Shown in pieces: positions 1 to 64,000 of a stretch of 64,000 nucleotides of DNA. Positions within the stretch are counted from its first letter, which is position 1; each line of letters begins with the position of its first letter. The notes beneath the pieces are model-generated. The model was given only the letters and a program-made list of their open reading frames with translations. It had not been told where the DNA came from and did no database searches. The DNA lies in assembly GCA_003551365.1 (NCBI GenBank), contig PUMM01000141.1:369-64368 (forward strand), written 5' to 3'. The translations under genes and the position numbers were made by a program. Source of the stretch: Clostridia bacterium (GTDB lineage Bacteria > Bacillota > Sulfobacillia > SLMV01).

Positions 1-447
1 CAGGCTGACCGGCATACTCAGACCGGTGTTGCGGGGCATATTGTACAGCATGATGGGAATGGGGGAGGCATCGGCCAGCTGAGCGTAATGATTGTGCAGC
101 CGTTCCTCCGTCATTCCGCCGCCGAAGAAATGGGGCGTGATCACGAGGGCCGCAGCACTTCCCGCCTCGGCCGCTGCACAGGTCAGTTCTATAGTGTTGC
201 GCGTAGATTCGCAGCCCGTTCCGGCAATGATCGGGCGGTCAGCGGGTAGAGCATCGCGCACCACCTCGAGCACGCGCACTTTTTCATTCCGAGACAGATA
301 GACGAATTCACCATTGGAACCGAGAACCACCAGTCCGGTCAGGTCGGTCTTGGCCCATCGGCGTACATTGCCTGCCAATCGGTCCTCGAGAATCTCGCCC
401 TCGCTGTCAAAGGGCGTCGGTATGGGAGCATAAATCCCCGTCAACAT
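1..447 (-). CDS. DapA/NAL-family class I aldolase (dihydrodipicolinate synthase family), C-terminal part outside window
   Basis: Reverse-strand frame is open from the window edge up to ATG 447 (AAAGGA Shine-Dalgarno 9 nt upstream; alternative ATG 456). Translation MLTGIYAPIPTPFDSEGEILEDRL..VVLGSNGEF..IMLYNMPRNTG carries the TPF, GxxGE and YNxP signatures of this family. Not in the ORF track because no stop lies inside the window. Confidence 0.7.
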   Translation of the reverse strand, partial: MLTGIYAPIPTPFDSEGEILEDRLAGNVRRWAKTDLTGLVVLGSNGEFVYLSRNEKVRVLEVVRDALPADRPIIAGTGCESTRNTIELTCAAAEAGSAAALVITPHFFGGGMTEERLHNHYAQLADASPIPIMLYNMPRNTGLSMPVSL

Positions 448-838
448 CCATATCATCCTTTCTTGCTCAGCGCTCCTGCTTGCTGTGCTCATCCTACCTC
501 TCTAAGTTCACCGGGTAGAGCGAACCTCCTCCCTTGCGTACAGTATTGCTTCGCCGGGAACGCTCCTGTACTCTGCGCGGTCTGGCTGCAGGAAAATAGC
601 AGGTGTACGGAAGGGCCGAGGTGCCCTGGCGCGAAGCTTCATTTGGGGAGAAGGACGATCCCTCCGGCCGGTTTCCGTCTTCGGGCGGAAGGACCTGACG
701 TTCTGATGCGGAAGGAGGATTAGTGTGGGATCCTGGGGGGGATTGTCCAGATGCCAGGCCCGGTCGGCTGCCCGATCAGCCTCCGGGGCGGCGTGTGACC
801 AGGGTATACATTTCACCGAAAGGGGAGGATGCTCAGCT

Positions 839-2005
839 ATGAAAGGCAGAAAACTACTGATGATTCCGGGACCGATCGAGTTCACTCCCGAGGTCTTGAA
901 TGAGATGGCAAGGCCTACCACCAGCCACGTGTCTCCCGACTTCATTGCATGCTTTGGCGAGTGCCTGGAAATGACGCGCGAGGTATTTCTGGCCCCGTCG
1001 GCGCAGCCCTTCATCGTGGCCGGTACGGGAACCTTCGGCATGGATATGGTGGCCAGCAATTTGATCGAGCCGGGTGATCGCGCCCTGGTAGTGAATACCG
1101 GCTATTTCGGCGATCGCATGGGAGACATTCTGTCCCGCTACGGAGCAGAGGTAGACCACCTGCGCGCCGGCATCGGCGAGGTGGCCGATGAGGACGAACT
1201 GCGCGAGGCGCTGAAGGCGAAGGAATACACGCTGGTTTCTATGACCCACGTGGATACCTCCACTGCTGTCATGACCGACGTCGGTACCCTGGCCCCGATT
1301 GCCAAGGCGGCCGGATGTCTCACCGTAGTGGACGGCGTCTGCGGCACGGCAGGAGCAGAGTGCCGAACCGATGAGTGGAATATTGATGTGCATCTCACTG
1401 CCTCACAGAAGGCCGTCGGCGTTCCCCCGGGACTGTCATTGCTGACTTTCAGTGAGGACGCCATGGACAAGTTCAGGGAGCGCGATGAGCCCGTTGCCAA
1501 TTACTACGCTGACATCGACAACTGGTTGCCCATAATGGAGGCATATGAGAGCCGTAGCGGCGCCTATTTCGGGACGCCGGCCGTCAATCTGATCTATGCC
1601 CTGCACGTCAGTCTGAAGCAAATTCTCGCGGAGGGCATGGATGAGCGCTTCGCCCGTCACGAGCGACTCGCCGGCGCCTTCAGAGCTGGCGCAGCTGCCA
1701 TGGGGCTGGAGATGCTGCCCGCAAGTGAGAAAGAGGCCGCCCCTACTCTCTCGGCCCTGTACTATCCGGAGGGGACCGATGCTTCCCTGTGTCCGGCCAT
1801 AGCGGATGAAGGTGTTATGGTGGCCACCGGCCTGCACGCAGAGATCAAGGAGGAGTACTTCCGGGTAGGTCACATGGGTGACTGCAACGAATCGGACATA
1901 CTCAGCACGCTGGGTGCCATTGAGCGGGCCCTCAGCTCCAGGGGATACACCTGTTCCGCCGGCTCCGGTGTGCAGGCGGCGCAGGATTTTCTGACCGGCA
2001 AGTGA
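839..2005 (+). CDS. class V aminotransferase, serine-pyruvate / alanine-glyoxylate type
   Basis: Track ORF 725..2005; ATG 839 preferred (GGGGAGGA SD just upstream). N-terminus MKGRKLLMIPGPIEFTPEVL and the PLP-lysine context TASQKAVGVPPGLS are typical of AGXT/SPT-type class V enzymes. Confidence 0.8.
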   Translation: MKGRKLLMIPGPIEFTPEVLNEMARPTTSHVSPDFIACFGECLEMTREVFLAPSAQPFIVAGTGTFGMDMVASNLIEPGDRALVVNTGYFGDRMGDILSRYGAEVDHLRAGIGEVADEDELREALKAKEYTLVSMTHVDTSTAVMTDVGTLAPIAKAAGCLTVVDGVCGTAGAECRTDEWNIDVHLTASQKAVGVPPGLSLLTFSEDAMDKFRERDEPVANYYADIDNWLPIMEAYESRSGAYFGTPAVNLIYALHVSLKQILAEGMDERFARHERLAGAFRAGAAAMGLEMLPASEKEAAPTLSALYYPEGTDASLCPAIADEGVMVATGLHAEIKEEYFRVGHMGDCNESDILSTLGAIERALSSRGYTCSAGSGVQAAQDFLTGK

Positions 2006-2028
2006 GGCAACGCCACTGGCGGCATCTC

Positions 2029-2073
2029 GCCGGGCGCCGGCTGTACTCTGGTGCACCTGCGCCGGCGCCCGGC
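2029..2073. terminator. 13-bp perfect inverted repeat between convergent genes (candidate bidirectional terminator)
   Basis: GCCGGGCGCCGGC (2029-2041) and GCCGGCGCCCGGC (2061-2073) are exact reverse complements with a 19-nt loop. They lie between the aminotransferase stop (2005) and the Mn catalase stop (2084). No clean U-tract. Confidence 0.5.
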
Positions 2074-2083
2074 TACCCAAAGT

Positions 2084-2800
2084 CTAACTTTTGTCCTGCG
2101 ATTCTGCCGGACCGTCCTGCCCTCTGGATTCTGCGCGAGGATTGTGAAATGCCGGTGGAGTGGGCGAGGGAGGCGCATAGTACTGGCCGGGAGAGGACAG
2201 GTCAAAGTACAGGAGGGCGTCATCGTCCACCCCGAAATCCTCACTCGAGCCGGATTCCTGTACATCATTGAGGGCCTCGCGAAAGAGGGCATTGTGCGCT
2301 TCCTCTCTATTCAGCAGAAAATCTATCGTTTCCCGTACGCCCTCGTCCTCGATCTGTCGGTGCAGATACTCGTATACTACCTTGGCCCGCTGTTCAGCGG
2401 CTATATTGGACAACAGGTCGGCGGCCAGATCGCCTGTGCTGTTGACATAGGCCGCGGTCCAGGGGTGACCGGAGGCAGTGGTCAGCTGTGGTCCGAGTCC
2501 ACCCAACACGTGGGATTGGATGCTGCCCGCCTCCACCTCCCGGGCGTTGAGATCACCTCCATTGAGCAGGCGGACAGTGGCCGCCACCATCTCCATATGC
2601 CCCAGCTCTTCCGATCCGATATCCAGAAAAAGATCGCGGACCCTGGGGTCGGTTGTGCAGAAGCTCTGTGATAGATACTGCATGGCTGCTTTCAGTTCAC
2701 CGTGGGGTCCGCCCAGCTGTTCGGTCAGCAGTGTTGCATATTCCGGGTTGGGACGCTCTATGCGAACCGGATGCAGGAGTTGCTTTTCGTGCCTGAACAT
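2084..2800 (-). CDS. manganese catalase (CotJC/YjqC type)
   Basis: 238-aa ORF; MFRHEKQLLHPV..PEYATLLTEQLGGPHGELKAAMQYLSQ..GSEELGHMEMVA matches the di-Mn catalase helical-bundle signature. GAAAGGAG SD 7 nt upstream of ATG 2800. Confidence 0.85.
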   Translation of the reverse strand: MFRHEKQLLHPVRIERPNPEYATLLTEQLGGPHGELKAAMQYLSQSFCTTDPRVRDLFLDIGSEELGHMEMVAATVRLLNGGDLNAREVEAGSIQSHVLGGLGPQLTTASGHPWTAAYVNSTGDLAADLLSNIAAEQRAKVVYEYLHRQIEDEGVRETIDFLLNREEAHNALFREALNDVQESGSSEDFGVDDDALLYFDLSSPGQYYAPPSPTPPAFHNPRAESRGQDGPAESQDKS

Positions 2801-2870
2801 GCCAGCACTCCTTTCCAGGTGTCATCAGTATGTAGCGTCCCCGCCCGGCATGCTCATGATTCGCCCGCAT

Positions 2871-4469
2871 TCACATCTCGACTATCGCCCGACGTTCTGC
2901 TGGCGGCATTTTCGCTACCTCTTCCAGCACCTCCAGCCCGGAGTAGCCGATGGAGAATATGGTTTCCGTGAAGGTGGGATCATCCCATCCCAGCCGGCCC
3001 TGCATCTCGTCCAGGTACTTCTGACCGTAGTAGTAAATGGTCATATATCCCGGCCACAGATCCTGAAAATGCACCTGTCCCCTCGCAGCCTGCGGCGAGA
3101 ATTCCATGTACTTCTCATACAGGTGCATGGCCTCCTCGACCGGCCTTCCGTAGTGGTGAAGCAGGAGATCAGCCCGGATGCGTACTGCAGTGTGCAGGCG
3201 CCGGTAGGCGACGAAGAGGGGGAAGGCCCGCTCCGGGAATATGTGCTGCAGCAGGGGTTCAGACCGGTGTGCTATGCCCTCGTTGAGGGGCCCGGATCGG
3301 TTCATAAGATGGGACAGTTTGAACGACTTTGGGAGGTCAGACGCGGCGGTCTTGACCCGTTGTGCATGATGCCCCGGGTAGCATTCGTGGATCGCCATCA
3401 TCTCCATCCACCCCAGAGTTACAGCCCGGTAGTTGTGGTCGTTGAGAAAGACTGCTCCGCGCAGGCTCTCCTGCAGGGGATCCGGTCCACTGTAGCCGCC
3501 CCAGGGGTAGGAGTCCTTCAACTGTTCGGGCACCGGATGCACCGCACATGCTTCACCCGGGGGGAGGGATATGTAGGAGAGGGATGCTTCCCGGGCGCGG
3601 GCAACGAAGTCCTCCATCAGCGGGAACATGTCCTCTGGTCGGTCGCAGCTGGGCAGGTCGGTCTCCAGGATTTCGTGCGGGTCCCGGTTGGGGTCTATGC
3701 CGGCGGCGATGCGCCGGAAGGTGTCAACACAGCTGTCTATTTCCTCTTCGTGCCACTCCAGCAGCTCTTCCAGCTTGATTCCCCACACGCGCCGCAGTCT
3801 TTCCTCATAGGGAAGTGGCTCTCGGGGATGTGTGGGGGGTAAAAGGTCGTCGTAATGCTGCCGGGCCTCCTCTACCGCCGTGCGAGCCCGGGTGATGATG
3901 CGGGGAAGCTCGCGGACGCTATCAGCCAGTAGTTCGGTCCTCTCTGGAAGGCCCGCGAGAATTCCTTCCAGGCTGTCGAGGTGTTCGCGAACCATGTCGC
4001 GAGCCGATTGATCCATTTCGGGGCACTGGCTGTTGACCACAGCCAGCAGGTTCTCCGCTCTGGACAGCCTGTCGGCCAGGACCGTGCCCCGCACTTCGGG
4101 CGATCGCTCGTCCATGGTCAGAAGCGGATTTATGCTCCCGGCCAGATTGGCCAGGTATCGAAAGGGAAAGGCCCGATCATCGGCCACCCGGAAGGACAGT
4201 ACATCGGCGGTATTGGCAATGTGCACAAGCGTTATCCGCTCCAGGGCGTTGGTGGGTTCGACGTCCCTGATCCTCTGCAGCAAACTCTCCAGCCGGTCCT
4301 CCATCCGCTGCAGGTTTGGCTCGGTTGGCAGAAAGATCTCTCCTTCGTATTCGCCCGTGCCGGCATACTGGGTCCACAGATCCACAATCTCCCCGTCGAG
4401 TTCATGCACCTGCGAGTTCAGCGCAAGATCAGTCAAGACTATCGACCTCCAGATGGGGCGCAACTCCAT
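2871..4469 (-). CDS. DUF885-family protein (metallopeptidase-like HExxPGHH motif)
   Basis: Track ORF 2871..4745. Contains MAIHECYPGHHAQ, the motif I associate with DUF885. Start set at ATG 4469 (MELRPIW..) because the 92 upstream codons look non-protein-like; no strong SD, so the start is uncertain. Confidence 0.65.
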   Translation of the reverse strand: MELRPIWRSIVLTDLALNSQVHELDGEIVDLWTQYAGTGEYEGEIFLPTEPNLQRMEDRLESLLQRIRDVEPTNALERITLVHIANTADVLSFRVADDRAFPFRYLANLAGSINPLLTMDERSPEVRGTVLADRLSRAENLLAVVNSQCPEMDQSARDMVREHLDSLEGILAGLPERTELLADSVRELPRIITRARTAVEEARQHYDDLLPPTHPREPLPYEERLRRVWGIKLEELLEWHEEEIDSCVDTFRRIAAGIDPNRDPHEILETDLPSCDRPEDMFPLMEDFVARAREASLSYISLPPGEACAVHPVPEQLKDSYPWGGYSGPDPLQESLRGAVFLNDHNYRAVTLGWMEMMAIHECYPGHHAQRVKTAASDLPKSFKLSHLMNRSGPLNEGIAHRSEPLLQHIFPERAFPLFVAYRRLHTAVRIRADLLLHHYGRPVEEAMHLYEKYMEFSPQAARGQVHFQDLWPGYMTIYYYGQKYLDEMQGRLGWDDPTFTETIFSIGYSGLEVLEEVAKMPPAERRAIVEM

Positions 4470-4712
4470 TGCGATCCGGGTGCAGCAATCAGGAGTCGCA
4501 GCCGGTTTCCTCCGTACTTCTGGTTGGTGTGCCGTAAATCCTATGCTTTCGGGCAATGTACTGCGCGGTGTGGCAGGAGACACAAAAACTCCTGTAACTT
4601 CCTGTCGATGCAGGCAGGTAGGTGGCACCGCAATATAGAACAGCTTACCGTAAGGAACCCACCGTATGGAGTAATATGACCTGCCTTGCGATTGCGTTTG
4701 GGTGGAGGTGTA

Positions 4713-6047
4713 ATGACGGTGCTGCAGTGCATGCGTGGGAGTCACTTCCCCGCGTTGCCGATTATGATTCTATGTGTCATCATGGCCGGCGGTTGTCGAC
4801 CGGCCCCTGCTCCGGAGGAACCAGATGAGCCGGAACTGGAAGAGATGAGGGACATACCTTCCGGGGTGGCTGAAGTCATCGATGGGTTCTGGGGGGGCTT
4901 TGCCGCCGCAGACCGTGATGGCATGGTCGAGTACATGTCGGAGGACCTCAAGGACCAGATGCGTTCGCGAATGGGGCTGCGGGCCCTGGCATCCGAGCAC
5001 CACATAACTCACGATTCCTGTGTATATGCGGGATTTCAGGATTTGAATGTAACCATAGAAGCGGCTGAGGAATCTGCTGACCGAGTATTCGCGGTCGTAG
5101 TCATTGAACACCCACAGATGCCCCGGGACCAGTTTGCTGCTTTCACTGACGCTTTCGAGGATGAGGTCCTGCGTGCGGCACACCGGGATCGGGAGGTTGA
5201 CTTTCGTGCCGAGTTCTCTGCGCTTCTCGATGACTGGGAAGTACCCCGGGGGAAGACCCGGGTTTCCATGGTTCTTGCCCGAGAGCGCAATGGTTTCACC
5301 ATCATCAACACGGATGCTCCCAATAAACTCTTCTCGTCCTTTCAATCCCTGCACCAGACCGCGGTGTGTGATGGTGTGCATGATGCGCGAGTGACGCTGG
5401 AACAGGGTGAACAGTTGGACGTGGATACCCGTGTGTCTGTCGAGTTTCGCGGCGAGAGGATAATGGTGCAGAACGCTCACCTGCCGGAGTGCGCGCTGGA
5501 TACAATGGTCATGGATATTGCGGGACAGGTGGATCTGTCGGTCGAACGCCTGCTGGAGGCTCTGGCCGATTTCCCATTTGATTGGGAGGGTCTGCAGCAC
5601 TACCTGCAGATGGGACCGAAGGATTTTCTGCACAGCGGCCAATTTATCTTTGATTCGGCCCGCAATCAGCTGGCGCTGGCCATGTCCCGTCCCTATGCGG
5701 TGGCCACCCGGGATACTGCCGTGGGGGTGGTTGATGTGCCCACCGGCGAGGTGAACTTCCTTGATGTTGTTCCCGGTACTGTGGACTTTCTATCCTGGTC
5801 GCCGGATGATGAGTATTTGGCCTGTGCCTGGACGGAGTGGGGTCCCGGGTTCGTAGAGGTGGATGTTTATCTTGAGGATGACACCATGCGGCTGACCGAG
5901 GCCCTCGGTGAGGAACTCACGGACCCGATCGATGGCATGCGCTGGTCGGATGATGGCGATGTTCTACACATTGATGTGCGCGACGCAGCAGATGACATCG
6001 AGACGTGGTCGCTGGATGTCCGCGATAGGGATCTCCGGTCCAAGTAG
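4713..6047 (+). CDS. secreted protein / probable lipoprotein of unknown function
   Basis: Track ORF 4686..6047; ATG 4713 follows GGTGGAGGTG. Hydrophobic leader ..ALPIMILCVIMAGGC then a Pro/Glu-rich linker (RPAPAPEEPDEPELEE). C-terminal SWSPDDEYLACAW / RWSDDGDVLHI repeats resemble beta-propeller blades. No family recognised. Confidence 0.6.
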   Translation: MTVLQCMRGSHFPALPIMILCVIMAGGCRPAPAPEEPDEPELEEMRDIPSGVAEVIDGFWGGFAAADRDGMVEYMSEDLKDQMRSRMGLRALASEHHITHDSCVYAGFQDLNVTIEAAEESADRVFAVVVIEHPQMPRDQFAAFTDAFEDEVLRAAHRDREVDFRAEFSALLDDWEVPRGKTRVSMVLARERNGFTIINTDAPNKLFSSFQSLHQTAVCDGVHDARVTLEQGEQLDVDTRVSVEFRGERIMVQNAHLPECALDTMVMDIAGQVDLSVERLLEALADFPFDWEGLQHYLQMGPKDFLHSGQFIFDSARNQLALAMSRPYAVATRDTAVGVVDVPTGEVNFLDVVPGTVDFLSWSPDDEYLACAWTEWGPGFVEVDVYLEDDTMRLTEALGEELTDPIDGMRWSDDGDVLHIDVRDAADDIETWSLDVRDRDLRSK

Positions 6048-6229
6048 GAAAGAACGCCGCCTCCTTTTTGCCCAGTGTAGTAGCACTGCCCCCGGCTTTG
6101 GTGATGCCGAGCCGCCGTATCTGGCTGCAACCTCTCTCACCATTTCTTGCGACCCGCAGCAAAAAATGCTGTCTGCGGGGAGTTTCCGCGTGATATACGC
6201 GTGATGGACTGCGAGACCATTGCTTGCGG

Positions 6230-6615
6230 TCCCCATGTGCGTCAGCCCGATCTTGGGTAGGAATTTGCCCCAATAAGTCCGGCCTGCCTGCTGGGTGAGC
6301 AGGCCGCCCTCCTGCACTGGGAGGGTCTCTCCCACGCAGATGGCTGCGGATCCTGTGAGGAGATGGCCACGACCGTCCAGGTTCTTGCTGGGGGAAGTCA
6401 GAAGAAGTCATTGCGGGCAGACAGGGGCTGAACATCCTGCTGCGCTAAGATATCGCAGGAATGCAGAGCCCTGGATGCAGTCGATTCTTCTGGATGACGC
6501 GCATTATGCGGTTGCATATTTGCGTTCGTTTGAATGGTTGCAAGACAGGTTGTCCTGTCTGTTGAAAATACTTACTGAGGTAGATCTGCCGTGTCGGTGC
6601 CCGTCCCGGATCTGA
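6230..6615 (+). pseudogene. possible decayed ABC-transporter ATPase (LivG/LivF-like) remnant
   Basis: Degenerate Walker-A-like string VGICPNKSGLPAG followed by a stop (6257-6298). In another frame, a Walker-B-like SILLDDAHYAV (6481-6510) sits inside track ORF 6295..6615. The spacing is shorter than in intact ATPases, so deletions would be needed. Confidence 0.3.
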
Positions 6616-6625
6616 TCGGTGTTCT

Positions 6626-6900
6626 ATGTCACTATCGGAAGATTGCAGTAGTGCACGATCTGTCATTGCCTGTGCAGGACGAAATGGCGCCGGTAAGACC
6701 ACGGTCATGTGCTCTCTGATGACCATGGTGCCCGGGGGCGACCGGGCGGTTCTTTTTGGCCTTGACTGGCAGTAGCGGGGCGAGGAGATCCGGTGCCTCG
6801 TCTGCTATGGGCCGGAGAGCCGCAGTATGTAGGGCTGCATGCATGTTAGCGAGCAGCTGCGGTCTGTGGGAGCGCTTTGCACCGGTGGCGGGAAGATGAA
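6626..6900 (+). pseudogene. ABC-transporter ATPase N-terminal remnant (LivF-like)
   Basis: Short frame MSLSEDCSSARSVIACAGRNGAGKTTVMCSLMTMVPGGDRAVLFGLDWQ* (6626-6775) has a perfect Walker A, GRNGAGKTT (6677-6703). ATPase-like text continues after the stop, interrupted by further stops (RGEEIRCLVCYGPESRSM*, ..MHVSEQLRSVGA..). Confidence 0.55.
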
Positions 6901-7085
6901 CTGGTGTGACACTGCGTAAAGCGGTTTGCCATTGCCATGGATCCCGTGCGGATTCGCGGTCTGCTGACAGTGATAGTCGAGAAGGGCCCGAGGCGGCAGG
7001 AACGCTTCGATGGTGGTGCGAAGAGAAGAGAGGAAGATTGCCCGTCCGGGCAGCTAACATCGATGAGATCGAAAGGAATGATAGC

Positions 7086-8099
7086 ATGTCCGTGAAAGAC
7101 ACGCCGCACTACTACCACCGGGTGCTGGAGCGCATTCGCCCCCGCAGCGAACCCCCTTTCGAAGAGGAGAATATGCAGCGCAGGGTATGGGGACGACCCT
7201 GGGGAGTTCATAACGATGTCGGTCGCCTGCGGTCCGTTCTGTTGCATCGTCCGGGAGAGGAACTGCGGGTTATGACTGAGGACAAGTATGACCCTGATAT
7301 CGAGGCGCTGATTGATGAGGATGCCCAGTGGTATTTTCGTTCTGACCGGGCTCCTGACCTGGACCAGATGCAGAGGGAGCACGACGGCATGGCGCGGGTA
7401 CTGGAGGAAAACGGGGTTGAGGTTCATTACGCTGACGGATCTCCGGAGAATCCCAATGCCATGTTTACCCGCGATGCCGGCATTGCGGTTCGGGGCGGGG
7501 CGGTGATCTGTCGGCTCGGGCCGGTTGGCAGGGAGTTCGGCACCGGCCGCCGCGGGGAGGAATTCTTCATTGCCCGCAAGCTTACCGACCTGGGTATGCC
7601 CATCCTCCGGACCATACATGGGACAGGGCTTTTGGAGGGAGGCAGCTTCTGCTTCCTGACGGAGGAGTATGCCGCGGTGGGCACCAGCTACAGGCAGAAT
7701 GCGGCCGGCGTCGATCAGCTGCGCAGTGTGCTGGAGCATCAGGGGGTGCAGCTGGTCGAAGTGCCGCTCACCGGTCACAGCCTGCACATTGATGGGGCCA
7801 TCGTCATGATTGATCGCGATGCCGCTCTGGTGAACGTCACGCGCCTGCCATACTGGTTCCTGGACACACTGGAGGAGCTGGGAATCCGTGTCGTCCACGT
7901 GGATCCACGAGATCCGCCTACGGCCATCAACTGTCTGGCGCTGGCTCCCGGCAAGCTCCTCATGAATGATGCAGCACAGAGGACGGCAGATCAGCTGGAC
8001 CAGATGGGATATGAGTGCATACAGATACCCTATGGCGAATGCCACCGACACGGGGGAAGCATCCACTGTTCCACCATGCCGCTGGTGCGTGACCCCTGA
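7086..8099 (+). CDS. amidinotransferase-fold enzyme (arginine deiminase / DDAH-like guanidino-modifying superfamily)
   Basis: Track ORF 6906..8099; ATG 7086 follows GAAAGGA. The C-terminal GGSIHCSTMPLVRD is the catalytic-Cys motif of this superfamily. Also AMFTRDAG and HIDG contexts. Confidence 0.7.
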   Translation: MSVKDTPHYYHRVLERIRPRSEPPFEEENMQRRVWGRPWGVHNDVGRLRSVLLHRPGEELRVMTEDKYDPDIEALIDEDAQWYFRSDRAPDLDQMQREHDGMARVLEENGVEVHYADGSPENPNAMFTRDAGIAVRGGAVICRLGPVGREFGTGRRGEEFFIARKLTDLGMPILRTIHGTGLLEGGSFCFLTEEYAAVGTSYRQNAAGVDQLRSVLEHQGVQLVEVPLTGHSLHIDGAIVMIDRDAALVNVTRLPYWFLDTLEELGIRVVHVDPRDPPTAINCLALAPGKLLMNDAAQRTADQLDQMGYECIQIPYGECHRHGGSIHCSTMPLVRDP

Positions 8100-8170
8100 G
8101 AAATACAGGTGTCCCGGGGGCCGGATACCGGATATGTCTACCACTTCACATCCGGCCCCGCTCTATGCAT

Positions 8171-8197
8171 GGGGTGCGGGAATTCTTCCCGCACCCC
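8171..8197. terminator. 11-bp perfect hairpin between convergent genes
   Basis: GGGGTGCGGGA-ATTCT-TCCCGCACCCC between stop 8099 (+) and stop 8224 (-). A second hairpin, GGGGCCGGA..TCCGGCCCC, lies at 8114-8160. Confidence 0.5.
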
Positions 8198-8223
8198 GCA
8201 TCACTCTACCCGGTCCTCGAATC

Positions 8224-9282
8224 TCATCCGGTTTCCAGCTCCTTCTTGCTGGGAAACCAGCCACTGGTTCGCAGAGAGATCTTCACCAGCAGCAGCATGA
8301 TTGGTACTTCTATGAGCATCCCGGTAACGGCAGCCAGGGTGGCCCCCGAGTCGATTCCGAAGAGAGTTATGGCCATGGCGATGGCCACTTCGAAGTGATT
8401 GCTGGCGGCAATCTGTGCCGATGGTGCAGCATCCTCATAGGGCAGCCGCAGCAGTTTTGCCGCCACATACCCGATGCCGAATATCGAGAATATCTGTATG
8501 GTGAGCGGAATCAGCACAAACAGTACCAGGATCGGGTTGGACAGCACTATACCCGACTGCGGGGTCACAATTACCACGATGGTGATCAGCAGAGCCGCCG
8601 GGGATAAGAAATGCAGTTTGTCCGTGAAGCGGGCAAACTCCTCCTCACCCTTTCTGTTCAGGAGTATCTTCCGGGTGTAGTAGCCAGCTACCAACGGCAG
8701 GCCCACGTAGGCGAGGACGCCGAAAGCCACGCGAGCGATGGGAACCGGAACCTCAGCTACCGGCAGCAGTAAAACGGCCAGGGGGCCGTACAGAACCACC
8801 ATGGATAGGGTGTTAATGGCAACCATGACCACAACATGGCCCATGTTGCCGCGGGACAGGTAACCCCACACCAGTACCATGGCGGTGCACGGTGCTATCC
8901 CCAGCAGAATCATTCCGGCCATGAGCTCGCTTCCCAGGTCATAACCGACGTAAGGAGCGAGAATGACGCGGAAGAATAGCCAGGCGATGAAGGCCATGGT
9001 GAAAGGCTTTATTGCCCAATTGAGTACCAGGGTAAGGGTTATGGGCCTGACAGATTTGCCCGCCCGGATTATCTCGGCGAAGTCGGTTTGCACCATGATT
9101 GGATAGATCATCAGAAACAGGACCACGGCAACGGGTGCCGGATATCCCGCTATCTCGAAGGCCTGAAATACTTCGGTCAGCTGCGGGAATGCCTCACCCA
9201 GAATCAGCCCGAGTATGATGCATATTCCCACCCAGACGGTCAGATATCTCTCGAAGAACCCCAGTTTCTGATCCTCTGCCAT
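8224..9282 (-). CDS. acr3: ACR3-family arsenite efflux transporter
   Basis: 352-aa polytopic protein; [23 protein letters not shown].., [14 protein letters not shown] and [14 protein letters not shown] are the strings I associate with ACR3. GAGGGAGG SD 8 nt upstream. Confidence 0.9.
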
Positions 9283-9528
9283 GTTACATGCCTCCCTCTG
9301 TTCGTCTGGTGTCTTGCCCCCGTGCGGAGGGGTGGATGTGCAGTGCGGCGCCGGATACCCCTTCTGCTACTGTGGCGCGTGCTGATTGCGCCCGGTTGCC
9401 GGAGGAATCCCGCGAGGGGTGGTAGGCGCGGCTTCCATGCATGAGTATATAAGAATATAATGATGCACGTCAAAGGTGTTCGCCCGGTTGGAGTGAAGTG
9501 CGGGGGATTTTTGGAGGCTGTTTGCTCC

Positions 9529-10512
9529 CTATCTCAGGTCCAGCATCTCGGGGTAGTCTGCTACCCAACGCGCATAGTGACGCAGGGAATGGGTTGGGGG
9601 ATCATCAATCTGATACTGAAGGCGGGCGAGGCGCTCTACCCGCATGGGTCGCTCACCGCTGGTGGGGGTGATGTGAACATCTGCACTGGCTGCATCGGGG
9701 ACCATTTTGATGTCGTGTTCCGGGTACTCATTCTGCAGGACAGTGACTATTTCCTCCGGATATACGAAGCGCCCCGTGGAGACATTTATGACCGGGACGT
9801 CAGTGGGTTCACTGCGGAGAGCCAGATGGCCGATGGCGGCTGCGGCGTCCGGTGCGTAGGTCCAATCCCGGGCCGCGCCGGTGCGCGAGACCCGCAGGGG
9901 ATATCCACCGTGGGCGGCGCGGACCAGACTGTATACTGCCGACATGTTTGGGCGCACTCCCGTGGGTCTTTCCCAAGGACCGTATAGTGAGGGCAGCCGA
10001 ACGCTGAATGCCTCCCCCATCTGACCCCGGTCGGAGTAGAGGTTGACGAACTTTTCGGCTGCGACTTTGCTCTTTCCGTAGCTGGTGGGTGGGTCGACGG
10101 GCAGATCCTCATCCAGTACATCTCGGTCGGTGCGAATGCCGCGGTATACGGCGGAAGAGCTGGTGAATATGAAGCGGTGCACTCCCCGGGATTTTGCCCA
10201 GTGCAGGGCGCGGAGACATCCCATGAGGTTAACCTCCGCGGTGCGTGGCGGGTCAGGGTCGTCGTCTCCGGGGGTGATGGCTGCCGCGGATATCACGATG
10301 TCCGGTTTGCAGGTCATCTCCCGCCAGGACTCCTCCCGGCTCACATCCAATTCTCGCCAGTGCACGTTACTCGGGTGCGAACCCGAGGTCTGCAGGGACG
10401 TTGGTGGGCAGCTGATGTCGCAGGCGATCACCCGGCATCCTTGCCTCGCAAGAGCCTCAACCAGATTGCGCCCCAAAAAGCCACCTGCTCCGGTTATCAG
10501 GACTTCAGTCAT
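9529..10512 (-). CDS. NAD-dependent epimerase/dehydratase (extended SDR)
   Basis: N-terminal Rossmann motif VLITGAGGFLGRNLVEAL and YGKSK catalytic YxxxK. The ATG overlaps the upstream stop (ATGA at 10509-10512). Confidence 0.8.
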   Translation of the reverse strand: MTEVLITGAGGFLGRNLVEALARQGCRVIACDISCPPTSLQTSGSHPSNVHWRELDVSREESWREMTCKPDIVISAAAITPGDDDPDPPRTAEVNLMGCLRALHWAKSRGVHRFIFTSSSAVYRGIRTDRDVLDEDLPVDPPTSYGKSKVAAEKFVNLYSDRGQMGEAFSVRLPSLYGPWERPTGVRPNMSAVYSLVRAAHGGYPLRVSRTGAARDWTYAPDAAAAIGHLALRSEPTDVPVINVSTGRFVYPEEIVTVLQNEYPEHDIKMVPDAASADVHITPTSGERPMRVERLARLQYQIDDPPTHSLRHYARWVADYPEMLDLR

Positions 10513-11687
10513 GACTGGTTTCCTCTCCTCATGGTGTGGGGATTATGCGGTCCGCCCCCGTCACCGGAGAATATGGGGATCCTTTTGAGCAGCTGTCGGT
10601 GGATGCCGGTGTACCCGCATCGTCCGGCCACCACCGCGAAGAATTGACTCATAATACTCTCGTCCGTTGCTACCAGGCGGTGGATGAAGTGCGGAAAACG
10701 GGCGAAGATACGTGAAATGCCAGAGGCCATCCGCAGTTCAGTGCCGAGCCGTTCCCAGATCCTCTGCTCATAGGAGGACAGATCAGTTTTCCCCGTATCC
10801 CAGGCTCGCATGAGCTCTGCTGCTGCGAGCTCCGCGCTCAGCAGTGCGGCGGATATCCCCTCGCCCGTGAAAGGATCACATAGGTGGGCAGCATCTCCCA
10901 CCAGCAGGAAGCGCTGCCCGGCGATCGTATCGCGTGGGCCGGTGGGGATGGGGTGTCCCCGCAGATCGTGGGCCAGATCGGGGTCGATGTCGAGACGCCG
11001 GAGGTAAGAGGCCAGATGCTGGTGCAGGGGTATGCGGTTGCGTGCGAAGAACCCTGCCCCCACGTTGAGATGATCGTCTTTGGGGAACACCCAGGAGTAT
11101 CCACCGCGAATGTCCCCGTAGTCCAAAAGACAGGTGTCGAGCGGTCCCCGGTATACTTCTATGGGGACCCGGCACCGCAGGGCGGGTGCGAGCGGCGCCC
11201 GCGGCAGCCTGAGAGAGTGCGCTGTGGTTCCCACAGCCCCGTCGGCGCCCACTACGTAGGTTCCAGTCGCATCTCCCATCGCCGTGCGTACCCGGACTCC
11301 AGTGTGATCGATGTGCACATCATGTACGGGTACGCCGGAGTGCACTGCTGCTCCCTTCCGGGCGGCCATCTGCACGAGATGTGCGTCGAAGGTCCGACGG
11401 GAGACCAGGAGCACTTCGTCATCTGTCCCATGGTGAGTGACGGGATGATCAGCGTCGGCGTAGCGAAAGGTGAACTTGCGGACCGCGCGTTCCACAGGGA
11501 CGGCTGCGGGATCGGTCATCCGGGAGAGGATATCGATCGACTTTGGCGTGACCGCTCCTCCACAGGGTTTGCTGCGCGGGAGCTCTTCTTGTTCCAGTAG
11601 GACAGTAGAGATTCCCGCATCGGCCAGTAGAGCCGCCAGGGACGCGCCCGACGGACCACCCCCGATTACTATGACTTGTGCCTTCAC
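10509..11687 (-). CDS. geranylgeranyl reductase-family FAD-dependent oxidoreductase
   Basis: Track ORF 10509..11759; GTG 11687 preferred (GGAGGTG SD 6 nt upstream). Dinucleotide fold VIVIGGGPSGASLAALLADAGISTVLLE; C-terminal LLVGDAAHLCDPFTGEGI is typical of the GGR/FixC-like family. Confidence 0.75.
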   Translation of the reverse strand: MKAQVIVIGGGPSGASLAALLADAGISTVLLEQEELPRSKPCGGAVTPKSIDILSRMTDPAAVPVERAVRKFTFRYADADHPVTHHGTDDEVLLVSRRTFDAHLVQMAARKGAAVHSGVPVHDVHIDHTGVRVRTAMGDATGTYVVGADGAVGTTAHSLRLPRAPLAPALRCRVPIEVYRGPLDTCLLDYGDIRGGYSWVFPKDDHLNVGAGFFARNRIPLHQHLASYLRRLDIDPDLAHDLRGHPIPTGPRDTIAGQRFLLVGDAAHLCDPFTGEGISAALLSAELAAAELMRAWDTGKTDLSSYEQRIWERLGTELRMASGISRIFARFPHFIHRLVATDESIMSQFFAVVAGRCGYTGIHRQLLKRIPIFSGDGGGPHNPHTMRRGNQS

Positions 11688-11831
11688 GCATCTCACCTCC
11701 CCTGAGCCCTGTGCTCTGATTTCTTCGCCAGCGGGGGGTCTCCTCCGTCGGCACGGCAAATCTGGTGCAGCAGGATGGGGCGGTTGCCCCGGAGAAGATG
11801 ATCATCACTGGTTGCAACAGATCCTATTTGC

Positions 11832-12221
11832 ATGAAGGAGACGGAGGTGACGGCTGTGCGCATTGAGTATCCCATTACATTTTTCTATTATCGCGATCTG
11901 GATTCGGTGATTCCCTTCTACCGGGATGTGCTGGGTTTGCAGCTGGAGGTGGATCAGGGGTGGAGCAAGATCTTCGCCGTGCATTCGGGACAGAGCTACG
12001 TGGGCCTGGTAGACGAGACCGCCGGGAGCATGTCTGCCACGGATGAAAAGGGCGTGCTTTTGACCCTGGTCGTCGATGATGTGGATGCCTGGCATCGTCA
12101 TATGCAGCAACACGGAGTTGCCGGGGTCACTGAACCCACGATGCACGAGGGCATCGGGGTCTATTGCTTTTTCTGCCGGGATCCCGAGGGGTACAGTATA
12201 GAGATCCAGAAATTCGTCTGA
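11832..12221 (+). CDS. VOC (glyoxalase/bleomycin-resistance fold) family protein
   Basis: 129 aa; ..FYRDVLGLQLEVD.. and ..FFCRDPEGYSIEIQ.. are the paired beta-alpha-beta-beta-beta module strings of VOC proteins. Alternative GTG start 11856 has the better SD (GGAGGTG). Confidence 0.7.
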   Translation: MKETEVTAVRIEYPITFFYYRDLDSVIPFYRDVLGLQLEVDQGWSKIFAVHSGQSYVGLVDETAGSMSATDEKGVLLTLVVDDVDAWHRHMQQHGVAGVTEPTMHEGIGVYCFFCRDPEGYSIEIQKFV

Positions 12222-12317
12222 TGGACAGCTGCACACCAGCTGGAGACAGCGCGGGCAGCCGCAGTGCCTGCCCGCGCTGTAGGTCCGCCCGTCTCGCATT
12301 ACCTTTGGCGGATGAGC

Positions 12318-12941
12318 TCACTCTGCCTCTGCCGCTGAACGCAGTATTTCCTCGGCCCTGACCTGATTGAAGATGCCGCAGGGACAGAAGGAGGCGAGTC
12401 TTTCCGCTGCCTCCCGGGCAGAGGTCTTATTGTCACATACCCGGTCCAGTTCTCGCTGCACGATTCCATCCGGTACCATGTGATGGCCGCACATGGTGGT
12501 GATCTCCAGTACAGTGTCGCTGGGAAGGCGCTCCGTGTTGCCGAAGACGCCCAGGGAAAAATTGATGGTGTGCGGCGGGACTCCCGCTGAGCGGCAGGCT
12601 GCCAGAATGAGATCCAGTCTGCCGGCAATGATGACTGACAATCCTATGTCCTCTTCCGCAATGCGGCGCAGAAACTCTGCTACCTGCTCCTCGGAAGTGA
12701 AGACCCCCCGCAGGCGCGAACTGTCTCCGATTTTCTCCCGCACTTGCTGTTCGGGTAGAGCTACCACCGGACCCGACTTGACATCTCCCCAGTTGACTGA
12801 GCCGACCTCATCGACGACTCTCATGAAGCTGCGAGCCTTCCCCGCTATGTCATCGTCGTTGATGCCCTTTGACTGGTACATCAACCAGACGAAATCCCGG
12901 TCTGCCGCGGTGTTTCCGCACCGGTGCAGGCTGTGTGTCAT
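12318..12941 (-). CDS. conserved-looking hypothetical protein with Cys/His cluster
   Basis: 207-aa ORF, no family recognised. Possible metal site TTMCGHHMV..LASFCPCGIFN. Only 14 nt downstream of the 4Fe-4S protein gene, same strand. Confidence 0.55.
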   Translation of the reverse strand: MTHSLHRCGNTAADRDFVWLMYQSKGINDDDIAGKARSFMRVVDEVGSVNWGDVKSGPVVALPEQQVREKIGDSSRLRGVFTSEEQVAEFLRRIAEEDIGLSVIIAGRLDLILAACRSAGVPPHTINFSLGVFGNTERLPSDTVLEITTMCGHHMVPDGIVQRELDRVCDNKTSAREAAERLASFCPCGIFNQVRAEEILRSAAEAE

Positions 12942-12955
12942 GCGTGTTCCTCCTT

Positions 12956-13684
12956 TCAGTCGTGGGCGAGGGGGCGACCGAGCCCCATGTTGACCTTGCC
13001 GCGTTCCGGTTGCGGCAAGCCGCTCGCCTCAATCATGTCCAGGACGGGGGTGTGGCCATCTTCATCCACGCGGGCTATTAGTCCGAGAGAGAAGACGGTA
13101 GCAATGTCCCCCTCTACCTCCCTTATTGCCTGCAGTACCTGCGGCAGCCCCTCGATTTCCACCTTGCCTTCTATTATGACGGACAGGACGTGTAAATCGA
13201 GCACGTCGTCCTGCAGTCTGCCGGTCTCCGGGTCGCTCATGAGTTTGGCCAGGGGAGTACTCCCGGCCCCGGCAAAGCGAACACCAGCGGCCGCGACTGC
13301 CATGGCCACCTTCTGCACATCGCGCATGTAGCAGCCGACGCCCGGCCGGCCCATATCGATGGCGATGCCCACTTCATCTGCCCCAAAGCGGCCGGTGACA
13401 TCGTTGGTCTTGGACTCCTCAGTTCCCCTGCCGGGTACGCCGGTTTCCTCGGTCGTCTCCGAGGGATCGCTGATTACGTGTTTGAACATATCGCCGAAGG
13501 TCTCCAGTGGCGTCTTCTCTATGGCTTCCTGTGGACAGGCCTCATTGCGGTAGCAGACCCAGCATTGCACGCAGACGGCGGGGTCTATCTCCACCCGACC
13601 CTCGCCGTCCGGCGAGATGGCATTTACGTTGCAGTAGGGGATGCACTCGAGGCAGCCGATGCATTTGTCTGCATTGACCCGCAC
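12956..13684 (-). CDS. 2x[4Fe-4S] ferredoxin-domain protein with uncharacterised C-terminal domain
   Basis: N-terminus CIGCLECIPYC ... CVQCWVCYRNEAC gives two CxxCxxCxxxC-type clusters, followed by about 170 aa with no recognised motif. Confidence 0.7.
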   Translation of the reverse strand: MRVNADKCIGCLECIPYCNVNAISPDGEGRVEIDPAVCVQCWVCYRNEACPQEAIEKTPLETFGDMFKHVISDPSETTEETGVPGRGTEESKTNDVTGRFGADEVGIAIDMGRPGVGCYMRDVQKVAMAVAAAGVRFAGAGSTPLAKLMSDPETGRLQDDVLDLHVLSVIIEGKVEIEGLPQVLQAIREVEGDIATVFSLGLIARVDEDGHTPVLDMIEASGLPQPERGKVNMGLGRPLAHD

Positions 13685-14120
13685 CGACGATCACCTCCCT
13701 TTCACACGTCCTATCCTGCACGTCGCTCTGTCGTAGCGGGAAAGCGGTGCTCGCGGCCTCAGCTGCTGAACAGCTCCCGGATCGATTGCCGCCCCGCCTT
13801 ACGCAGCCAGTACTTCGGTGAATGTGGGGCGAATCCTGCCGGATATGCCACCTACCGCGGCAGTGCCGGTCTTGGGGGGTAGAAGAATGCGGGCGGCCGA
13901 CATAAGATCTTCACATCCACCACAGAAGGAAGAGGTGAAGGATCTTGCCCACGTTTCTCTTCTGCGGCTCCGAACTGAGTGAGGACGACCCGGCAGAAGA
14001 TTGTCGAGTCATTTACGAAAGATAAAGCAGAAAGCCCACGGCTACAGCGCCGGGATGAATGCGTAATAGATAGATGAAAGCCATCCATTTTGCGTTATAA
14101 TTACTATATGAGTAAAGTAG

Positions 14121-14423
14121 GTGGGCTGCCAGTCATGCAGTTGCAGCAACATAGATTCCCATCATTATCCTGGCTCCAAAACGTGCCATCTTTGCAAATC
14201 AGCAAACACGGAATTGGCTCTACCTGATCGAACCTGGGCCTGCAGTTGCTGCGCTGTTCATGGCAGGGATTTGGACGCTGCAATTAATACTCACATGCGA
14301 GGGCCATCTCCCATTGGGCCAGGAGACGTAAGACCTGCCATTGTCGAGGCAGTCTCTGTTTACTTCCAGAATCCCACCGGCTTGGGCCGTGGTAGTATGT
14401 CAACTGCGGAGCACCGAGCGTGA
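14121..14423 (+). pseudogene. IS200/IS605-family TnpB (OrfB) C-terminal remnant
   Basis: ..YPGSKTCHLCKSANTELALPDRTWACSCCAVHGRDLDAAINT.. is the zinc-ribbon plus RuvC-III block of TnpB (usual form SSxxCSxCG..L.LS.R.W.C..CG..HDRD.NAA.NI). Only about the last 100 residues are present. The usual HDRD is HGRD. The upstream boundary is an abrupt AT-rich patch (14080-14120). Confidence 0.65.
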
Positions 14424-14553
14424 TGAGGTGGTGTGGGTGGGCAGCTGCAATCTGACCGCGATGATGACTGAGAACATCTTTTTTTCGCTGCCCGGCCGTA
14501 TTGCGCCAGCCGGGCCCGTCGCTGCTGGTTCTTCAGAGAGGGGGTGAGGGCAG

Positions 14554-14784
14554 ATGGTCGAAGCCTTCGTGCTCACCAATGCAGATTCTGATGATCTGGC
14601 GGAATTGAAGAAGGAACTGATGATCCTCGATCACATCAAGTCAGTTCACATTATTACCGGTCCGTACGATCTCATCGTCACTGTGGAGGTGGCGGACATG
14701 CGCGAACTGGCAGATGTGGTCATGGGAGAGATGCGCAGCATTAGTGGAGTTCGCGAGACCCTGACCTGTGTCTCTGTGGGATAG
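14554..14784 (+). CDS. stand-alone Lrp/AsnC ligand-binding (RAM) domain protein
   Basis: 76 aa; ..HIITGPYDLIVTVEVADMRELADVV..ISGVRETLTCVSV matches the AsnC_trans_reg pattern (tG.yD..v.v...d...l...v...i..i.GV..t.T). GAGGGGGTGAGG SD upstream. Confidence 0.7.
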   Translation: MVEAFVLTNADSDDLAELKKELMILDHIKSVHIITGPYDLIVTVEVADMRELADVVMGEMRSISGVRETLTCVSVG

Positions 14785-14798
14785 GCTTCCCCGCTGGG

Positions 14799-14828
14799 CC
14801 GGGGGCGGTGGCGCTCTCCTGCCCCCGG
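14799..14828 (+). terminator. GC-rich hairpin after the RAM-domain gene
   Basis: CCGGGGGC (14799-14806) pairs with GCCCCCGG (14821-14828); 14-nt loop; no U-tract. Confidence 0.3.
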
Positions 14829-15375
14829 CGCTCGTCTCCTCCAGCTACCGCAGCTCTGACTATCATTGAAGTCCAGCGCCCGTTCAGCCGCGTCCAATCC
14901 CGCCCTCCCGGGGTGCAGCGGCCCCCATCGTCTGGGCAGCATCAATGTGGCAGACGGCAGCAGATCTCCAACCCCGGTGAACACCCCCGTGCCCCGGTGA
15001 TGACCGAAATGCTCCGTATCTCCACTGGAGGTCGCTTCTTTCAAAATTGCAAATCGCTATATTTCGTTGCAGGAGTGGGGGCATAACCCGTGGAACTGCA
15101 TAGATGAACCTTACAGGTACGAAAATGGCAGATGCCAGCGATGCCCGCGCGGTGGTCGCTGGCGCCGGATGTTATGGGGGCTTGCGGGAATTCGGGGGCG
15201 ATTGCTCACCCGGTTACTCACTGACCTTCATCTGACTCATCCGCGGCGCAGCGGCCTACGACAGTGAGGACGGAACACTTTTGGGTAAGGGGCGGCGACA
15301 GAAACATACCCGGGAAGCATGCCCGGGGCGAAAGGTGTGGTCAGCGCGCTGGCCACCTCAGAGGAGGGTGATTGG

Positions 15376-16572
15376 ATGATGGATTTCAGTTTGACGTCGG
15401 AGCAGAAGATGGTCCGGGACATGGTGCGCAGGTTTGCCGAGCAGGAGCTGGAGCCGAACATGGAGGAATGGGATGAGGCGGAAGCCTTTGCACCCTGGGT
15501 GTTCGATCGCATGGCGGAACAGGGGATCCTGGGGCACTGCCTTCCCACCAGGTATGGCGGCGGTGGCATGGACTATATCACTCTGGGGCTGGTGTGTGAG
15601 GAGCTGGAGAGGATTGACACCTCGTTCCGCGTGGTAATGTCGGTGCACATCGGACTCTGCTCTTTTGGCATTTTGCAGTGGGGAACCGAGGAGCAGAAAC
15701 AGAAATACCTGACGCCCCTGGCCAAGGGGGAGAAGCTGGGAACCTTCGGGATGACCGAACCGAACGCCGGATCCGATGTTGCGGCAATCGAGACGGTGGC
15801 GGAACGGAAGGGCGACGAGTACATTCTGAACGGTGAGAAGATGTGGATATCGCTGGCTGACACGGCAGATACTTTTGTGGTCATTGCCCGCACTGACCCC
15901 ACAGCCGGGCACCGCGGCATCTCTGCTTTCATCGTTGAGCGGGATATGCCCGGTTTCGAATCTGAGGAGATACACGGCAAGATGGGCATCCGGGCCGGGG
16001 ATACCGGTTCATTTACCATGCAGGATTGCCGCGTCCCGGCGGAAAACCTGCTGGGCGAAGAAGGAGAGGGCTTCAAGGTGGGCATGTCCTGCCTGGATGG
16101 CGGTCGCTACACTGTTGCCGCCGGTGCGGTCGGTCTGATTCGTGCCTGTCTGGAGACCAGCAAGAAGTACTCCATGGAGCGGGAAACCTTCGGTAAACCC
16201 ATAGCTGAGCACCAGTTGGTTCAGCAGATGATTGCGCGCATGGCGCGGGATGAGGAAGTGACGCGCCTTCTGGTGTACAAGGCGGGATGGTTGAAGAACG
16301 AAGGGGTTCGCAACACCCGGGAGACCTCACTCGCCAAGTGGTACGGCTGCGATGCCGCCTTCCGTGCGGCGGAGGACGCGGTGCAGATCCACGGAGCCTA
16401 CGGCTATTCCAATGAGTATCCGGTTGAAAGATATCTTCGCAACTCCAAGGGTGCGGTGATCTACGAGGGGAGCGCCGAAATTCAGACTCTGCTGCAGGCC
16501 TCCTATGCGCTGGGTATGCGGAAAGACAAGCCCCTGCGCTGCGAGCTGCCGGGTTGGCCATTCGAGGAGTGA
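15376..16572 (+). CDS. acyl-CoA dehydrogenase (short/butyryl-chain type)
   Basis: Track ORF 15319..16572; ATG 15376 follows GAGGAGGG. MMDFSLTSEQKMVRDMVRRFAEQEL.., GMTEPNAGSDV and the C-terminal IYEGSAEIQ are classic ACAD motifs. Confidence 0.9.
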   Translation: MMDFSLTSEQKMVRDMVRRFAEQELEPNMEEWDEAEAFAPWVFDRMAEQGILGHCLPTRYGGGGMDYITLGLVCEELERIDTSFRVVMSVHIGLCSFGILQWGTEEQKQKYLTPLAKGEKLGTFGMTEPNAGSDVAAIETVAERKGDEYILNGEKMWISLADTADTFVVIARTDPTAGHRGISAFIVERDMPGFESEEIHGKMGIRAGDTGSFTMQDCRVPAENLLGEEGEGFKVGMSCLDGGRYTVAAGAVGLIRACLETSKKYSMERETFGKPIAEHQLVQQMIARMARDEEVTRLLVYKAGWLKNEGVRNTRETSLAKWYGCDAAFRAAEDAVQIHGAYGYSNEYPVERYLRNSKGAVIYEGSAEIQTLLQASYALGMRKDKPLRCELPGWPFEE

Positions 16573-16595
16573 GTTGCTGTGGGAGGGATGAAGTC

Positions 16596-17381
16596 TTGCG
16601 GTACATTGTCTGTATGAAGCAGGTTCCGGAAGCCACCGAGGTGGACATAGATCAGGAAACGGGGACATTGCTGCGGGAGGGAATTCCCTCCATTATCAAC
16701 CCCTTCGACGAGTATGCCATTGAGGAGGCCCTGCAGTTCCGCGAGGAGCACGGTGGCGAGGTGACCGTGCTCTCCATGGGACCCCCGCAGGCAGAGGAGG
16801 CCCTGCGCGAGTCGGTGGCCATGGGGGCGGACGATGGAATTCTTCTTTCCGATCCGGCCTTCCGCGGGGCCGACACCCTGGCCACTGCCCGCACTCTGGC
16901 CGCTGCGGTCAAGAAGATGGGAGACTACTCGGTCATACTGTGCGGCAAGCAGGCCATAGATGGCGACACTGCGCAGGTGGGACCCGAACTGGCGGAACTG
17001 CTGGATATTCCTCACGTGGCTGATGTGCGCGATGTGCGGGAGCTCACCGATGAGAACATAACAGTGGAACGGATGATAGAGGGAGGATATGAGATCGTGT
17101 GCGCCTCTCTCCCGGCGCTGGTGACGGTGCTCAAGGACATCAATGAGCCGCGTCTGGCCAATATGCAGGGTATCATGCGGGCCAATCAGATGGACATCCC
17201 CACCTGGGGAATGGATGACCTGAATCTCTCCTCCACAGAGGTGGGGTTGGATGGATCTGCGACAGAAGTGATCCGGGTGTTCACTCCCGAGGCGGGAGAA
17301 CCCGGAGAGATGATAGAGGGCGAGCCCCGCGAGCAGGCGCGGGAGCTGGCGAACAGGCTGCGGGACGCCGGCGCAATTTAG
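16596..17381 (+). CDS. etfB: electron transfer flavoprotein beta subunit
   Basis: Track ORF 16554..17381; TTG 16596 preferred (GGGAGGGA SD 7 nt upstream). LRYIVCMKQVPEATEV..INPFDEYAIEEAL..ILCGKQAIDGDTAQVGP are typical EtfB strings. Confidence 0.85.
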   Translation: MRYIVCMKQVPEATEVDIDQETGTLLREGIPSIINPFDEYAIEEALQFREEHGGEVTVLSMGPPQAEEALRESVAMGADDGILLSDPAFRGADTLATARTLAAAVKKMGDYSVILCGKQAIDGDTAQVGPELAELLDIPHVADVRDVRELTDENITVERMIEGGYEIVCASLPALVTVLKDINEPRLANMQGIMRANQMDIPTWGMDDLNLSSTEVGLDGSATEVIRVFTPEAGEPGEMIEGEPREQARELANRLRDAGAI

Positions 17382-17391
17382 GAGGTTGCCA

Positions 17392-18582
17392 ATGCGACAG
17401 CTGCTCATAGATCATGACAGGTGCACTCGTTGCGAAATGTGCCTTTCTGCCTGCCCCTTCGGGGCTCTCAGCCTGGGGGAGGAAGGCCTGGAGGTTGGTG
17501 ATCAGTGCAATCTCTGTGGGGCCTGTGTCGATGAGTGTCCCGAGGGAGCACTGGACATATCGGGAGAACGTGAGGAGGTCGATGTTTCCGATTGGCAGGG
17601 CATCTGGGTCTTCGTTGAACACAGCGATGGTCGGATCGCTGGCGTGGTGGGTGAACTGCTCACCGAAGCCCAGAAGATGGCCGGCAAGGCCGGTTACGAG
17701 GTTTCCGCCGTCCTGGCGGGTGCGGGGGTGGCTGACCTCGTCGATGAGGTCATAGCCCGCGGTGCGGACCGGGTTTACCTGGCCGATCACGAGGATCTGG
17801 CATCCGTGCATGAGGAGACATATGCAGGTTTGCTGGCCGCCCTGGTGCGTCGCCATCGCCCCGCCGCGTTTCTGTTCGGGGCCACGGTGCGGGGGCGCTC
17901 GCTGGCGCCGCGGCTCGCGGCCCGCCTGGGTACCGGTCTGACGGCTGACTGCACCGAACTTGATCTGGAATCATCGGGACAACTGATCCAGACGCGCCCG
18001 GCCTTCGGGGGAAACATAATGGCCACCATCGTCTGCCCGAATCACCGACCCCAGATGGCCACGGTTCGTCCGAGAATACTGCGTGCTGACCCTCCGGATG
18101 CAGGTAGAGAGGGCGAGGTAGTGGATCTATCCGATGAAATGGAAGTAGTGGCCGCCCGCACCGTCCTACTGGATGCGGTGCGGGAGGATGCCGAGGGGGT
18201 GCAGATAGAGGATGCTGACATCATAGTGGCCGGAGGGCGCGGACTGGGTGGCCCGGAGGGGTTCGACATGATACGCGACCTGGCCCGGACGCTGGGTGGC
18301 GCGGTTGGCGCCTCCCGTGCGGTGGTTGATTCTGGTTGGATTCCCTACCCCCATCAGGTGGGGCAGACCGGCAAGACTGTCAGTCCCAATGTCTACATCG
18401 CCTGCGGCATATCGGGTGCGGTGCAGCACTTAGCCGGCATGCGATCATCGGACACGATCATAGCCATAAACAGAAACCCGGAAGCGCCCATATTCAAGAT
18501 CGCCACCTACGGTCTGGTGGGCGACCTGTCCAGCATAATTCCGCATCTTAAGGAAGAAATCGAGAAGGCTCGTGAGGAATAA
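17392..18582 (+). CDS. etfA: electron transfer flavoprotein alpha subunit with N-terminal 2x[4Fe-4S] ferredoxin domain
   Basis: ATG 17392 is 6 nt after GGAGG. The first ~60 aa hold CTRCEMCLSACP and CNLCGACVDECP. The remainder is EtfA (..RPAFGGNIMATI.., ..VGASRAVVDSGW..QVGQTGKTVSP.YIACGISGAVQH..G). Confidence 0.85.
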   Translation: MRQLLIDHDRCTRCEMCLSACPFGALSLGEEGLEVGDQCNLCGACVDECPEGALDISGEREEVDVSDWQGIWVFVEHSDGRIAGVVGELLTEAQKMAGKAGYEVSAVLAGAGVADLVDEVIARGADRVYLADHEDLASVHEETYAGLLAALVRRHRPAAFLFGATVRGRSLAPRLAARLGTGLTADCTELDLESSGQLIQTRPAFGGNIMATIVCPNHRPQMATVRPRILRADPPDAGREGEVVDLSDEMEVVAARTVLLDAVREDAEGVQIEDADIIVAGGRGLGGPEGFDMIRDLARTLGGAVGASRAVVDSGWIPYPHQVGQTGKTVSPNVYIACGISGAVQHLAGMRSSDTIIAINRNPEAPIFKIATYGLVGDLSSIIPHLKEEIEKAREE

Positions 18583-18596
18583 GGAGGCTGATCCAA

Positions 18597-19775
18597 TTGA
18601 CAGAAACCGTCATCGTCAGTGCAGTCCGCACGCCTTTCGGCCGTTTCGGCGGAGGGCTGGCCGGCATGCCCGCGGTGCAGCTGGGTGCCCTCACCATAGA
18701 GGAGGCGGTGCGCCGGAGCAGATTTGATCCGGACGAAGTTGACTACGTGCTGCAGGGTATGGTGCTGCAGGCCGGTGCGGGGCAGATACCCTCACGACAG
18801 GCCGCGGTTAGGGGCGGACTGCCAGTATCGGTTCCCTCCGACACAGTAAACAAGGTGTGCGCCTCCAGCCTGCGCACCGTGAATCTGGCCGATCTGATGA
18901 TTAAAACGGGCCAGGCATCGGTGACCGTGGCGGGAGGAATGGAGAGCATGAGCCGCGTTCCCTATCTCCTGCGGGATGCTCGCTGGGGATACCGGATGGG
19001 AGACCAGAAGGTGGAGGACGGCATGATAGTGGACGGCCTGTGGTGCAGCTTCGGTGACTGTCACATGGGCGTCTACGGAGGCGAGGTGGCCGAGGAATTC
19101 GGTGTGAGCCGCGAGGAGCAGGACGAGTGGGCTCTGCGCTCGCATCGTCTGGCTGATGCAGCCTGGCAGGATGGCAGGTTTGCCGATGAGGTGATGCCGG
19201 TAGAGGCGCCCGGCCCCAAAGGGTCCACGGTCACTGTGGACCGGGACGAGTCCATTCGTCCCGACACATCCATGGAGAAGCTGCAGAAGCTCCCTCCGGT
19301 GTTCAGTAGGGACGGCACGGTGACGGCAGGGAATGCACCTGGCCTGAACGACGGCGCGGGAGCCCTGGTGGTCACTTCAGCGGAGCGGGCGCGTTCTGCA
19401 GGGGTTCAACCCCTGGCCGAGGTTATCTCCGGGGGGCAGGTGTCAGAGGAAGCGCGTTATCTACATACTGTGCCGTACCGGTCGGCCAGACAGGCGCTAC
19501 AGAGAGCGGGCATGAAGTTTTCTGACGTGGATCTGTTTGAGATTAATGAGGCCTTCGCCGCCGTGCCACTGGTGAGTATGCAGCTGGGTGAGCTGGATCC
19601 GGAGACAGTGAATGTGAATGGTGGCGCCGTGGCCATGGGACATCCAATCGGCGCCAGCGGAGCGCGCATACTCATGACCCTGATCTACGAACTGCGCCGT
19701 CGGGGTGGTGGCGTGGGTGTCGCTGCCCTGTGCAGCGGAGGTGGACAGGGCGAGGCAACAGTAATAAAGGTGTGA
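18597..19775 (+). CDS. acetyl-CoA C-acetyltransferase (thiolase II)
   Basis: TTG start after AGGAGG. VIVSAVRTPFGRFGG, NKVCASSLR (active-site Cys), NVNGGAVAMGHPIGASG and CSGGGQG are thiolase signatures. Confidence 0.9.
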   Translation: MTETVIVSAVRTPFGRFGGGLAGMPAVQLGALTIEEAVRRSRFDPDEVDYVLQGMVLQAGAGQIPSRQAAVRGGLPVSVPSDTVNKVCASSLRTVNLADLMIKTGQASVTVAGGMESMSRVPYLLRDARWGYRMGDQKVEDGMIVDGLWCSFGDCHMGVYGGEVAEEFGVSREEQDEWALRSHRLADAAWQDGRFADEVMPVEAPGPKGSTVTVDRDESIRPDTSMEKLQKLPPVFSRDGTVTAGNAPGLNDGAGALVVTSAERARSAGVQPLAEVISGGQVSEEARYLHTVPYRSARQALQRAGMKFSDVDLFEINEAFAAVPLVSMQLGELDPETVNVNGGAVAMGHPIGASGARILMTLIYELRRRGGGVGVAALCSGGGQGEATVIKV

Positions 19776-19805
19776 CACGAACAGCGTCTGCGGGAGGTGC
19801 ATACG

Positions 19806-20654
19806 GTGAAGACCGTATTTGTGGCGGGAGCCGGCCGGATGGGCGCGGGAATTGCCCAGGTCGCCGCCGGTGCTGGTCATGAGGTGATTCTTTACGACCT
19901 GACGCAGGAGTTGGCCAATGGGGGACTGAAGGCCATCGATAAGTCCCTGCAGCGTGCGACTGACAGGGGACATGTGACTTCGCAAGAGGCTGACGGCATA
20001 CTGCAGCGCATCACAACCACCGCCGATCTGTCGCGGGCCGAGCCTGCCGATTTCGTGCTGGAGGCCATAATCGAGGACCTTTCGGCCAAGAAAGAGCTGT
20101 TCGGGGAGCTGGACGGGATCTGCCGCGAGGACGTGATCCTGGCAACCAACACCTCATCTCTCTCCGTGACCGATATGGCCGAGGCCACCTCCCGTCCCCA
20201 CCGGTTCATTGGGATCCACTTCATGAATCCGGTTCCGGTCATGCAACTGGTGGAGCTGGTCCGCGGCCTCAAGACCTGTGACGAGGCATTTGCAGCGGGG
20301 GAGGAGTTGGTGCGAGGTATGGGGAAGAAGCCGGTTGCGGTGCGGGACCTTCCGGGTTTCGTCGTCAATCGGTTGCTGATTCCCATGATCAATGAAGCAG
20401 TGGCCTGTCTCGACCAACGACTGGCTTCGGCAGAGGACATCGATCGAGCCATGTCTCTGGGGGCCAACCATCCCCTGGGACCCCTGGCCCTGGGAGATAT
20501 GATCGGACTTGATGTGGTGTTGGCGATAATGCGCACTCTGCACGAGGGTTTCGGGGAGGATAGATACCGGCCGCACCCACTTCTGGTCAAGATGGTGGAA
20601 TCCGGCCAGCTGGGCCGCAAAACGGGAGTGGGCTTCTACGATTACTGGGGGTGA
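19806..20654 (+). CDS. hbd: 3-hydroxybutyryl-CoA dehydrogenase
   Basis: Track ORF 19797..20654; GTG 19806 sits 8 nt after GGGAGG. VFVAGAGRMGAGIAQV Rossmann fold, NTSSLS, HFMNPVPVM and GFVVNRLL are motifs of the HAD family. Confidence 0.9.
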   Translation: MKTVFVAGAGRMGAGIAQVAAGAGHEVILYDLTQELANGGLKAIDKSLQRATDRGHVTSQEADGILQRITTTADLSRAEPADFVLEAIIEDLSAKKELFGELDGICREDVILATNTSSLSVTDMAEATSRPHRFIGIHFMNPVPVMQLVELVRGLKTCDEAFAAGEELVRGMGKKPVAVRDLPGFVVNRLLIPMINEAVACLDQRLASAEDIDRAMSLGANHPLGPLALGDMIGLDVVLAIMRTLHEGFGEDRYRPHPLLVKMVESGQLGRKTGVGFYDYWG

Positions 20655-20671
20655 GGTTTTTGTCTGCAAAG

Positions 20672-21433
20672 ATGGTGCTCTGGGAGCTGCAGGACTCGAT
20701 CGGAATCCTTACACTGAACAGGCCGAACCAGCTGAATGCCATGAACCATCGCCTGCTGGAGGAATTCGGAACGGTGCTGGAAGAGGAAGCTGCCGATGAG
20801 GATGTGCGCGCGGTGGTCATAACAGGCGCCGGAGACCGGGCCTTCGCTGCCGGGGCCGACCTCGGGGTTATGAAGGACTTCGATGAAGAGGAGGCCAGGG
20901 AGTGGTCCCTGTTGGGGCAGCGAGCGTTCTCGGCTGTGGAGGATCTGGGCAAGCCCGTGGTGGCAGCAGTAAACGGTTTTGCCCTCGGGGGCGGCTGTGA
21001 GCTGGCCCTGGCCTGCGACCTGCGGATTGCCTCGGAGAACGCCGTTCTGGGTCAACCGGAGGTTTCCCTGGGCATTCCACCGGGATTCGGAGCCAGCTAT
21101 CGGCTGCCGCGTGTGGTGGGCCAGGGAGTAGCTCGCGACCTTCTCCTCACCGGCCGGCAGCTGGATGCCGCTGCGGCCCGGGATATCGGTCTGGTTTCGG
21201 AGGTGGTCCCGGCGGATGAGCTCATGGAGACGTCCCGACGTCGCGCTGGGCAGATTGCCCGGCACGGTCCGACGGCAGTGCAGCTGGTGAAAGAACTGCT
21301 GGCACGCGGTGCTGGGTTGGGCCGGGAAGAGGCCACCCAGCTGGAGGCATCCAGCTTCTCCCGCGCCTATGGAACTGACGAACCGCACGAGGGGATGAGT
21401 GCCTTTCTGCAGAAGCGCGATCCCCATTTCTGA
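20672..21433 (+). CDS. crt: enoyl-CoA hydratase (crotonase)
   Basis: Track ORF 20651..21433; ATG 20672 gives MVLWELQDSIGILTLNRPNQLNAM, a typical crotonase N-terminus. Also VITGAGDRAFAAGADL and AAVNGFALGGGCELALACD. Start is uncertain (weak SD). Confidence 0.85.
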   Translation: MVLWELQDSIGILTLNRPNQLNAMNHRLLEEFGTVLEEEAADEDVRAVVITGAGDRAFAAGADLGVMKDFDEEEAREWSLLGQRAFSAVEDLGKPVVAAVNGFALGGGCELALACDLRIASENAVLGQPEVSLGIPPGFGASYRLPRVVGQGVARDLLLTGRQLDAAAARDIGLVSEVVPADELMETSRRRAGQIARHGPTAVQLVKELLARGAGLGREEATQLEASSFSRAYGTDEPHEGMSAFLQKRDPHF

Positions 21434-21437
21434 GACC

Positions 21438-21474
21438 GGAGGGTGCGCGGCGGTGCGGGAGTCGTGCACCCTCC
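21438..21474 (+). terminator. 9-bp hairpin immediately after crt
   Basis: GGAGGGTGC (21438-21446) pairs with GCACCCTCC (21466-21474), starting 5 nt after the stop; no U-tract. Confidence 0.4.
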
Positions 21475-21969
21475 CGAACGCCTGCCGTGCATTGCTCCAT
21501 CCTCTCCAGAGCGCCCGGGGACCACATGCCGGGAGAGTTAACTGCACGCAAACTGTTCGTGCGCTCTCACCCTGCGGGCTGTCACTCCGTCATCCTGTCC
21601 ACAATTATCGACGTGCTCTAATCTGGTTCCGGGTCGATATGTCGGCAGAGCTGTACGGTGTTCTCCCCGTCTCAGCAGGCCAACTGTGACTGTAGGGTGA
21701 ACGGGTGTGCGACACCCATGATTGCACCGCGACTCGCGCTGTCGCTCATTTGCGGTATGCGCGCACCAGCTGATAGCCTGTGGGTTGTAGTGGTACCTGC
21801 GATTCGGTGCACCGGTTTGAGGTGACCGAAGTGGGGCCGCTTTTTGTTTTGAACTCGCTCGGCAATTGATGAAGGGAGATGTCAGCGATATCGGGAGCGA
21901 TGCCCTTGAGTGCATGCGGGGGAACTCGATAATGCGACATACCCGCAGTCGGGATGTGGTGCATCACTA

Positions 21970-22530
21970 GTGAGTGACCTGCTCAAGCACGTAGTGGTGG
22001 CCGACTCCATCGGCGTGATGCTGAACGCCTCAGAGAAGAAGACCAGTAACGTGGGCACGGCCTTCACCCTGGGTGTGGTGTCTCACGCCCTGATGGATGT
22101 GTCGGAACCGGATTACACCGTGAACTGGTTCGATTTCTACCATCTGGGGCAGGCAGCTCCGTTTCTCGGCCTGCAGGTGGGCGGCTTTGTCTTCGTCATG
22201 CGGATGGTATTTGCCGAGACGCGCAATGATCCGCGGGCGTTTCGCCTGCGCATGGCTGCCATCATTGGGGCAGTCATTCCGGATATCATTGACGGCATTT
22301 ATTCGGTGCTGAATCCACATGCCTGGTATTCGGGGCAGCTGCTCCTGCCGTGGCATAACCGGACCTGGCAGGTGAATCCGATGTCCATGTGGGCGACATC
22401 AGCGCTGACGCTCCTGCTGCTGGCAGTCCGCTATCTGTCCGGATACGTTTTTCGTTTCTTGCGACGTCTCGCGGTTGGACTGTTCAGTCTGGTGTCGCAC
22501 ATCAACATATCATGGCCGTGGAGCGGCTGA
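21970..22530 (+). CDS. hypothetical integral membrane protein
   Basis: Track ORF 21910..22530. At least 4 hydrophobic segments (..TAFTLGVVSHALMDV.., ..FLGLQVGGFVFVMRMVF.., ..AAIIGAVIPDIIDGI.., ..ALTLLLLAVRYL..). Start codon not resolved (GTG 21970 chosen). No family recognised. Confidence 0.4.
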   Translation: MSDLLKHVVVADSIGVMLNASEKKTSNVGTAFTLGVVSHALMDVSEPDYTVNWFDFYHLGQAAPFLGLQVGGFVFVMRMVFAETRNDPRAFRLRMAAIIGAVIPDIIDGIYSVLNPHAWYSGQLLLPWHNRTWQVNPMSMWATSALTLLLLAVRYLSGYVFRFLRRLAVGLFSLVSHINISWPWSG

Positions 22531-22849
22531 GGAGGTGCCTCGTTCGGTGAGGAATCAATACTGCCGTGCCGGGCGGGAGATGACAGCAGATGATGGGGCT
22601 AGTATGATGAGGGTGCTCAGGCCTGTCCGGCTGCGGCCAGTGCATTTGCCGCTCTACGGTGGCGGGCATGGACCACCGGCAGAGAGCGGCCGGGGTGGGC
22701 AGCTCCGCTCCGGACGGTCGCAGGTACGGGGGAGACCGGGCAGATTGGTTGATGAACTCCGGGAGATTTGCATCCCCGATCGTTTGATGCAGCCTGGCTC
22801 TGCCGGTTCGGGCGAGTCACTATAGATCAGTCTCAGGGAGCGGCTTCTC

Positions 22850-23374
22850 ATGCGCAGATGGGTTCTGGACAAGGAAGGAGTTCCCCGGCCAGAAGTACTG
22901 GCTGCCGTGACGCTCGTGGTGGTGTTCACGGTGCTGCTTGGTCGGACCCTCATGATTGAACTGCGCCCGCACATCGACCCCGAGGATGGCAGAACGCGGG
23001 CACAGCTGGAAGATCAGGCCGAATTTGCCATAGGACATATCATGCGCCACGTCCGCGGGGCGGGTCGCGCCCGGGTAGTTGAGGGCGGTAGTGAGCTAAA
23101 AATATATCATGGAAAGATGGACGCAGAGATGGAGCCGCGTGATGTGTCGAAGGACCCGATTCATTTCTTCGTGAGTGAGGACCGGGACCTGATGGCCGAA
23201 CATGGAGGGGAGACGCGGGTTCTGGCACGTGATATCAGCCACGTTGAGTTTCATCCGCTATATGGTCAGTTCATCGGTATGTCCCTGCACGCCCAGGCGG
23301 ACGGGGAGCTGCTGGAGATTCGCGAGCGTCTCTGTCTGCGATATCCCCACGCACCCCATCCAGAGGAGAGATGA
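22850..23374 (+). CDS. orphan pseudopilin-like protein (degenerate prepilin N-terminus, PulJ/PilW-like body)
   Basis: N-terminus ..KEG|VPRPEVLAAVTLVVVFTVLLG has Gly at -1, Glu at +5 and a hydrophobic helix like class III signal peptides. The body pattern ..IHFFVSEDRDLMAEHGGETRVLARDISHVEFHP..IGMSLHAQ..LLEIRERLCLR resembles minor pilins. Confidence 0.4.
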   Translation: MRRWVLDKEGVPRPEVLAAVTLVVVFTVLLGRTLMIELRPHIDPEDGRTRAQLEDQAEFAIGHIMRHVRGAGRARVVEGGSELKIYHGKMDAEMEPRDVSKDPIHFFVSEDRDLMAEHGGETRVLARDISHVEFHPLYGQFIGMSLHAQADGELLEIRERLCLRYPHAPHPEER

Positions 23375-23448
23375 TCGTTACACGCGTGTGACGCCGGGCC
23401 CCTCCCGCCGAAGACGAACTGGAGGGCCTCCCGGAGGAGGATTGAGCA

Positions 23449-24680
23449 TCACGCATTGCAGATCGCGCCCGGCATCGTCCTTTTGATTCGCTGCAGGGTG
23501 TCCCTTACATTGTGGCCGATGATGCCCTCACCTGCGGGAAGTGCAAAGCCGCTCGCTGCCATGCGAGCCGCATTGATTGCCTCAACTGCTGCAGTGCTAC
23601 CCTTCAGTGCACAGCTGAGCCTGGCACCGTCCCACACCATTCCGTACAGGGAGCCCACCAGGGTGTTTATCGCGTGGGTGACACCCGTTTCGTCTCCGTC
23701 GGCCAGCCATAATACCGTTGCCCCGGCTGCGCCGGCCGCGGCACTCACCCCGACGCACGTGTGAGCCACCGCCTCCAGATGCGACTTGAAGTAGAGGTTG
23801 ATCGCATGGGCGCAGAGAACTGCGCGCATGGTCCGGTATTCGTCTGCCTCCAGCTCATCTGCCGTGAAGAGGAGGGGGATGCTCAGTATCAGAGTCTGAT
23901 TGCCGCTTCCTCCCGAGGTGAATATGGGACTTGCTGCCCCGCTCATCCGGGTCCATATGGCCGCCATGACCAGTTCGCGCACAGTGCAGTATGTGGGGTG
24001 ATCTGTCATGGTTGTGTACTGGCTTTCGCCCGAACAGGTTTGAATCTCTGCGTGCTTCCCGGGCCATGTTTCGGTTGGACCGAGCTCCTTCCAGCAGGTA
24101 GGCAGGCAACATCATCCGGGGGTATAGCTGCGACTTCCTCCAGTACCTCACAAAATCTGAGCTCCCGCAGGCGGCTCACCGGGACGGCATCCTCCTCCGG
24201 TTCGCCCGATGCAGTGCTTTCTCCGTTCTTTTTGACGCTCCTGATTGAGCCGTGATCACCCGAGATGACAGCTTCTGCGATATCATTTTCGCCGCGGGCA
24301 GCGACCCGGATGTAGACAGCCTCTGTCCGGGCGGCTGCGCAGACCTCTATCGACTGACTGTCCACCATGTGGTAGGCCCGCGCAATGTCTTCTGATGTGC
24401 AGTCCAGCAGCATTTTCAGTCTCTTTACCGCCCCACCGAGACCGTACGGGTGATGTGAGGTCTGCGTACCGCAGGCCGCGTTCCGACCCCCCGCGGTCCG
24501 GGTAACAGGAAATCCTGATATCGGCAAAGCCAGCAGCAGGAAAACATGATTCTTTGGCGAAATAAATGTTACATGGAGTGGCGAACCAGAGTGGTGGAGG
24601 AGGCGGCGATCGAGATGGAGGCGGCGGAGTTTGGAAATCGGCGGTGCTGGTGATCATGACGGAGAGGCCGGCTCGCGGCG
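23449..24680 (-). pseudogene. disrupted YhaM/CdsB-type (UPF0597, serine-dehydratase-alpha-like) L-cysteine desulfidase gene
   Basis: Track ORFs 24006..24527 and 23449..24009 plus the out-of-frame ORF 23855..24151 together tile the family. Blocks: ..ISPKN.., ..VISGDHGSIRSVKKNG.., [frameshift] ..LLEGARSNRNMAREA.., [frameshift] ..AAIWTRMSGAASPIFTSGGSGNQT.., ..GMVWDGARLSCALK... The GCTEPIS block is degraded to SPAPPIS just after a stop. CDGA has become WDGA. Confidence 0.6.
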
Positions 24681-24767
24681 CGGGTGTGTTTTTATTGCCC
24701 CGGGAGAGTGCAGCGATCGGGCCGGGAGCGGATAGGAACTCGCTATCGAGATAAGGAGGATGTGACT

Positions 24768-26426
24768 GTGCTGATTCGCGGTGGAGGATGCAGACCATTG
24801 TGGCTGACAGTGACGATCATCCTTGCGGCAGCTGTTATCGTCGCTGGATGCGGGCAGGATGCTGACGGTGATCTGGATGAGGAGAGGCGGGTTCCTGCCT
24901 TCGATCTTTGGATCACCTCGGCGGAATACGACGAGGTTCGGTATGAGGGAGGATTGCTCATACGCGATGCCTGGCAGGAGATCGGACTGGACGTGAACGT
25001 TGAGACCATGGAATGGGACCGGATGTCCGACCTGGGCATGCGGCAGCATGAGCATGACGTTTTTATGGTGCAGTGGGGGACGAGACCGGAGCGTTTCGAT
25101 CCCTATTACTGGTTCTACAGTCATCATCACTCCAGTCAGGACGTCGTGGGTGGATACAACATTCCAGGTTACAATAACCCGGAGTTCGATGAGCTGTGCG
25201 ACGAATTCATAAGCATACCCGATGAAGACAGAAGGAGAGAACTGGCTTTTCAGATGCAGGAGATTCTGGCGCATGATCAGCCCAACATTCCGCTTCTGCA
25301 CCGGGAAATCAACATTGGCTACAACAAGGAGACCTTCACAGGGCACGTGGTCTTCCCCGGCATGGGACTCAACAGCATATGGAACTGGATATCCATGGAG
25401 CCCCTCGGGGACAGGACGGATGTCTATCGCGGCTATCACGAAGACCTGGTGCTCCTCAACCCCCTGTCCACTCTGTCCGGGCAGGACCATTACGTGTTGA
25501 TGTGCCTGTATGATGAGCTGTTCAGAATACGGCCGGACGGGGAACTGGAGCCCTGGGCTGCAACTGAACTGAATGCCATTGATGATGTGACCTATGAGGT
25601 AACCCTGCGTGAGGGCATGACCTGGCATGATGGCGAGCCTGTGACGGTGGAGGATGTGAAGTTCACCTATGATCTGATCCAGGAGCTGAACGCTCCCTAC
25701 GCGGCATTTCGGATAGAGCATCTGGACAGCGTGGAGATCGTCAGTGATGACGTGCTCCGCTTCAACCTGCAGGAGCCTTTTGGCCCCTTCACCTATTACG
25801 GCCTCGCCAGCATATGGATACTTCCGCAGCACATATGGGAACCGAAGTACGAGGAGCTGGGAGAGGAGTTGCTGGACTGGAACAATCCCGAGGCCATCGG
25901 CAGCGGTCCCTTCAAGTTCGACTACTGGAGGCGCGATGAGGAGATGCGGCTGGAGGCCTTCCAGGATCACTTCCATCCGCCCAAGGTGGGCGGACGCGTT
26001 CACGTGGTATATGCGACTGGTTCCGCAGTGGTGGATGCGCTGCGCCAGGGCGACATAGACATTGCGGGTTGGGAACTCACCGCACTGGAGTACGAGCAGG
26101 TGCAGGACGAGGATCACGTGGGCATAATGGAAGTTGAGGAGCTCGGCGCATATTTCATCCACCTCAACACCAGGCGCGAGCCCATGGATCGGGTGGAAAT
26201 CAGGCGGGCAATGGCGGCCGCCACCCCCAAGCAGCGAATAGCGGATGTAGTGATGGAAGGGTTCGGTGTCCCGGCCAACTCGGTGGTAGCTCCGGCCAAC
26301 GAGTTCTGGCATAATCCCGACGTGGAGAAGTTCGGGGACGATGTCGAGCGGGCCCGGGAAATACTGGAGGAAGCCGGCTATGAATGGTGTGAGGACGGCT
26401 ACCTGCACTATCCGGCCGACGAATGA
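24768..26426 (+). CDS. ABC transporter substrate-binding lipoprotein, family 5 (peptide/nickel/opine type)
   Basis: Track ORF 24684..26426; GTG 24768 sits 8 nt after AAGGAGG. Signal peptide ending in lipobox IVAGC. About 550 aa with a family-5 SBP layout, and it leads a DppBCDF-like operon. Confidence 0.8.
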   Translation: MLIRGGGCRPLWLTVTIILAAAVIVAGCGQDADGDLDEERRVPAFDLWITSAEYDEVRYEGGLLIRDAWQEIGLDVNVETMEWDRMSDLGMRQHEHDVFMVQWGTRPERFDPYYWFYSHHHSSQDVVGGYNIPGYNNPEFDELCDEFISIPDEDRRRELAFQMQEILAHDQPNIPLLHREINIGYNKETFTGHVVFPGMGLNSIWNWISMEPLGDRTDVYRGYHEDLVLLNPLSTLSGQDHYVLMCLYDELFRIRPDGELEPWAATELNAIDDVTYEVTLREGMTWHDGEPVTVEDVKFTYDLIQELNAPYAAFRIEHLDSVEIVSDDVLRFNLQEPFGPFTYYGLASIWILPQHIWEPKYEELGEELLDWNNPEAIGSGPFKFDYWRRDEEMRLEAFQDHFHPPKVGGRVHVVYATGSAVVDALRQGDIDIAGWELTALEYEQVQDEDHVGIMEVEELGAYFIHLNTRREPMDRVEIRRAMAAATPKQRIADVVMEGFGVPANSVVAPANEFWHNPDVEKFGDDVERAREILEEAGYEWCEDGYLHYPADE

Positions 26427-26521
26427 CGGGATGTTTGCTCGCACACGCACGGCAGATGGGGAATCTGCTGCCGTGCGTGTGTATTTTGCCAGGTCGACGT
26501 CGCGCATAAGGAGGTATGACG

Positions 26522-27502
26522 ATGGCGGGTCTGAGATCATTTCTTATCATGAGACTCGTTCACACCCTGATGGTTTTCTTTTTTCTGATCACCATACTGT
26601 TCTTCATGTTCTCCGTGCTTCCCGGCGACCCTCTCACCGTGTATGCGGACCTGGGACTGCCGGCGGACACGAGGCAGGCGATCATCGAGCGGTTTGGACT
26701 GGATCGGCCGCTGCACGTACAGTATTTCTCCTACATCACCAATGTGATCAGAGGAGATTTTGGATCATCCTTTCACTATCGACAACCTGTATGGCAGATC
26801 GTGCAGGAGAAATTCTGGCCCACGGCCTGGCTCATGATGGCCTGCCTGGGCATTGCCTACTCGCTCGGCATAGTTCTGGGCTCCTTGCTGGCCCGTTATC
26901 GCGGCACGGCATTTGAAGCGCTGGGGATCACCTTTGCCCTGGTGTTTCGCTCGGCGCCCGTGTTCTGGAGTGGTCTGCTCGCAATATTGATATTTTCCCA
27001 CCGACTGGGATGGTTTCCTTCCGGCGGCATGTATTCCATAGGTCAGGATCTTCCCACCTGGAGCGATCGCTTTTTGAACCTGGAGTTCTTTCACCATCTG
27101 GCGCTACCGGCTTTCATCGGAGCGTTGTTTCGCATGGGGACTCCGCTGCTGCTGATGCGCAGCTCTCTCCTGGAGGTTCTGCGAGAGGGATATATTGACC
27201 TGGCCCGGGCCAAGGGGCTGCGCGAGCGGGTGGTTCTCTACCGTCACGCCATGCGCAACGCCATTTTGCCCATAGTCACTCTGTTTGCCATAGGTGTGGG
27301 TTTTGCCATGGGCGGATTCATGGTGCTGGAAGTGGTCTTCCGCTGGCCGGGCATGGGGCGGGAGATGGTGCGGGCGGTTGCGCGAAACGATTATCCTCTG
27401 GCCCAGGCCATCTTCTTCGCGATGGGAGCCCTGGTGGTGCTGCTGAATCTGGCGGCCGACCTGGTCTATGCGGTTCTGGACCCACGGATCTCGTACGAGT
27501 GA
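26522..27502 (+). CDS. ABC transporter permease (DppB/OppB-like)
   Basis: ATG 26522 is 7 nt after AAGGAGG. N-terminal FLIMRLVHTLMVFFFLITILFFMF and the EAA-type loop ..YIDLARAKGLRERVVLYRHAMRNA.. are typical of BPD permeases of the peptide family. Confidence 0.85.
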   Translation: MAGLRSFLIMRLVHTLMVFFFLITILFFMFSVLPGDPLTVYADLGLPADTRQAIIERFGLDRPLHVQYFSYITNVIRGDFGSSFHYRQPVWQIVQEKFWPTAWLMMACLGIAYSLGIVLGSLLARYRGTAFEALGITFALVFRSAPVFWSGLLAILIFSHRLGWFPSGGMYSIGQDLPTWSDRFLNLEFFHHLALPAFIGALFRMGTPLLLMRSSLLEVLREGYIDLARAKGLRERVVLYRHAMRNAILPIVTLFAIGVGFAMGGFMVLEVVFRWPGMGREMVRAVARNDYPLAQAIFFAMGALVVLLNLAADLVYAVLDPRISYE

Positions 27503-27515
27503 GAGAGGTGATTCG

Positions 27516-28376
27516 GTGAGCACAATACTCGGTCAGTTGGCCAACCTGCGCAAGGACAGACTCGGAGTTCTGGGGGTTGCAATATTTCTCTTGTTCGTCC
27601 TGATTGCCGTGTTCGCACCCTACATTGCTCCCTACGATCCCATGGAAATACTGGAAGACGAAGAGGGCAACATCATCCGCATGGTGCCCCCCTCTGCGAG
27701 TCACCTCTTTGGAACCACTCGTATGGGGCGGGACATTTTCAGTCAGGTGGTGTGGGGCAGCCGGGTCGCCATGCTGGTGGGGCTTCTGGCTTCTGTCATC
27801 GTGGTATTTTTGGGCTGCAACATTGGCTTGATCAGCGGGTTCTTTGGGGGCAAAACCGACAATATACTGATGCGCATAACCGACATATCGTACGGCCTTC
27901 CCTTTTTACCCTTTGCCATTATCCTGGTTGCCATACTGGGGCCGGGCCTCACCAACATTATTGTGACCATAAGTCTCATTATGTGGCGCACCACGGCACG
28001 GGTCATCCGCTCCCAGGTGCTGAGCATCAAGACGCGCGCCTTCGTCGAATCTGCGCGGGTGAGTGGAGCCAGTGACTGGCAAATACTCTACCAGCATGTT
28101 GCCCCCAACGTGATCCCGATTGCCTTCGTATACGTACCCCTCACCATGGCGGATGCCATCCTGACCGAGGCGAGTCTCAGCTTCCTCGGTTATGGCGACC
28201 CCATGTTGATGAGCTGGGGAAAAACCATCTATGAGGCGTGGACTGCCGGTGCAGTTTATGTTGCCTGGTGGTGGACGTTCTTCCCGGGCGTGGCCATCAT
28301 GCTGCTGGTTCTGTCCAGCTTCCTAACGGGGAGGGCCCTGGAGGAAATCGTCAATCCGAAACTACGTCAGCGTTAG
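27516..28376 (+). CDS. ABC transporter permease (DppC/OppC-like)
   Basis: GTG 27516 is 7 nt after GAGAGAGG. OppC_N-type N-terminus ..LGVAIFLLFVLIAVFAPYIAPYDP.., then ..HLFGTTRMGRDIFSQVVWG.. and ..AFVESARVSGASDWQILYQHVAPN... Confidence 0.85.
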   Translation: MSTILGQLANLRKDRLGVLGVAIFLLFVLIAVFAPYIAPYDPMEILEDEEGNIIRMVPPSASHLFGTTRMGRDIFSQVVWGSRVAMLVGLLASVIVVFLGCNIGLISGFFGGKTDNILMRITDISYGLPFLPFAIILVAILGPGLTNIIVTISLIMWRTTARVIRSQVLSIKTRAFVESARVSGASDWQILYQHVAPNVIPIAFVYVPLTMADAILTEASLSFLGYGDPMLMSWGKTIYEAWTAGAVYVAWWWTFFPGVAIMLLVLSSFLTGRALEEIVNPKLRQR

Positions 28377-28391
28377 AGGAGCTGGTCTATC

Positions 28392-29456
28392 ATGCATGAG
28401 GAGCAAAATGTAGTGTCAGTGAAGAATCTATCCGTAGTCTACGACACCTCTGAGGGAGCCGTTTACGCGGTCAATGATGTCTCCTTCGATCTCCGGTCGG
28501 GAGAGAACCTGGGTCTGGTCGGGGAGTCCGGCTGCGGCAAGACCACCCTGGCCCGGGGCCTCCTGCGGCTTCTGCCCGACAATGGACGCGTGTCGGGGGG
28601 CTCTGTCGATTTCTGTGGACATGACCTGTTCGGGATCTCGGCTGAGAAGCTGCGCAGGCTGCGCTGGGAACGCATTTCCTGGATAACGCAGTCGGCCATG
28701 AACTCTCTCAATCCCGTCTTCAATGTGGGTGCGCAGATCACCGAAGCCATAACCACTCACACGCAGCTCGGCGAGGCGGAGGCGGAGTCGCGCGCCGTGG
28801 ACCTGTTCAGCCTGGTGGATATTGCCGGAGAGAGGCTCAGGGAGTATCCGCACCAGTTCAGTGGAGGTATGAAGCAGCGGGCGATCATCGCCATGGCCAT
28901 GGCCCTGGATCCCGACCTGATAATCGCAGATGAGCCGACCACTGCTCTCGACGTTATACTGCAGGCCCAGATCCTCAAACGCCTGCTGGAGATTCAGGCT
29001 GAGATGAGCAACTCCATCATAATGATCACGCATGATATTTCGGTTGTGGCCCAGATGTGTCATCACATTGCGGTCATGTACGGGGGATACCTGGTGGAGA
29101 AGGGGCCGGTAGAGACCATCATCAATGCCCCCCACCACCCCTACACCCTGGGGCTGCGGAATGCATTCCCGTCCATAGTGGGCGAAAAGCGGAGGTTGGT
29201 GGCCATTCCGGGAACTCCCCCGGATTTGGCGGAGCTGCTGGATGAGTGCATCTTCGCCCATCGGTGTCCCTTCCGGGAAGAATCCTGCCGACAACGGCGC
29301 CCGGACTGGGAGCAGGTGGGTGATGATCATTATGTGGCGTGTCATCGCCGGGAAGATGCTGAGATGATCAGGTCGCAGGCTGGCGACCCGGAAGTGTGGG
29401 CGGCGCTGGAGAGAACGGGCAGCAGGGCTCCGGGAGGTGATGACGATGGCAAATGA
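28392..29456 (+). CDS. ABC transporter ATP-binding protein (DppD/OppD-like)
   Basis: Walker A GESGCGKTT, signature FSGGMKQR, Walker B LIIADEPTTALD, and the C-terminal oligopeptide-type extension. Confidence 0.9.
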   Translation: MHEEQNVVSVKNLSVVYDTSEGAVYAVNDVSFDLRSGENLGLVGESGCGKTTLARGLLRLLPDNGRVSGGSVDFCGHDLFGISAEKLRRLRWERISWITQSAMNSLNPVFNVGAQITEAITTHTQLGEAEAESRAVDLFSLVDIAGERLREYPHQFSGGMKQRAIIAMAMALDPDLIIADEPTTALDVILQAQILKRLLEIQAEMSNSIIMITHDISVVAQMCHHIAVMYGGYLVEKGPVETIINAPHHPYTLGLRNAFPSIVGEKRRLVAIPGTPPDLAELLDECIFAHRCPFREESCRQRRPDWEQVGDDHYVACHRREDAEMIRSQAGDPEVWAALERTGSRAPGGDDDGK

Positions 29457-30435
29457 TCGCGTCATCCTGCAGATCGATGATCTGCGCAAGTATTTTGCGC
29501 AATCGGTGGGTCTGTTTGCCAGCCTCAGTGGCAGGGAACCGGAGCAGGTCAAGGCAGTGGACGGCATATCGCTGGACATACGGGAGGGAGAGACGGTGGG
29601 GCTGGCCGGGGAGTCCGGCTGCGGCAAGACCACCCTGGCCAAGTCGCTGATGCGCCTGCATGCGCCCACATCGGGCAAGATCTGGTTCGAGGGCCAGGAC
29701 ATAGGGTCACTGCGCGGCCCAGATCTCAAGGCGTTTCGACGGAATGCGCAGATGGTGTTTCAGGACCCCTATGAGTCGGTGAATCCGTACTTCACAGTCG
29801 AGCACACGGTCATGGAGCCTCTGCAGCGGCACGGCATAGGATCGCAGTCCGAGAGGCGGGAGATGGTGGAGGAGATGCTGGCAGTTGTGGGGCTTCATCC
29901 GGTGAAGTCTCTCAAGAAGCGATATCCACATCACCTGAGTGGTGGGCAGCGGCAGCGCGTGGCCATTGCCCGTGCCCTGGTCATAGACCCGAAGTTTTTG
30001 GTGGCGGATGAGCCGGTTTCCATGCTGGATGTTTCCATTCGAGCCAGCATCCTGCACATACTCGGGGACATGATAGTTGAGTTGGGCATGGCCTGTATAT
30101 ACATCTCGCACGACCTGTCGCTCATCCGCTATATGTGCGACACGACTGCCATCATGTACCTGGGCAAGATGGTGGAGGTGGGGCCGACGGAAGAGGTGAT
30201 GCGAGATCCTGCCCATCCCTACACCCAGGCACTGACGGCTGCGGTGCCGGTACCTGATCCCAGCCACAGGTTTGCCCTGCAGATTGAGGGGTCGGCCCGA
30301 GCACCCATAGGCCTGGGACCCGGATGTCGTTTTGCCGATCGATGTCCGGAGGAAGAGGCGCGATGTAGTGAGATGGCGCCGGAGATGAAGGAGTGTGGCC
30401 CCGGTTGGCGGGTGGCCTGTCATCGCCGGGAATGA
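29446..30435 (+). CDS. ABC transporter ATP-binding protein (DppF/OppF-like)
   Basis: ATG 29446 is 8 nt after GGGAGG and overlaps the previous gene by 11 nt. Walker A GESGCGKTT, LSGGQRQR, Walker B FLVADEPVSMLD. Confidence 0.9.
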   Translation: MANDRVILQIDDLRKYFAQSVGLFASLSGREPEQVKAVDGISLDIREGETVGLAGESGCGKTTLAKSLMRLHAPTSGKIWFEGQDIGSLRGPDLKAFRRNAQMVFQDPYESVNPYFTVEHTVMEPLQRHGIGSQSERREMVEEMLAVVGLHPVKSLKKRYPHHLSGGQRQRVAIARALVIDPKFLVADEPVSMLDVSIRASILHILGDMIVELGMACIYISHDLSLIRYMCDTTAIMYLGKMVEVGPTEEVMRDPAHPYTQALTAAVPVPDPSHRFALQIEGSARAPIGLGPGCRFADRCPEEEARCSEMAPEMKECGPGWRVACHRRE

Positions 30436-30479
30436 GGTTGGTCTGAATGGGAACAGAGGAATCTCGAAAGGAGATGGAT

Positions 30480-31226
30480 ATGGGTACTTATCTGCTGGAG
30501 AAGATGACCTGGCCGGAGGTGGAGGAGGCGCTGAAAACGGTGGAGCTGGCGGTTCTGCCCGTGGGGTCCACCGAACAGCACGGCAGCAACACCACCTTTG
30601 ACACCGATACGGCCCGGGCGCGCGAATTTTGCCGTCTGTTGGCAGAGGAACTGCCGGACAAAGTGCTCGTCGGCCCGGTGATTCCAATCGGCATAGCTTT
30701 TCACCACATGAGCTTTCCGGGTACGCTTACAGTCCAGCCAGAGACCCTGCTTCAGTACCTGACGGATGTTGCATGGAGCTTTAAGCAGCACGGACTGCAG
30801 AAACTGCTTTTCATCAATGGGCACGGCGGAAACCGGACTGTTCTCGACCTGGCCTGCACAAAAGTGCTTCATGAACTCGACATGCAGGTGGGATGGGTCG
30901 GCATAATGACTGATACAGCCGGAGATGTCATGGCGGAGAAGGTCGATTCGGATATCTATGGCCATGGCTGCGAGGTTGAGACGTCGCAGCTTCTGTATCT
31001 GCATCCGGAGAGCGTGCGCGAATCGGCTCTTGAGCCCGCCGAGGTGCAGGATGCGCTGTACAACAAGAAATGGATCAACATGCCCTACAGGTGGCATGAG
31101 ATCTCTGCGGGTGGTGCTCTGGGAGACGCCACCAAATCCAGTTATGAGCTCGGACAGGCCGTCACCGAGACGGCGTTGAAGAGAATAGTGGGGGCAATCG
31201 AGCAGCAGTTTGGCGTCAGTCGCTGA
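30480..31226 (+). CDS. creatininase-family amidohydrolase
   Basis: ATG 30480 is 6 nt after GAAAGGAG. ..LAVLPVGSTEQHG.., ..LFINGHGGN.. and ..HGCEVETS.. are the metal-ligand blocks of the creatininase/MftE family. Confidence 0.8.
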   Translation: MGTYLLEKMTWPEVEEALKTVELAVLPVGSTEQHGSNTTFDTDTARAREFCRLLAEELPDKVLVGPVIPIGIAFHHMSFPGTLTVQPETLLQYLTDVAWSFKQHGLQKLLFINGHGGNRTVLDLACTKVLHELDMQVGWVGIMTDTAGDVMAEKVDSDIYGHGCEVETSQLLYLHPESVRESALEPAEVQDALYNKKWINMPYRWHEISAGGALGDATKSSYELGQAVTETALKRIVGAIEQQFGVSR

Positions 31227-31277
31227 CGCTAGGTGGTTCACCGGTGCCGGGGTAGTGAGCCCGGTTCGAGTAGCGCT

Positions 31278-31314
31278 GCGGTCGCGGTGCCGATGCCGTG
31301 AGCTCCGCGACCGC
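31278..31314 (+). terminator. 10-bp hairpin after the creatininase-family gene
   Basis: GCGGTCGCGG (31278-31287) pairs with CCGCGACCGC (31305-31314); no U-tract. Confidence 0.35.
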
Positions 31315-31382
31315 GGTGGCGGTGCGTGGGTCGGTTGTTATGTGTTGGATGGTATCAGATGGGATGGGGGGGTGAGCAGGAA

Positions 31383-32324
31383 ATGGTGCAGGTCGGTGGA
31401 TGCGGCAGCAGTGGAAGCTCCGACGAGAGAGGGGGCAGGAGATTGAGCTTCATCCGGCGGGTCAAGCGGAGGTACGAAAATCTAACCCGGTCCGAGAAGA
31501 AGTTGGCCGACTACCTCACCAGGCACTGGCAGGACAGCTCTTTCAAGTCCGCAGAGAAGCTGGGGCGCGATGTGGGCATCAGCGAGACGGTTGTCATACG
31601 GTTTGCCGGTTCCCTGGGCTACGACAGTTATACGGAGATGAAGGAGGAATTTCAGGAGGCTGTGCAGAGCCAGATCAGCGACAATCTCATGGTGGAGCGG
31701 GTGAACGACATCCAGTACCCCTCCGATCCGCAGGAGGTGGTTCGACAGGCGATTCAGCGGGGCCTGTCCAACGTGGAGAGTGTGCTGCAGGCCAACGAGC
31801 CGGAGGCTTTTGTCGAGGCTGCGCGGCGCATTCTGGCTGCCCGCAGGATTCGCGTGTTCGGCATGCGGGCCAGCAGCGGTCCGGCGTGGCTATTGGCTTT
31901 CAATTTGAAACAGATCCTGCCCCAGACCGAGTATGTGCACCAGTATGCGGGGACCATGATTGATCAGTTCCGCGACCTGGGATCAGATGATCTCATAATT
32001 ACTTTCTGCGTGCACCGTTACAGTAGCGTGGCCAAACAGGTGGCCGATCTCGCGATGAACACCGGCTGCCCGCACCTGGCGGTGACCGATTCTCATCTGT
32101 CGCCCACCGGCCGGCTGGCTGACCTGACCCTGTTGACCACCACCAGAAGTACCTGGTTCGGACACTCACACACCGGCACTCTGGCCCTAATCGACATACT
32201 GTGCTCTCTTATGCTGTGGTTCGATGAGGATAGGGTGCGCAGTTCCCTGGCCGAGCTGGAGAGCATGCTGGTTGAATACGGGCTGACCCCCAGCCTGGAG
32301 GGGGAGAAATCCGATGGTTCCTGA
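31383..32324 (+). CDS. MurR/RpiR-family transcriptional regulator (HTH_6 + SIS)
   Basis: Track ORF 31326..32324; ATG 31383 follows GGGGGGTGAG. ..NLTRSEKKLADYLTRH..SAEKLGRDVGISETVVIRFAGSLGYDSYTEMK.. is the RpiR HTH; a SIS-like domain follows. Confidence 0.8.
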   Translation: MVQVGGCGSSGSSDERGGRRLSFIRRVKRRYENLTRSEKKLADYLTRHWQDSSFKSAEKLGRDVGISETVVIRFAGSLGYDSYTEMKEEFQEAVQSQISDNLMVERVNDIQYPSDPQEVVRQAIQRGLSNVESVLQANEPEAFVEAARRILAARRIRVFGMRASSGPAWLLAFNLKQILPQTEYVHQYAGTMIDQFRDLGSDDLIITFCVHRYSSVAKQVADLAMNTGCPHLAVTDSHLSPTGRLADLTLLTTTRSTWFGHSHTGTLALIDILCSLMLWFDEDRVRSSLAELESMLVEYGLTPSLEGEKSDGS

Positions 32325-32928
32325 ATGTGGGTCAGCTTAGGCGGTCCCGTGGGGTAGTAGGGGGTGCTGAACGGTACCTCTGTGTGGCTGCACCAGGTTT
32401 GTCCCACAGCGCCGATGCAGGGCGGAGCTGTCATACACCCTGCGGTTGACACGTGCCGTTGCCCATACTGCCGTCCCTGCTGGGTGCGGCAGGACAGTAC
32501 TTCCTTCCCGACGAAGAAAACGTTACCGGGTGGCTCCAGCGCAAATGTGCGCGGGCTCGTGTCTGCATTGGGCGGGCGAAGTGGGTGGGTGCGGACTTCA
32601 CGGTCAACCATAAACTGAAGCGACCGCGGCCCGGGGACCCGCATTGCAGAAGAACTCCCCGCTGCTGCGGATGGGAAGAATCGGATGCTGCAGTGGTGGA
32701 AGATTGTCCGGGCATAGCTGTCATTGTCCTCACCTTTGGTATGAGTGTGGTCCATATGGCTGGGGTGCAGGTGCAGCGCATCGTCTTCAATCCGGACAGG
32801 CATGACAGATTGGTGAACCAGGCAGAGCTGGGAGATGCGGTACACGCCTCCCTGCCGGAGCAGATGCTGCGTCGTCTGGAGGAGCTTCCCCCACATGAGA
32901 TGGCGGCGAGTCCGTTTCCCCCGATGCG

Positions 32929-33399
32929 ATGTCCGGGGATGTGGACAGGCTGGTAGAGGAAATGGAACTTCCGGATGAAGTGGTTCTCGTGCAGCTGGAG
33001 GGTCTGCCCGGCGAAGGCGAGGAGACCCTATCTCCCCTGCGGGTCGCCCGGAGTTTGCTCAGGTTTGCTCCACATCTGTTGTTTGCTGCTCTGCCTGTCT
33101 TCATTTACCTGCTGATCAGTCTGCCCCGGGAGTTGAAGTGGTTCGGTGCTTGCATGGCTCTGGCGGGAGTGCTGCATGTTCTGCCGCTGATAGTATGTCG
33201 CGCGGGCATTGCTCCGGCGCCGGTGCAGGGTAGGCATGCGACCGATGTGCCGCCCGATTCAACCCGGGCACTGACAGCCGTGGATCTTGCCCTGCTCCAC
33301 ATGTACAGATTCTCAAGGTATTTCTCCCTGGTCGGTCTGTTGATCGTCGCGGCCGATGGTCATATCCGATCGACGAGATGTCTGGCACCTGAGGGATGA
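32929..33399 (+). CDS. hypothetical membrane protein (weak call)
   Basis: Track ORF; acidic N-terminus, then hydrophobic segments (..HLLFAALPVFIYLLISL.., ..FGACMALAGVLHVLPLIV.., ..YFSLVGLLIVAA..). No family recognised; coding status uncertain. Confidence 0.3.
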   Translation: MSGDVDRLVEEMELPDEVVLVQLEGLPGEGEETLSPLRVARSLLRFAPHLLFAALPVFIYLLISLPRELKWFGACMALAGVLHVLPLIVCRAGIAPAPVQGRHATDVPPDSTRALTAVDLALLHMYRFSRYFSLVGLLIVAADGHIRSTRCLAPEG

Positions 33400-33489
33400 T
33401 GGGGGCATGTGCGGACGTGGGAACAGCACAGGGGCGAGTCGGCGTTGGAGGAAGTGACGTCAGCTGCGCCGAAGTCAGGAGAGACGGGA

Positions 33490-33768
33490 ATGCGCGCAGT
33501 TGTACTCGAGAGTGAGGATGCCATGATAGCATATCTGTGGTTTGCAGCTGGAATAGGATTTTTGGCCCTTGGTGTCTACACCTGGATCACGGGAGATCGC
33601 AGGCAGGCCCTCAGTGATCTGCTGCTGGTGCCCCTGATTTTCGTTTTGGGCCTGCAGCGGACGGCCATGATGCCGGAGGGATATGAGCTGGTTTGGGGTG
33701 TTTCGATCGGATTGGCCGTCGCAGGCCTGCTGCTGCACCTGCGCAGGATGCTGGCTGAGCGTCGCTGA
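33490..33768 (+). CDS. small hypothetical membrane protein
   Basis: Track ORF 33409..33768; ATG 33490 follows AGGAGAG. Three hydrophobic helices (..YLWFAAGIGFLALGVYTWI.., ..LLLVPLIFVLGL.., ..VWGVSIGLAVAGLLL..). Confidence 0.35.
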   Translation: MRAVVLESEDAMIAYLWFAAGIGFLALGVYTWITGDRRQALSDLLLVPLIFVLGLQRTAMMPEGYELVWGVSIGLAVAGLLLHLRRMLAERR

Positions 33769-34083
33769 ATACCTGACGGGCAACTACCTGTGGTTACGAT
33801 TGCGGGTGCGGGCGGGGAGTGCTTTTCTGCCAGTCAGATTGACAACCGTTGCATGTGTCGATTTGTGTCGTGTATAGTTTAGCCAGAACTGAACGACACC
33901 CGTCAGAGGCGGCCGCAGATACATACTGCACAATAATGCTGCACCATACAGCATACTTGCCTGCACCTGACTCACCTCGCGGGTGTTCGCCCGGCCGTGT
34001 TGCGCCAGCCGCCGGACGGTTCCTGATCCTACATGTACATTGCGGATTGTGTGTCGCTCGTCTCTCATGAAGCGGGGTAGGTT

Positions 34084-34755
34084 ATGTTGACGCCCGAACT
34101 GCCATCACAAGTCGCGCCTCCCGATCTGGTCGCCATGAGTGATGAGGACCTGGTACGAGTGGCGGGAGCGGGCGGCAAGCAGGCCCTCGATCTGCTCATG
34201 GCCCGATATTCCTACATGGCTGCATCCGCAGCGGCCGGCTATTTTCTGGTGGGCGCTGACCGGGAAGATCTGGTGCAGGAGGGGCTGATAGGCCTGTTCA
34301 AGGCCATCCGGAATTTTTCGCCCGCGACGGGCACCCCTTTTCGGGCCTTCGCCCGCATGTGTGTTCAGCGGCAGATCATCACGGCGGTCAAGACGGCCAC
34401 ACGCCAGAAGCATATTCCTCTCAATGGGTACGTTTCGCTCAGCAAGCCCCTGCAGCGCGGGGAATCCGGACGGACTCTCATTGAAGTTCTCAGGCGTGAT
34501 TATGTTCCTGGGCCGGAGGATGTACTGATTATGCGCGAGGAGTTCGACCGGTTTGAGCAAACGCTGGGCGAAATCCTGACGGAGAGGGAATGGCGGGTTC
34601 TCATGGGCCATCTGGATCCCCGACTGCAGACTTATGGAGAAATTGCCCGTGAGGTGGGATGCAGCTGGAAAGCAGTTGACAATGCCCTGCAGCGGGCCAA
34701 GCGCAAGCTGGAGCGGTATCTGCGCGAACGAAAAATGCGAGAGCGGCAGGCGTAA
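34084..34755 (+). CDS. sigH: RNA polymerase sigma factor SigH (Spo0H type)
   Basis: ..YFLVGADREDLVQEGLIGLFKAIRNF..FRAFARMCVQRQIITAVKTATRQKHIPLNGYVSLSKP..SGRTLIEVL..KAVDNALQRAKRKLERYL aligns nearly block for block with Bacillus subtilis SigH as I remember it (YFLIGADREDIVQEGMIGLYK..ITRQIITAIKTATRQKHIPLNSY..). Confidence 0.9.
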   Translation: MLTPELPSQVAPPDLVAMSDEDLVRVAGAGGKQALDLLMARYSYMAASAAAGYFLVGADREDLVQEGLIGLFKAIRNFSPATGTPFRAFARMCVQRQIITAVKTATRQKHIPLNGYVSLSKPLQRGESGRTLIEVLRRDYVPGPEDVLIMREEFDRFEQTLGEILTEREWRVLMGHLDPRLQTYGEIAREVGCSWKAVDNALQRAKRKLERYLRERKMRERQA

Positions 34756-34811
34756 CAGTGGTATGGCGGAGGCGCACGATGCGGTGATCGACGCCCCCGC
34801 GGAGGTGCTGC

Positions 34812-36134
34812 TCAGACCTCCTCAGCTGCTGCAGTCAGCAGTCGACTGAAATCATGCTCTTCCAGGCTCCAGCCGATCTCCAGCAGGCGCTTTGCCGTCT
34901 TTTCACCCTTCTGCGGTGTGACCAGATTGACAAACTTATCCTCCAGTTCCTCATCAGTCAGGGGGTTATTCACCGAACCCCGCGCATGGCGGATGTGAAT
35001 GGTGCGCGAGGTGTCCCTGCACTGTACGTGTGCAATGGCCTCCTCCGGCGCCAGCTCATCACAGACCTCTGCGGTCACCCTTTCCCGCAGCCGTATCACG
35101 TCGGGATCACTGACTGCCTCATCTGTAAACTCATCTATGCCCACTTGCCCCCGCAGCAGCGCCGCTGCTGCGCAGTGATAGATGCTGAACTTGCCCTCGA
35201 GGCCCGTGCGCGGTTCTTCCTTGCCTGTCAGCTCCAGCACCAGGGGGTGGACCTCCAGATGGATGGACTCCACCTCGTCCGCACGCTCGCGCGCCTGCAG
35301 TACAGCATCTATGATCGGATGGGTCACCACCCCGCTCGGATATGGCTTGAAGGCCACCCGGAGGATTTCGAACGCCTCGCCCCATTTATGCCCGATCCTC
35401 TCCAGCTCGCTCTTTGGGGAGAGAACCGCGGCCCAGCCGCGCCGTCCCTCCAGGGCCTGCTCGGAACTGGTGAAACCCCCACCGGCCAGGAGTGCAGCGC
35501 GCACCCCGTTGCTCGCGGCATGGCCCGGGAGGTAGGGTTTGCACATGGTTCCAAAGAACTCACGAAGACCAGATGACTGGGTGGCCGCAGTGCCGATTGC
35601 AGCGGTGATCTGCTCGGCCGGCAGCCCATCTATTATGCTGCTGCCCACGGCTGCCCCAAATACTCCCGCAGTTCCGGTGATGTGCCAGCCCCGGTCATAG
35701 TGAGCGGGACAGACGGCGATGCCGATCCGCAGGGCAGCCTCCATGCCAGCTGCCACCGCCAGAATGGATTGCTTTCCATCCACCTCTCGCCACTGAGACA
35801 TGGCGGCGATGGCGGGAATGATTGGTGAGCTCGGGTGGATCACCGTATCCAGGTGAGTGTCATCAAAGTCGTGTACGTGCGACATTGTGCCGTTCAGGAG
35901 GGCGGCCTGCTCGACTGACACCAGGTCATTCGAGCCCAGGATGCTCGCCTGGGGGTTGCCTCCCATCTTCCTCAGGTGGCTGCGCAGGATCTGGCTGGTT
36001 TTGTGCCCGCGCGCGGCCAATCCCACGCCGAGCCAGTCGATGATGCATCGCTTGGTCTGGTGAACCACAGCGAAGGGAAGATCATCCCAGGTCATCTCTG
36101 CGCAGTTTTTCGCCAGCTTCTGGGTCACACTCAT
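34812..36134 (-). CDS. MmgE/PrpD-family protein (2-methylcitrate dehydratase family)
   Basis: Track ORF 34812..36140; second ATG (36134) sits 6 nt after AAGGAGG. ..DDLPFAVVHQTKRCIIDWLGVGLAA.., ..HVHDFDDTH.., ..HPSSPIIPA.. and ..KPYPSG.. are typical PrpD-family blocks. Confidence 0.85.
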   Translation of the reverse strand: MSVTQKLAKNCAEMTWDDLPFAVVHQTKRCIIDWLGVGLAARGHKTSQILRSHLRKMGGNPQASILGSNDLVSVEQAALLNGTMSHVHDFDDTHLDTVIHPSSPIIPAIAAMSQWREVDGKQSILAVAAGMEAALRIGIAVCPAHYDRGWHITGTAGVFGAAVGSSIIDGLPAEQITAAIGTAATQSSGLREFFGTMCKPYLPGHAASNGVRAALLAGGGFTSSEQALEGRRGWAAVLSPKSELERIGHKWGEAFEILRVAFKPYPSGVVTHPIIDAVLQARERADEVESIHLEVHPLVLELTGKEEPRTGLEGKFSIYHCAAAALLRGQVGIDEFTDEAVSDPDVIRLRERVTAEVCDELAPEEAIAHVQCRDTSRTIHIRHARGSVNNPLTDEELEDKFVNLVTPQKGEKTAKRLLEIGWSLEEHDFSRLLTAAAEEV

Positions 36135-36241
36135 TGTCATCCTCCTTTTGCATCTGTTTTCTGCCGGTCAGCTGCGTTGTGTATGTATTGGCTCCAGGGT
36201 GGGGGCAGGACGCAGGTCCTGTCGTCTCTGTTGCCAGCACG

Positions 36242-36994
36242 TCAGTCGGCAGAGGCCATTCTGCGTGCAGTGAGCCTGCCGCCGATCAGAAGGGCCAGCA
36301 GCAGCCCTCCGCCCCACGCCGCCGCGGCTATGATCAGCAGGTCGCTGTTGGCCGCTCCCACGCCGGACAGGGCCCACACTATCACCAGTGCGAAGCCATA
36401 GTCGTCACGCAGCTGCACGGATGCGGCGCCCAGTGCGGTGGCTATGGCCAGCATGATGATCGTCCAGATGAGCGAATCGAGCTGCCATCCCTCTGGTCCT
36501 GCGTGAATCAGGGTGGCGCTCGCGTTCGCGATGGTGGCAACGCTGATCCAGCCCAGATATATGGAAAATGGCAGGTTAACCACCCACCGCCCCGCCGGAG
36601 AAGGCCGATCACTCCGTCGCCCGAGCCGCAGGTATATCGTCATGAGTGTGATCAGAAGCGCCAGCATTATCCCCAGCGACAGCCACAACTGCAGCCAGTG
36701 CCAGGCGAACAACCAGGCCGCATTCAGGGCGCACGAGAGGCCGAAGAGATATCCTGTTCGGCGCACTCCCTCTGTTTCTCCCACCAAAAATGGATAGATC
36801 ACAAAACCGGCCAGCAGCAGATAGATGAGGCCCCAGATGGAGAACACGTAACCCGCCGGAGTGAAAAGGGTGGGGAACATGTCGGAAACCTCCTCCGGCG
36901 CAACCCCGTTGAGAGGAAGGCGAACGGCCAGTACGTTGACAGTGACCATCACCAGATATGCGCCAAGATTTACCATGCGTAGTTGCCCCTGCAT
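36242..36994 (-). CDS. TspO/MBR-related tryptophan-rich membrane protein (long form), paralogue 1
   Basis: Track ORF 36242..37261; ATG 36994 follows GGGGAGGTG. Blocks LFTPAGYVFSIWGLIYLLL, LNAAWLFAWHW and FSIYLGWISVATIAN are shared with the paralogue at 37935-38723. About 7-8 predicted helices. Confidence 0.6.
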   Translation of the reverse strand: MQGQLRMVNLGAYLVMVTVNVLAVRLPLNGVAPEEVSDMFPTLFTPAGYVFSIWGLIYLLLAGFVIYPFLVGETEGVRRTGYLFGLSCALNAAWLFAWHWLQLWLSLGIMLALLITLMTIYLRLGRRSDRPSPAGRWVVNLPFSIYLGWISVATIANASATLIHAGPEGWQLDSLIWTIIMLAIATALGAASVQLRDDYGFALVIVWALSGVGAANSDLLIIAAAAWGGGLLLALLIGGRLTARRMASAD

Positions 36995-37148
36995 GTCACA
37001 CCTCCCCAATGTGCGGTTGTATTCGGTCACGCACTCACATTTCCGGATGCTGTTATGTGTCTCCTGCAGGAAGTGACCGAGGAGGGGACGCGTCACGTCT
37101 GCCGCAGGACCGGGGGGACAAGGCAGACGAAGAGACAAGTCCCGGCAG

Positions 37149-37877
37149 TCAGCTCTTCGGCTCGAAACTGGACCAGTCGGAGAGTATGGTGCTGTTGCGG
37201 ATGTAGATTTCGTCATGTTCGAGGGCCAGCAGGTAGACGGTTCTGCCCACCTTGTCGGCACTGTCTGGCAGGTTGCTGAGTAGCTCCTCGCGGGTCTGCA
37301 CCGGCACCTTTTGCTTGAAGTGGCCGATGACGTGCTGCCATGCGTTTATGAGCGACCCTTCATGCGCTGTCTCCTCCATGATCCGGTGGACTTCGTCCAC
37401 CATTTCGCCGGCCTCGATGATGCGAAGAGCCCCCAGCCGACCGCTCATGGAGGACACCTGCCGATATTTTTCGTATCCGCGTGCCATGATCGAGTATTTG
37501 TGATGGGCCCAGAATTCGCTCGCCCGATTTGGGAGGGGAATGCGTCCCGATTCTGCGGAGTCGTATTTCTCCCGCAGGAGCACAAACTGCTCCGGCGGAG
37601 AATCCACAAATCCCGGAGAGCTTCCGGCCCCATCATCCCGATATTCGAGGGGACTGGCGTGGTTGTAGCCGCGCAGATGCATCTCGGCGACTGTCATCTC
37701 ATGTCTGCGATACAGGGATGACAGGTGTCCGCGCCAGCGCCTGGTTTCGGGGTGATTGGCATATCCCTTCCTGCCTTCGACCAGTACTGTCCAGACGGCG
37801 TGGATCTCGCGGTGTTCGCCCAGCAGCCTGCTTTCCGACAGATATCCGGGGTGAACATCCCACACTCGCAATGCCAT
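37149..37877 (-). CDS. pyrimidine dimer DNA glycosylase (endonuclease V/DenV-like) fused to a DUF1722 domain
   Basis: N-terminus MALRVWDVHPGYLSESRLLGEHREIHAVWTVL..GYANHPETRRW..RHEMTVAEMHLRGYNH matches the Pyr_excise family. The C-terminus ..FWAHHKYSIMARGYEKYRQV....NAWQHVIGHFKQKVPVQTREELL matches DUF1722 (YbgA C-terminal domain). Confidence 0.8.
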   Translation of the reverse strand: MALRVWDVHPGYLSESRLLGEHREIHAVWTVLVEGRKGYANHPETRRWRGHLSSLYRRHEMTVAEMHLRGYNHASPLEYRDDGAGSSPGFVDSPPEQFVLLREKYDSAESGRIPLPNRASEFWAHHKYSIMARGYEKYRQVSSMSGRLGALRIIEAGEMVDEVHRIMEETAHEGSLINAWQHVIGHFKQKVPVQTREELLSNLPDSADKVGRTVYLLALEHDEIYIRNSTILSDWSSFEPKS

Positions 37878-37934
37878 TCTCCTTCCAGATGTGCATGGTT
37901 CTGCAGTGTCAGGCCCATTCCTGTTATCAGATGA

Positions 37935-38723
37935 TCATCTGGGGTTTGCCGTCGGTCGGGCACGGATGATTACTGCAGCTATGGAAATGAGGATGAGGGC
38001 ACTCCCGATGCCAGCCGCCGTGATGATGGCGGTCTCCACCGGCTCGCTGCTGAGCCGCTGCGAGATTATGCCGTAGAAGGCCCAAAGTACTACGGCGGCG
38101 TAAGCGATATCCCGGCGCCGCAGAACATACACCGCGCCCAGCGCAGTTGCGGCCGCCAGCACCAGCACCGTCCAGAAAGCATCGGACATTCCAAAGCCGT
38201 TCCATCCGAGATGCACCAGAAGTACTGTTACGTTGGCAATGGTGGCGACGCTGATCCATCCCAGGTAAATGCTGAATGGCAGCTTGGCCAACCAGTTTGC
38301 ACTGAGATCAACGACCCCGGACGGATTCAGTCTCCGGTGCAGGGCTAAGAGGGTGACCAGCAGGGCGAGCATGATCACCAGCGACAGGCCGATCTGTAGA
38401 TAATGCCAGGCGAAAATCCATGCTGCATTCAGCAGAGACGAGACGAAGAACAGATAGCCCGTCGTATCGAGCGCGAGCACCCGTCCGTCTCCGCCGCGCA
38501 GCAGGTCCAGTACCTGGTAACCCACGTATAATCCCAGCAGCAGGTATATCAAACCCCATATGGAAAAGGTAAACCCCGCCGGGGTGAACAGGTTGGGGTA
38601 TAGATCCGAAATGTACTCAGTGGAGTTGCCGCCTATAGGCAGTGTGTTGGCCAGAATATTCACTGTCACCATGGCGGCATAGCCGGCGATGTTGAGGCGC
38701 AGCAAATGTCTTCCTTCAACCAT
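37935..38723 (-). CDS. TspO/MBR-related tryptophan-rich membrane protein (long form), paralogue 2
   Basis: Track ORF 37935..38957; ATG 38723 sits 9 nt after AAAGGA. Blocks LFTPAGFTFSIWGLIYLLL, LNAAWIFAWHY and FSIYLGWISVATIAN. Confidence 0.6.
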   Translation of the reverse strand: MVEGRHLLRLNIAGYAAMVTVNILANTLPIGGNSTEYISDLYPNLFTPAGFTFSIWGLIYLLLGLYVGYQVLDLLRGGDGRVLALDTTGYLFFVSSLLNAAWIFAWHYLQIGLSLVIMLALLVTLLALHRRLNPSGVVDLSANWLAKLPFSIYLGWISVATIANVTVLLVHLGWNGFGMSDAFWTVLVLAAATALGAVYVLRRRDIAYAAVVLWAFYGIISQRLSSEPVETAIITAAGIGSALILISIAAVIIRARPTANPR

Positions 38724-39034
38724 CTCTGCACATCCTTTCGCGAAGAATAGTGAGCAAGTAAGGTTTATTATATAGCAGTGCCCAGGCAATGATAAGCTCT
38801 TGTGTGCACCTTCTGGTAACTGGCTGGAAAGAGCCTTCAACAGCTCTGCCTCGTTCTCTGCAGCTGGTGAAAGGGTTGCCGGGCAGGAATGGAATTGTTT
38901 TTCGGAGAAAGGTCCCGGCATCCCTGGATTGTCCCTCGTCCAGCGAACAGAGGTCAAAGATGTCCTCCGCCGGGCGAGCTCTTTGCAGATTTTGCGACTG
39001 CAGAGGCAAATCTCACCGGGAAGGAGTGAGGGGT

Positions 39035-39919
39035 ATGCAGCTGCGGGTGGCCCTGTGCCAGTACGAAACGGAGCTGTCCAGCAAAGCGGAAAATGTAGAC
39101 AGGAGTGTTGCGTGGCTGGAGCGGGCGGCGGAGGAAGGTGTAGACCTGGCCGTTTTGCCCGAGCTCATTATCTCCGGCTACGCGGCGGGGGAAGAGCACC
39201 TGGAGATGGCCGAGCCGGTGCCTGGTCCGGTCACCGGGATGTGGGGAGATGTCGCCCGGAGAAACAGTATGTATGTCGTGGGTGGATTGGGCCGGAGAGA
39301 TGAGGCACTGGATGGGGTGATATACAACTCGGCGGTGCTCATAGGCCCCACCGGGGACGTAATCGGGGTGTACGACAAGGTGGTCCCGCCTCTGTATCTG
39401 CACACCCTGTACAGCCGGGGTGAGCAGATGATGATAGCGGAGGCAGAACTGTTTCGCTGCGGAAACTCCCTGCCGGTGTTTCCCACGGAGGTGGTCCGGT
39501 TCGGACTGCAGGTCTGTCAGGATGCGGTCTACGGTGAATTTGTCCGGGTGCAGGCCAGAAGAGGTGCGCAGGTGGTGGTGCAGATCTTCAATAATCCCGC
39601 CCCGCCGGGTCCAGCCGATGACATCCTGCCGGATGTTAGCCGGGTGCATGCCTGGGAAAACGGAGTCTACATAATTGCGGCCAACAAGTGCGGGACGGAA
39701 ACCGGGGAGTTTGCTGGTCAGCAGACAGAGGTGACCTTTCAGGGAGAGTCACATGTGGCCGACCCATTCGGTGAAATCATCGGCCGTGCGGCTGTCCGGT
39801 CTTCCGAACTTCTGGTGGTCGATATTGATACCCAGCGAGTGAAAGAGGCACAATGGGTGCATAAGTTCCACCGCGACTACCGCGGCGACCTGCTGTGGGA
39901 TCTCGTCGACGACGTATAA
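39035..39919 (+). CDS. carbon-nitrogen hydrolase (nitrilase superfamily amidohydrolase)
   Basis: Track ORF 38789..39919; ATG 39035 sits 8 nt after AAGGAG. MQLRVALCQYE.., ..LAVLPELIISGY.. (catalytic Glu context) and ..RFGLQVCQDAVY.. (catalytic Cys context CxD). Confidence 0.8.
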   Translation: MQLRVALCQYETELSSKAENVDRSVAWLERAAEEGVDLAVLPELIISGYAAGEEHLEMAEPVPGPVTGMWGDVARRNSMYVVGGLGRRDEALDGVIYNSAVLIGPTGDVIGVYDKVVPPLYLHTLYSRGEQMMIAEAELFRCGNSLPVFPTEVVRFGLQVCQDAVYGEFVRVQARRGAQVVVQIFNNPAPPGPADDILPDVSRVHAWENGVYIIAANKCGTETGEFAGQQTEVTFQGESHVADPFGEIIGRAAVRSSELLVVDIDTQRVKEAQWVHKFHRDYRGDLLWDLVDDV

Positions 39920-40038
39920 CGGGAGGGACGGGGCAATCTGCCATCCGGCGAATGACGGGAGGCGGAGCACAACCCTGCATTTTCTGTGCAGCACATCCCT
40001 CCCGGCGTCATTGTATCATCAGAGAGGAGAGATGCAGC

Positions 40039-40698
40039 ATGCGATCCTTTATGGTTGACAGAACTGGGGAGGGACCGTACCGGTCAGCCTTCGAGCAAAG
40101 CCTGGAGGTCTTTGGACGTGCCGATCCCGCACAGATGGCGCACCGCGCCGGGGCCGACCATGATCCCGGAAGCTCGGTCATCAGACTGTCGAGCCTTGGA
40201 TACCCGCTGGAGGTTTCCCATCCGTTTGGTGATGTGACCTTCAGGGGAACGGGAGAGCGCCCCATATGGCAGTGGCAGCTGGTGACCTTGAATTACCTGG
40301 GCCGGGCGGACGGGACTCCCCTGTCCGGCAGGCTCACTGCGTTCCGTGATTTGGAGGGAGGGTGGGTATTTCAGGAGCCCTTTGTCCGCCACACATTATC
40401 CCGCCTGGCTGAAAGAGTGCTGGAGGAACACATACCGGCCCTGCGGTGGGCCCTTCAGGAGTTGGGTGGCCAGCTCATCGATGTGGGTGACGTGGGTGCA
40501 GATCTGCCCCTTTTCCCCCGCTTCCCAGTGACGGTAGTCTGCTGGTCCGGCGAAGACGAGTTTCCTTCCTCTGCCAATGTGTTGTTTGACAGTACGGCCA
40601 ACCACTATCTGCACACAGAGGACGCCTCCGCTGCCGGCAGCATCATCATCAGCTTCCTGAATCATCTCATGGACGAAAGGGAAGGGGGGCGGTTCTGA
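40039..40698 (+). CDS. DUF3786-like protein
   Basis: Track ORF 39895..40698; ATG 40039 follows GAGAGGAGAG. The pattern ..LVTLNYLGRADGTPLSGRLTAFRDLEGGWVFQEPF.. and ..LPLFPRFPVTVVCWSGEDEFPSSANVLFDSTANHYLHTEDA.. fits my memory of DUF3786. Assignment is moderate. Confidence 0.5.
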   Translation: MRSFMVDRTGEGPYRSAFEQSLEVFGRADPAQMAHRAGADHDPGSSVIRLSSLGYPLEVSHPFGDVTFRGTGERPIWQWQLVTLNYLGRADGTPLSGRLTAFRDLEGGWVFQEPFVRHTLSRLAERVLEEHIPALRWALQELGGQLIDVGDVGADLPLFPRFPVTVVCWSGEDEFPSSANVLFDSTANHYLHTEDASAAGSIIISFLNHLMDEREGGRF

Positions 40699-40732
40699 TG
40701 GAAGGTAGAGTCGCAAGTGCGGCCTCGGCTCT

Positions 40733-43700
40733 TCATGAGGCCCCTGCATCTTCGGCGTCCAGTACTTCGAGGAACATCCGCACCAGGTGGGGATCGAACT
40801 GGGAGCCAGCGTTTTCCACAAGCTCCCGCCTGGCTTCATCTTCACTCATGGCGGAGCGATAGGGTCGATCGTTGGTCATGGCATCATACGCGTCGACTAT
40901 GGACAGTATGCGGCATTCTATGGGTATGTCTTCCCCGGAAATTTGCAGCGGATATCCCGTTCCATCCCATCGCTCGTGGTGCTTGAGTATCAGATCGGCA
41001 ACTTTCGCCAGGTCGGGATCGGACAGGGCCACCCGGTAGCCCTTTTCGCAGTGCTGCCGCATCTCCTCCCACTCCTCGTCATTCAGGGGGCCCGGCTTGA
41101 ACAGGATGCGGTCGGGAACACCCACCTTTCCCAGATCATGTACCTGAGCCAGCAGACCGAGGTCGGCGAGCTGCCGGGAATTCAGGTCTGCCCGCTTTCC
41201 CAGCTCCTGGCACAATCTCTGCATGCGTTCGGCGTGTCCCTGCGTTATGTGATCCCTCTCGGCCAGGGCGGCCATCAGGGCGTCGAGTACGCGGCGGCGT
41301 CCGGTTCCCTGCTGCAGCAGCTTGTTGCGGTACATGTCCTGGTCGGCAGCGCGGCGCAGGTCGTGCAGGGAGCGGTCGCGATGCACTGCCGTGGCGAACC
41401 CAAGAGATATACTGATGGGAGTCTTTCGGTCGCGCCGATTATACTCGTGTATCGCGGTCCCAATTTGTCCGGCGATCTCCTCTGCCTCGTCCGCCGTGGT
41501 GCAGGGGAGAATCACACCAAACTCATCTCCGCCGAGGCGCGCGAGTTCGGCCGAGGCGGGAAGATTGTCGTGCAGTATACTGGCGCAGATCTGCAGCAGT
41601 TCATCCCCTGCCGCATGCCCCATGGTGTCATTGACGATTTTCAGGCCGTCCACGTCGGCCGAAAGGAAGGTCAGAGGATAGCTGTCCTTCCCGTCAATCT
41701 GTAGCAACCGGCGTTCAAAGTGGTTGCGGTTGTGCAGGCCGGTTAGCTCGTCGTGAAATGTGAGGTAGTTTATCTGCTGCCGTGCCTCGCTCCGTTCGAG
41801 GGCGCTGAATATGATCTCTCCCGCTATGCGAATTGCCCTGATGTCTTCTTTCTTCCAGGGATCTTGCGCCTGGCCCCCATCCAGACGAATGGTTCCAGCC
41901 AGGCTGGATTCCAGTGCAATGGGTACGCAGAGGATTGCTCCGAGCAGCCCCTCGGAAAAATGCTCGGGCCGCACGCAGGCGTCTTGCGGCAGGTCTTCCG
42001 GATCGGAGACCTGGATCTCCCCGTCACTCTGTACTCTTCTGGTGCAGAAGTGCGGGGTGCTGTCTCCTTTTGGCCGCAGATCATCCGGTAACGGGTCGAC
42101 CTTCGGGGCGCACCACCGGTAGCACCTTTGATAGGCAGCCGACTCCGGGCTCATTCGATTGGCGTAGACCCGGTCCGCACCGGCGAATTCCCCGATGATC
42201 TGCAGGCTCTTCCGCACCGTGTTCTCGATGTCTCTAACCGGCGCGTGCAGGAATAGTCCAGATAGCTCTGCGGCCAGCTCCTGCCGGGCCAGCTCTTCGC
42301 CCAGTGCCTCTTCTGCTTCTTTCCTGTCGGTGATGTCGCGGGCCGCTGCGTAGATGGTGGTACCATGCGGTTCGGAATTCCATTCTATGTAACGGTAGGA
42401 GCCGTCTGCGGCGAGATAGCGGTTGACGAATCCACGACCTCCCTCCTGTCTGTCCAGTTGGGCCATCCTCTTCTGCGTCGCGCTCAGATCTTCTGGGTGG
42501 ATGAAGTCGAGGAACTTCTGGCCTTCCAGGTCCTTTTCGCTGTATCCAAGTATGTGCGCCCAGGCCCGGTTCACCCGCAGAAAGCGTCCTCTTGTATCGG
42601 CTATGCACAGGGGTTCGGGGACCAGATTGAAGTAGGTTTCCAGCTCTTCCGTCTTCTTCTGCAGAGCTCGTCTGATGCGGTGCTGTTCGGTGACATCCGA
42701 GAAAACGATGGTGGCCCCACGCACCTCGCCGTCACTTCCGCAAATCGGAGCGGCGGAGTCGGCAATTTGCCTTTTCTCCCCGCAGCGTGAGGTCAGCACC
42801 GTGTCGTTGGCCAGGCGGATAGTCTGTTCCTGCTGCAGAACTCTGTGCAGGAGGGAGGAGATTGGATCCCCATTGCGATTATCCCAGATGTTGAAGACCT
42901 GTGGCAGGGGACGCCCCATGGCCTCTCCTGAGGGCCAGCCTGTGAGGCGCTCTGCCGCCGGATTCAGCAGGTCCACTCTTCCCTCCGCGTCAGTGGCGAT
43001 CACTCCATCCCCCAGGGAGTGGAGTATGGTGGACAGGTATTCCTTGCTTTCGTGCAGCGCGGCGTCGGCCTGTCGATAGCGGATCATGCGGCCCAGCTGC
43101 AGTGCGATTGCTGCCAGCAACTCTTCTTCCTCGGGCAAAAAAGACGTCTCGCTTCTGCGCAGGCAGACCTCAATAGTCCCCAGGTGTTCTTTTCCCGCCG
43201 CTATTTCCTGACTCAGGCGCGGTGCATCCTCGGACCAGCCGGGGGTGCGGGCCTCGTGTTCTCCCAGGCGAATGCGCGCCTCGGTGGCTGTGGGATTCTG
43301 AAAGGCGGCCGGCAACCTGTTGATGATGCTCATTGCGGTTTGCTTGCGCGTCAGGTGGGTCTCGTCCGGCAGTCGGGATAGTTGGTACAGCAGATCGAGC
43401 TCCTTCTCGCGTTCGCGTAGCTGGTGGCGCATGTGGGATAGCTCATCGTCTGTCCCCTGTCCTCTTTCTGGAGCCGCAAGAGTCACCAGCACCCGCCCTG
43501 TCCCGGGCAGTTTTCGGCAGTGCAGGCTGGTCCGGATCTCGCTTCTGTCGCCAGTACGCAGGGCTGCATCGAAGCGACACTTCCCTTTGTCGTCCAGAGC
43601 TCGATGGCTTTCAATCCAGCCCCCCGCCCTGTCGAGTTGATCGATCTTTTCGCCCCGCAGGTCCTGGTCGCATTTGAGCAACTGATGGGCTGGTTCATTG

Positions 43701-44077
43701 GCGGCTTCGATAACTCCATCTTTGCAGCAGATAATTGCGGGAACATGTGCGCAATGTACCAGCTCGCGCTCGGCAGCGGCCGATGTGGCTTCCTTTCCTT
43801 CCGCCGACAGATATGCCGCGCGGATGAGGCCGGCTGACAGAGCCACGTGCAGGGCTACAGTGATGGGAGCAGAAGATGCGACGAGAGGTGACAGCAGCAC
43901 CCCCAGACAGCCAAGGGCTGCTGTCGTAGCTGCATACACCCGGGCGCCGTGGCGGTAGAACATCGCCGCAGCCAGCAGCGTGAAGGCCGCCAGAGCCGCC
44001 GGGGACGTCCAGGGAGTGAGGACTAGGAGTATGAGTGCTGTTGCGCCGAGAAAGTGAATGTAGATACCCTTTGCCAC
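40733..44077 (-). CDS. membrane-anchored PAS/GAF multi-sensor protein with GGDEF diguanylate cyclase and HD-GYP phosphodiesterase domains
   Basis: 1114 aa. N-terminal hydrophobic helices, several PAS/GAF-like segments, ..HDELTGLHNR..RLGGDEFGVIL.. (GGDEF intact, no RxxD upstream), then ..HDLGKVGVP.. and ..HHERWDGTGYP.. (HD-GYP intact). Confidence 0.85.
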   Translation of the reverse strand: MAKGIYIHFLGATALILLVLTPWTSPAALAAFTLLAAAMFYRHGARVYAATTAALGCLGVLLSPLVASSAPITVALHVALSAGLIRAAYLSAEGKEATSAAAERELVHCAHVPAIICCKDGVIEAANEPAHQLLKCDQDLRGEKIDQLDRAGGWIESHRALDDKGKCRFDAALRTGDRSEIRTSLHCRKLPGTGRVLVTLAAPERGQGTDDELSHMRHQLREREKELDLLYQLSRLPDETHLTRKQTAMSIINRLPAAFQNPTATEARIRLGEHEARTPGWSEDAPRLSQEIAAGKEHLGTIEVCLRRSETSFLPEEEELLAAIALQLGRMIRYRQADAALHESKEYLSTILHSLGDGVIATDAEGRVDLLNPAAERLTGWPSGEAMGRPLPQVFNIWDNRNGDPISSLLHRVLQQEQTIRLANDTVLTSRCGEKRQIADSAAPICGSDGEVRGATIVFSDVTEQHRIRRALQKKTEELETYFNLVPEPLCIADTRGRFLRVNRAWAHILGYSEKDLEGQKFLDFIHPEDLSATQKRMAQLDRQEGGRGFVNRYLAADGSYRYIEWNSEPHGTTIYAAARDITDRKEAEEALGEELARQELAAELSGLFLHAPVRDIENTVRKSLQIIGEFAGADRVYANRMSPESAAYQRCYRWCAPKVDPLPDDLRPKGDSTPHFCTRRVQSDGEIQVSDPEDLPQDACVRPEHFSEGLLGAILCVPIALESSLAGTIRLDGGQAQDPWKKEDIRAIRIAGEIIFSALERSEARQQINYLTFHDELTGLHNRNHFERRLLQIDGKDSYPLTFLSADVDGLKIVNDTMGHAAGDELLQICASILHDNLPASAELARLGGDEFGVILPCTTADEAEEIAGQIGTAIHEYNRRDRKTPISISLGFATAVHRDRSLHDLRRAADQDMYRNKLLQQGTGRRRVLDALMAALAERDHITQGHAERMQRLCQELGKRADLNSRQLADLGLLAQVHDLGKVGVPDRILFKPGPLNDEEWEEMRQHCEKGYRVALSDPDLAKVADLILKHHERWDGTGYPLQISGEDIPIECRILSIVDAYDAMTNDRPYRSAMSEDEARRELVENAGSQFDPHLVRMFLEVLDAEDAGAS

Positions 44078-44431
44078 AGCTCGAGCCTCCCCATTCTGAC
44101 GTAACCCGTCAATTTCCGTATCATAACTCTTCTATTTCACAGACGCAATCCCTTTACGCTTTCCGTTTATGGGGTGCTGCCGTGAGTAACGGGCAGACTG
44201 GCTGTTTCCCACCGGTGGTCATGCAGGAAATATGTGCTTCGGGCTCGCGCCGACCTGCCTGCGCCCACTCGTGCGAGGCCGCAGGCGTAGCCCGGGCGTA
44301 TTTGCTGCGGCAGATGATATACTAAAAAATAGAGAAGAATCCGGACAGATGGGGATTCCTCCCTGTGACCGATGTGCGGAAACGGGAAGTGCTTTGGATT
44401 GCGCTTTTGCGCATTTCACCGATGAGTGACT

Positions 44432-45577
44432 ATGGAGAGGAGTGATGAGGGTTTGGCTGATGTGGCGCGGGGACATGGGGTTGATCTGCAGGACCTGTCC
44501 GCGGGGACGGCCGAAGAGTATGCTGACAGGGTCGCGCATCTGGCAGCTACGGTTGATGAGATAATGGCTGGGCAGGAAGATGTGGAGGACCTCATCGGTG
44601 GGAACCCACTGAAGATGATGCGGGAGAATCACCGGCATCATGCCCGCTTCATGGCTACAGTGTTGACCCTGCGGGATGGGCACCTGCTGGCTTGTACCAT
44701 GCCTTGGGTGTTCCGGACCTACATGAACCGCGGGTTTGCTCCCGAGTATTTCCCCCGGGTTCTTTCCGCTTTCTGTCAGGCGGTGGATATCCACCTTTCT
44801 CCGGCAGCAGCCCGTTCAGCAAGATCCGTTTACCGTTGGATGAGCGAAAACTACGAGAGATTCCTGCGGGAATCGCGGTGCGCCCCGGACGACGATCTGC
44901 CGGAGTCTGCCGTGTGGGCGGATCTGCTGGCGGCATTTCTGCGGGCGCTGCTGCGGGGTGATCACCAGGAATGCCTGCGGCTGGCCGAGGATTCTGTGCC
45001 ATCTGCAGCTGATGTGCCGGATTTTTACCTGCAGGTCATCGGGCCCGCTCTGCTGGAGATAGGAGAGCGATGGGAGCAGAATCGTATTTCGGTGACGGAT
45101 GAGCATCTGGCTTCGTCCATCGTGTCCCGTGTGATGACCTCCTTTCATCTGCGCTTTATGCGCGGCGAATACAGTTGGGGCCGAGCGGTAGTGACGGCGG
45201 TGGCCGACGAGTATCACGAAATAGGAGCCCGCATGGTGGCCGACCTGCTGGAGTTTGACGGGTGGGATGTCACCTTTTTGGGGGCAGATACGCCGAGTGA
45301 GGAGCTCAAACGTATGCTCCGGCGCCACCCCCCTTTTTTCCTCGGTCTTTCGGTGACCATGCCATTCAACGTCGATCGGGTCAGGCGGCTAATTGGAGAG
45401 ATCAGGGGGCATGAAGAACTGGACGATATGTACATAGCCGTCGGCGGACAGGTGTTTTCGCGGCATCCCCATCTGGTGCAGGTGGTAGATGCTGATGCTG
45501 TCGCGACGGACGGCAGTGAGGCGGTGCGTATAGCCCGAGCCTGGTGGGAGGGAGCTCAATGTGATGAAGCGCAGTGA
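44432..45577 (+). CDS. cobalamin-binding protein with CarH-type light-sensor signature (unknown N-domain + B12-binding_2 cap + B12-binding Rossmann domain)
   Basis: Track ORF 44426..45577 (numbering from 44426). IGERW216EQNRISVTDE226H227LAS = Wx9EH. VTAVADEYH264EIGARMV = [D/E]xHxxG. GLSVT and VGG blocks follow. No DNA-binding domain recognised. Confidence 0.75.
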   Translation: MERSDEGLADVARGHGVDLQDLSAGTAEEYADRVAHLAATVDEIMAGQEDVEDLIGGNPLKMMRENHRHHARFMATVLTLRDGHLLACTMPWVFRTYMNRGFAPEYFPRVLSAFCQAVDIHLSPAAARSARSVYRWMSENYERFLRESRCAPDDDLPESAVWADLLAAFLRALLRGDHQECLRLAEDSVPSAADVPDFYLQVIGPALLEIGERWEQNRISVTDEHLASSIVSRVMTSFHLRFMRGEYSWGRAVVTAVADEYHEIGARMVADLLEFDGWDVTFLGADTPSEELKRMLRRHPPFFLGLSVTMPFNVDRVRRLIGEIRGHEELDDMYIAVGGQVFSRHPHLVQVVDADAVATDGSEAVRIARAWWEGAQCDEAQ

Positions 45578-46511
45578 AGATCTGCTGGGACGGTGCCCCG
45601 AGCCGGTTGCCCGCTATCTGCACAAACTCACGGACACCTCCCTCGCCGTCTTGGATGGTGATGGGGTGGTTGTGCAGTGCAATGAGGCCTTTGCCCGGCT
45701 GTTCGGGGCAGACCCGTCTACAGTCGTCGGAGACCGGGCGGAGCGCTACCTTTCCGGTGCAGATGGAATCGGTCTGTCGGATGGACGGCAGGCCATCCGG
45801 CGACGTTTCAACCTGCAGTGCGGCCCGGCACGGGGAACAGCATTGGACTGTCACGTTTTCCACTGGCGAGATGGCTGCGTACTCTTCGGGCGCAGTACCT
45901 TCGAATCTGATGAGGAGGTATTTCAGCAGCTGACCAGGCTGAACAATGAGCTATCGAACCAATCGCGCGAGTTGGCCAAAAAGAACGCCGAGCTGCTGCG
46001 GGCCAATGAGCAGATCGAACAGCTGATGCGGACTGATCATCTGACCGGCCTCGCCAATCGCCGCCACTTCCTCGAGCATCTGGAGAAAGCTGTTGCAGAC
46101 GCTCATCGGCACGGCAGGTCGCTTTCTCTGGCCGCTCTGGATCTCGATCACTTCAAGGAAGTTAACGATGAGCACGGCCACGCCGCCGGTGATGATCTGT
46201 TGGCGGCCCTCGGTGAGGTGCTGCAGGAGCAGACCCGCAAGGAAGACCTCCCCGCACGCATCGGCGGGGAGGAGTTCATGGTCTTACTGGTCGGAGCGGA
46301 CTGCAACCGCGCCGCGGTTTTTGCCGATCGTCTGCGGCGCGAAGTGGCCTCAATCGAACTCTCCTGTGCCGACATTTGTGTGACGGCCAGCCTGGGCGTG
46401 GCCGAACTGGGCTGCGGGGAATCTCCCGAAGACCTCATGCTGCGGGCGGACCGGGCCCTGTATCGCTCCAAAGAGGCAGGCCGCAATCGCATGACCGTCG
46501 CCGGTACATGA
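45564..46511 (+). CDS. PAS-like / coiled-coil / GGDEF diguanylate cyclase
   Basis: Track ORF 45561..46511; ATG 45564 sits 9 nt after GGGAGGGAG and overlaps the 3' end of the B12 gene by 14 nt. ..TDHLTGLANRRHF..RKEDLPARIGGEEFMVLL.. (GGEEF plus RxxD I-site). Confidence 0.85.
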   Translation: MKRSEDLLGRCPEPVARYLHKLTDTSLAVLDGDGVVVQCNEAFARLFGADPSTVVGDRAERYLSGADGIGLSDGRQAIRRRFNLQCGPARGTALDCHVFHWRDGCVLFGRSTFESDEEVFQQLTRLNNELSNQSRELAKKNAELLRANEQIEQLMRTDHLTGLANRRHFLEHLEKAVADAHRHGRSLSLAALDLDHFKEVNDEHGHAAGDDLLAALGEVLQEQTRKEDLPARIGGEEFMVLLVGADCNRAAVFADRLRREVASIELSCADICVTASLGVAELGCGESPEDLMLRADRALYRSKEAGRNRMTVAGT

Positions 46512-46610
46512 ACCGGACGACAGTCGCACGCCGCCTTCAGCCCGTTGGTTCGCTGCGGGTCAGCGGGTGCACCGTGCCCCGGTCAGGGCCGAAACCGTGC
46601 AGCTGCCGAC

Positions 46611-47051
46611 CTACTTGATTGCTGCCGCCAGCATGCGACCCGCGTTTCTCAGTGCTTCAGCTTCTTCCTCATCTGGCCGGTCCTGAACCATAACTGGCCC
46701 GGTTATCATATTGAAGTGGAACGAGTCGCATATGCGAATCAGGCTGTCTCGTGCCTTTCCGCCACCTCCGTGTGTGACGAATGTTACGCAGGGCTTGCCC
46801 CGCACGTCATCGCGTGTTGCATAGAAAGTCCTGTCAAAGAAATCTTTCACCATGCCAGACATGTAGTCGAAGTAGTCGGGCGTGCCCACGACAATTCCAT
46901 CGCAGGACAGAAGATCTTCGCTGCCGGCCTCGCGTGCGAGTTTCACGGTTACCTGAACATCTTTATCTTCCCTCACTCCTTCGGCCACCAGGTGCGCTGC
47001 GTCTTCCGTGTTACCGGAAAGAGTGTGGTAGATGATGAGAATCTTGGACAT
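46611..47051 (-). CDS. flavodoxin-fold protein
   Basis: Track ORF 46611..47060; ATG 47051 sits 8 nt after GAGGGGG. MSKILIIYHTLSGNTEDAAHLVAEG..VVGTPDYFDYMSG.. is a flavodoxin-like FMN-binding N-terminus. Confidence 0.75.
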   Translation of the reverse strand: MSKILIIYHTLSGNTEDAAHLVAEGVREDKDVQVTVKLAREAGSEDLLSCDGIVVGTPDYFDYMSGMVKDFFDRTFYATRDDVRGKPCVTFVTHGGGGKARDSLIRICDSFHFNMITGPVMVQDRPDEEEAEALRNAGRMLAAAIK

Positions 47052-47448
47052 TTCTCTCACCCCCTCGTTTCTATTTCGTCGTGCCGCCCGTCAGTACCTT
47101 CTCGCGTCAGGGGGATGTTAGGGGTGGGAGGGAAGAGGACATATGGTGGATGAGGGAGAAGAAATTACCTGTAGGATCCGGTGTGAGCACGTCCCTGCTC
47201 CTTTTTGCTGAGGCTGACATTCTGGCATTGGCGCTCCCGGCTGCACGGCGGGTGCGTGGTCAGGTAGGCCGGTATGTCCGGGGGGATTAAATCTGCTGAC
47301 GGGGCTAATGTGGCGCCTGGGGGCAGTGCAGATAACCTGCAAACCGCCCCGACTGCAGACAGCGTGCCGCCGGGTACCGGCAGTTCGAATTCGAGCATGA
47401 TTGCCCACCGGTTGTGGGTTTGATTGGCTACCGGAAGGAGATACGGGA

Positions 47449-49899
47449 GTGAGCTACGACGGTGATCGCGAGCTGGAAGATCTGGCCGACTGCATTCTCC
47501 GGGTGGCCGAACAGGCAGATGGAGAAAGAGATTTCCGACGTCGGATCATATCTATCCTGCGCGCACATGACCGCGGCTTTGCAGGGATGCATTCCGGGGA
47601 CAGCTGTGCGCAGCGGGAGAGGCAGAACTGTATACGGAAGCTGCACGAAGTTGCCGTACAGTTGGAGGACATCAATTGCGAACAGCAGGTGTACGAGCTG
47701 GCAGTGGCCGCGGTAGACGACCTCCTGGGTCTGGCAGCCGCAGTCAGCGAGGTGGCGGAGGGGGATACCTCGGTGCTGCGTGCCGAATCGCGAGCGTGGT
47801 CGGAGGAAGCGGCTCGCCCCAATTCTGTATACCGCCGCCTGAGGAATGAGAGCTTCCGTACCGGCCGCACCCAGTACCTCGCCGATATGCACAAGCATCC
47901 GGAGATGGTCACGGACCACCCGGCGCATCGTTCGGTGGTGAGTGTCCCGATCGGGGAGTTCGGCGTGCTTCAGTGTGCCTCCGGAGAAGAGGATGCTCCT
48001 GGCAGCGAAGTGGTTGAGGTCTTGGAGATACTGGCTCTTCATCTGGCTGCGGCAGTGCGGAGGATCCGCATCTGGCGACGGGGGAAACGAGAAAGGTCCG
48101 AGGCGGAGAGGCGGGTCTCGGAGTATGCCATGATTTTTTCCGGTATGCAGGATGGGATGTTTCTCGTGGAATCACGCAGTGATGCTGCGTTTTCTCTTCT
48201 GCGGGCCAATAGTGCCCTGGAGCGAATGACGGATGGAGGCCGCACCCGCGCCCGGGCGGGGTCGCCAGTTGACATGTTCGGCCCGGATATGCGTGGCGCG
48301 TTCACCCGTCATCTGCGCACATGTGCGGTTCAACAGGAGCCGGTCTCCTTTTTCGTCGAACTGCACACTGGTGATGGAGTGCGCTTCCTGTCGGTGCAGC
48401 TTTCACCCCTCCCGGCGGTGTCCAGTGATGTGAAGCGGCTCCTCGGGTCGGTTTGTGACCGGACCGCCGAAAGATGGACCGAGCGCGCTCTGGAGGAGAG
48501 TGAGGAGAAGTACCGGACCCTGGTTCACAACATCAATGATGCAATACTGATCGTGCAGGGTGGCCGGTGTGTCTTCGCCAACCCGGCGGCGGGCACGTTG
48601 ATGGGGTGCAGGTCCAAAGACCTGGTGGGTATGCAATGGCGTTGTATTGTGCACCCGGCCGAACGTGCCCGGGTGGATCGGATGGCTCGCGCGAGAAAGC
48701 GTGGAGATCCTGTTCCGGACATTTATGAAAGTGCCGTGGTTGATCATCGTGGCCGGGACGTTGACGTGGAATTTAATGTGAGTAGGACTACCTATCTGGG
48801 GCAGAGTGCCGTGTTCATCAGTATGCGGGATATCGGTAGACGGAAGAAGGTGGAGCGCAGGCTGCGTTACCTCAGCTTTCACGACCAGCTCACAGACCTT
48901 TATAACCGTGCCTACTTTGAGAACGAGCTCCGTCGTCTGGATGTTTGGCGCCAGCTCCCCCTTTCCGTCATCCTGGCTGACGTCAATGGTCTGAAGTTGA
49001 TCAATGACGTATTCGGCCACCAGGAGGGAGACCGGCTGCTGCGGGAGGTCGCCGATATACTGCGCAGCTCGGCGCGCGAGGAGGATGTGGTGGCCAGAAC
49101 GGGAGGAGATGAATTTGCCATCCTGATTCCACAGACCTCGGCCGGAAATGCGGAGGAAATCATGCGTCGGATTCACCGGCGCTGTGCGGAGTGGGATGAT
49201 GAATCCTTCTCTGTATCAGTGTCAATGGGCGTTGCTACCAAATCGGAGGAGGGCGAGGACGTCTGGGAAGTCTTCGGCCGGGCGGAGGAGCGGATGTATC
49301 AGGATAAGATGCTGCGGCGGGACAGTGCCAGAAATGCCATCATCAAATCACTGCGGGGTGCCCTGGAGGAAAAAACACAGGAGACCAGCGAGCACATGAG
49401 GCGACTGGAGGAACTGGGTGTGGCAGTGGGGCAGCGGCTGGGGCTGGCGGAGAGCAGTCTGAGCAATTTGGCCCTGCTGGCCCAATTGCATGACATCGGT
49501 AAGGTGGCCGTTCCGGCGTCGGTACTCGAGAAGGAAGGCCCTCTAGATCCCGCCGAGCGGGCTGAGATCCAGAGGCACACGGAGATCGGTTATCGTATCG
49601 CCAACAACAGCGTCGATCTGGCCTCCATCTCTGACTCCATCCTTTCTCACCACGAGTGGTTTGACGGCAGCGGGTATCCACGAGGATTGGCGGGGGATGC
49701 CATCCCATTGCTGGCGCGGATCCTCGCAGTGGTGGATGCCTTTGATGCCATGACCAGTGAGCGTCCTTACTGTGCGGCGATGAGTCGTGAGGAGGCGCTG
49801 GCTGAGGTGCGGGATGGGGCGGGAACTCAGTTTGATCCGGAGGTGGCGGGGGTCTTTCTCGCCATGATGGAGCACTCTGACAGGGATGCCTCTGGCTGA
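47449..49899 (+). CDS. GAF/PAS multi-sensor protein with GGDEF and HD-GYP domains
   Basis: Track ORF 47401..49899; GTG 47449 follows GGAAGGAG. ..HDQLTDLYNR..REEDVVARTGGDEFAILIP.. (GGDEF plus RxxD), ..HDIGKVAVP.. and ..HHEWFDGSGYPRG.. (HD-GYP). Confidence 0.85.
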   Translation: MSYDGDRELEDLADCILRVAEQADGERDFRRRIISILRAHDRGFAGMHSGDSCAQRERQNCIRKLHEVAVQLEDINCEQQVYELAVAAVDDLLGLAAAVSEVAEGDTSVLRAESRAWSEEAARPNSVYRRLRNESFRTGRTQYLADMHKHPEMVTDHPAHRSVVSVPIGEFGVLQCASGEEDAPGSEVVEVLEILALHLAAAVRRIRIWRRGKRERSEAERRVSEYAMIFSGMQDGMFLVESRSDAAFSLLRANSALERMTDGGRTRARAGSPVDMFGPDMRGAFTRHLRTCAVQQEPVSFFVELHTGDGVRFLSVQLSPLPAVSSDVKRLLGSVCDRTAERWTERALEESEEKYRTLVHNINDAILIVQGGRCVFANPAAGTLMGCRSKDLVGMQWRCIVHPAERARVDRMARARKRGDPVPDIYESAVVDHRGRDVDVEFNVSRTTYLGQSAVFISMRDIGRRKKVERRLRYLSFHDQLTDLYNRAYFENELRRLDVWRQLPLSVILADVNGLKLINDVFGHQEGDRLLREVADILRSSAREEDVVARTGGDEFAILIPQTSAGNAEEIMRRIHRRCAEWDDESFSVSVSMGVATKSEEGEDVWEVFGRAEERMYQDKMLRRDSARNAIIKSLRGALEEKTQETSEHMRRLEELGVAVGQRLGLAESSLSNLALLAQLHDIGKVAVPASVLEKEGPLDPAERAEIQRHTEIGYRIANNSVDLASISDSILSHHEWFDGSGYPRGLAGDAIPLLARILAVVDAFDAMTSERPYCAAMSREEALAEVRDGAGTQFDPEVAGVFLAMMEHSDRDASG

Positions 49900-50199
49900 T
49901 CTGCGGGATGTGCAGTGTGTAAGCTGCAGGATGATCAATCCGCATTTACCCCCTCGATAACTCTCCGCTTCGGTGTTGTGCAGGTCAGTTCCCAGCTGCG
50001 CCGCCGGAAGATCTGCCGCAGGCGGTTGCGAATATTTGCGTCCGCCGCAGAACCCGGCGATTCCATGTGCGTGGTCACATGGGTGGGCGGATTCCACCCG
50101 TGAGGTAGCTCTGCTCAGAGTGGACCACTCGGGAGGGGTGCGCATGCCTCACCGACCGGCTCACCTGGTGTTCCTGATCACTTTCCCGCGGCGCAGGTT

Positions 50200-51471
50200 T
50201 TACAGCTCGAATATCTCCCTGTGTATCTGGGCAGTCGGCACTCCCCGGTCTATCAATCCCTTCTGCAGGCTGCGGGTCATGGGAGGTGGGCCGCAGAGGA
50301 AATACTCGCATTCTGTGAGATCACTCGTGTACCTGCTGATCAAATCAACATCCAGGCGGCCCTTCACGCCCGGCCATTCGGGTTCACCCGACATGGCCAG
50401 AACTATTTTCAGGCCGGATATCCGGGTTTCGATGTCTCGCAGCTCCGCGCGGAAGAGCAGATTGCTCTCCCGTCTGTTGCCCCAGAAGAGAAGTACCTCG
50501 CGGTCTATCTGCTGATCCTGCATGTAGCGCAGCATACTCATAAACGGGGTGATGCCGATGCCTCCCGCCAAAAAGACCAGAGGGCGCCCGGCAGGGGCAT
50601 GCAGGAAGCTGAATACCCCGTAGGGAGCATCAATGAACGCCCTGTCTCCCGGGCGCGTGTGGCCCAGGGTGGAGGTGAAATCCCCCACTTCTTTGGCAGT
50701 CACGCTGAGCAGGTCTCGGGTTGGGCTGGAGGATATGGTGAAGGGGTGAGAGGCGGACAGTCTCCCGTCGCGCAGCAGCTGAAGATGCATGAACTGGCCG
50801 GGTAGGTATTCGGGAGAGCAACCGGTGAAGAACAGGCTCCAGGTATCCTCATTCTCCTGCTGTACTTCGGCAACTGTGAAGTGATTCTTGCGGACGGCGT
50901 GTATGTGCAGCAGGCGATGAACCAGAAGAAGCACGTAGGCGGTCGTAAGCGCCGCCCACAGCAGATACTGCTCGGGGGTGTGGGCCTGCATCCATACATG
51001 CACAAGCACCAGGGGAAAGCCGGCGTAGGTGAGCATGTGTACTGTCTTGAATACTTCGTATCGTAGGCCCAGCAGGCGGTAAGTCGAGGCCAGAGATGCT
51101 GCGCAGAAGATCAACACGAGGCCGATGGCGCCGGGTATCCGGTAGGGGGCCAGGGTGACCTGCCCGGGACCCAGCAGATCGGCGGCAATTGACAGGCCGA
51201 GATGGATCGATAGCAAGCCCACCGCCAGCCTGCCCATCCATCGGTGGTACGAGAGCATTTTATCCTGGCCGAGACGCCTCTCGATGATCCGAATCCTGCT
51301 GCTGAGTAAAAATTGCGCGAGCAGCAGGCCAATTGCCAAATGAGCAGCCAGACGGTGAATTCCGGTGATGAGATCGGTGTCGTAATCGGAAGGGGCGGTT
51401 GTCGTGCTCCACGTGAAGACCAACCAGAACAGGAGAAGCCCCACTGCCCCCCATAGATAAAGTTTCGGCAT
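50200..51471 (-). CDS. ferric-reductase-domain flavocytochrome (bacterial NOX/FRE-like: 6-TM heme domain + FAD/NAD(P)H dehydrogenase domain)
   Basis: Track ORF 50200..51492; ATG 51471 sits 6 nt after GGAGGGA. Multiple His-containing TM helices, then HPFTISSSP (FAD site), GGIGITPFMSML (NAD(P)H site) and FLCGPPPM. Confidence 0.75.
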   Translation of the reverse strand: MPKLYLWGAVGLLLFWLVFTWSTTTAPSDYDTDLITGIHRLAAHLAIGLLLAQFLLSSRIRIIERRLGQDKMLSYHRWMGRLAVGLLSIHLGLSIAADLLGPGQVTLAPYRIPGAIGLVLIFCAASLASTYRLLGLRYEVFKTVHMLTYAGFPLVLVHVWMQAHTPEQYLLWAALTTAYVLLLVHRLLHIHAVRKNHFTVAEVQQENEDTWSLFFTGCSPEYLPGQFMHLQLLRDGRLSASHPFTISSSPTRDLLSVTAKEVGDFTSTLGHTRPGDRAFIDAPYGVFSFLHAPAGRPLVFLAGGIGITPFMSMLRYMQDQQIDREVLLFWGNRRESNLLFRAELRDIETRISGLKIVLAMSGEPEWPGVKGRLDVDLISRYTSDLTECEYFLCGPPPMTRSLQKGLIDRGVPTAQIHREIFEL

Positions 51472-51547
51472 TGCTCTTCCCTCCAGACACAATTTGCTAT
51501 ATGAAAGACCGTTGATGCTTGCGTCAATCTGCGAACCGGGATCCCTC

Positions 51548-52546
51548 TTACGCGGCGCCGTTGCCCGGCCGAATGTCGCCAGTAGTTTCCAGTGCGGCAG
51601 GCCATCCCTCGCCTTCGTAGACCGTGGTCTTTCCGGTTCGTAGCCGCACCTGCACGCGGCTCTGCATGCTCTCGGTGACCCGCTCCTGCATACTCTCGCC
51701 CTCGGGCGAACGCAGTGTGCCTCCGGCAGTGCGCTTCATTTTCACGTCCATCTCGCTGTTGCTGCGCGAGACGGTGATGGATATGTGTTCATCACTCACA
51801 TCGATGTGTCGGAGCCGCGCCCCGTTGTAGGTGGTGAAGGCGTGCAGCTTTCCCCGGTGCAGCAGTCCAATGATGAATCCGCGAAATGAGGTGAGCATCC
51901 ATGGTACTGTAGCCACCGACAGGGTGAGGGAGGTGGCCTCAGAATCAAAGTGGTTGCACTGCATCCATATCCAGGCGGTCGGGAATCCCCTGCCCCAGTC
52001 CTTTTCGATATAGCCCCGCCCTCCATCCATGTCGACTTCTGCGTCGAGTATGTGAACTGAGCCCGTCAAAGAATGATCCATGCTCAACACCCCATGGTAG
52101 CACTGCATACGGGGGAGGAGTGCGAACGGTCCCATTATCCCCGGCGAGAGGAGGGAAACGGGCCAGGGGTGCAGGTGCCCGAACTGTACCTCGGCCTGTA
52201 TCCTGCGAGGTGAGGGGATATCCACCCGTATGGATGAGGCGCTGAAGTGATTGCGGCCGATCTTTACGGAGAAATTGCGGGGGTCGCACTGGAAGCTATC
52301 CGCGGGAAATCGGTGGTATTGTCCATGAGCACTGCGCCCGTCCAGCACCTGAATGAAGGCGTGTGTGTCCCGCCCCCGCTTACCCAGAAAGATGCCCGGA
52401 ATGATTGCAACGGGTTGACGTCGGGTCTCGTCGACCATCTTGAAGTACCATCCCTCGAAGTAGTTCTGGGTCTTCCCGTGTCCGTGATACAGCTCCGGTC
52501 GCCAGATGGCCCGCAGGCGGGCCTGCACCTCAGCGAGGGAGATCAT
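51548..52546 (-). CDS. tocopherol cyclase (VTE1/SXD1)-family protein
   Basis: ..NYFEGWYFKMVD.. and ..GRGYIEKDWGRGFPTAWIWMQCNHFD.. closely resemble the plant/cyanobacterial blocks FFEGWYFRV and [22 protein letters not shown] as I recall them. Confidence 0.75.
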   Translation of the reverse strand: MISLAEVQARLRAIWRPELYHGHGKTQNYFEGWYFKMVDETRRQPVAIIPGIFLGKRGRDTHAFIQVLDGRSAHGQYHRFPADSFQCDPRNFSVKIGRNHFSASSIRVDIPSPRRIQAEVQFGHLHPWPVSLLSPGIMGPFALLPRMQCYHGVLSMDHSLTGSVHILDAEVDMDGGRGYIEKDWGRGFPTAWIWMQCNHFDSEATSLTLSVATVPWMLTSFRGFIIGLLHRGKLHAFTTYNGARLRHIDVSDEHISITVSRSNSEMDVKMKRTAGGTLRSPEGESMQERVTESMQSRVQVRLRTGKTTVYEGEGWPAALETTGDIRPGNGAA

Positions 52547-52943
52547 GTCTGCACCGTGCAGTCCATGGGCTCGGCGGTCCGCCCACCCCTGCAGTTGACC
52601 GCGGCTGGCACATGCAGAGATTGATTGGGGCCACCGAGAAACGGCAGCACAGCAGCTACATCCATTTCCACCCGGGGACCTGTGTGGCTATCGGCTGCCG
52701 GGCCCTCATTCATCGGTGCATTCCTCTGTTTGTCGGCGATTGAGTGTCTCGACATGGGGCGCATCCTTCCTCTCATTGCTTTGAGACCTGATTATGAGGG
52801 AATAGATACTATTTAGTACATATCTTTTCATAATGATACCTGCTTTTTGTGCGCCGGACAACTGTTCACCCGCGTGTATACACTGCCGGATGGGCTCTAT
52901 GCAGTTGCCGCCGCGGGGCCCGGGACAGCAGCTTGCCCTCGCG

Positions 52944-52952
52944 TGGTATAAT
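52944..52952 (+). promoter_or_regulatory. candidate extended -10 element (TGGTATAAT) upstream of the YeeE/YedE genes
   Basis: TGnTATAAT match in an otherwise GC-rich region, about 165 nt upstream of ATG 53117. The -35 is poor (GGGACA with a 19-nt spacer). Confidence 0.3.
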
Positions 52953-53116
52953 TACTATGTAAGACAGATTGTTGATAAGATGCGACAGTGGTAGATGAGG
53001 CATCCTGGATGGCCGTGCCAGCACGCATTCCTTCCGGTAGGCCGGCAGTTCCGCTCGCCGGGATCCCCGGGTGCTCGTGCTGGTTCGCTCTGGTCGGGAA
53101 AGGAGAGTCACTTCTG

Positions 53117-53644
53117 ATGGTGATCGGTGATCATTTGACAGGCATCTGGCCGTGGTGGTTCGGTGGAGCCGTCATTGGCCTTCTGGTTCCGGTACTGTAC
53201 TACTTCTTCAACGTGGGACTGGGCGTTTCGACGGGCTATGCCAGCCTCATTCGTTCGGCAGTATCTCGCCCCAGGCTTCGCTGGTTCGGGTCGTCCGAGT
53301 TTGCCGATAGATGGAGCTGGCGATTGTTCTTCCTGCTGGGGATTATGTCTGGTTCATGGCTGGCGAACCACCTGGCGGGTGGTCATGCCGTCTCGTCCGA
53401 GCTCGGTCTCCTCACGGAAAGATTGGACTGGCCCATCGCTGCCCTGGGATTGCTCCTCGTGGCCGGGGGTTTTCTAATGGGATTGGGCGCCCGCCTGGCC
53501 GGCGGATGTACTTCCGGGCACAGTATCCACGGTCTGGCAACCCTGCAGTGGTCCAGTTTTCTGATTACGTTGACCTTTCTGGCATTTGGCGTTCTGTCTG
53601 CCAATGCGGTCCGACTGTTCCTGTTTTCGGGGGTGGGGTTGTAG
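53117..53644 (+). CDS. YeeE/YedE-family sulfur-compound transporter component (half-size)
   Basis: Track ORF 52988..53644; ATG 53117 follows AAAGGAG. ..GLGVSTGY.. and ..LAGGCTSGHSIHG.. are the conserved Cys-containing loops of the YeeE/YedE (DUF395) family. Confidence 0.75.
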   Translation: MVIGDHLTGIWPWWFGGAVIGLLVPVLYYFFNVGLGVSTGYASLIRSAVSRPRLRWFGSSEFADRWSWRLFFLLGIMSGSWLANHLAGGHAVSSELGLLTERLDWPIAALGLLLVAGGFLMGLGARLAGGCTSGHSIHGLATLQWSSFLITLTFLAFGVLSANAVRLFLFSGVGL

Positions 53645-54049
53645 ATGAAGATAGCCGTGTTTGCCCTGGGCATTCTCTTTGGTTTTGCGTTGACCCGGGT
53701 GGGTGCCTCGGAATACGACATGATTCACAACATGTTTACCGGACGGGATCTTACGCTGGCCGGGGTGATGGTGGTTGCGATCATTGTCGGTCTTTTGGGC
53801 ATGCGATTTCTGGGCTTGCTGGGTAACAGGACTATTGCTGGACAGGCCATACGTATCTCCCGTAAACCCCTGACGCGGGTCGGACTGTTTGGAGCTGCCC
53901 TCTTCGGAGCCGGGTGGGGCTTATCGGGGGCGTGTCCGGGGACCGTGCTGGCGCAGGTGGGATCCGGACGGACACTCGGCCTCTTCACCATGCTGGGCAT
54001 GCTCCTCGGCACCTACATCTATGCCCTGTGGATGCAGAGGGTATCCTGA
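53645..54049 (+). CDS. YeeE/YedE-family transporter component (second half-size subunit)
   Basis: The ATG directly follows the stop of the previous gene. MKIAVFALGILFGFALTRVGASEYDMI.. and ..GAGWGLSGACPGT.. are typical of the family. Confidence 0.75.
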   Translation: MKIAVFALGILFGFALTRVGASEYDMIHNMFTGRDLTLAGVMVVAIIVGLLGMRFLGLLGNRTIAGQAIRISRKPLTRVGLFGAALFGAGWGLSGACPGTVLAQVGSGRTLGLFTMLGMLLGTYIYALWMQRVS

Positions 54050-54129
54050 TGGAATGAGGAGACCGATGCCGGGGCGGTGCGGCAGAATGTGCCGGCGGCT
54101 CCGGTAGTATTGGGAAAGTGAGGTGTTTC

Positions 54130-55248
54130 ATGCATCGATTATTGCTTCTTCCCTTTGGACTGCTCGTACTTGGGTTGCTCGCATCGGCATTTCGCCTGAT
54201 CGGCCCCGGGACTCCGGGAGATGATTCGGATGCCCTTCATCTCCCATTCAATCCGAATAGTAATGTTGATTATGAAGACAGCAAGCTGCGGGAGATATAC
54301 CTCGCCGGCGGCTGTTTCTGGGGTGTGGATGCCTACATGTCCCGGGTATATGGGGTGGCGGAGGTGGTGGTTGGATATGCCAACGGGCGTACAGAGGACC
54401 CGACTTATGAGGATGTGCTGTACCGCAATACCGGACATGCCGAGACTGCCCGGGTGTCGTACGATCCGGAACGCGTCAGTCTGCGCGGCATACTGGATCA
54501 CTTTTTTCGCATCATCGATCCGACGGTGGTTAACCGGCAGGGTAATGATGTCGGGACGCAGTACAGGACCGGAATTTACTACACGGATCGACGGGACCTG
54601 TCGGTGATTCGCCAGGTTATGGGTGACGTGCAGGCAGAATACGAGGAGGCGCTCGCGGTGGAGGTGGAGCCCCTGGATGGGTTCTATCTGGCGGAGGAAT
54701 ATCATCAGAATTATCTGGAGAATAATCCCGGTGGCTATTGTCACGTGGACCTTTCGCTTCTGCAGCGAGAGGCCGAATCCGCCTCGGGATCTTTGGATCC
54801 CTCCCGCTACAGCCGACCGGATGATGCGACCCTGCGCGCAGAGCTGACTGACGAGCAGTATGCGGTGACGCAGCGCGATGCCACTGAACCGCCCCACCGG
54901 AATGAGTTTTACGCTCACGACGAGCCGGGTCTCTATGTGGATGTTGTGACCGGAGAACCCCTGTTCAGCTCGGCAGATAAGTTCTCCTGCAGCTGCGGTT
55001 GGCCCAGCTTCTCCCGCCCCATAGATCCCGCGGTGGTGACCTATCACGATGATCGGAGTCTGGGTATGCTCCGCACCGAGGTACGCAGCCGGGTGGGTGA
55101 TTCTCACCTTGGACACCGGTTCGAGGACGGCCCCGCACAGCTGGGTGGGCTTCGCTACTGCATAAACAGCGCAGCGCTACGCTTCATTCCCCTCGATCGT
55201 CTGAGGGATGAGGGTTATGGCGATCTGCGGCAGTTTATCCACCCATGA
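54130..55248 (+). CDS. msrAB: membrane-anchored bifunctional methionine sulfoxide reductase MsrA-MsrB
   Basis: ATG 54130 follows GTGAGGTG. N-terminal hydrophobic anchor, MsrA motif [10 protein letters not shown], and MsrB motifs [19 protein letters not shown] and RYCINSAAL. Confidence 0.9.
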
Positions 55249-55323
55249 TCGGGCGGCGCCATGGACCGACGGTGCCCGCCGCCTCGCTGTGGCGCCCCGA
55301 CGGGCGTGTCGGGCATCATCCGT

Positions 55324-56463
55324 TCACAATAGACTGAGGAGCTTATCCGCATCGTCCTCTGTACAATAGAAGTGGGGTGCGATGCGGAGTCCCATGCCGC
55401 GAATGCACGTGGATATTCCATTTTGCTGCAGGTGGGCGAGGAGTGCGTTATCCGTCTGTCGGGTGCCCGTACTGAGCGCGACTATGGGAGAGACTTCTTC
55501 ATCCCGCGTGTTGATGCGATATCCCCTCTCTTTCGCCCCCCGGCGGACTCGTTCGGCCACGCGGCTGGCCCGCTCGTGCACATTATCCACACCTATCTGC
55601 TGCAGCACCCCCAGGGAGTGACCGAGAGCGATGAGCCCAGGTTCGTTGGGTGCCCCGAGGTCGAATCTCCGCACGTCGTCGAGGAGCTCCAGGTGATAAT
55701 CCGGGTCTTCCACTTCTCGGGTTACTCCCCTGTATCCAGCCAGTGCCGGCTTCATTTCCTCCGTGAGTGCGCGCCGAATGTACAGAATTCCGAGGCCGCG
55801 ACCGGACATCAGCCACTTGAAGGTACCGGAGGCGACCACGTCCACCTGCAGCCCGTCCAGGTTCAGGGGAATCGCGCCCAGACCCTGTATGGCATCCACG
55901 ATGAGGAAGATGTCTCTTTCCCGGCACAGCTTTCCCAACCGTGCCAGATCGTGGGTGTAGCCGTTCTGGTACTGTACCCAGCTCAGACACAGCGCGCGGG
56001 TTCTACCGGAGATCTGGGATTCTATGCGGGCAAGATCCGGACCATAGCCCTCCCAGTTCAGCAACTTCACCCGGAATCCACGCCGCTCTGCGGCATTCAG
56101 AAAGGGATAAACCACGGAGGGAAACTCCATCTCGGGAATCAACACCTCATCCCCCGAGCCGAGGGGCAGGGAGGTGGCCGCGATGGCGAGTCCATGCGTG
56201 GTGGAAGAGGTGAAGGTGACCTCTTCCGCTGCGGCTCCGAGCAGGCGAGCCGTGCGTTCGCGCACGTGCTCGACACCTATCATTTCTCTACTGGCGTCTT
56301 CTTTTGATGGGGCGCCGCGTGCGGCGCTCTGCCAGAATTGGCTCATTGCCTTCATAGTATCGGCTGGGACAAGGCCGGCCGTAGCTGAGTTGAGGTAGGT
56401 ACACTCATCGCGGTGGGGGAACTGCTCATTGATGTACTCCTCCAGCTGTGGGGAGTCCCGCAT
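55324..56463 (-). CDS. class V aminotransferase / cysteine desulfurase-like PLP enzyme
   Basis: 379 aa; ..YLNSATAGLVP.., ..FLIVDAIQGLGAIPL.. and ..VVASGTFKWLMSGRGLGILY.. (PLP-Lys context) are typical of the class V fold. Confidence 0.8.
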   Translation of the reverse strand: MRDSPQLEEYINEQFPHRDECTYLNSATAGLVPADTMKAMSQFWQSAARGAPSKEDASREMIGVEHVRERTARLLGAAAEEVTFTSSTTHGLAIAATSLPLGSGDEVLIPEMEFPSVVYPFLNAAERRGFRVKLLNWEGYGPDLARIESQISGRTRALCLSWVQYQNGYTHDLARLGKLCRERDIFLIVDAIQGLGAIPLNLDGLQVDVVASGTFKWLMSGRGLGILYIRRALTEEMKPALAGYRGVTREVEDPDYHLELLDDVRRFDLGAPNEPGLIALGHSLGVLQQIGVDNVHERASRVAERVRRGAKERGYRINTRDEEVSPIVALSTGTRQTDNALLAHLQQNGISTCIRGMGLRIAPHFYCTEDDADKLLSLL

Positions 56464-56940
56464 CTGAAGTCACCTCATCCTTCCATGCCGCAAATATTTG
56501 CCCCGAACTTTTACTTGTTGACTTCGGGAGGTGCGGTGGCAAACCCTGCGTTTGTGCACCTGGTAGGGATAAGGGTGATTCTGGGTCATTCCCGCTGCCG
56601 CCGGAGTGAACGCGCGCGAAGATGAGGAGATCCATCTGACACGAAATCTGCGCTGGATAAACCGGATTGAGCCTCGCAGAGGTCAACCGGGCAAGAATCG
56701 CCCTGCGACCCCATGTCTGCCCGGCTCATGAAGGAAATCTACAGTGTCAATATTCTGACGCGCAGGTAGAGCACGGCACAAAAGCGAGCACTGGGAGGGC
56801 AGAGGATCATTGCTGAGAGAATGCATATGTACCTCTCCAGCGTGCAGATTTGGTGACGCTTCCCTGTAATGCCGGAGCGGGAATGCTGAGGCTTCAGTCC
56901 AGCTCGCATCTCCGCATTCTGCCCCGGATATCAGGTCAAA

Positions 56941-57225
56941 CTATGGCATGCCCGGTATAACCGTGAGTAGGTCTGAGGGCATTTTCCGCTTCACTGTGCG
57001 CTGCAGTCCATTCGTACTACTCATGCAGAGAGTGTGCTTCTGTGTAGGCATCTCCGGGCACTCAGATTTGCTCATGAGAACGAGGTCGGGACTGTGACTT
57101 CGGAGCAACTCCTGCACGTCGCTACCCTGTTCGGCCTCAATGACACGGTGTCCACATTCCTTCAGCAGCCCCTGACGATCGGCATGATCCGGGTGGCTGG
57201 TATCAATGATAAGGATGGTTGCCAT
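56941..57225 (-). CDS. short receiver-like protein lacking the phospho-acceptor Asp (possible pseudo-receiver or remnant)
   Basis: Track ORF 56941..57243; ATG 57225 follows AAGGGAG. MATILIIDTSHPDHADRQGLLKECGHRVIEAEQGSDVQELLRSHSPDLVLMSKSE follows the REC beta1-alpha1-beta2-alpha2-beta3 pattern. It has DT instead of DD and LVLMS instead of LVLxD, and it ends after about 94 aa. Confidence 0.35.
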   Translation of the reverse strand: MATILIIDTSHPDHADRQGLLKECGHRVIEAEQGSDVQELLRSHSPDLVLMSKSECPEMPTQKHTLCMSSTNGLQRTVKRKMPSDLLTVIPGMP

Positions 57226-57466
57226 CAGTGATGCTCCCTTCATTGCTCATCTCATGCTGACCTGCGATGATCTTCTGGGTCCGTACCCGTCCCTGCAACG
57301 CCCGTCTTGCCCCGCGTTCTTTCTGAGGTCTCTCTTTTGTGTTCGTGCCCGGGGTCGGGACTGGCTTTGTGGTGTCCTGCCGTCAGGCTCAGTGAGAATC
57401 GCACAGTTCAGATATCCCAGTACGGCTGCTGGACCCGGATACCGGACAGGCCAGTAATGCTCCTCA

Positions 57467-58651
57467 TTAGTTGCTCTCTTCTTCTGGGGTCAGTTCCACG
57501 TCCACCTCAACGTCCTCATCGACAATTTGCTGCTGCCCCGTCCACGTCTCATGCTCGTCATGACTGATGCGGACCTCATAGTCATCGGCCGGCACATTGC
57601 ATATGTCGAAGGTACCATCTGGGTTCGACTCTGCAGCCAGCTCGTATTCTTCGAAATCGTAAGTATCTCCATCGAGGCGCACACACGCGTCTGCAATCCC
57701 GCTCGCGTCCGGGTCAGTTACTGTGCCGGTGACCCTAAAAGTGGGCCGGATGACATAGGATCGAGCCACGATGTCGAGATCATCATCCAGGATGCCTTTG
57801 ATCTTATAGGTGCCCGGCGGATTATCTGCATCGAACTCGACAGTGAATTCTACGGTGTCGCTGTGGAATGCCGTTTCCGGGGGCATGGGGTCAATATCAA
57901 CATTGGCAGAGAAGTCCGGATCCTCTGGATAGGTGACGGTGAGATCCAGCTCCGCGTCATCTGATGCATCGTAAGTGACGATCTTCGCCCTGACGGTAGC
58001 TTCGTCTCCTGATTGGTCCTCGAAATGATAGCTGTTGGATTCACCTGTGTCCGGGTGAAGCAGCTGCATTCCCCTTATGGATGGCGCGGGAGGTACGGGG
58101 CTCCGGAACTTGATCACTTCCCCCGATGCCTGGTCGTTCGGGACTGTATTGAGCAGGCGTATGTCCGAGCTAAGATCGTGCTCGCGTCCGCTCAGTCGCT
58201 GTGTGCCCGATGCCGTGAACTGGAGCAGTTCGGATCCTTTCTCGGCATGGAACGAGAGATTGAGATCAATTCTGTCACCGATTTTGCTGAGGTGTCGTCT
58301 GTCCTCATCGTCTATCCGGTGCACCAGATAGCCGTCTTCATCAATGAACAGGTACTCATAGGAGTCATCACCGGAACCACCCTCATCGATGTCGCTGCGT
58401 ACATCTATCTCTTCCGCATAACGTATCTTGTCGTTTACGTGATCAGCCACCAGGCGGAGATTCTGCTGCAGATCAGCCTGTTCTTCTCCCGTTCCGAAGG
58501 CCGTGGAGGCATAGGTGAGTATCAGGAAAATGAGCGGCAGAATCATAAGGAGGATTGCCATGGCTAGGATGGCCTCGAGCAGGCTCAATCCCCTCTCTCT
58601 CGCCGCGATTGTCTGGCAAAGCCGTATTGCTCGCGTCATTTCCCGTATCAC
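57467..58651 (-). CDS. large minor pilin / pseudopilin with C-terminal carboxypeptidase-regulatory-like (Ig-like) domain
   Basis: Class III signal ..RERG|LSLLEAILAMAILLMILPLIFLIL. C-terminal ..RVTGTVTDPDASGIADACVRLDGDTYD..NPDGTFDICNVPADDYEVRISH.. matches the CarboxypepD_reg pattern. Confidence 0.7.
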   Translation of the reverse strand: MIREMTRAIRLCQTIAARERGLSLLEAILAMAILLMILPLIFLILTYASTAFGTGEEQADLQQNLRLVADHVNDKIRYAEEIDVRSDIDEGGSGDDSYEYLFIDEDGYLVHRIDDEDRRHLSKIGDRIDLNLSFHAEKGSELLQFTASGTQRLSGREHDLSSDIRLLNTVPNDQASGEVIKFRSPVPPAPSIRGMQLLHPDTGESNSYHFEDQSGDEATVRAKIVTYDASDDAELDLTVTYPEDPDFSANVDIDPMPPETAFHSDTVEFTVEFDADNPPGTYKIKGILDDDLDIVARSYVIRPTFRVTGTVTDPDASGIADACVRLDGDTYDFEEYELAAESNPDGTFDICNVPADDYEVRISHDEHETWTGQQQIVDEDVEVDVELTPEEESN

Positions 58652-59011
58652 CTATTCTGGGGGCAGGTATATGGTTATGGAAGTCATGCCCCTGCTCCAT
58701 GTTGATTTGATTGAGGCCTGTTTGCCGGTAGATTCAATGTTGCGTGGGTCGTCAGTACCAAACCTGACCTCCGGAAAACCCGATTTGTCGTCCGGGTCAT
58801 CATCCTCTTTCTGTCTGAGTTCGTGAACCCGGGTTTCGGCCTCGTGTATAGTCTTTGTCTTTTCACCCGCCAGAAATATCTCCGTGAAGGCGTGACTGAT
58901 CATTGGTCCGAAGGCCACTGCAATGAGCAGCAGGAGAGTAATGGCAACTATTACTTCCGGTAGAGTGAAGCCCATATCTGTTCGGATTTTCTGTGCTCGC
59001 ATCAGTACCAC
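58652..59011 (-). CDS. prepilin-type minor pilin
   Basis: ..TDMG|FTLPEVIVAITLLLLIAVAF is a canonical prepilin cleavage/methylation motif with Glu+5. Overlaps the upstream gene by 10 nt and abuts the downstream one. Confidence 0.75.
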   Translation of the reverse strand: MVLMRAQKIRTDMGFTLPEVIVAITLLLLIAVAFGPMISHAFTEIFLAGEKTKTIHEAETRVHELRQKEDDDPDDKSGFPEVRFGTDDPRNIESTGKQASIKSTWSRGMTSITIYLPPE

Positions 59012-60051
59012 TGCCCAATCTGGTAGATCATGATATCGAGATCGTCCAGATGCTTTTCCATGTTTAGCCCCTGCATGGTGATGTTACCGAGCACTTCGAG
59101 TTCATCGGCGATCACCATCCCGTGAAAAACTACATTGCCTCCCAGCCTGACCGTTGCACCTGGGCCATAAATGGCGCCGTGAAACTCCGGTGTTCCCGTC
59201 ATCTCGAGAGTCTCTCCGTCACTCATATATATGACGACAAAAGAGTCCTCCCATTCAGTGGAAAACGTGCCGCTGCCGTCGAAGTCTTCGCTGACGATCA
59301 GGCGCAGGGTTCCCTGTCCTTCCGGCACTATTTCCGAATTCCCGGTAGCTGAGAAGCTCCCAGCCTCGAGGATGAGTTCATCCTGGTCTGCGAAGTCGAT
59401 GGTCAGGGTTGAGTTGCCGCCGATGTCTATATGGTCGGTCGTGTAGCCATCGCTGTCACCGGTGGCCTGGAGGGTTTGCGAGTCAGTGATGGAGGGGATT
59501 TCCTCCAGATCACCATCGGGGGGCTCGTGATCGAATTTCATCTCCTCGTAGTCCAGTTCATCCTGGAAGATGCTCTCGTCGGCGTTCATCTTCTCTTCGC
59601 AGGATATAAAAACCGTTCCGAATATTTCGGCTGCTGCCCCCGCACCGTCAATTTCGGTGGCATACAGTGCGAAATCATCGTGGGTGGTGAGTAGGAGGGA
59701 CATGGTTTCGGAGATACCGTCCACGGTCCCGGTCGACTCAATGATGATTTCGCTGTCATCAGCATAGACAGTTACGTTGAAGTATCCCTCCCCGAGGGGG
59801 ATATCCTCCGATTCGGACTTGTGATCCAGGAAGTGTCTTACGGCTGAGGGGTTGGTCAGTAGATGTTCTGCCACGGCCTCAGCTCCCGATCGAGCCAGGA
59901 AGTGAGCCTGCATGTGTTTCTCCAAACGGTCCACCTGTGTTCTTTCGGCGGAGGCGTAGGTCCACAGAGCGGTACCAAAGATCAGTGCGGCGGCCATCAC
60001 GATGATGACCGCCGGTAATGCTAGGCCGCTCTGGTTTCGGATGTTCAGCAT
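59002..60051 (-). CDS. PilX-like pilus-associated protein (hydrophobic N-terminus without Glu+5, repetitive beta-rich C-terminus)
   Basis: MLNIRNQSGLALPAVIIVMAAALIFGTALWTY.. resembles the PilX_N type. The C-terminal ..GAIYGPGATVRLGGNVVFHGMVIADELEVLGNITM.. suggests a beta-helix-like repeat. Confidence 0.55.
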   Translation of the reverse strand: MLNIRNQSGLALPAVIIVMAAALIFGTALWTYASAERTQVDRLEKHMQAHFLARSGAEAVAEHLLTNPSAVRHFLDHKSESEDIPLGEGYFNVTVYADDSEIIIESTGTVDGISETMSLLLTTHDDFALYATEIDGAGAAAEIFGTVFISCEEKMNADESIFQDELDYEEMKFDHEPPDGDLEEIPSITDSQTLQATGDSDGYTTDHIDIGGNSTLTIDFADQDELILEAGSFSATGNSEIVPEGQGTLRLIVSEDFDGSGTFSTEWEDSFVVIYMSDGETLEMTGTPEFHGAIYGPGATVRLGGNVVFHGMVIADELEVLGNITMQGLNMEKHLDDLDIMIYQIGQWY

Positions 60052-60193
60052 GCAGGCCCTCCTTTCTGGGTGACACTAGCTCAGGGACCCTCGTTAGTAG
60101 GCAGGGTTACGAGCAAATGGTCTGGGTTAAGACAGATCACAGCTTCCAGTTACTTAGTGTTAGTTTGCCTTCATCAATCTTGGCGAGATTCGG

Positions 60194-60601
60194 CTATTCC
60201 GGCGGGCATTCCTCACGTTCACACTTGACGGTGAACTCGCCGGTCTGAGTGTCTATCTCTGTAATCTCGTAGCCATCGGAGTTGCCACCCTCATCTTCCT
60301 CACTCCACGGACACAATGGGACTTCCTCCAAATAAGGCCCATAGTTGACGCCTCCAACATCAACGGTATCTGCAAGGTCTTCCACCTCGATATTCTCGGG
60401 TAGTTGGCCCGCCTCGGAAAAAAGAGTGGTTACTGCCCCTCGGACAGTGCGTTGATTTGCCCGGCATGCTGACTCTCGTGCCCGCTCTTGTATTCCCCCA
60501 TAAATCGGTATCGCAATCGCCACCAGAATCCCTATAATGACAACTACCACCATAAGCTCTACCAGGGTAAAGCCTCGTTCTCGTTGCACTAGCTTCATCA
60601 T
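60194..60601 (-). CDS. type IV major pilin candidate
   Basis: Track ORF 60194..60694; ATG 60601 follows GGGAGGAG. MMKLVQRERG|FTLVELMVVVVIIGILVAIAIP is a textbook type IVa prepilin N-terminus. Acidic globular domain with four Cys. Confidence 0.85.
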   Translation of the reverse strand: MMKLVQRERGFTLVELMVVVVIIGILVAIAIPIYGGIQERARESACRANQRTVRGAVTTLFSEAGQLPENIEVEDLADTVDVGGVNYGPYLEEVPLCPWSEEDEGGNSDGYEITEIDTQTGEFTVKCEREECPPE

Positions 60602-60868
60602 TTCCGATTCACTCCTCCCATCGCGGTGAAAAGGCATTCGAGTCTGCAGACCAGATGAAATACACTCAAATCCTGCAGTTTTACCCACCGACATTGCGGA
60701 TTCTATGCTTTCAAAGCTCCCCGATCAAAACTGCAGCGACGGACCGTGAGATGGACGCATCGGTCAGATGGGGGCAATCAGCCCTGCCGGGCTACCGGGA
60801 GGAGAGACTCGCAGGAGGGAGAGGGGTGGCACGAAGGAAGAAATGCCAGAATAAAAAACGAGCCCCTT

Positions 60869-60960
60869 CCGTTCGGCAGCCCGGCCGTCCTAGCCTATTG
60901 GCCTTAGACCCGCGGCTTTGCGCCCACACCTTTCGGTGCGTTTGCCCTTGTCGCGTGCAG
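60869..60960 (-). promoter_or_regulatory. c-di-GMP-I (GEMM-I) riboswitch aptamer in the pilin operon leader
   Basis: Reverse strand reads CACGCGACAAGGGCAAACGCACCGAAAGGUGUGGGCGCAAAGCCGCGGGUCUAAGGCCAAUAGGCUAGGACGGCCGGGCUGCCGAACGG. It contains the conserved GGGCAAAC, a GAAA-capped 6-bp helix (CGCACC/GGUGUG), GCGCAAAGCC, a UCUAAG receptor-like loop and 3' GGGCUGCCGA. A U6 tract lies at 60853-60858. Confidence 0.85.
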
Positions 60961-60973
60961 CGACTCGCCTATC

Positions 60974-61005
60974 ATTATTATCGACATGTAACCATCTTAA
61001 ATTTA
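60974..61005 (-). promoter_or_regulatory. candidate promoter for the riboswitch-pilin transcript
   Basis: AT-rich patch; the reverse strand reads ..TTTAAGATGGTTACATGTCGATAATAATGATAGGCGAG... The TAATAAT -10-like element (60974-60980) sits just upstream of the aptamer 5' flank. The -35 is weak. Confidence 0.25.
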
Positions 61006-61193
61006 CCGCATCCAAGCGGGAGTTGCAAGGGGAATTTGACATTGACGCACTTGACTGTACACCCTCTCCCCAATTCCGGCTTTCAGGTGCTTCCTCCGTA
61101 TAGCTTCTATCGAGATACCGGGCCCCATCTGCCAGTATATTTTCGGAGTCAGTAGCCCGAAATGATATACTCTAAATTGGGAGGTGTGCTCAC

Positions 61194-61475
61194 ATGCCCC
61201 GGCGCCGTCATGACCGTTCACCGGGCGACCCGCGAGAGCGAGATGATTCCGAAGCACTACCGTCGTTGTCAGGTCTCTGGGCCAGTTTCCTCCGCAGCCC
61301 CAGGGCGATAATCGGCGCAATAATTCTCGCCATAATCATCTTGATCGCCATCTTTGCCCCCTGGATTGCGCCGCACGATCCGCATGAAATCCACGAGAAA
61401 GGGAATGCCGAGCCCTTTGATGAGCGTGCGGCCAACTCCCCTCAGAATCGGCTCGTCGGTTGCAGTATCCGATGA
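61194..61475 (+). pseudogene. orphan OppC/DppC N-terminal fragment (93-aa ORF)
   Basis: ..LWASFLRSPRAIIGAIILAIIILIAIFAPWIAPHDPHE.. is the OppC_N pattern (compare 27516-28376: LGVAIFLLFVLIAVFAPYIAPYDPME). The ORF stops before the permease core. It has its own GGGAGG SD, so it might still be translated. Confidence 0.5.
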
Positions 61476-61632
61476 TCTGCAGTACATATACGCCAGCGAT
61501 TTCGGAGAAGGCTCGAAATGACTCCCGCATTTTGCGCCCGCCGGCTATCGCTGTACAATGGAAGCACTGCATTGCGAGTTCCCGGAGATCCATGGTTCGT
61601 GCCGACTACTGTAACCTCGGGAAAGGAGAACC

Positions 61633-63027
61633 ATGATGCCGTCCCTGTCAACCAAAAGGCTCGGGTGCTGGTTGCGGTCGATACCCGACACAGATCAAAC
61701 TCGCACATATCGCGCACTCCTGGTCATTGGAGCAACCGCTTATCTGGTGTTCGGCCTGGTCTACCGGATCTCGTTCGAAAAACCCGATCCTCTTCTCATG
61801 ACCGAACGACTGGTCATGGTTGCCCTGTGCGTAGTGCTTCTGGTCCTTTCGTATGTCAGCCGGAAGGTGCATCGACTACTCCCGGCTCTTCTGATCGGGT
61901 TGACCGCACTTGCCACGTTCCGTACACTGCACGCCGCACATCTGCATCAGTACCGACTCGATGTGGCGATGAGCATTGTGGTGGTAGTTGTCCTGGTCAA
62001 CCTCATATTTGATCCGGGTCCGCCCGTTCTGGCCTTCAACGTAATGGTAATCGCCGGGTCCGGAATATCGGCGATCCTGGCCGACGAATTTCTGCTGAGT
62101 AGATGGGCCTACCTCCTGTCGCTCGCCTTCGTCTCCGCCGCTTCGTATCACATTGCCTGCCAGCGGTATCGCACTGCGCGTCAGCTCGCCGATAGTCGCG
62201 AAACCTATCGTCAGCTGTTCACCAATATGACTGCAGGATTTGCCCACTGTCGCCCCGTCGCCGCCGGATCCGGTGAGGTAGTCGACTACCGGATTATCGA
62301 ATGCAATGCGGCATTTGCGGCGCTTCTGGGCGCATCACCGGCGGAGATCTCCGGAGAAAACTGGTTCGATCTCTACCCCGATTCGCATGGAGTTGCCGCC
62401 TGTATGCGGTCAGCTCTGAGGGGTGAGCAGACAGACCGCCTTGACTGGTTTCTGGATCCCCCGGGGAGATGGCTGGGAGTCACGGCCTACTCGCCGCGCG
62501 AGGGAGAGGTGGCGGTGCTGCTAACCGATGTGACTGAGAGGCGCGAAAGAGAGGACGAGGCGGTGAACCGCAGCTTCCGCGATCCCATCACCGATCTGTA
62601 CAATCGTCGTTTCTTTGATGAGGAACTGCAGCGCCTGGATACAGCGCGGCAGCTGCCCATCAGCATCGTCCTGCTGGACATCAATGGGCTGAAGGCCATC
62701 AATGATGCTCATGGCCATCGGTGGGGGGATGAAGTCATCCGCTCCATCGGAAGGGTGCTGGATGATGCGACGCGTGAAGAGGATATTGTGGCCCGCATAG
62801 GCGGCGACGAATTTGCTCTTCTGCTTCCTCTAACTGATGCGGAGGAAGCATCCAGCATCTGTGTGCGCATCCGTGAGGGGGTACGGTCGCTCGACCGGGA
62901 GGGTGTGCTGCCGTTTTCCGTGGGTGCCGCAGTGGGTTGTGCCACCAAGTATCGGGAAGGTGAAGAAATAGCAGATCTTTTCGATATAGCCGACCGAGCT
63001 ATGTACCGGGACAAAGAGTCCACCTGA
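61633..63027 (+). CDS. membrane-anchored PAS-GGDEF diguanylate cyclase
   Basis: ATG follows AAAGGAG. About 5-6 N-terminal TM helices and a PAS-like segment, then ..RDPITDLYNRRFF..REEDIVARIGGDEFALLLP.. (GGDEF plus RxxD). Confidence 0.85.
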   Translation: MMPSLSTKRLGCWLRSIPDTDQTRTYRALLVIGATAYLVFGLVYRISFEKPDPLLMTERLVMVALCVVLLVLSYVSRKVHRLLPALLIGLTALATFRTLHAAHLHQYRLDVAMSIVVVVVLVNLIFDPGPPVLAFNVMVIAGSGISAILADEFLLSRWAYLLSLAFVSAASYHIACQRYRTARQLADSRETYRQLFTNMTAGFAHCRPVAAGSGEVVDYRIIECNAAFAALLGASPAEISGENWFDLYPDSHGVAACMRSALRGEQTDRLDWFLDPPGRWLGVTAYSPREGEVAVLLTDVTERREREDEAVNRSFRDPITDLYNRRFFDEELQRLDTARQLPISIVLLDINGLKAINDAHGHRWGDEVIRSIGRVLDDATREEDIVARIGGDEFALLLPLTDAEEASSICVRIREGVRSLDREGVLPFSVGAAVGCATKYREGEEIADLFDIADRAMYRDKEST

Positions 63028-63106
63028 TTCATTCATCAATTCACTCCGGGCGGAAGGATCTGATCTGCTTGCGCGGAAGACATGGAGAGGCGAAAGGAGG
63101 ATTTGC

Positions 63107-64000
63107 ATGCGGTGGCGCCAGCTGCCGGGTCAGCTGCGGGAGGCCTCCGGTCAGGCATCGGTGCGGGAACTTATCCGCTGTTCCGTGCACCACTTCCTCA
63201 ACGATGGTTACAACTGGAGCATTTTCCCCCTGCTTCCTTTCATAGCGGCAGAGTTTGGCCTCTCCTATGGCGGAACCGGCGCGATCAAGACTGTTTTTAA
63301 TGCCCTGCTGTCGGCGACCGGTGTTCCCTACGGCATCCTGGCCGAGCGCATTGGCGAAGTGATCGTACTCACCGGTGGTACGGTTTTATTCGCTGTGGGT
63401 ATAGCATGTTTGAGTCTGGCACCCTCGTACTCTGTCTTCCTCGGCACTGCCTTTGTGGCCGGAGCCGGGGCGGGTGCTTCGCATCCCGTCGGTAGCTCCC
63501 TGGTTTCCAAAACCGCGCCGCGCGGCCGGATGTCTACATACATTGGTGCCCTCAACTTCTCTGGAGACGTGGGCAAAGCACTTCTCCCGATAGCTGCCGG
63601 TGCTCTGGGTGCAGTATTTGGCTGGCGCGTTGCTCTTTTGGTCCTGGGGGTAGCCGGGGCCATTCTGGCCTTCAGTCTGAGTCGTTGGAAGACACTGGAT
63701 AGCGGCGATGCCGAAAATGGTGACGCTAAAGAAGCCCAGGAGGACGCCCATGAGCAGGAGGCAGAGGCAGAGGCAGATGGGCGGGAGAACGGGGATGAGG
63801 ATGCGACCTGGGGTGTCACTAACTGGCTGCAGTTCAGCGTCCTAAACGGTATCGGCATCCTGGATTCGCTGCCCCGTTCCGGCGTCATAGCATTTTCCTC
63901 CTTTATTCTCATGGATGTGGGGTTTTCTTCCGCGGCTGTAGGGGCCATGCTCAGTCTGGTTGCTGCCGGGGGCGCCCTGGGGAAGCTGGTCTGCGGTCCC
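63107..64000 (+). CDS. MFS transporter (partial, continues beyond window)
   Basis: ATG 63107 sits 6 nt after AAAGGAGG; the frame stays open to the window end. Not in the ORF track because it has no stop. ..HHFLNDGYNWSIFPLLPFIAAEFGLSYGGTGAIK.., ..GAGAGASHPVGSSLVSKTAPRGRM.. and an acidic central loop fit a 12-TM MFS layout. Confidence 0.7.
   Translation, partial: MRWRQLPGQLREASGQASVRELIRCSVHHFLNDGYNWSIFPLLPFIAAEFGLSYGGTGAIKTVFNALLSATGVPYGILAERIGEVIVLTGGTVLFAVGIACLSLAPSYSVFLGTAFVAGAGAGASHPVGSSLVSKTAPRGRMSTYIGALNFSGDVGKALLPIAAGALGAVFGWRVALLVLGVAGAILAFSLSRWKTLDSGDAENGDAKEAQEDAHEQEAEAEADGRENGDEDATWGVTNWLQFSVLNGIGILDSLPRSGVIAFSSFILMDVGFSSAAVGAMLSLVAAGGALGKLVCGP

Follow-up and report, generated by a model that had tools for sequence, protein, structure and literature searches.

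In a 64,000-nucleotide stretch of DNA from a Clostridia bacterium (contig PUMM01000141.1; the whole stretch that was analyzed is called the window here), we found two overlapping genes, ORF A and ORF B, that we interpret with moderate confidence as a cognate two-protein sensor-effector module, in which a photocobilin-type light receptor would control a diguanylate cyclase. The identities of the domains, the invariance of their motifs, the conservation and specificity of the gene pair, and a natural fusion protein are established by the comparisons reported below. The features of the locus, with the evidence for each, are as follows.

44078 to 44431, plus strand: intergenic region 5' of ORF A, 354 nt, with a divergent gene beyond (gene layout)
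44432 to 45577, plus strand: ORF A, putative stand-alone sensor of 381 aa, photoglobin-like domain plus CarH-type cobalamin-binding domain (ORF list, Pfam)
44432 to 44905, plus strand: globin-fold domain related to photoglobins, residues about 20-150 (structure prediction, Foldseek, hhalign)
44627 to 44641, plus strand: N66-H67-R-H-H70 motif in the long third helix, where photoglobins have their bilin-binding Asp (hhalign and PDB alignments)
44927 to 45136, plus strand: B12-binding_2 four-helix cap, residues 166-235 (Pfam PF02607, 1.3e-14)
45071 to 45106, plus strand: W214-x9-E224-H225, adenosyl-pocket motif of light-sensing cobalamin domains (read from the sequence)
45182 to 45529, plus strand: Rossmann-type B12-binding domain, residues 251-366 (Pfam PF02310, 1.7e-18)
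45209 to 45226, plus strand: E260-Y-H262-E-I-G265 within VADEYHEIG, lower-axial-ligand motif (read from the sequence)
45546 to 45554, plus strand: Shine-Dalgarno-like GGGAGGGAG in the final part of ORF A, 9 nt 5' of the ORF B ATG (sequence)
45564 to 45577, plus strand: 14-nt overlap of ORF A and ORF B, predicted translational coupling (sequence)
45564 to 46511, plus strand: ORF B, candidate cognate effector of 315 aa, PAS-like head, signature coiled coil, and GGDEF domain (Pfam, NCBIfam, partner alignments)
45591 to 45908, plus strand: PAS-like head, residues about 10-115 (partial PAS_4/PAS matches, head HMM)
45915 to 46019, plus strand: signature coiled coil, residues 118-152 (LNNEL.N..R135EL.K140N141..L144..AN..I..L)
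46032 to 46490, plus strand: GGDEF catalytic domain, residues 157-309 (PF00990, 2.4e-42; TIGR00254, 1.1e-45)
46236 to 46277, plus strand: I-site R225-K-E-D228 and active-site G234-G-E-E-F238 (sequence)

The reading frame of ORF A runs from the ATG at 44432 to the TGA at 45575-45577, and alternative starts at GTG 44426 and TTG 44453 leave the true start ambiguous among three codons. The database gene call, at 374 aa, agrees with TTG 44453, and GGAGAGGAG lies 10 nt upstream of that codon. We number residues from ATG 44432; an earlier sequence-only reading of this DNA had counted W216, E226, H227, and H264 from GTG 44426, and these residues become W214, E224, H225, and H262. About 69 full-length homologues of ORF A were found, the closest among species-representative genomes being 45% identical. 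An AlphaFold2 model of the full-length protein reached a pLDDT of 93.1 and a pTM of 0.89, the latter implying a fixed arrangement of the globin and B12 parts. The promoter of the gene pair presumably lies in the intergenic region at 44078-44431. Our search of the DNA 5' of ORF A returned a sole sigma-70-like match (44096-44124) that was no better than chance, and neither a promoter nor a terminator for the pair was established.

The C-terminal part of ORF A had been read as a cobalamin-binding domain with an ExHxxG motif, preceded by a B12-binding_2 cap with Wx9EH, and both Pfam and the motifs confirm this. Conservation of the EH pair in orthologues, on which that reading depended, was complete: E224 and H225, together with W214, E260, H262, and G265, were invariant in all 40 aligned homologues (32-44% identity). 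Of 80 species-level loci, 79 had the Wx9EH and ExHxxG motifs. These residues suggest that ORF A binds cobalamin, with His262 as the predicted lower axial ligand of the cobalt. In an alignment with PDB sequences, W214 and E224-H225 fall on W61 and E71-H72 of SasPcob (PMC10979010). The best solved relatives of the module were SasPcob, AbPcob, and CtMerR (~2e-20), with CarH at 6e-11, whereas corrinoid methyl-carrier proteins matched at 1e-6 or worse. Foldseek placed the ORF A cobalamin domain within an RMSD of 2-3 Å of 8JBS (CtMerR), 8J2W (SasPcob), and CarH cobalamin domains; with the full-length model the B12 half alone was aligned, since the domains of ORF A are permuted with respect to those of the solved photocobilins. 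No MerR/HTH DNA-binding domain was matched in ORF A by Pfam or NCBIfam, in agreement with the earlier reading, and the NCBIfam CarH model reached 58 bits (cut-off 400) and covered the B12 part alone. Together, these comparisons support the view, already taken in that reading, that this is a light-sensor module like that of CarH and not one of the methyltransferase type.

ORF A keeps three of the four elements of the SignatureFinder signature (GxxW, EH, GxxH, and GxxxP; PMC11796333), namely G211xxW214, E224H225, and G284xxxP288. In the GxxH element, the Gly is replaced by Asp259, and relatives have mostly Asn at this position, but also Asp, Glu, and Gly. We count this replacement against a photocobilin-type light-sensor reading.

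The N-terminal domain, which the sequence-only reading could not place, was identified as a photoglobin-like globin by structure prediction followed by Foldseek and by profile-profile comparison through intermediate relatives. A domain-only model had a pLDDT of 91.4, and its top-50 Foldseek matches in the PDB were all globins; matches included the globin-coupled sensor domains of BpeGReg, DosC, and AfGcHK, as well as allophycocyanins at TM 0.60-0.63. With hhalign, the globin of the ORF A family matched canonical globin-first photoglobin domains at 94.9% probability (E 4.6e-8, 107 columns), and those canonical domains matched the biliverdin-binding globin domains of 8J2Y (5.8e-5) and 8J2W/8J2X (6e-4), then phycocyanins. 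Single-sequence and profile HMM searches of PDB sequences with the N-terminal domain gave no meaningful match, so the sequence link between the ORF A globin and photoglobins is a profile-profile one only. Since its N-terminal domain is photoglobin-like, ORF A is, as judged from profiles and predicted structure, a globin-first, stand-alone photocobilin-type sensor that belongs to the published photocobilin class of light receptors (Schneider 2021, PMC8717448; Zhang 2024, PMC10979010). Its subfamily is compact and stands apart from the others (644 clusters at 50% identity in a profile search, of which the best 150 were listed), and the supplements of the photoglobin and photocobilin papers make no mention of it.

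The bilin-binding motif of photoglobins is CXQD (PMC10151467). This motif aligns with M63-R-E65-N66 of ORF A, the subfamily pattern being M-x-[D/E]-N, so that the bilin-binding Cys and Asp are replaced by M63 and N66 and the subfamily carries N-H-x-x-H instead. Within that motif, H70 is invariant, and N66 and H67 are at least 90% conserved. AbPcob also lacks the bilin-binding Asp, having His in its place, and is still counted as a photocobilin (PMC10979010). Because both bilin residues are replaced, the two-chromophore behavior of SasPcob cannot be assumed for ORF A. The conserved His residues of the ORF A globin are 67 and 70, in the E-helix equivalent, and 141; by the alignment and the predicted structure, residues 83-99, the predicted F helix, include no conserved His.

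ORF B had been described as a PAS-like/coiled-coil/GGDEF protein with an intact GGEEF and an RxxD I-site, and this description holds in Pfam, NCBIfam, and the sequence. The partial PAS_4/PAS match in Pfam covers residues 24-68 (about 2e-5), and the head is weakly conserved overall, with N40 conserved at 97%. In the coil, R135 is conserved at 100% and K140, N141, and L144 at more than 90% in the partner alignment; we propose that this signature coil is a signal-transmitting and docking element. The GGDEF domain scored 155 bits with TIGR00254 (cut-off 37). Its I-site R225-K-E-D228 (46236-46247) is separated by the five residues LPARI from GGEEF (46263-46277), and in 38 of 39 GGDEF partners both GGEEF and the spacing RxxD-5-GGxEF are present. 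The sequence also bore out the 14-nt overlap and the separate Shine-Dalgarno element of ORF B at 45546-45554 that had been noted before.

Comparison across genomes confirmed the pairing and showed it to be common among anaerobic bacteria; the ORF A-ORF B locus has no fewer than 299 species-level relatives. At 70 of 72 usable species-level loci, a head HMM found the same PAS-like head and signature coil in the next gene. The outputs joined to this head in the 70 partners were GGDEF (39), a Cys/His tail (23), and a kinase (3), and five partners were head-only or truncated; the neighborhood survey that the sequence-only reading had proposed for adjacent GGDEF genes found a GGDEF partner next to the sensor at 39 of 72 usable loci. 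For the Cys/His tail, Pfam, NCBIfam, and the PDB gave no match, and no paper on the motif was found in the literature. The partner gene overlaps the sensor stop codon in 58 of 70 pairs, most commonly by 4, 8, 11, or 14 nt. A coil HMM yielded 82 matches among the 1333 ORFs searched, and every one of the 82 adjoins a sensor or is fused to it. In the natural fusion P0221, sensor, coil, and Cys/His tail form one protein, and the signature coil is kept in this fusion and in the partners of canonical photocobilins. For 62 of 66 sensors, the nearest other sensor shares the output class (48% expected by chance); sensor and partner have co-diversified. Comparative genomics and the P0221 fusion strongly back the earlier proposal of a sensor-effector pair that acts by protein contact, and from these sequences we infer direct contact between ORF A and ORF B.

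In the mechanism that we propose, the CarH-type domain of ORF A would bind AdoCbl in a base-off/His-on state through His262, with the adenosyl group housed in the W214/E224-H225 pocket and the photoglobin-like globin packed against the cobalamin domain. Since the ribosome-binding site and start codon of ORF B fall within the 3' end of ORF A, synthesis of the two proteins would be coordinated. If ORF A behaves like CarH and the photocobilins, light from the near-UV to the green would break the Co-C bond of the cofactor, and ORF A would then shift conformation or oligomeric state. The signal would enter ORF B through the PAS-like head and signature coil, where it may alter the register or pairing of the coil and with it the productive pairing of two GGDEF domains, thereby changing c-di-GMP synthesis; the RxxD site would add product feedback. 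Light would be the likeliest signal for ORF A. Activation by light is the sign of response that we favor, by analogy only with AbDPcob, a photocobilin-cyclase fusion that light activates more than 10-fold (Zhang et al. 2024, PMC10979010). The same study found that stand-alone photocobilin domains, acting in trans, activate the isolated cyclase to a degree that depends on their concentration (PMC10979010), and GGDEF had already been reported among photoglobin/B12 neighbors (Schneider et al. 2021, PMC8717448). The sequence-only reading had been aware of no characterized example of this pairing; given the published fusion, in-trans activation, and GGDEF neighbors, its claim of novelty fails, and B12 control of a diguanylate cyclase is already published.

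The same architecture and coupling could also serve another signal, namely the supply of cobalamin, the kind of upper ligand that it carries, or the redox state of its cobalt (or oxygen via cob(II)alamin), to which the cyclase would be tuned in dark anaerobic habitats. We regard this as an unlikely reading that nevertheless deserves weight. It would fit the hosts of the ORF A subfamily, which are overwhelmingly strict anaerobes (sediments, brines, digesters, hot springs), the anaerobe-type metabolism encoded in the window (Bcd/Etf with ferredoxin-fused EtfA, flavodoxin, and DUF3786), the loss of the bilin motif, and the finding that in vitro AdoCbl binding alone is enough to make the activity of the AbDPcob cyclase differ from that of the apo protein (PMC10979010). 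Such habitats may receive little light, which we count against a light signal. However, many of the samples come from surface sediments, mats, or brines, which light can reach, and all characterized relatives of ORF A are photoreceptors. The Wx9EH motif, moreover, is strictly invariant, and to our knowledge its sole documented role is in light-sensing domains. A frankly speculative and rather improbable extension would have the photoglobin pocket repurposed, with N-H-x-x-H binding heme, an anaerobic tetrapyrrole, or a metal as a second, non-light input, and the coil serving as a docking code for the cyclase, kinase, and Cys/His-tail effectors of all photoglobin-B12 sensors.

It is very doubtful that the globin is itself the primary gas or redox sensor, binding heme, a tetrapyrrole, or a metal via H67, H70, and H141 as in globin-coupled cyclases, with the B12 domain structural or secondary. 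Such a role would suit the Foldseek matches to BpeGReg, DosC, and AfGcHK and the invariant N-H-x-x-H in place of the bilin Asp, and sensing of O2, NO, or CO would be useful to anaerobes. Yet the predicted F helix has no conserved His at the position of the proximal heme ligand, profile homology favors non-heme photoglobins and phycobiliproteins, and the cobalamin-ligand motifs are invariant, so that the B12 site appears to be under selection. A role for ORF A as the corrinoid methyl carrier in a methyltransferase system, with the cyclase adjacent by coincidence, is suggested by weak NCBIfam matches to MtgC (45 bits) and MtbC (30 bits) and by JGI automatic names ('methanogenic corrinoid protein MtbC1'). 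We rejected this annotation as effectively refuted: the scores fall far under the family cut-offs of 350-370 bits and below that of the CarH model, Wx9EH is invariant, the downstream partner is conserved and specific, and no methyltransferase neighbor gene was seen in any sensor locus inspected. A general link to the KaiBC clock genes was likewise rejected; these genes lie near only 2 of about 90 loci and so give no general day/night signature.

For the light-controlled sensor-effector pair that we favor, what looks new is the conserved same-head partner, the sensor-restricted coil, the three outputs, the natural fusion, and the loss of the bilin site in anaerobes. B12 photoreceptors are a young field in which one enzyme-controlling example, a fusion, has been characterized. 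This locus and its relatives would supply a genetically defined cognate pair for a stand-alone B12 sensor, with a receiver element, made up of the head and the signature coil, that is found with three kinds of output. Signal transfer from such a sensor to an enzyme becomes directly testable, and the pair could provide parts for green-light optogenetic control of c-di-GMP. Bilin-site loss and restriction to anaerobes also pose the question of whether such 'photoreceptors' always sense light.

Among known systems, DosC of E. coli and BpeGReg of Bordetella resemble the locus in that a globin-fold sensor controls a GGDEF domain via a helical linker, but each is a single-chain heme protein that senses gas and has no cobalamin domain, whereas the ORF A globin lacks a conserved proximal His. 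CarH/LitR (Thermus thermophilus CarH, PDB 5C8D) shares the cobalamin module, its motifs, and the predicted photochemistry, in which Co-C cleavage leads to an oligomeric change; CarH is a regulator of transcription with a DNA-binding domain of the MerR type, whereas ORF A has no such domain and is paired with an enzyme. As compared from the literature, the AerR-CrtJ system of Rhodobacter capsulatus (PMC5362033, PMC6199135) also has a stand-alone cobalamin photoreceptor that binds a separate partner protein, but that partner is a transcription factor and not an enzyme, and AerR has no globin domain. [quoted passage not shown]

AbDPcob from an Acidimicrobiaceae bacterium (PDB 8J2Y) combines a Wx9EH/ExH cobalamin domain, a globin, and a GGDEF output, and is among the best PDB sequence matches of ORF A (5.6e-20; about 30% identity, B12 part). 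Its globin likewise lacks the bilin-binding Asp, with His in AbDPcob and Asn in ORF A. AbDPcob is one polypeptide in the order cyclase-B12 domain-globin, whereas the window has overlapping genes for a globin-B12 domain protein and then a PAS-like/coil/GGDEF protein; the AbDPcob papers make no mention of a dedicated head and signature coil like those of ORF B. SasPcob from Saccharothrix syringae (PDB 8J2W/8J2X) is the best PDB sequence match (2.3e-20), and its W296 aligns with W92 of ORF A. Like ORF A, it is a stand-alone B12-plus-globin sensor with proposed protein-protein signaling, but its globin is C-terminal and holds biliverdin through Asp270, whereas ORF A has an N-terminal globin that carries Asn66 and an extra H-x-x-H and lacks the Cys. 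For SasPcob, STAS/SpoIIE neighbors have been suggested as partners, whereas the partner of ORF A is defined by a conserved gene overlap.

The putative cobalamin sensor gene (ORF A) and its overlapping GGDEF-encoding partner (ORF B) form a self-contained two-gene unit:

40733-44077, minus strand: upstream divergent gene for a PAS-GAF-GGDEF-HD-GYP protein
44432-45577, plus strand: ORF A, 381 aa from the ATG
45564-46511, plus strand: ORF B, 315 aa
46611-47060, minus strand: downstream convergent gene, flavodoxin-like

The end of ORF A overlaps the start of ORF B by 14 nt, and GGGAGGGAG lies 9 nt upstream of the ORF B ATG. The sequence-only reading described the two ORFs correctly in coordinates, overlap, motifs and domains; its residue numbers were offset by two because they were counted from an alternative GTG at 44426. 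The start of ORF A could be GTG 44426, ATG 44432 or TTG 44453 (window 44426-44455). TTG 44453, the start in a database gene call, is favored because the strongest Shine-Dalgarno-like sequence, GGAGAGGAG, lies at 44434-44442. The first ~20 residues of ORF A lack conservation and are modeled with low confidence.

The cobalamin module of ORF A is of the photoreceptor type and comprises the following elements:

Residues 166-235: B12-binding_2 (Pfam)
Residues 251-366: B12-binding (Pfam)
45071-45106, plus strand: W214-x9-E224-H225
45209-45226, plus strand: E260-x-H262-x-x-G265

Its best solved relatives by sequence were the photocobilins (B12 and globin photoreceptors) SasPcob (8J2W/X) and AbPcob (8J2Y) and the CtMerR domain (8JBS), all near 2e-20, followed by CarH (6e-11); for corrinoid methyl carriers and methionine synthase, matches were no better than 1e-6. 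Foldseek with the full-length model (pLDDT 93, pTM 0.89) gave an identical ranking, with photocobilins and CtMerR first. Moreover, W214, E224, H225, E260, H262 and G265 are invariant in 40 full-length homologues (32-44 % identity), and both motifs are kept in 79 of the 80 best loci of 299, scanned in one genome per species. This ranking and invariance bear out a CarH-type module and speak against a cap that groups with methyltransferases and has a variable EH pair. Cobalamin binding can safely be predicted from the invariant ligand motifs. Yu et al. (PMC11796333) proposed a four-part light signature for cobalamin domains, of which ORF A keeps three parts; in GxxH, Asp replaces the Gly in ORF A and Asn does so in most relatives. 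The methyl-carrier identity found in some databases was rejected for ORF A. In JGI, automatic annotation calls many family members (P0005, P0010, P0012, P0029 and others) 'methanogenic corrinoid protein MtbC1'; a few carry the label 'MerR family light-induced transcriptional regulator'. Neither name seems right for a globin-B12 architecture.

The His-rich N-terminal domain, which the sequence-only reading could not place, proved to be a globin. Solved structures yielded no match in sequence or HMM searches, but the domain modeled alone was confident (pLDDT 91.4), and all 50 best Foldseek matches were globins, with allophycocyanin subunits at the top (TM-scores 0.60-0.63). For weaker relatives (P0072-P0093), which are canonical photoglobins, the N-terminal profile matched the globin domains that bind biliverdin in 8J2Y (5.8e-5) and 8J2W/X (6e-4), with phycocyanins ranking next. 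The window family matched this canonical profile with 94.9 % probability (E 4.6e-8). Since it joins a photoglobin-matching globin to a photoreceptor-type B12 module, ORF A belongs to the photoglobin-B12 ('photocobilin') class as a stand-alone, globin-first protein; this class was described by bioinformatics in Schneider et al. 2021 (PMC8717448) and characterized by Zhang et al. 2024 (PMC10979010). An exhaustive profile search put its subfamily at 644 clusters (50 % identity); almost all of the matches listed share one layout and a length of ~370 aa.

ORF B matches PAS in part and GGDEF strongly (2.4e-42); as read from the sequence earlier, the I-site (R225-K-E-D228) and, five residues on, GGEEF (residues 234-238) are intact. 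In the neighborhoods of nine homologues, the next gene nearly always overlaps the sensor stop codon, and its type varies. Alignment of these partners showed that the N-terminal PAS-like domain and coiled coil of ORF B, hereafter head and signature coil, are common to all, with outputs diverging thereafter. Among the best 80 of the 299 loci, 72 had a usable downstream ORF and 70 of these encoded the head, followed by GGDEF (39), a Cys/His-rich tail (23), a histidine kinase (3) or a head-only/truncated product (5). The sensor stop codon is overlapped by 58 of the 70 partner genes, most commonly by 4, 8, 11 or 14 nt, and nine more lie within 20 nt. GGEEF and the I-site are each retained in 38 of the 39 GGDEF partners. 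Within the head, the PAS-like part is weakly conserved and the coil sharply so (LNNEL.N..REL.KKN..L..AN..I..L, with R135 in 100 % of sequences). The coil HMM was run against 1333 ORFs (≥100 aa) from all loci and the window, 737 kb in which other PAS, kinase and GGDEF proteins are numerous; it matched 82, every one adjoining or fused with a sensor. Sensors and partners co-diversify, since for 62 of 66 sensors the closest other sensor by similarity is paired with a partner of the same class, where chance alone would give 48 %.

Further partners and the exceptions are as follows:

L001:6109-6735, L007:5103-5753, L009:5119-5751, 23 of loci L011-L090 and the C-terminus of P0221: Cys/His-rich tail
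L091:2740-3504, L092:4625-6370, L093:4532-5671: coil-bearing partners of canonical photocobilins
L002:6110-6487 (Halanaerobaculum tunisiense): glyoxalase/VOC protein after the sensor, then a hybrid-cluster protein; no head or coil
L060:4912-5784: EcsC-family protein after the sensor; no head or coil
L062:5189-5572: 127-aa protein after the sensor, no family match; no head or coil

The metagenomic protein P0221 (501 aa) naturally joins globin, B12 domain, linker, signature coil and Cys/His tail in one fused chain. Because it keeps the coil without the PAS-like part of the head, it suggests that the coil is the essential receiving element. The tail, the second commonest output (~55 residues, PICSHCKKIRDDxGYWxxxExxxxxHSxAxFSHGxCxxC), matched nothing in Pfam, NCBIfam or PDB sequences, and a literature search with its motif gave no paper; it looks like a putative zinc-binding module. 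The same coil also occurs in a GGDEF-EAL protein, a HisKA kinase and a head-only protein that partner canonical, globin-first photocobilins with the Asp retained, and it may thus be shared by effectors of photoglobin-B12 sensors in general. The head-only partner in L091 sits upstream of its sensor, overlapping the sensor start by 4 nt, so gene order is reversible. KaiC adjoins the pair in two loci (L007:5877-7632, with KaiB, and L062:1280-2734); as it is absent from the other ~90, the link is anecdotal, and a general connection to clock components was rejected.

The window (59 % GC) is rich in c-di-GMP genes. On either side of the pair is a large PAS/GAF-GGDEF-HD-GYP protein (40733-44077, minus; 47401-49899, plus), and 15 kb downstream is a PAS-GGDEF protein (61633-63027, plus); none of the three has the signature coil. 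Just past the divergent gene is a DUF3786 protein (39895-40698, plus; 5e-43); in anaerobes, this domain often occurs close to corrinoid-dependent systems. A cluster at 15319-20654 (plus) codes for an acyl-CoA dehydrogenase of the acryloyl/glutaryl-CoA type, an EtfA bearing a ferredoxin domain at its N-terminus and a thiolase, which suits an anaerobic host living by fermentation or syntrophy.

The comparative data argue strongly for a functional pair, and ORF A and ORF B very probably constitute a real sensor-effector module. In the mechanism that we propose, the two proteins would be made together and associate through the head and coil of ORF B, and ORF A would bind AdoCbl with His262 as lower ligand. 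Light-driven Co-C cleavage would change sensor conformation or oligomeric state, and the signal would pass through the coil to the pairing of two GGDEF domains, with the RxxD site adding product inhibition. We infer light as the stimulus, direct ORF A-ORF B contact and the sign of the response, and lean slightly towards the full light-driven mechanism.

The main rival keeps this architecture but makes B12 status or redox state the signal. Sensor hosts are nearly all anaerobes (Syntrophomonadaceae, Halanaerobiaceae, Desulfobacterota, Nitrospirota, Thermotogae, Synergistota, Acetothermia), the window encodes anaerobe-type metabolism, and the bilin site is lost in its subfamily. Because canonical heme oxygenase requires O2, strict anaerobes would not be expected to contain biliverdin. 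In a second rival reading, the globin is the primary sensor and acts by way of conserved His residues: H67-x-x-H70, with H70 invariant, directly follows N66, while a search of the predicted F helix for a conserved His found none, making a classical heme globin unlikely.

The window's subfamily is distinct within its class. Whereas photoglobins carry C-x-Q-D (Rockwell et al. 2023, PMC10151467), it has M63-x-[D/E]65-N66 at the same place, the near-invariant N66 aligning with the bilin-binding Asp position (D270 in SasPcob; His in AbPcob); W296 of SasPcob aligns with W92 of ORF A. The searchable literature holds no description of a natural, translationally coupled, cognate two-gene version, of a common head and signature coil defining effectors, of replacement of the bilin motif by N-H-x-x-H, or of the subfamily's concentration in anaerobes. 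The sequence-only reading holds in its observations and its pairing of a CarH-type sensor with a partner, and fails on the unplaced domain and on the pairing as uncharacterized, which is outdated because photoglobin-B12 sensors controlling signaling enzymes, diguanylate cyclases included, are already known (PMC8717448, PMC10979010). The photocobilin-cyclase fusion AbDPcob is a direct precedent for the proposed mechanism: green light activates its cyclase >10-fold and, with the two parts separated, photocobilin domains still activate the cyclase in trans (PMC10979010).

Follow-up and report, generated by a model that had tools for sequence, protein, structure and literature searches.

The question raised by this locus is whether the leader of a type IV pilin operon carries a c-di-GMP riboswitch and in which direction the ligand would move the expression of the operon. 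A cmscan of the window (the whole 64 kb stretch of DNA that was analyzed) against all 4227 Rfam families gave a single match, RF01051 (c-di-GMP-I), at 60872–60956 on the reverse strand, on which all features described below also lie unless stated otherwise. The match scored 81.7 bits against a gathering threshold of 35 (E = 1.6e-14 for the entire window) and covered model positions 1–87 of 87 with a posterior of 0.99 and no truncation, and a sensitive local Rfam scan of the window had the same RF01051 outcome. A preliminary description of this DNA had proposed a GEMM-I aptamer here by a comparison with the Vc2 aptamer; the CM score, which was used as the test instead, lies far above the threshold and upholds the proposal. 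The RNA string quoted in that description matches the reverse strand exactly, but it occupies 60869–60957 (89 nt) and not 60869–60960. The shared elements that it listed are all contained in the CM alignment, including GGCAAAC, CGCAAAGCC, GGGCUGCCGAA, the 6-bp helix P2 (60925–60940) with its GAAA loop (60931–60934), and P3 (60878–60917) with CUAAG/UAGGA at the tetraloop-receptor position, one substitution away from the consensus CUAAg/uAuGa. The two-hairpin scaffold of RF01051, P2 with a GNRA tetraloop and P3 with a receptor internal loop, is therefore present. The aptamer is intact, with every conserved position of the RF01051 alignment kept, and compensatory changes are seen in 13 of the 19 predicted P2 and P3 pairs across 11 related aptamers. 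The fold of 60840–60975 alone has a z-score of −0.92, a measure that is uninformative for aptamers. The element is a canonical class I c-di-GMP riboswitch (GEMM-I) aptamer, and its kind is already well known, as the preliminary description had also said.

The ligand can be predicted from the binding-site nucleotides. In Vc2 numbering, the ligand-contact equivalents are G20 = G60946, A47 = A60919, and C92 = C60876, which correspond to RF01051 model positions 11, 38, and 83 under a mapping based on the Vc2 structure and on the equivalence of G11 in Cd1 with G20 in Vc2 (PMC9262584). With G20/A47/C92 in their canonical form, the predicted ligand is c-di-GMP and not cGAMP. A GEMM-Ib (3',3'-cGAMP) reading was rejected because the selectivity position (G20 of Vc2) is G60946 and not A. 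This position, which is G11 in Cd1, is a selectivity factor and no absolute filter (PMC9262584), and some cGAMP binding is still conceivable from the sequence. Readings of the aptamer as a GGC or UAU variant were ruled out by the binding-site nucleotides; for the c-di-GMP-I-GGC variant (RF03167), RF01051 still comes out ahead in the window when the families of the clan compete, and the variant consensus CGCGAA, with G at the A47 position, differs from CGCAAA in the window.

The aptamer lies 270 nt upstream of the ATG at 60601 of a reverse-strand major prepilin gene (60194–60601, 135 aa; Pfam N_methyl, E = 2.3e-9), which is a cis-regulatory position. The encoded prepilin has the leader peptide MMKLVQRERG with cleavage before FTLVELMVVV, and its start codon agrees with the N-termini of its homologues, of which 2828 were found, the best being 45–58% identical and mostly from Bacillota MAGs. 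The second gene (59002–60051, 349 aa) encodes a DUF7305 domain (Pfam PF23981, E = 3e-15) and a hydrophobic N-terminus in a PilX-like or adhesin-like protein, for which a search of 5.8 billion proteins returned only one distant homologue, on short contigs without the leader. The third gene (58652–59011, 119 aa) is minor-pilin-like (weak N_methyl, E = 0.0024) and has an operon-like overlap of a few bases with its neighbors, and the fourth (57467–58651, 394 aa) combines a CarboxypepD_reg domain (PF13620, E = 5.7e-10) with a pilin-like N-terminus (weak N_methyl) and encodes a putative tip adhesin. The four genes from 60601 to 57467 are a type IV pilin/minor-pilin operon, and the placement of the element in its leader, upstream of the N_methyl prepilin gene and three pilin-like genes on the same strand, agrees with what had been described. 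The same is true of the distance to the pilin ATG, given before as about 250 nt without an intervening gene and measured here as 252 nt from the U tract, an interval free of any credible gene, and of the GGDEF/HD-GYP genes noted nearby, since four genes with GGDEF or GGDEF+HD-GYP domains are found at distances of no more than 20 kb. A functional tie of the riboswitch to these genes is suggested by proximity only. ORFs that overlap the element (e.g., 60655–61155 on the forward strand and 60890–61042 on the reverse strand) were treated as spurious. An AT-rich candidate promoter region upstream of the aptamer (60977–61027) contains GATAAT (60982–60977) and TTGCAA-17-TAAATT (61027–60999), both read from the sequence and both below the 9/12 threshold of the promoter scan, in which promoter-like matches around the element were at background level.

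The 3' flank of the aptamer consists of the H strand GGAAGGGGCUCG (60859–60870), directly followed by a U6 tract (60853–60858) that is a candidate intrinsic termination site. GGCUCG (60859–60864) and U6 are positioned as previously given, while CGAGUC, which was placed at 60963–60968, is present one base away at 60962–60967; the pairing claimed between the two hexamers exists, but it makes up only one stretch of a longer, extended P1 helix, which relatives have as well. The 5' strand of this closing helix (60962–60970, core CGAGUC at 60967–60962, read from the sequence) continues upstream with GG and an A-rich AAUGAUA that is able to pair with the U tract, and a transcription start site downstream of 60962 would leave the closing helix unable to form. 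In the window, the duplex of the 5' and 3' flanks reaches −20.0 kcal/mol compared with −13.5 ± 3.2 in shuffles (p = 0.03), and the pairs of the closing helix have probabilities of 0.53–0.62 in the thermodynamic ensemble. When the aptamer is swapped for a GAAA loop, the closing helix and U6 make a 9-bp terminator-like hairpin, including G·U pairs, of −12.7 kcal/mol; a simple terminator scan around the element reported none, and its loop limit of 8 nt explains why it finds nothing at U6. A competitor hairpin, H0 (60950–60964; GUCGC at 60964–60960, loop UGCAC, GCGAC at 60954–60950), occupies 3 nt of the closing-helix 5' strand and the P1 5' nucleotides of the aptamer. H0 is found in MFE structures with a pair probability of 0.43 and is near-isoenergetic with the closing helix (−35.9 vs. 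−35.3 to −37.4 kcal/mol).

The H strand has three possible pairing partners: it can join the 5' flank to form the closing helix, the P3 3' strand to form a local hairpin, or a downstream segment, CGAGUCUCUCC, to form an alternative fold. Two helices can end at U6, one long-range and one local. The local hairpin (60859–60883) pairs CGGGCU-G-CC (60883–60875) with GG-GGCUCG (60866–60859) across the loop GAACGGAA, and as it uses the P3 3' strand and C92, it excludes the folded aptamer. In isolation it reaches −10.3 kcal/mol, with 0 nt between its end and U6, and it also belongs to the MFE structure of a transcript truncated at 60859. Its eight pairs have probabilities of 0.18–0.24, except for the outermost one at 0.08. 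For H-strand pairing, the local hairpin (−11.4 kcal/mol) and the closing helix (−12.0 kcal/mol) are about equally stable, and G60865 and G60866 are paired in the former but lie outside the core of the latter.

Beyond the U tract, an unbiased repeat search found the inverted repeats I1 and I2, which mark a downstream alternative-fold element at 60786–60811. Its first part, CGAGUCUCUCCUCCC (60811–60797; I1, 13/15), is complementary to the H strand and also to the Shine-Dalgarno (SD) region of the pilin gene, GGGAGGAGUGAAUCG (60605–60619), which is complementary to it at 13 of 15 positions, and its second part, CGGUAGCCCGGC (60797–60786; I2, 11/12), is complementary to the aptamer 3' strand at 60885–60874. 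The resulting hairpin, 60885–60859 : 60811–60786, is present in the full-leader MFE, and the duplex reaches −49.0 kcal/mol compared with −34.5 ± 3.3 in dinucleotide shuffles, none of 1000 being as good; the alternative fold exceeds the aptamer fold in stability by 15 kcal/mol. The duplex between the leader and the SD is not significant alone (p = 0.078), and constrained folding of a translational relay gave no discrimination, as in either state RNAfold leaves the SD base-paired to some CU-rich stretch. Both this statistically strong anti-aptamer element and the rival hairpin on the same U tract were missed by the preliminary description.

The association of GEMM-I aptamers with homologous pilin genes recurs. 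An aptamer (RF01051 or RF03167) lies directly upstream of the pilin gene, as in the window, in 5 of 10 loci encoding homologous Bacillota pilins (L088, L087, L209, L210, and L213). A genome-collection scan with the pilin alignment found a GEMM-I aptamer in 1 of the 20 loci scanned among the matches listed, upstream of the pilin in L004, which is the best match among those listed. For the most part, the listed matches are pilins that have the N-terminal motif in common but are otherwise unrelated. In addition, the gene order of pilin and DUF7305 is found in L088, and counterparts of the fourth operon gene lie downstream of the pilin in L087 and L210. The layout of a closing helix plus a U-rich tract is shared by relatives with flank sequences that differ per locus: CGAGUC/GGCUCG with U6 in the window becomes GGCGGGUCG/CGACGCGCU with UUUGUUUCU in L088, CUUUUC/GAAAAG with U7 in L213, AAACCUGA/UCAGGGUUU with U6 in L087a, AACCUG/CAGG with UAUUUU in L210 and L209b, and AUAGCUC/GGGCUAU with UUUU in L087c. 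The closing helix is in the MFE for L088, L213, L209b, and L087c, and a U-rich tract stands immediately 3' of it in seven related loci. In L088, the 5' flank AGGCGRGUCGCU and the H0 stem are kept, the H0 loop differs, and the DNA upstream of the flank is not conserved; H0-like competitors are also found in L213 (CUUUUC/GAAAGG) and in L087a, L210, and L209b (CAGGU/ACCUG).

Other read-outs occur among the relatives as well. L212, from a related pilus cluster, is unambiguously of the local-hairpin type, with a perfect 10-bp stem and U6, and the L087b and L209a aptamers of the same pilus clusters have separate terminators of the OFF type as read by eye. Flank-to-flank complementarity is absent in the ON-type L212 (p = 0.89) and the classical-terminator L209a (p = 0.74), with the reservation that the flank-complementarity tests are individually weak (p = 0.03–0.25), that the loci were classified after inspection, and that there is relatedness among several of them. 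Duplexes of the whole aptamer with the whole leader in the relatives were discarded because RNAduplex gives unrealistic bulged duplexes above 100 nt. A metagenome DNA-pattern scan with GCGACAARGGCAAAC...GGNCGCAAAGCC returned mostly high-G+C loci that are not orthologues and have a ribosome-binding site (RBS) directly after the aptamer, with a U run in only 10 of 102 matches; the loci with an RBS after the aptamer look like translational switches.

The extended P1 that abuts U6 and is shared by relatives, the 5' competitor hairpin, and the downstream anti-aptamer/anti-SD element all favor an OFF switch, in which high c-di-GMP would lower expression of the operon through the closing helix, U6, and the downstream element, and the probability of this reading is put at roughly 55%. 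During transcription, H0 (GUCGC/GCGAC) would form first and sequester the P1 5' nucleotides and a portion of the 5' flank; binding of c-di-GMP would then lead to the formation of P1 and the release of the 5' flank, and P1 could zip up further at its outer end, giving a long, irregular helix with CGAGUC/GGCUCG as its core that reaches right up to U6. The aptamer would thus sit inside the terminator "loop," and transcription would stop at about 60853, with polymerase reading through when no ligand is bound. After read-through, 60811–60786 may pair with the aptamer 3' strand and the H strand, which would lock the aptamer open and occupy the CU-rich anti-SD, leaving the pilin SD free, while in ligand-bound transcripts that escape termination the CU-rich element would be free to mask the SD. 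The termination layer and the SD layer would consequently both lower pilin expression at high c-di-GMP. An OFF switch is in line with the OFF-type terminators read in L087b and L209a and with C. difficile, in which the functional class I c-di-GMP riboswitches are all OFF switches (PMC6366702). The narrower proposal that the terminator is the aptamer's own P1, extended by its flanks to the U tract and gated by the 5' hairpin as a direct ligand-completed OFF switch that is also used by relatives upstream of Bacillota pilins, is tentative and is given less than even odds. According to a 2024 review, ligand-stabilized terminators are unlikely, given the short ligand-binding window, and a design with a ligand-completed terminator, though feasible in theory, is not likely to turn up (PMC10907184). 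The OFF model has against it the near-equal stability of the local hairpin, the weakness of the single flank tests, the non-significant duplex of leader and SD, and a ligand-binding window before the U tract of only ∼20 nt in this element. It also has against it that c-di-GMP usually promotes type IV pili and that the pilA1 riboswitch of C. difficile is an ON switch (PMC6366702).

The same genuine aptamer could also act as an ON switch, a reading judged possible but less likely, in which the H strand would invade the base of P3 without ligand and the local hairpin with U6 would terminate transcription, whereas the ligand-bound aptamer would hold the P3 3' strand and C92, prevent the hairpin, and allow the operon to be transcribed, the pairing of the 5' flank with the H strand merely reinforcing P1. 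The stability of the local hairpin, its position at U6, and its place in the MFE of the truncated transcript speak for this, as do the unambiguous version in L212, a layout that copies a compact ON switch, the GEMM-Ib riboswitch of Geobacter metallireducens pilM (PMC9262584), and the expectation that c-di-GMP promotes pili and adhesion (PMC6366702). However, in the closest relative L088, in L213, and in the L087a/L210/L209b clade, the U-rich tract still stands right behind the aptamer, but with the flank-to-flank helix only and no local hairpin able to use it, and most local-hairpin pairs have ensemble probabilities of ∼0.2 compared with ∼0.6 for the closing helix. Moreover, a ligand-bound P1 zipped to the U tract should itself terminate, and the ON reading gives no role to the conserved 5' flank, to H0, or to the anti-SD placed beside the anti-aptamer element.

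It is improbable, by comparison, that a real aptamer is present without control at U6, acting purely post-transcriptionally (on SD access or mRNA stability, by equilibrium or kinetic competition between the aptamer fold and the 60885–60859 : 60811–60786 fold) or surviving as a decaying or non-regulating copy next to a pilin gene with its own promoter at ∼60700–60728. The very strong anti-aptamer complementarity located after the U tract is compatible with such control, and in V. cholerae the class I riboswitches work by means other than termination; C. difficile has some c-di-GMP riboswitches without function (PMC6366702). The U-rich tracts that follow the closing helix in the seven related loci argue against it, and each version meets its own difficulty: a thermodynamic switch would be hard to flip given the 15 kcal/mol advantage of the alternative fold, decay is at odds with an aptamer intact at every conserved position and far above threshold, and the promoter-like TTGATC-17-TAGAAT between the riboswitch and the ATG that would serve a separate promoter is weak (3 found vs. 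1.0 ± 1.0 expected in the promoter scan).

The element places a four-gene pilin/putative adhesin operon of an uncultured organism, probably one of the Bacillota, under predicted c-di-GMP control in a neighborhood with four c-di-GMP turnover genes, a regulatory link that is useful, yet any Rfam-based annotation would find the element automatically, and its only unusual part is the compact read-out. If transcription does end at the layout of extended P1 and U tract, nature would offer here a case of direct completion of a terminator by its ligand, and if the OFF reading is true, c-di-GMP would repress rather than induce a type IV pilin/adhesin operon; both would be contrary to usual expectations.

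Among known systems, Vc2 and Cd1 (RF01051) resemble the element in the full-length family match, the scaffold of P2 GAAA tetraloop and P3 receptor, the nucleotides G20/A47/C92, and the location in a 5' leader, upstream of a gene for surface structures or motility. C. difficile Cd1 is a transcriptional OFF switch (PMC9262584; PMC6366702), as favored here, but it is read out by a separate downstream terminator and an antiterminator that competes with the aptamer, with the decision ∼60 nt after the aptamer (PMC9262584), whereas the window element has ∼13 nt from aptamer to U tract, and all its possible terminator helices include aptamer or flank sequence. Vibrio cholerae Vc2 differs in acting on translation and not termination (PMC6366702). 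The HMP-PP (thiS) riboswitch, a "terminator-embedded aptamer," is similar in design only, as an aptamer and an intrinsic terminator merged in one compact unit; there, the terminator stem supplies the aptamer, and the bound ligand prevents termination (ON) (PMC6478431), whereas the window aptamer would sit in the terminator "loop" with the ligand completing the stem (OFF).

The G. metallireducens pilM GEMM-Ib (3',3'-cGAMP) riboswitch shares the aptamer fold and the location upstream of pilus genes. Its platform is very compact, with the decision ∼25 nt after the aptamer, as the window is likewise compact, and its terminator of P3 3' strand, ligand-pairing C, and short downstream strand is possible in the window too; the selectivity position (G20 in Vc2, G11 in Cd1) is G in the window, for which c-di-GMP is predicted (PMC9262584). 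pilM is an ON switch, whereas the comparative evidence for the window favors OFF. We know of no pilM counterpart of the 5'-flank complement of the H strand. A parallel in location is C. difficile Cdi-2-4, upstream of pilA1, which is likewise a c-di-GMP riboswitch in a major type IV pilin leader of a Gram-positive anaerobe and acts on transcription termination as an ON switch (PMC6366702). Cdi-2-4 belongs to c-di-GMP-II, with an unrelated fold, whereas the window element is of class I and is probably an OFF switch.

A complete c-di-GMP-I aptamer lies on the reverse strand of the window at 60872-60956, where it matches RF01051 over model positions 1-87 of 87 with 81.7 bits (E = 1.6e-14), well over the gathering threshold of 35 bits that the preliminary description had named as its test. 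It is the sole above-threshold match of the whole window to all 4227 Rfam families, and a permissive rescan of 60100-61700 gave no further credible match. The RNA string first read there matches the reverse strand exactly over 89 nt (60869-60957), but its end at 60960 does not hold; the CGAGUC block is present, one base away from where it had been placed, at 60962-60967, and GGCUCG (60859-60864) and the U6 tract (60853-60858) lie as originally given. In the CM alignment, P2 has 6 bp and a GAAA tetraloop, P3 carries CUAAG/UAGGA in the receptor position, and the invariant blocks GGCAAAC, CGCAAAGCC and GCUGCCGAA are all found. Compensatory changes occur in 13 of the 19 predicted pairs across the 11 related aptamers collected here, and by every sequence-level criterion the element is a full RF01051 member. 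The ligand-contact nucleotides G60946, A60919 and C60876, which we take to be the equivalents of Vc2 G20, A47 and C92, are unchanged and RF01051 is kept in clan competition, so that c-di-GMP is the predicted ligand. A GGC-variant reading was rejected on the same clan competition and on the A at the A47 position, where the Rfam model consensus of the variant has G. A cGAMP (GEMM-Ib) reading was set aside as well, since G60946 occupies the selectivity position that is A in that subclass. The original observation is confirmed and its interpretation as a c-di-GMP riboswitch supported.

Four genes follow the aptamer on the same strand: a prepilin with an N_methyl motif (60601-60194; MMKLVQRERG, cleavage before FTLVEL), a DUF7305 protein (60051-59002), a small pilin-like protein (59011-58652) and a pilin-like protein with a CarboxypepD_reg domain (58651-57467). 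Homologues of the pilin run to thousands, the best with 45-58% identity and mostly from Bacillota and Clostridia MAGs, whereas for the DUF7305 protein 5.8 billion clustered proteins yielded just one detectable homologue, at 30% identity. The ORFs sampled elsewhere in the window included no pilus assembly ATPase and no other machinery gene. Genes for c-di-GMP turnover do lie nearby, as had been said: a PAS-GGDEF gene (61633-63027) is divergent from the pilin operon, and within 20 kb are two GGDEF and HD-GYP (HD_5) genes (PAS-GAF-GGDEF-HD_5, 40733-44077, reverse strand; GAF-PAS-GGDEF-HD_5, 47401-49899, forward strand) and a further PAS-GGDEF gene (45561-46511, forward strand); their proximity suggests a possible functional tie to the element. 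The turnover genes cluster at 40733-49899, where a B12-binding-domain protein gene (44426-45577, forward strand) directly precedes and overlaps the GGDEF gene at 45561-46511, and may provide a B12- or light-linked input. The 660-bp spacer between riboswitch and divergent GGDEF gene holds a 93-aa ORF (61194-61475, forward strand) that matches the OppC N-terminal TM domain alone (PF12911, E = 1.7e-14) before a stop, and looks like a truncated gene remnant.

Only 13 nt separate the 3′ end of the aptamer from U6, which leaves no room for a separate terminator, and the 3′ flank strand H (GGAAGGGGCUCG, 60870-60859) could pair with any of three partners: the 5′ flank, the P3 3′ strand and a downstream element. 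The CGAGUC/GGCUCG pairing noted initially makes up the core of a closing helix that is longer and irregular, extends P1 outward and continues via G.U and A-U pairs (AAUGAUAGG with the U tract); the duplex between the flanks reaches -20.0 kcal/mol (p = 0.03 versus shuffles), and the helix capped with a tetraloop gives a hairpin of -12.7 kcal/mol followed by U6. Part of its 5′ strand is also held by a competitor hairpin, H0 (GUCGC/GCGAC), which has P1 nucleotides in its 3′ arm and is nearly isoenergetic with the closing helix. With the P3 3′ strand, H forms a local hairpin (CGGGCU-G-CC/GG-GGCUCG, -10.3 kcal/mol) that ends at U6 and is mutually exclusive with the folded aptamer; the terminator pairing of the Geobacter pilM ON switch likewise excludes its folded aptamer (PMC9262584). 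An unbiased repeat search found the downstream element, in which 11/12 positions of 60797-60786 complement the aptamer 3′ strand (60885-60874), and 60811-60797 is complementary to H and to the pilin SD region (60619-60605; 13/15). Its long hairpin is present in the full-leader MFE, and the duplex is much stronger than expected by chance (-49.0 kcal/mol versus -34.5 ± 3.3, with 0 of 1000 dinucleotide shuffles as good). The leader also contains a perfect 10-bp inverted repeat, CUGCAGUUUU/AAAACUGCAG (60673-60736, reverse strand, 44 nt apart), flanking a promoter-like TTGATC-17-TAGAAT (60728-60700), and the 5′-flank 9-mer GUCGCUGCA (60964-60956) recurs at 60740-60732, a copy that could pair with the aptamer 5′ tail.

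On the contigs of ten pilin homologues, a GEMM-I aptamer lies directly upstream of the pilin in five (L087, L088, L209, L210/L211 and L213/L214) and elsewhere in the pilus cluster in one (L212), with none in the other four; L004, the best pilin match among the genome-collection matches listed, has one also. L088, from a sequencing run numbered close to that carrying the window's own operon (SRR490155 and SRR490150), has the same order of pilin and DUF7305 genes and a nearly identical aptamer and 5′ flank, with the DNA on both sides not conserved. The best model for the aptamers of L213 (945-1031), L214 (271-357) and L004 (2825-2899) is RF03167 c-di-GMP-I-GGC (65-70 bits), probably due to a receptor-less P3 loop rather than an altered binding site, and all three carry CGCAAA, with A and not G at the A47 position. 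In L087 (2101-2189 and 2481-2571; also 1663-1773) two aptamers stand in tandem, about 300 nt apart, upstream of a 536-aa pilin-like/CarboxypepD_reg gene, with a group II intron D1-D4 fragment match (43 bits) just upstream of the pair; the pilin of that cluster is preceded by a third aptamer. L212, a related pilus cluster, shares with the window a PAS-GGDEF gene just ahead of the pilin (1906-3381), here co-directional, and has an aptamer (5646-5795) in ON-type layout, with a perfect 10-bp terminator from its P3 3′ strand, before a 165-aa gene and then a secretin-like gene.

We read the window riboswitch as an OFF switch, with a probability of roughly 0.55. If the closing helix is the terminator, ligand binding would complete it and lower operon expression; in ligand-free read-through RNA the downstream element would open the aptamer and occupy the CU-rich anti-SD, which in ligand-bound RNA would be free to mask the pilin SD, a contribution that fits in sign. 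The relatives favour this reading, not conclusively. A flank-to-flank helix abuts a U-rich tract in L088, L213, L210 and single aptamers of L087 and L209 (L087a, L209b), its flank sequences varying between clades, and a competitor for the 5′ strand exists in every clade (GUCGC/GCGAC, CUUUUC/GAAAGG or CAGGU/ACCUG); flank complementarity is absent where the design is unambiguously different, namely in L212 (the 10-bp P3-derived terminator) and L209a (a separate terminator). L087b and L209a, from the same pilus clusters, have separate terminators that read from sequence as OFF type, and in C. difficile every class I riboswitch that functions is an OFF switch (PMC6366702). As a separate feature of one pilin-associated clade, the sequence CAUUAUCGUCA is perfectly complementary over 11 nt to the aptamer 5′ tail UGACGAUAAUG; it lies about 25 nt past the aptamer, just beyond the U-rich tract and before an AAAGGRGGUG motif (L210 380-390/491-501; L209 2764-2774/2876-2886; L087 258-282/380-404), and looks like a conserved anti-P1 element.

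Counted against an OFF switch are the very short ligand-binding window, which is the objection of a 2024 review to ligand-stabilised terminators (PMC10907184), and the SD pairing, which by itself is not significant (p = 0.078). An ON switch, in which c-di-GMP would raise expression, draws on the local hairpin being about as stable as the closing helix within the window and on the usual induction of pili by c-di-GMP (PMC6366702), but that hairpin type is absent from L088, L213, L087a, L210 and L209b, and L087c has both it and the flank-to-flank helix; we regard an ON switch as the less likely reading. That no control is exerted at U6 is more improbable still.

Riboswitches for c-di-GMP before pilus and adhesin genes are established, for instance before C. 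difficile pilA1 (class II), before an adhesin gene (Bc2, class I) and before Geobacter pilM (GEMM-Ib) (PMC6366702; PMC9262584). The element is ordinary in kind and would be picked up by any Rfam-based annotation, and its testable question is the ON or OFF read-out. Judged on the relatives collected here, the expression platform could be the new part: a 'direct termination' class does not figure among the riboswitch mechanisms classified by Barrick and Breaker (PMC2258182) and was judged unlikely in the 2024 review (PMC10907184).
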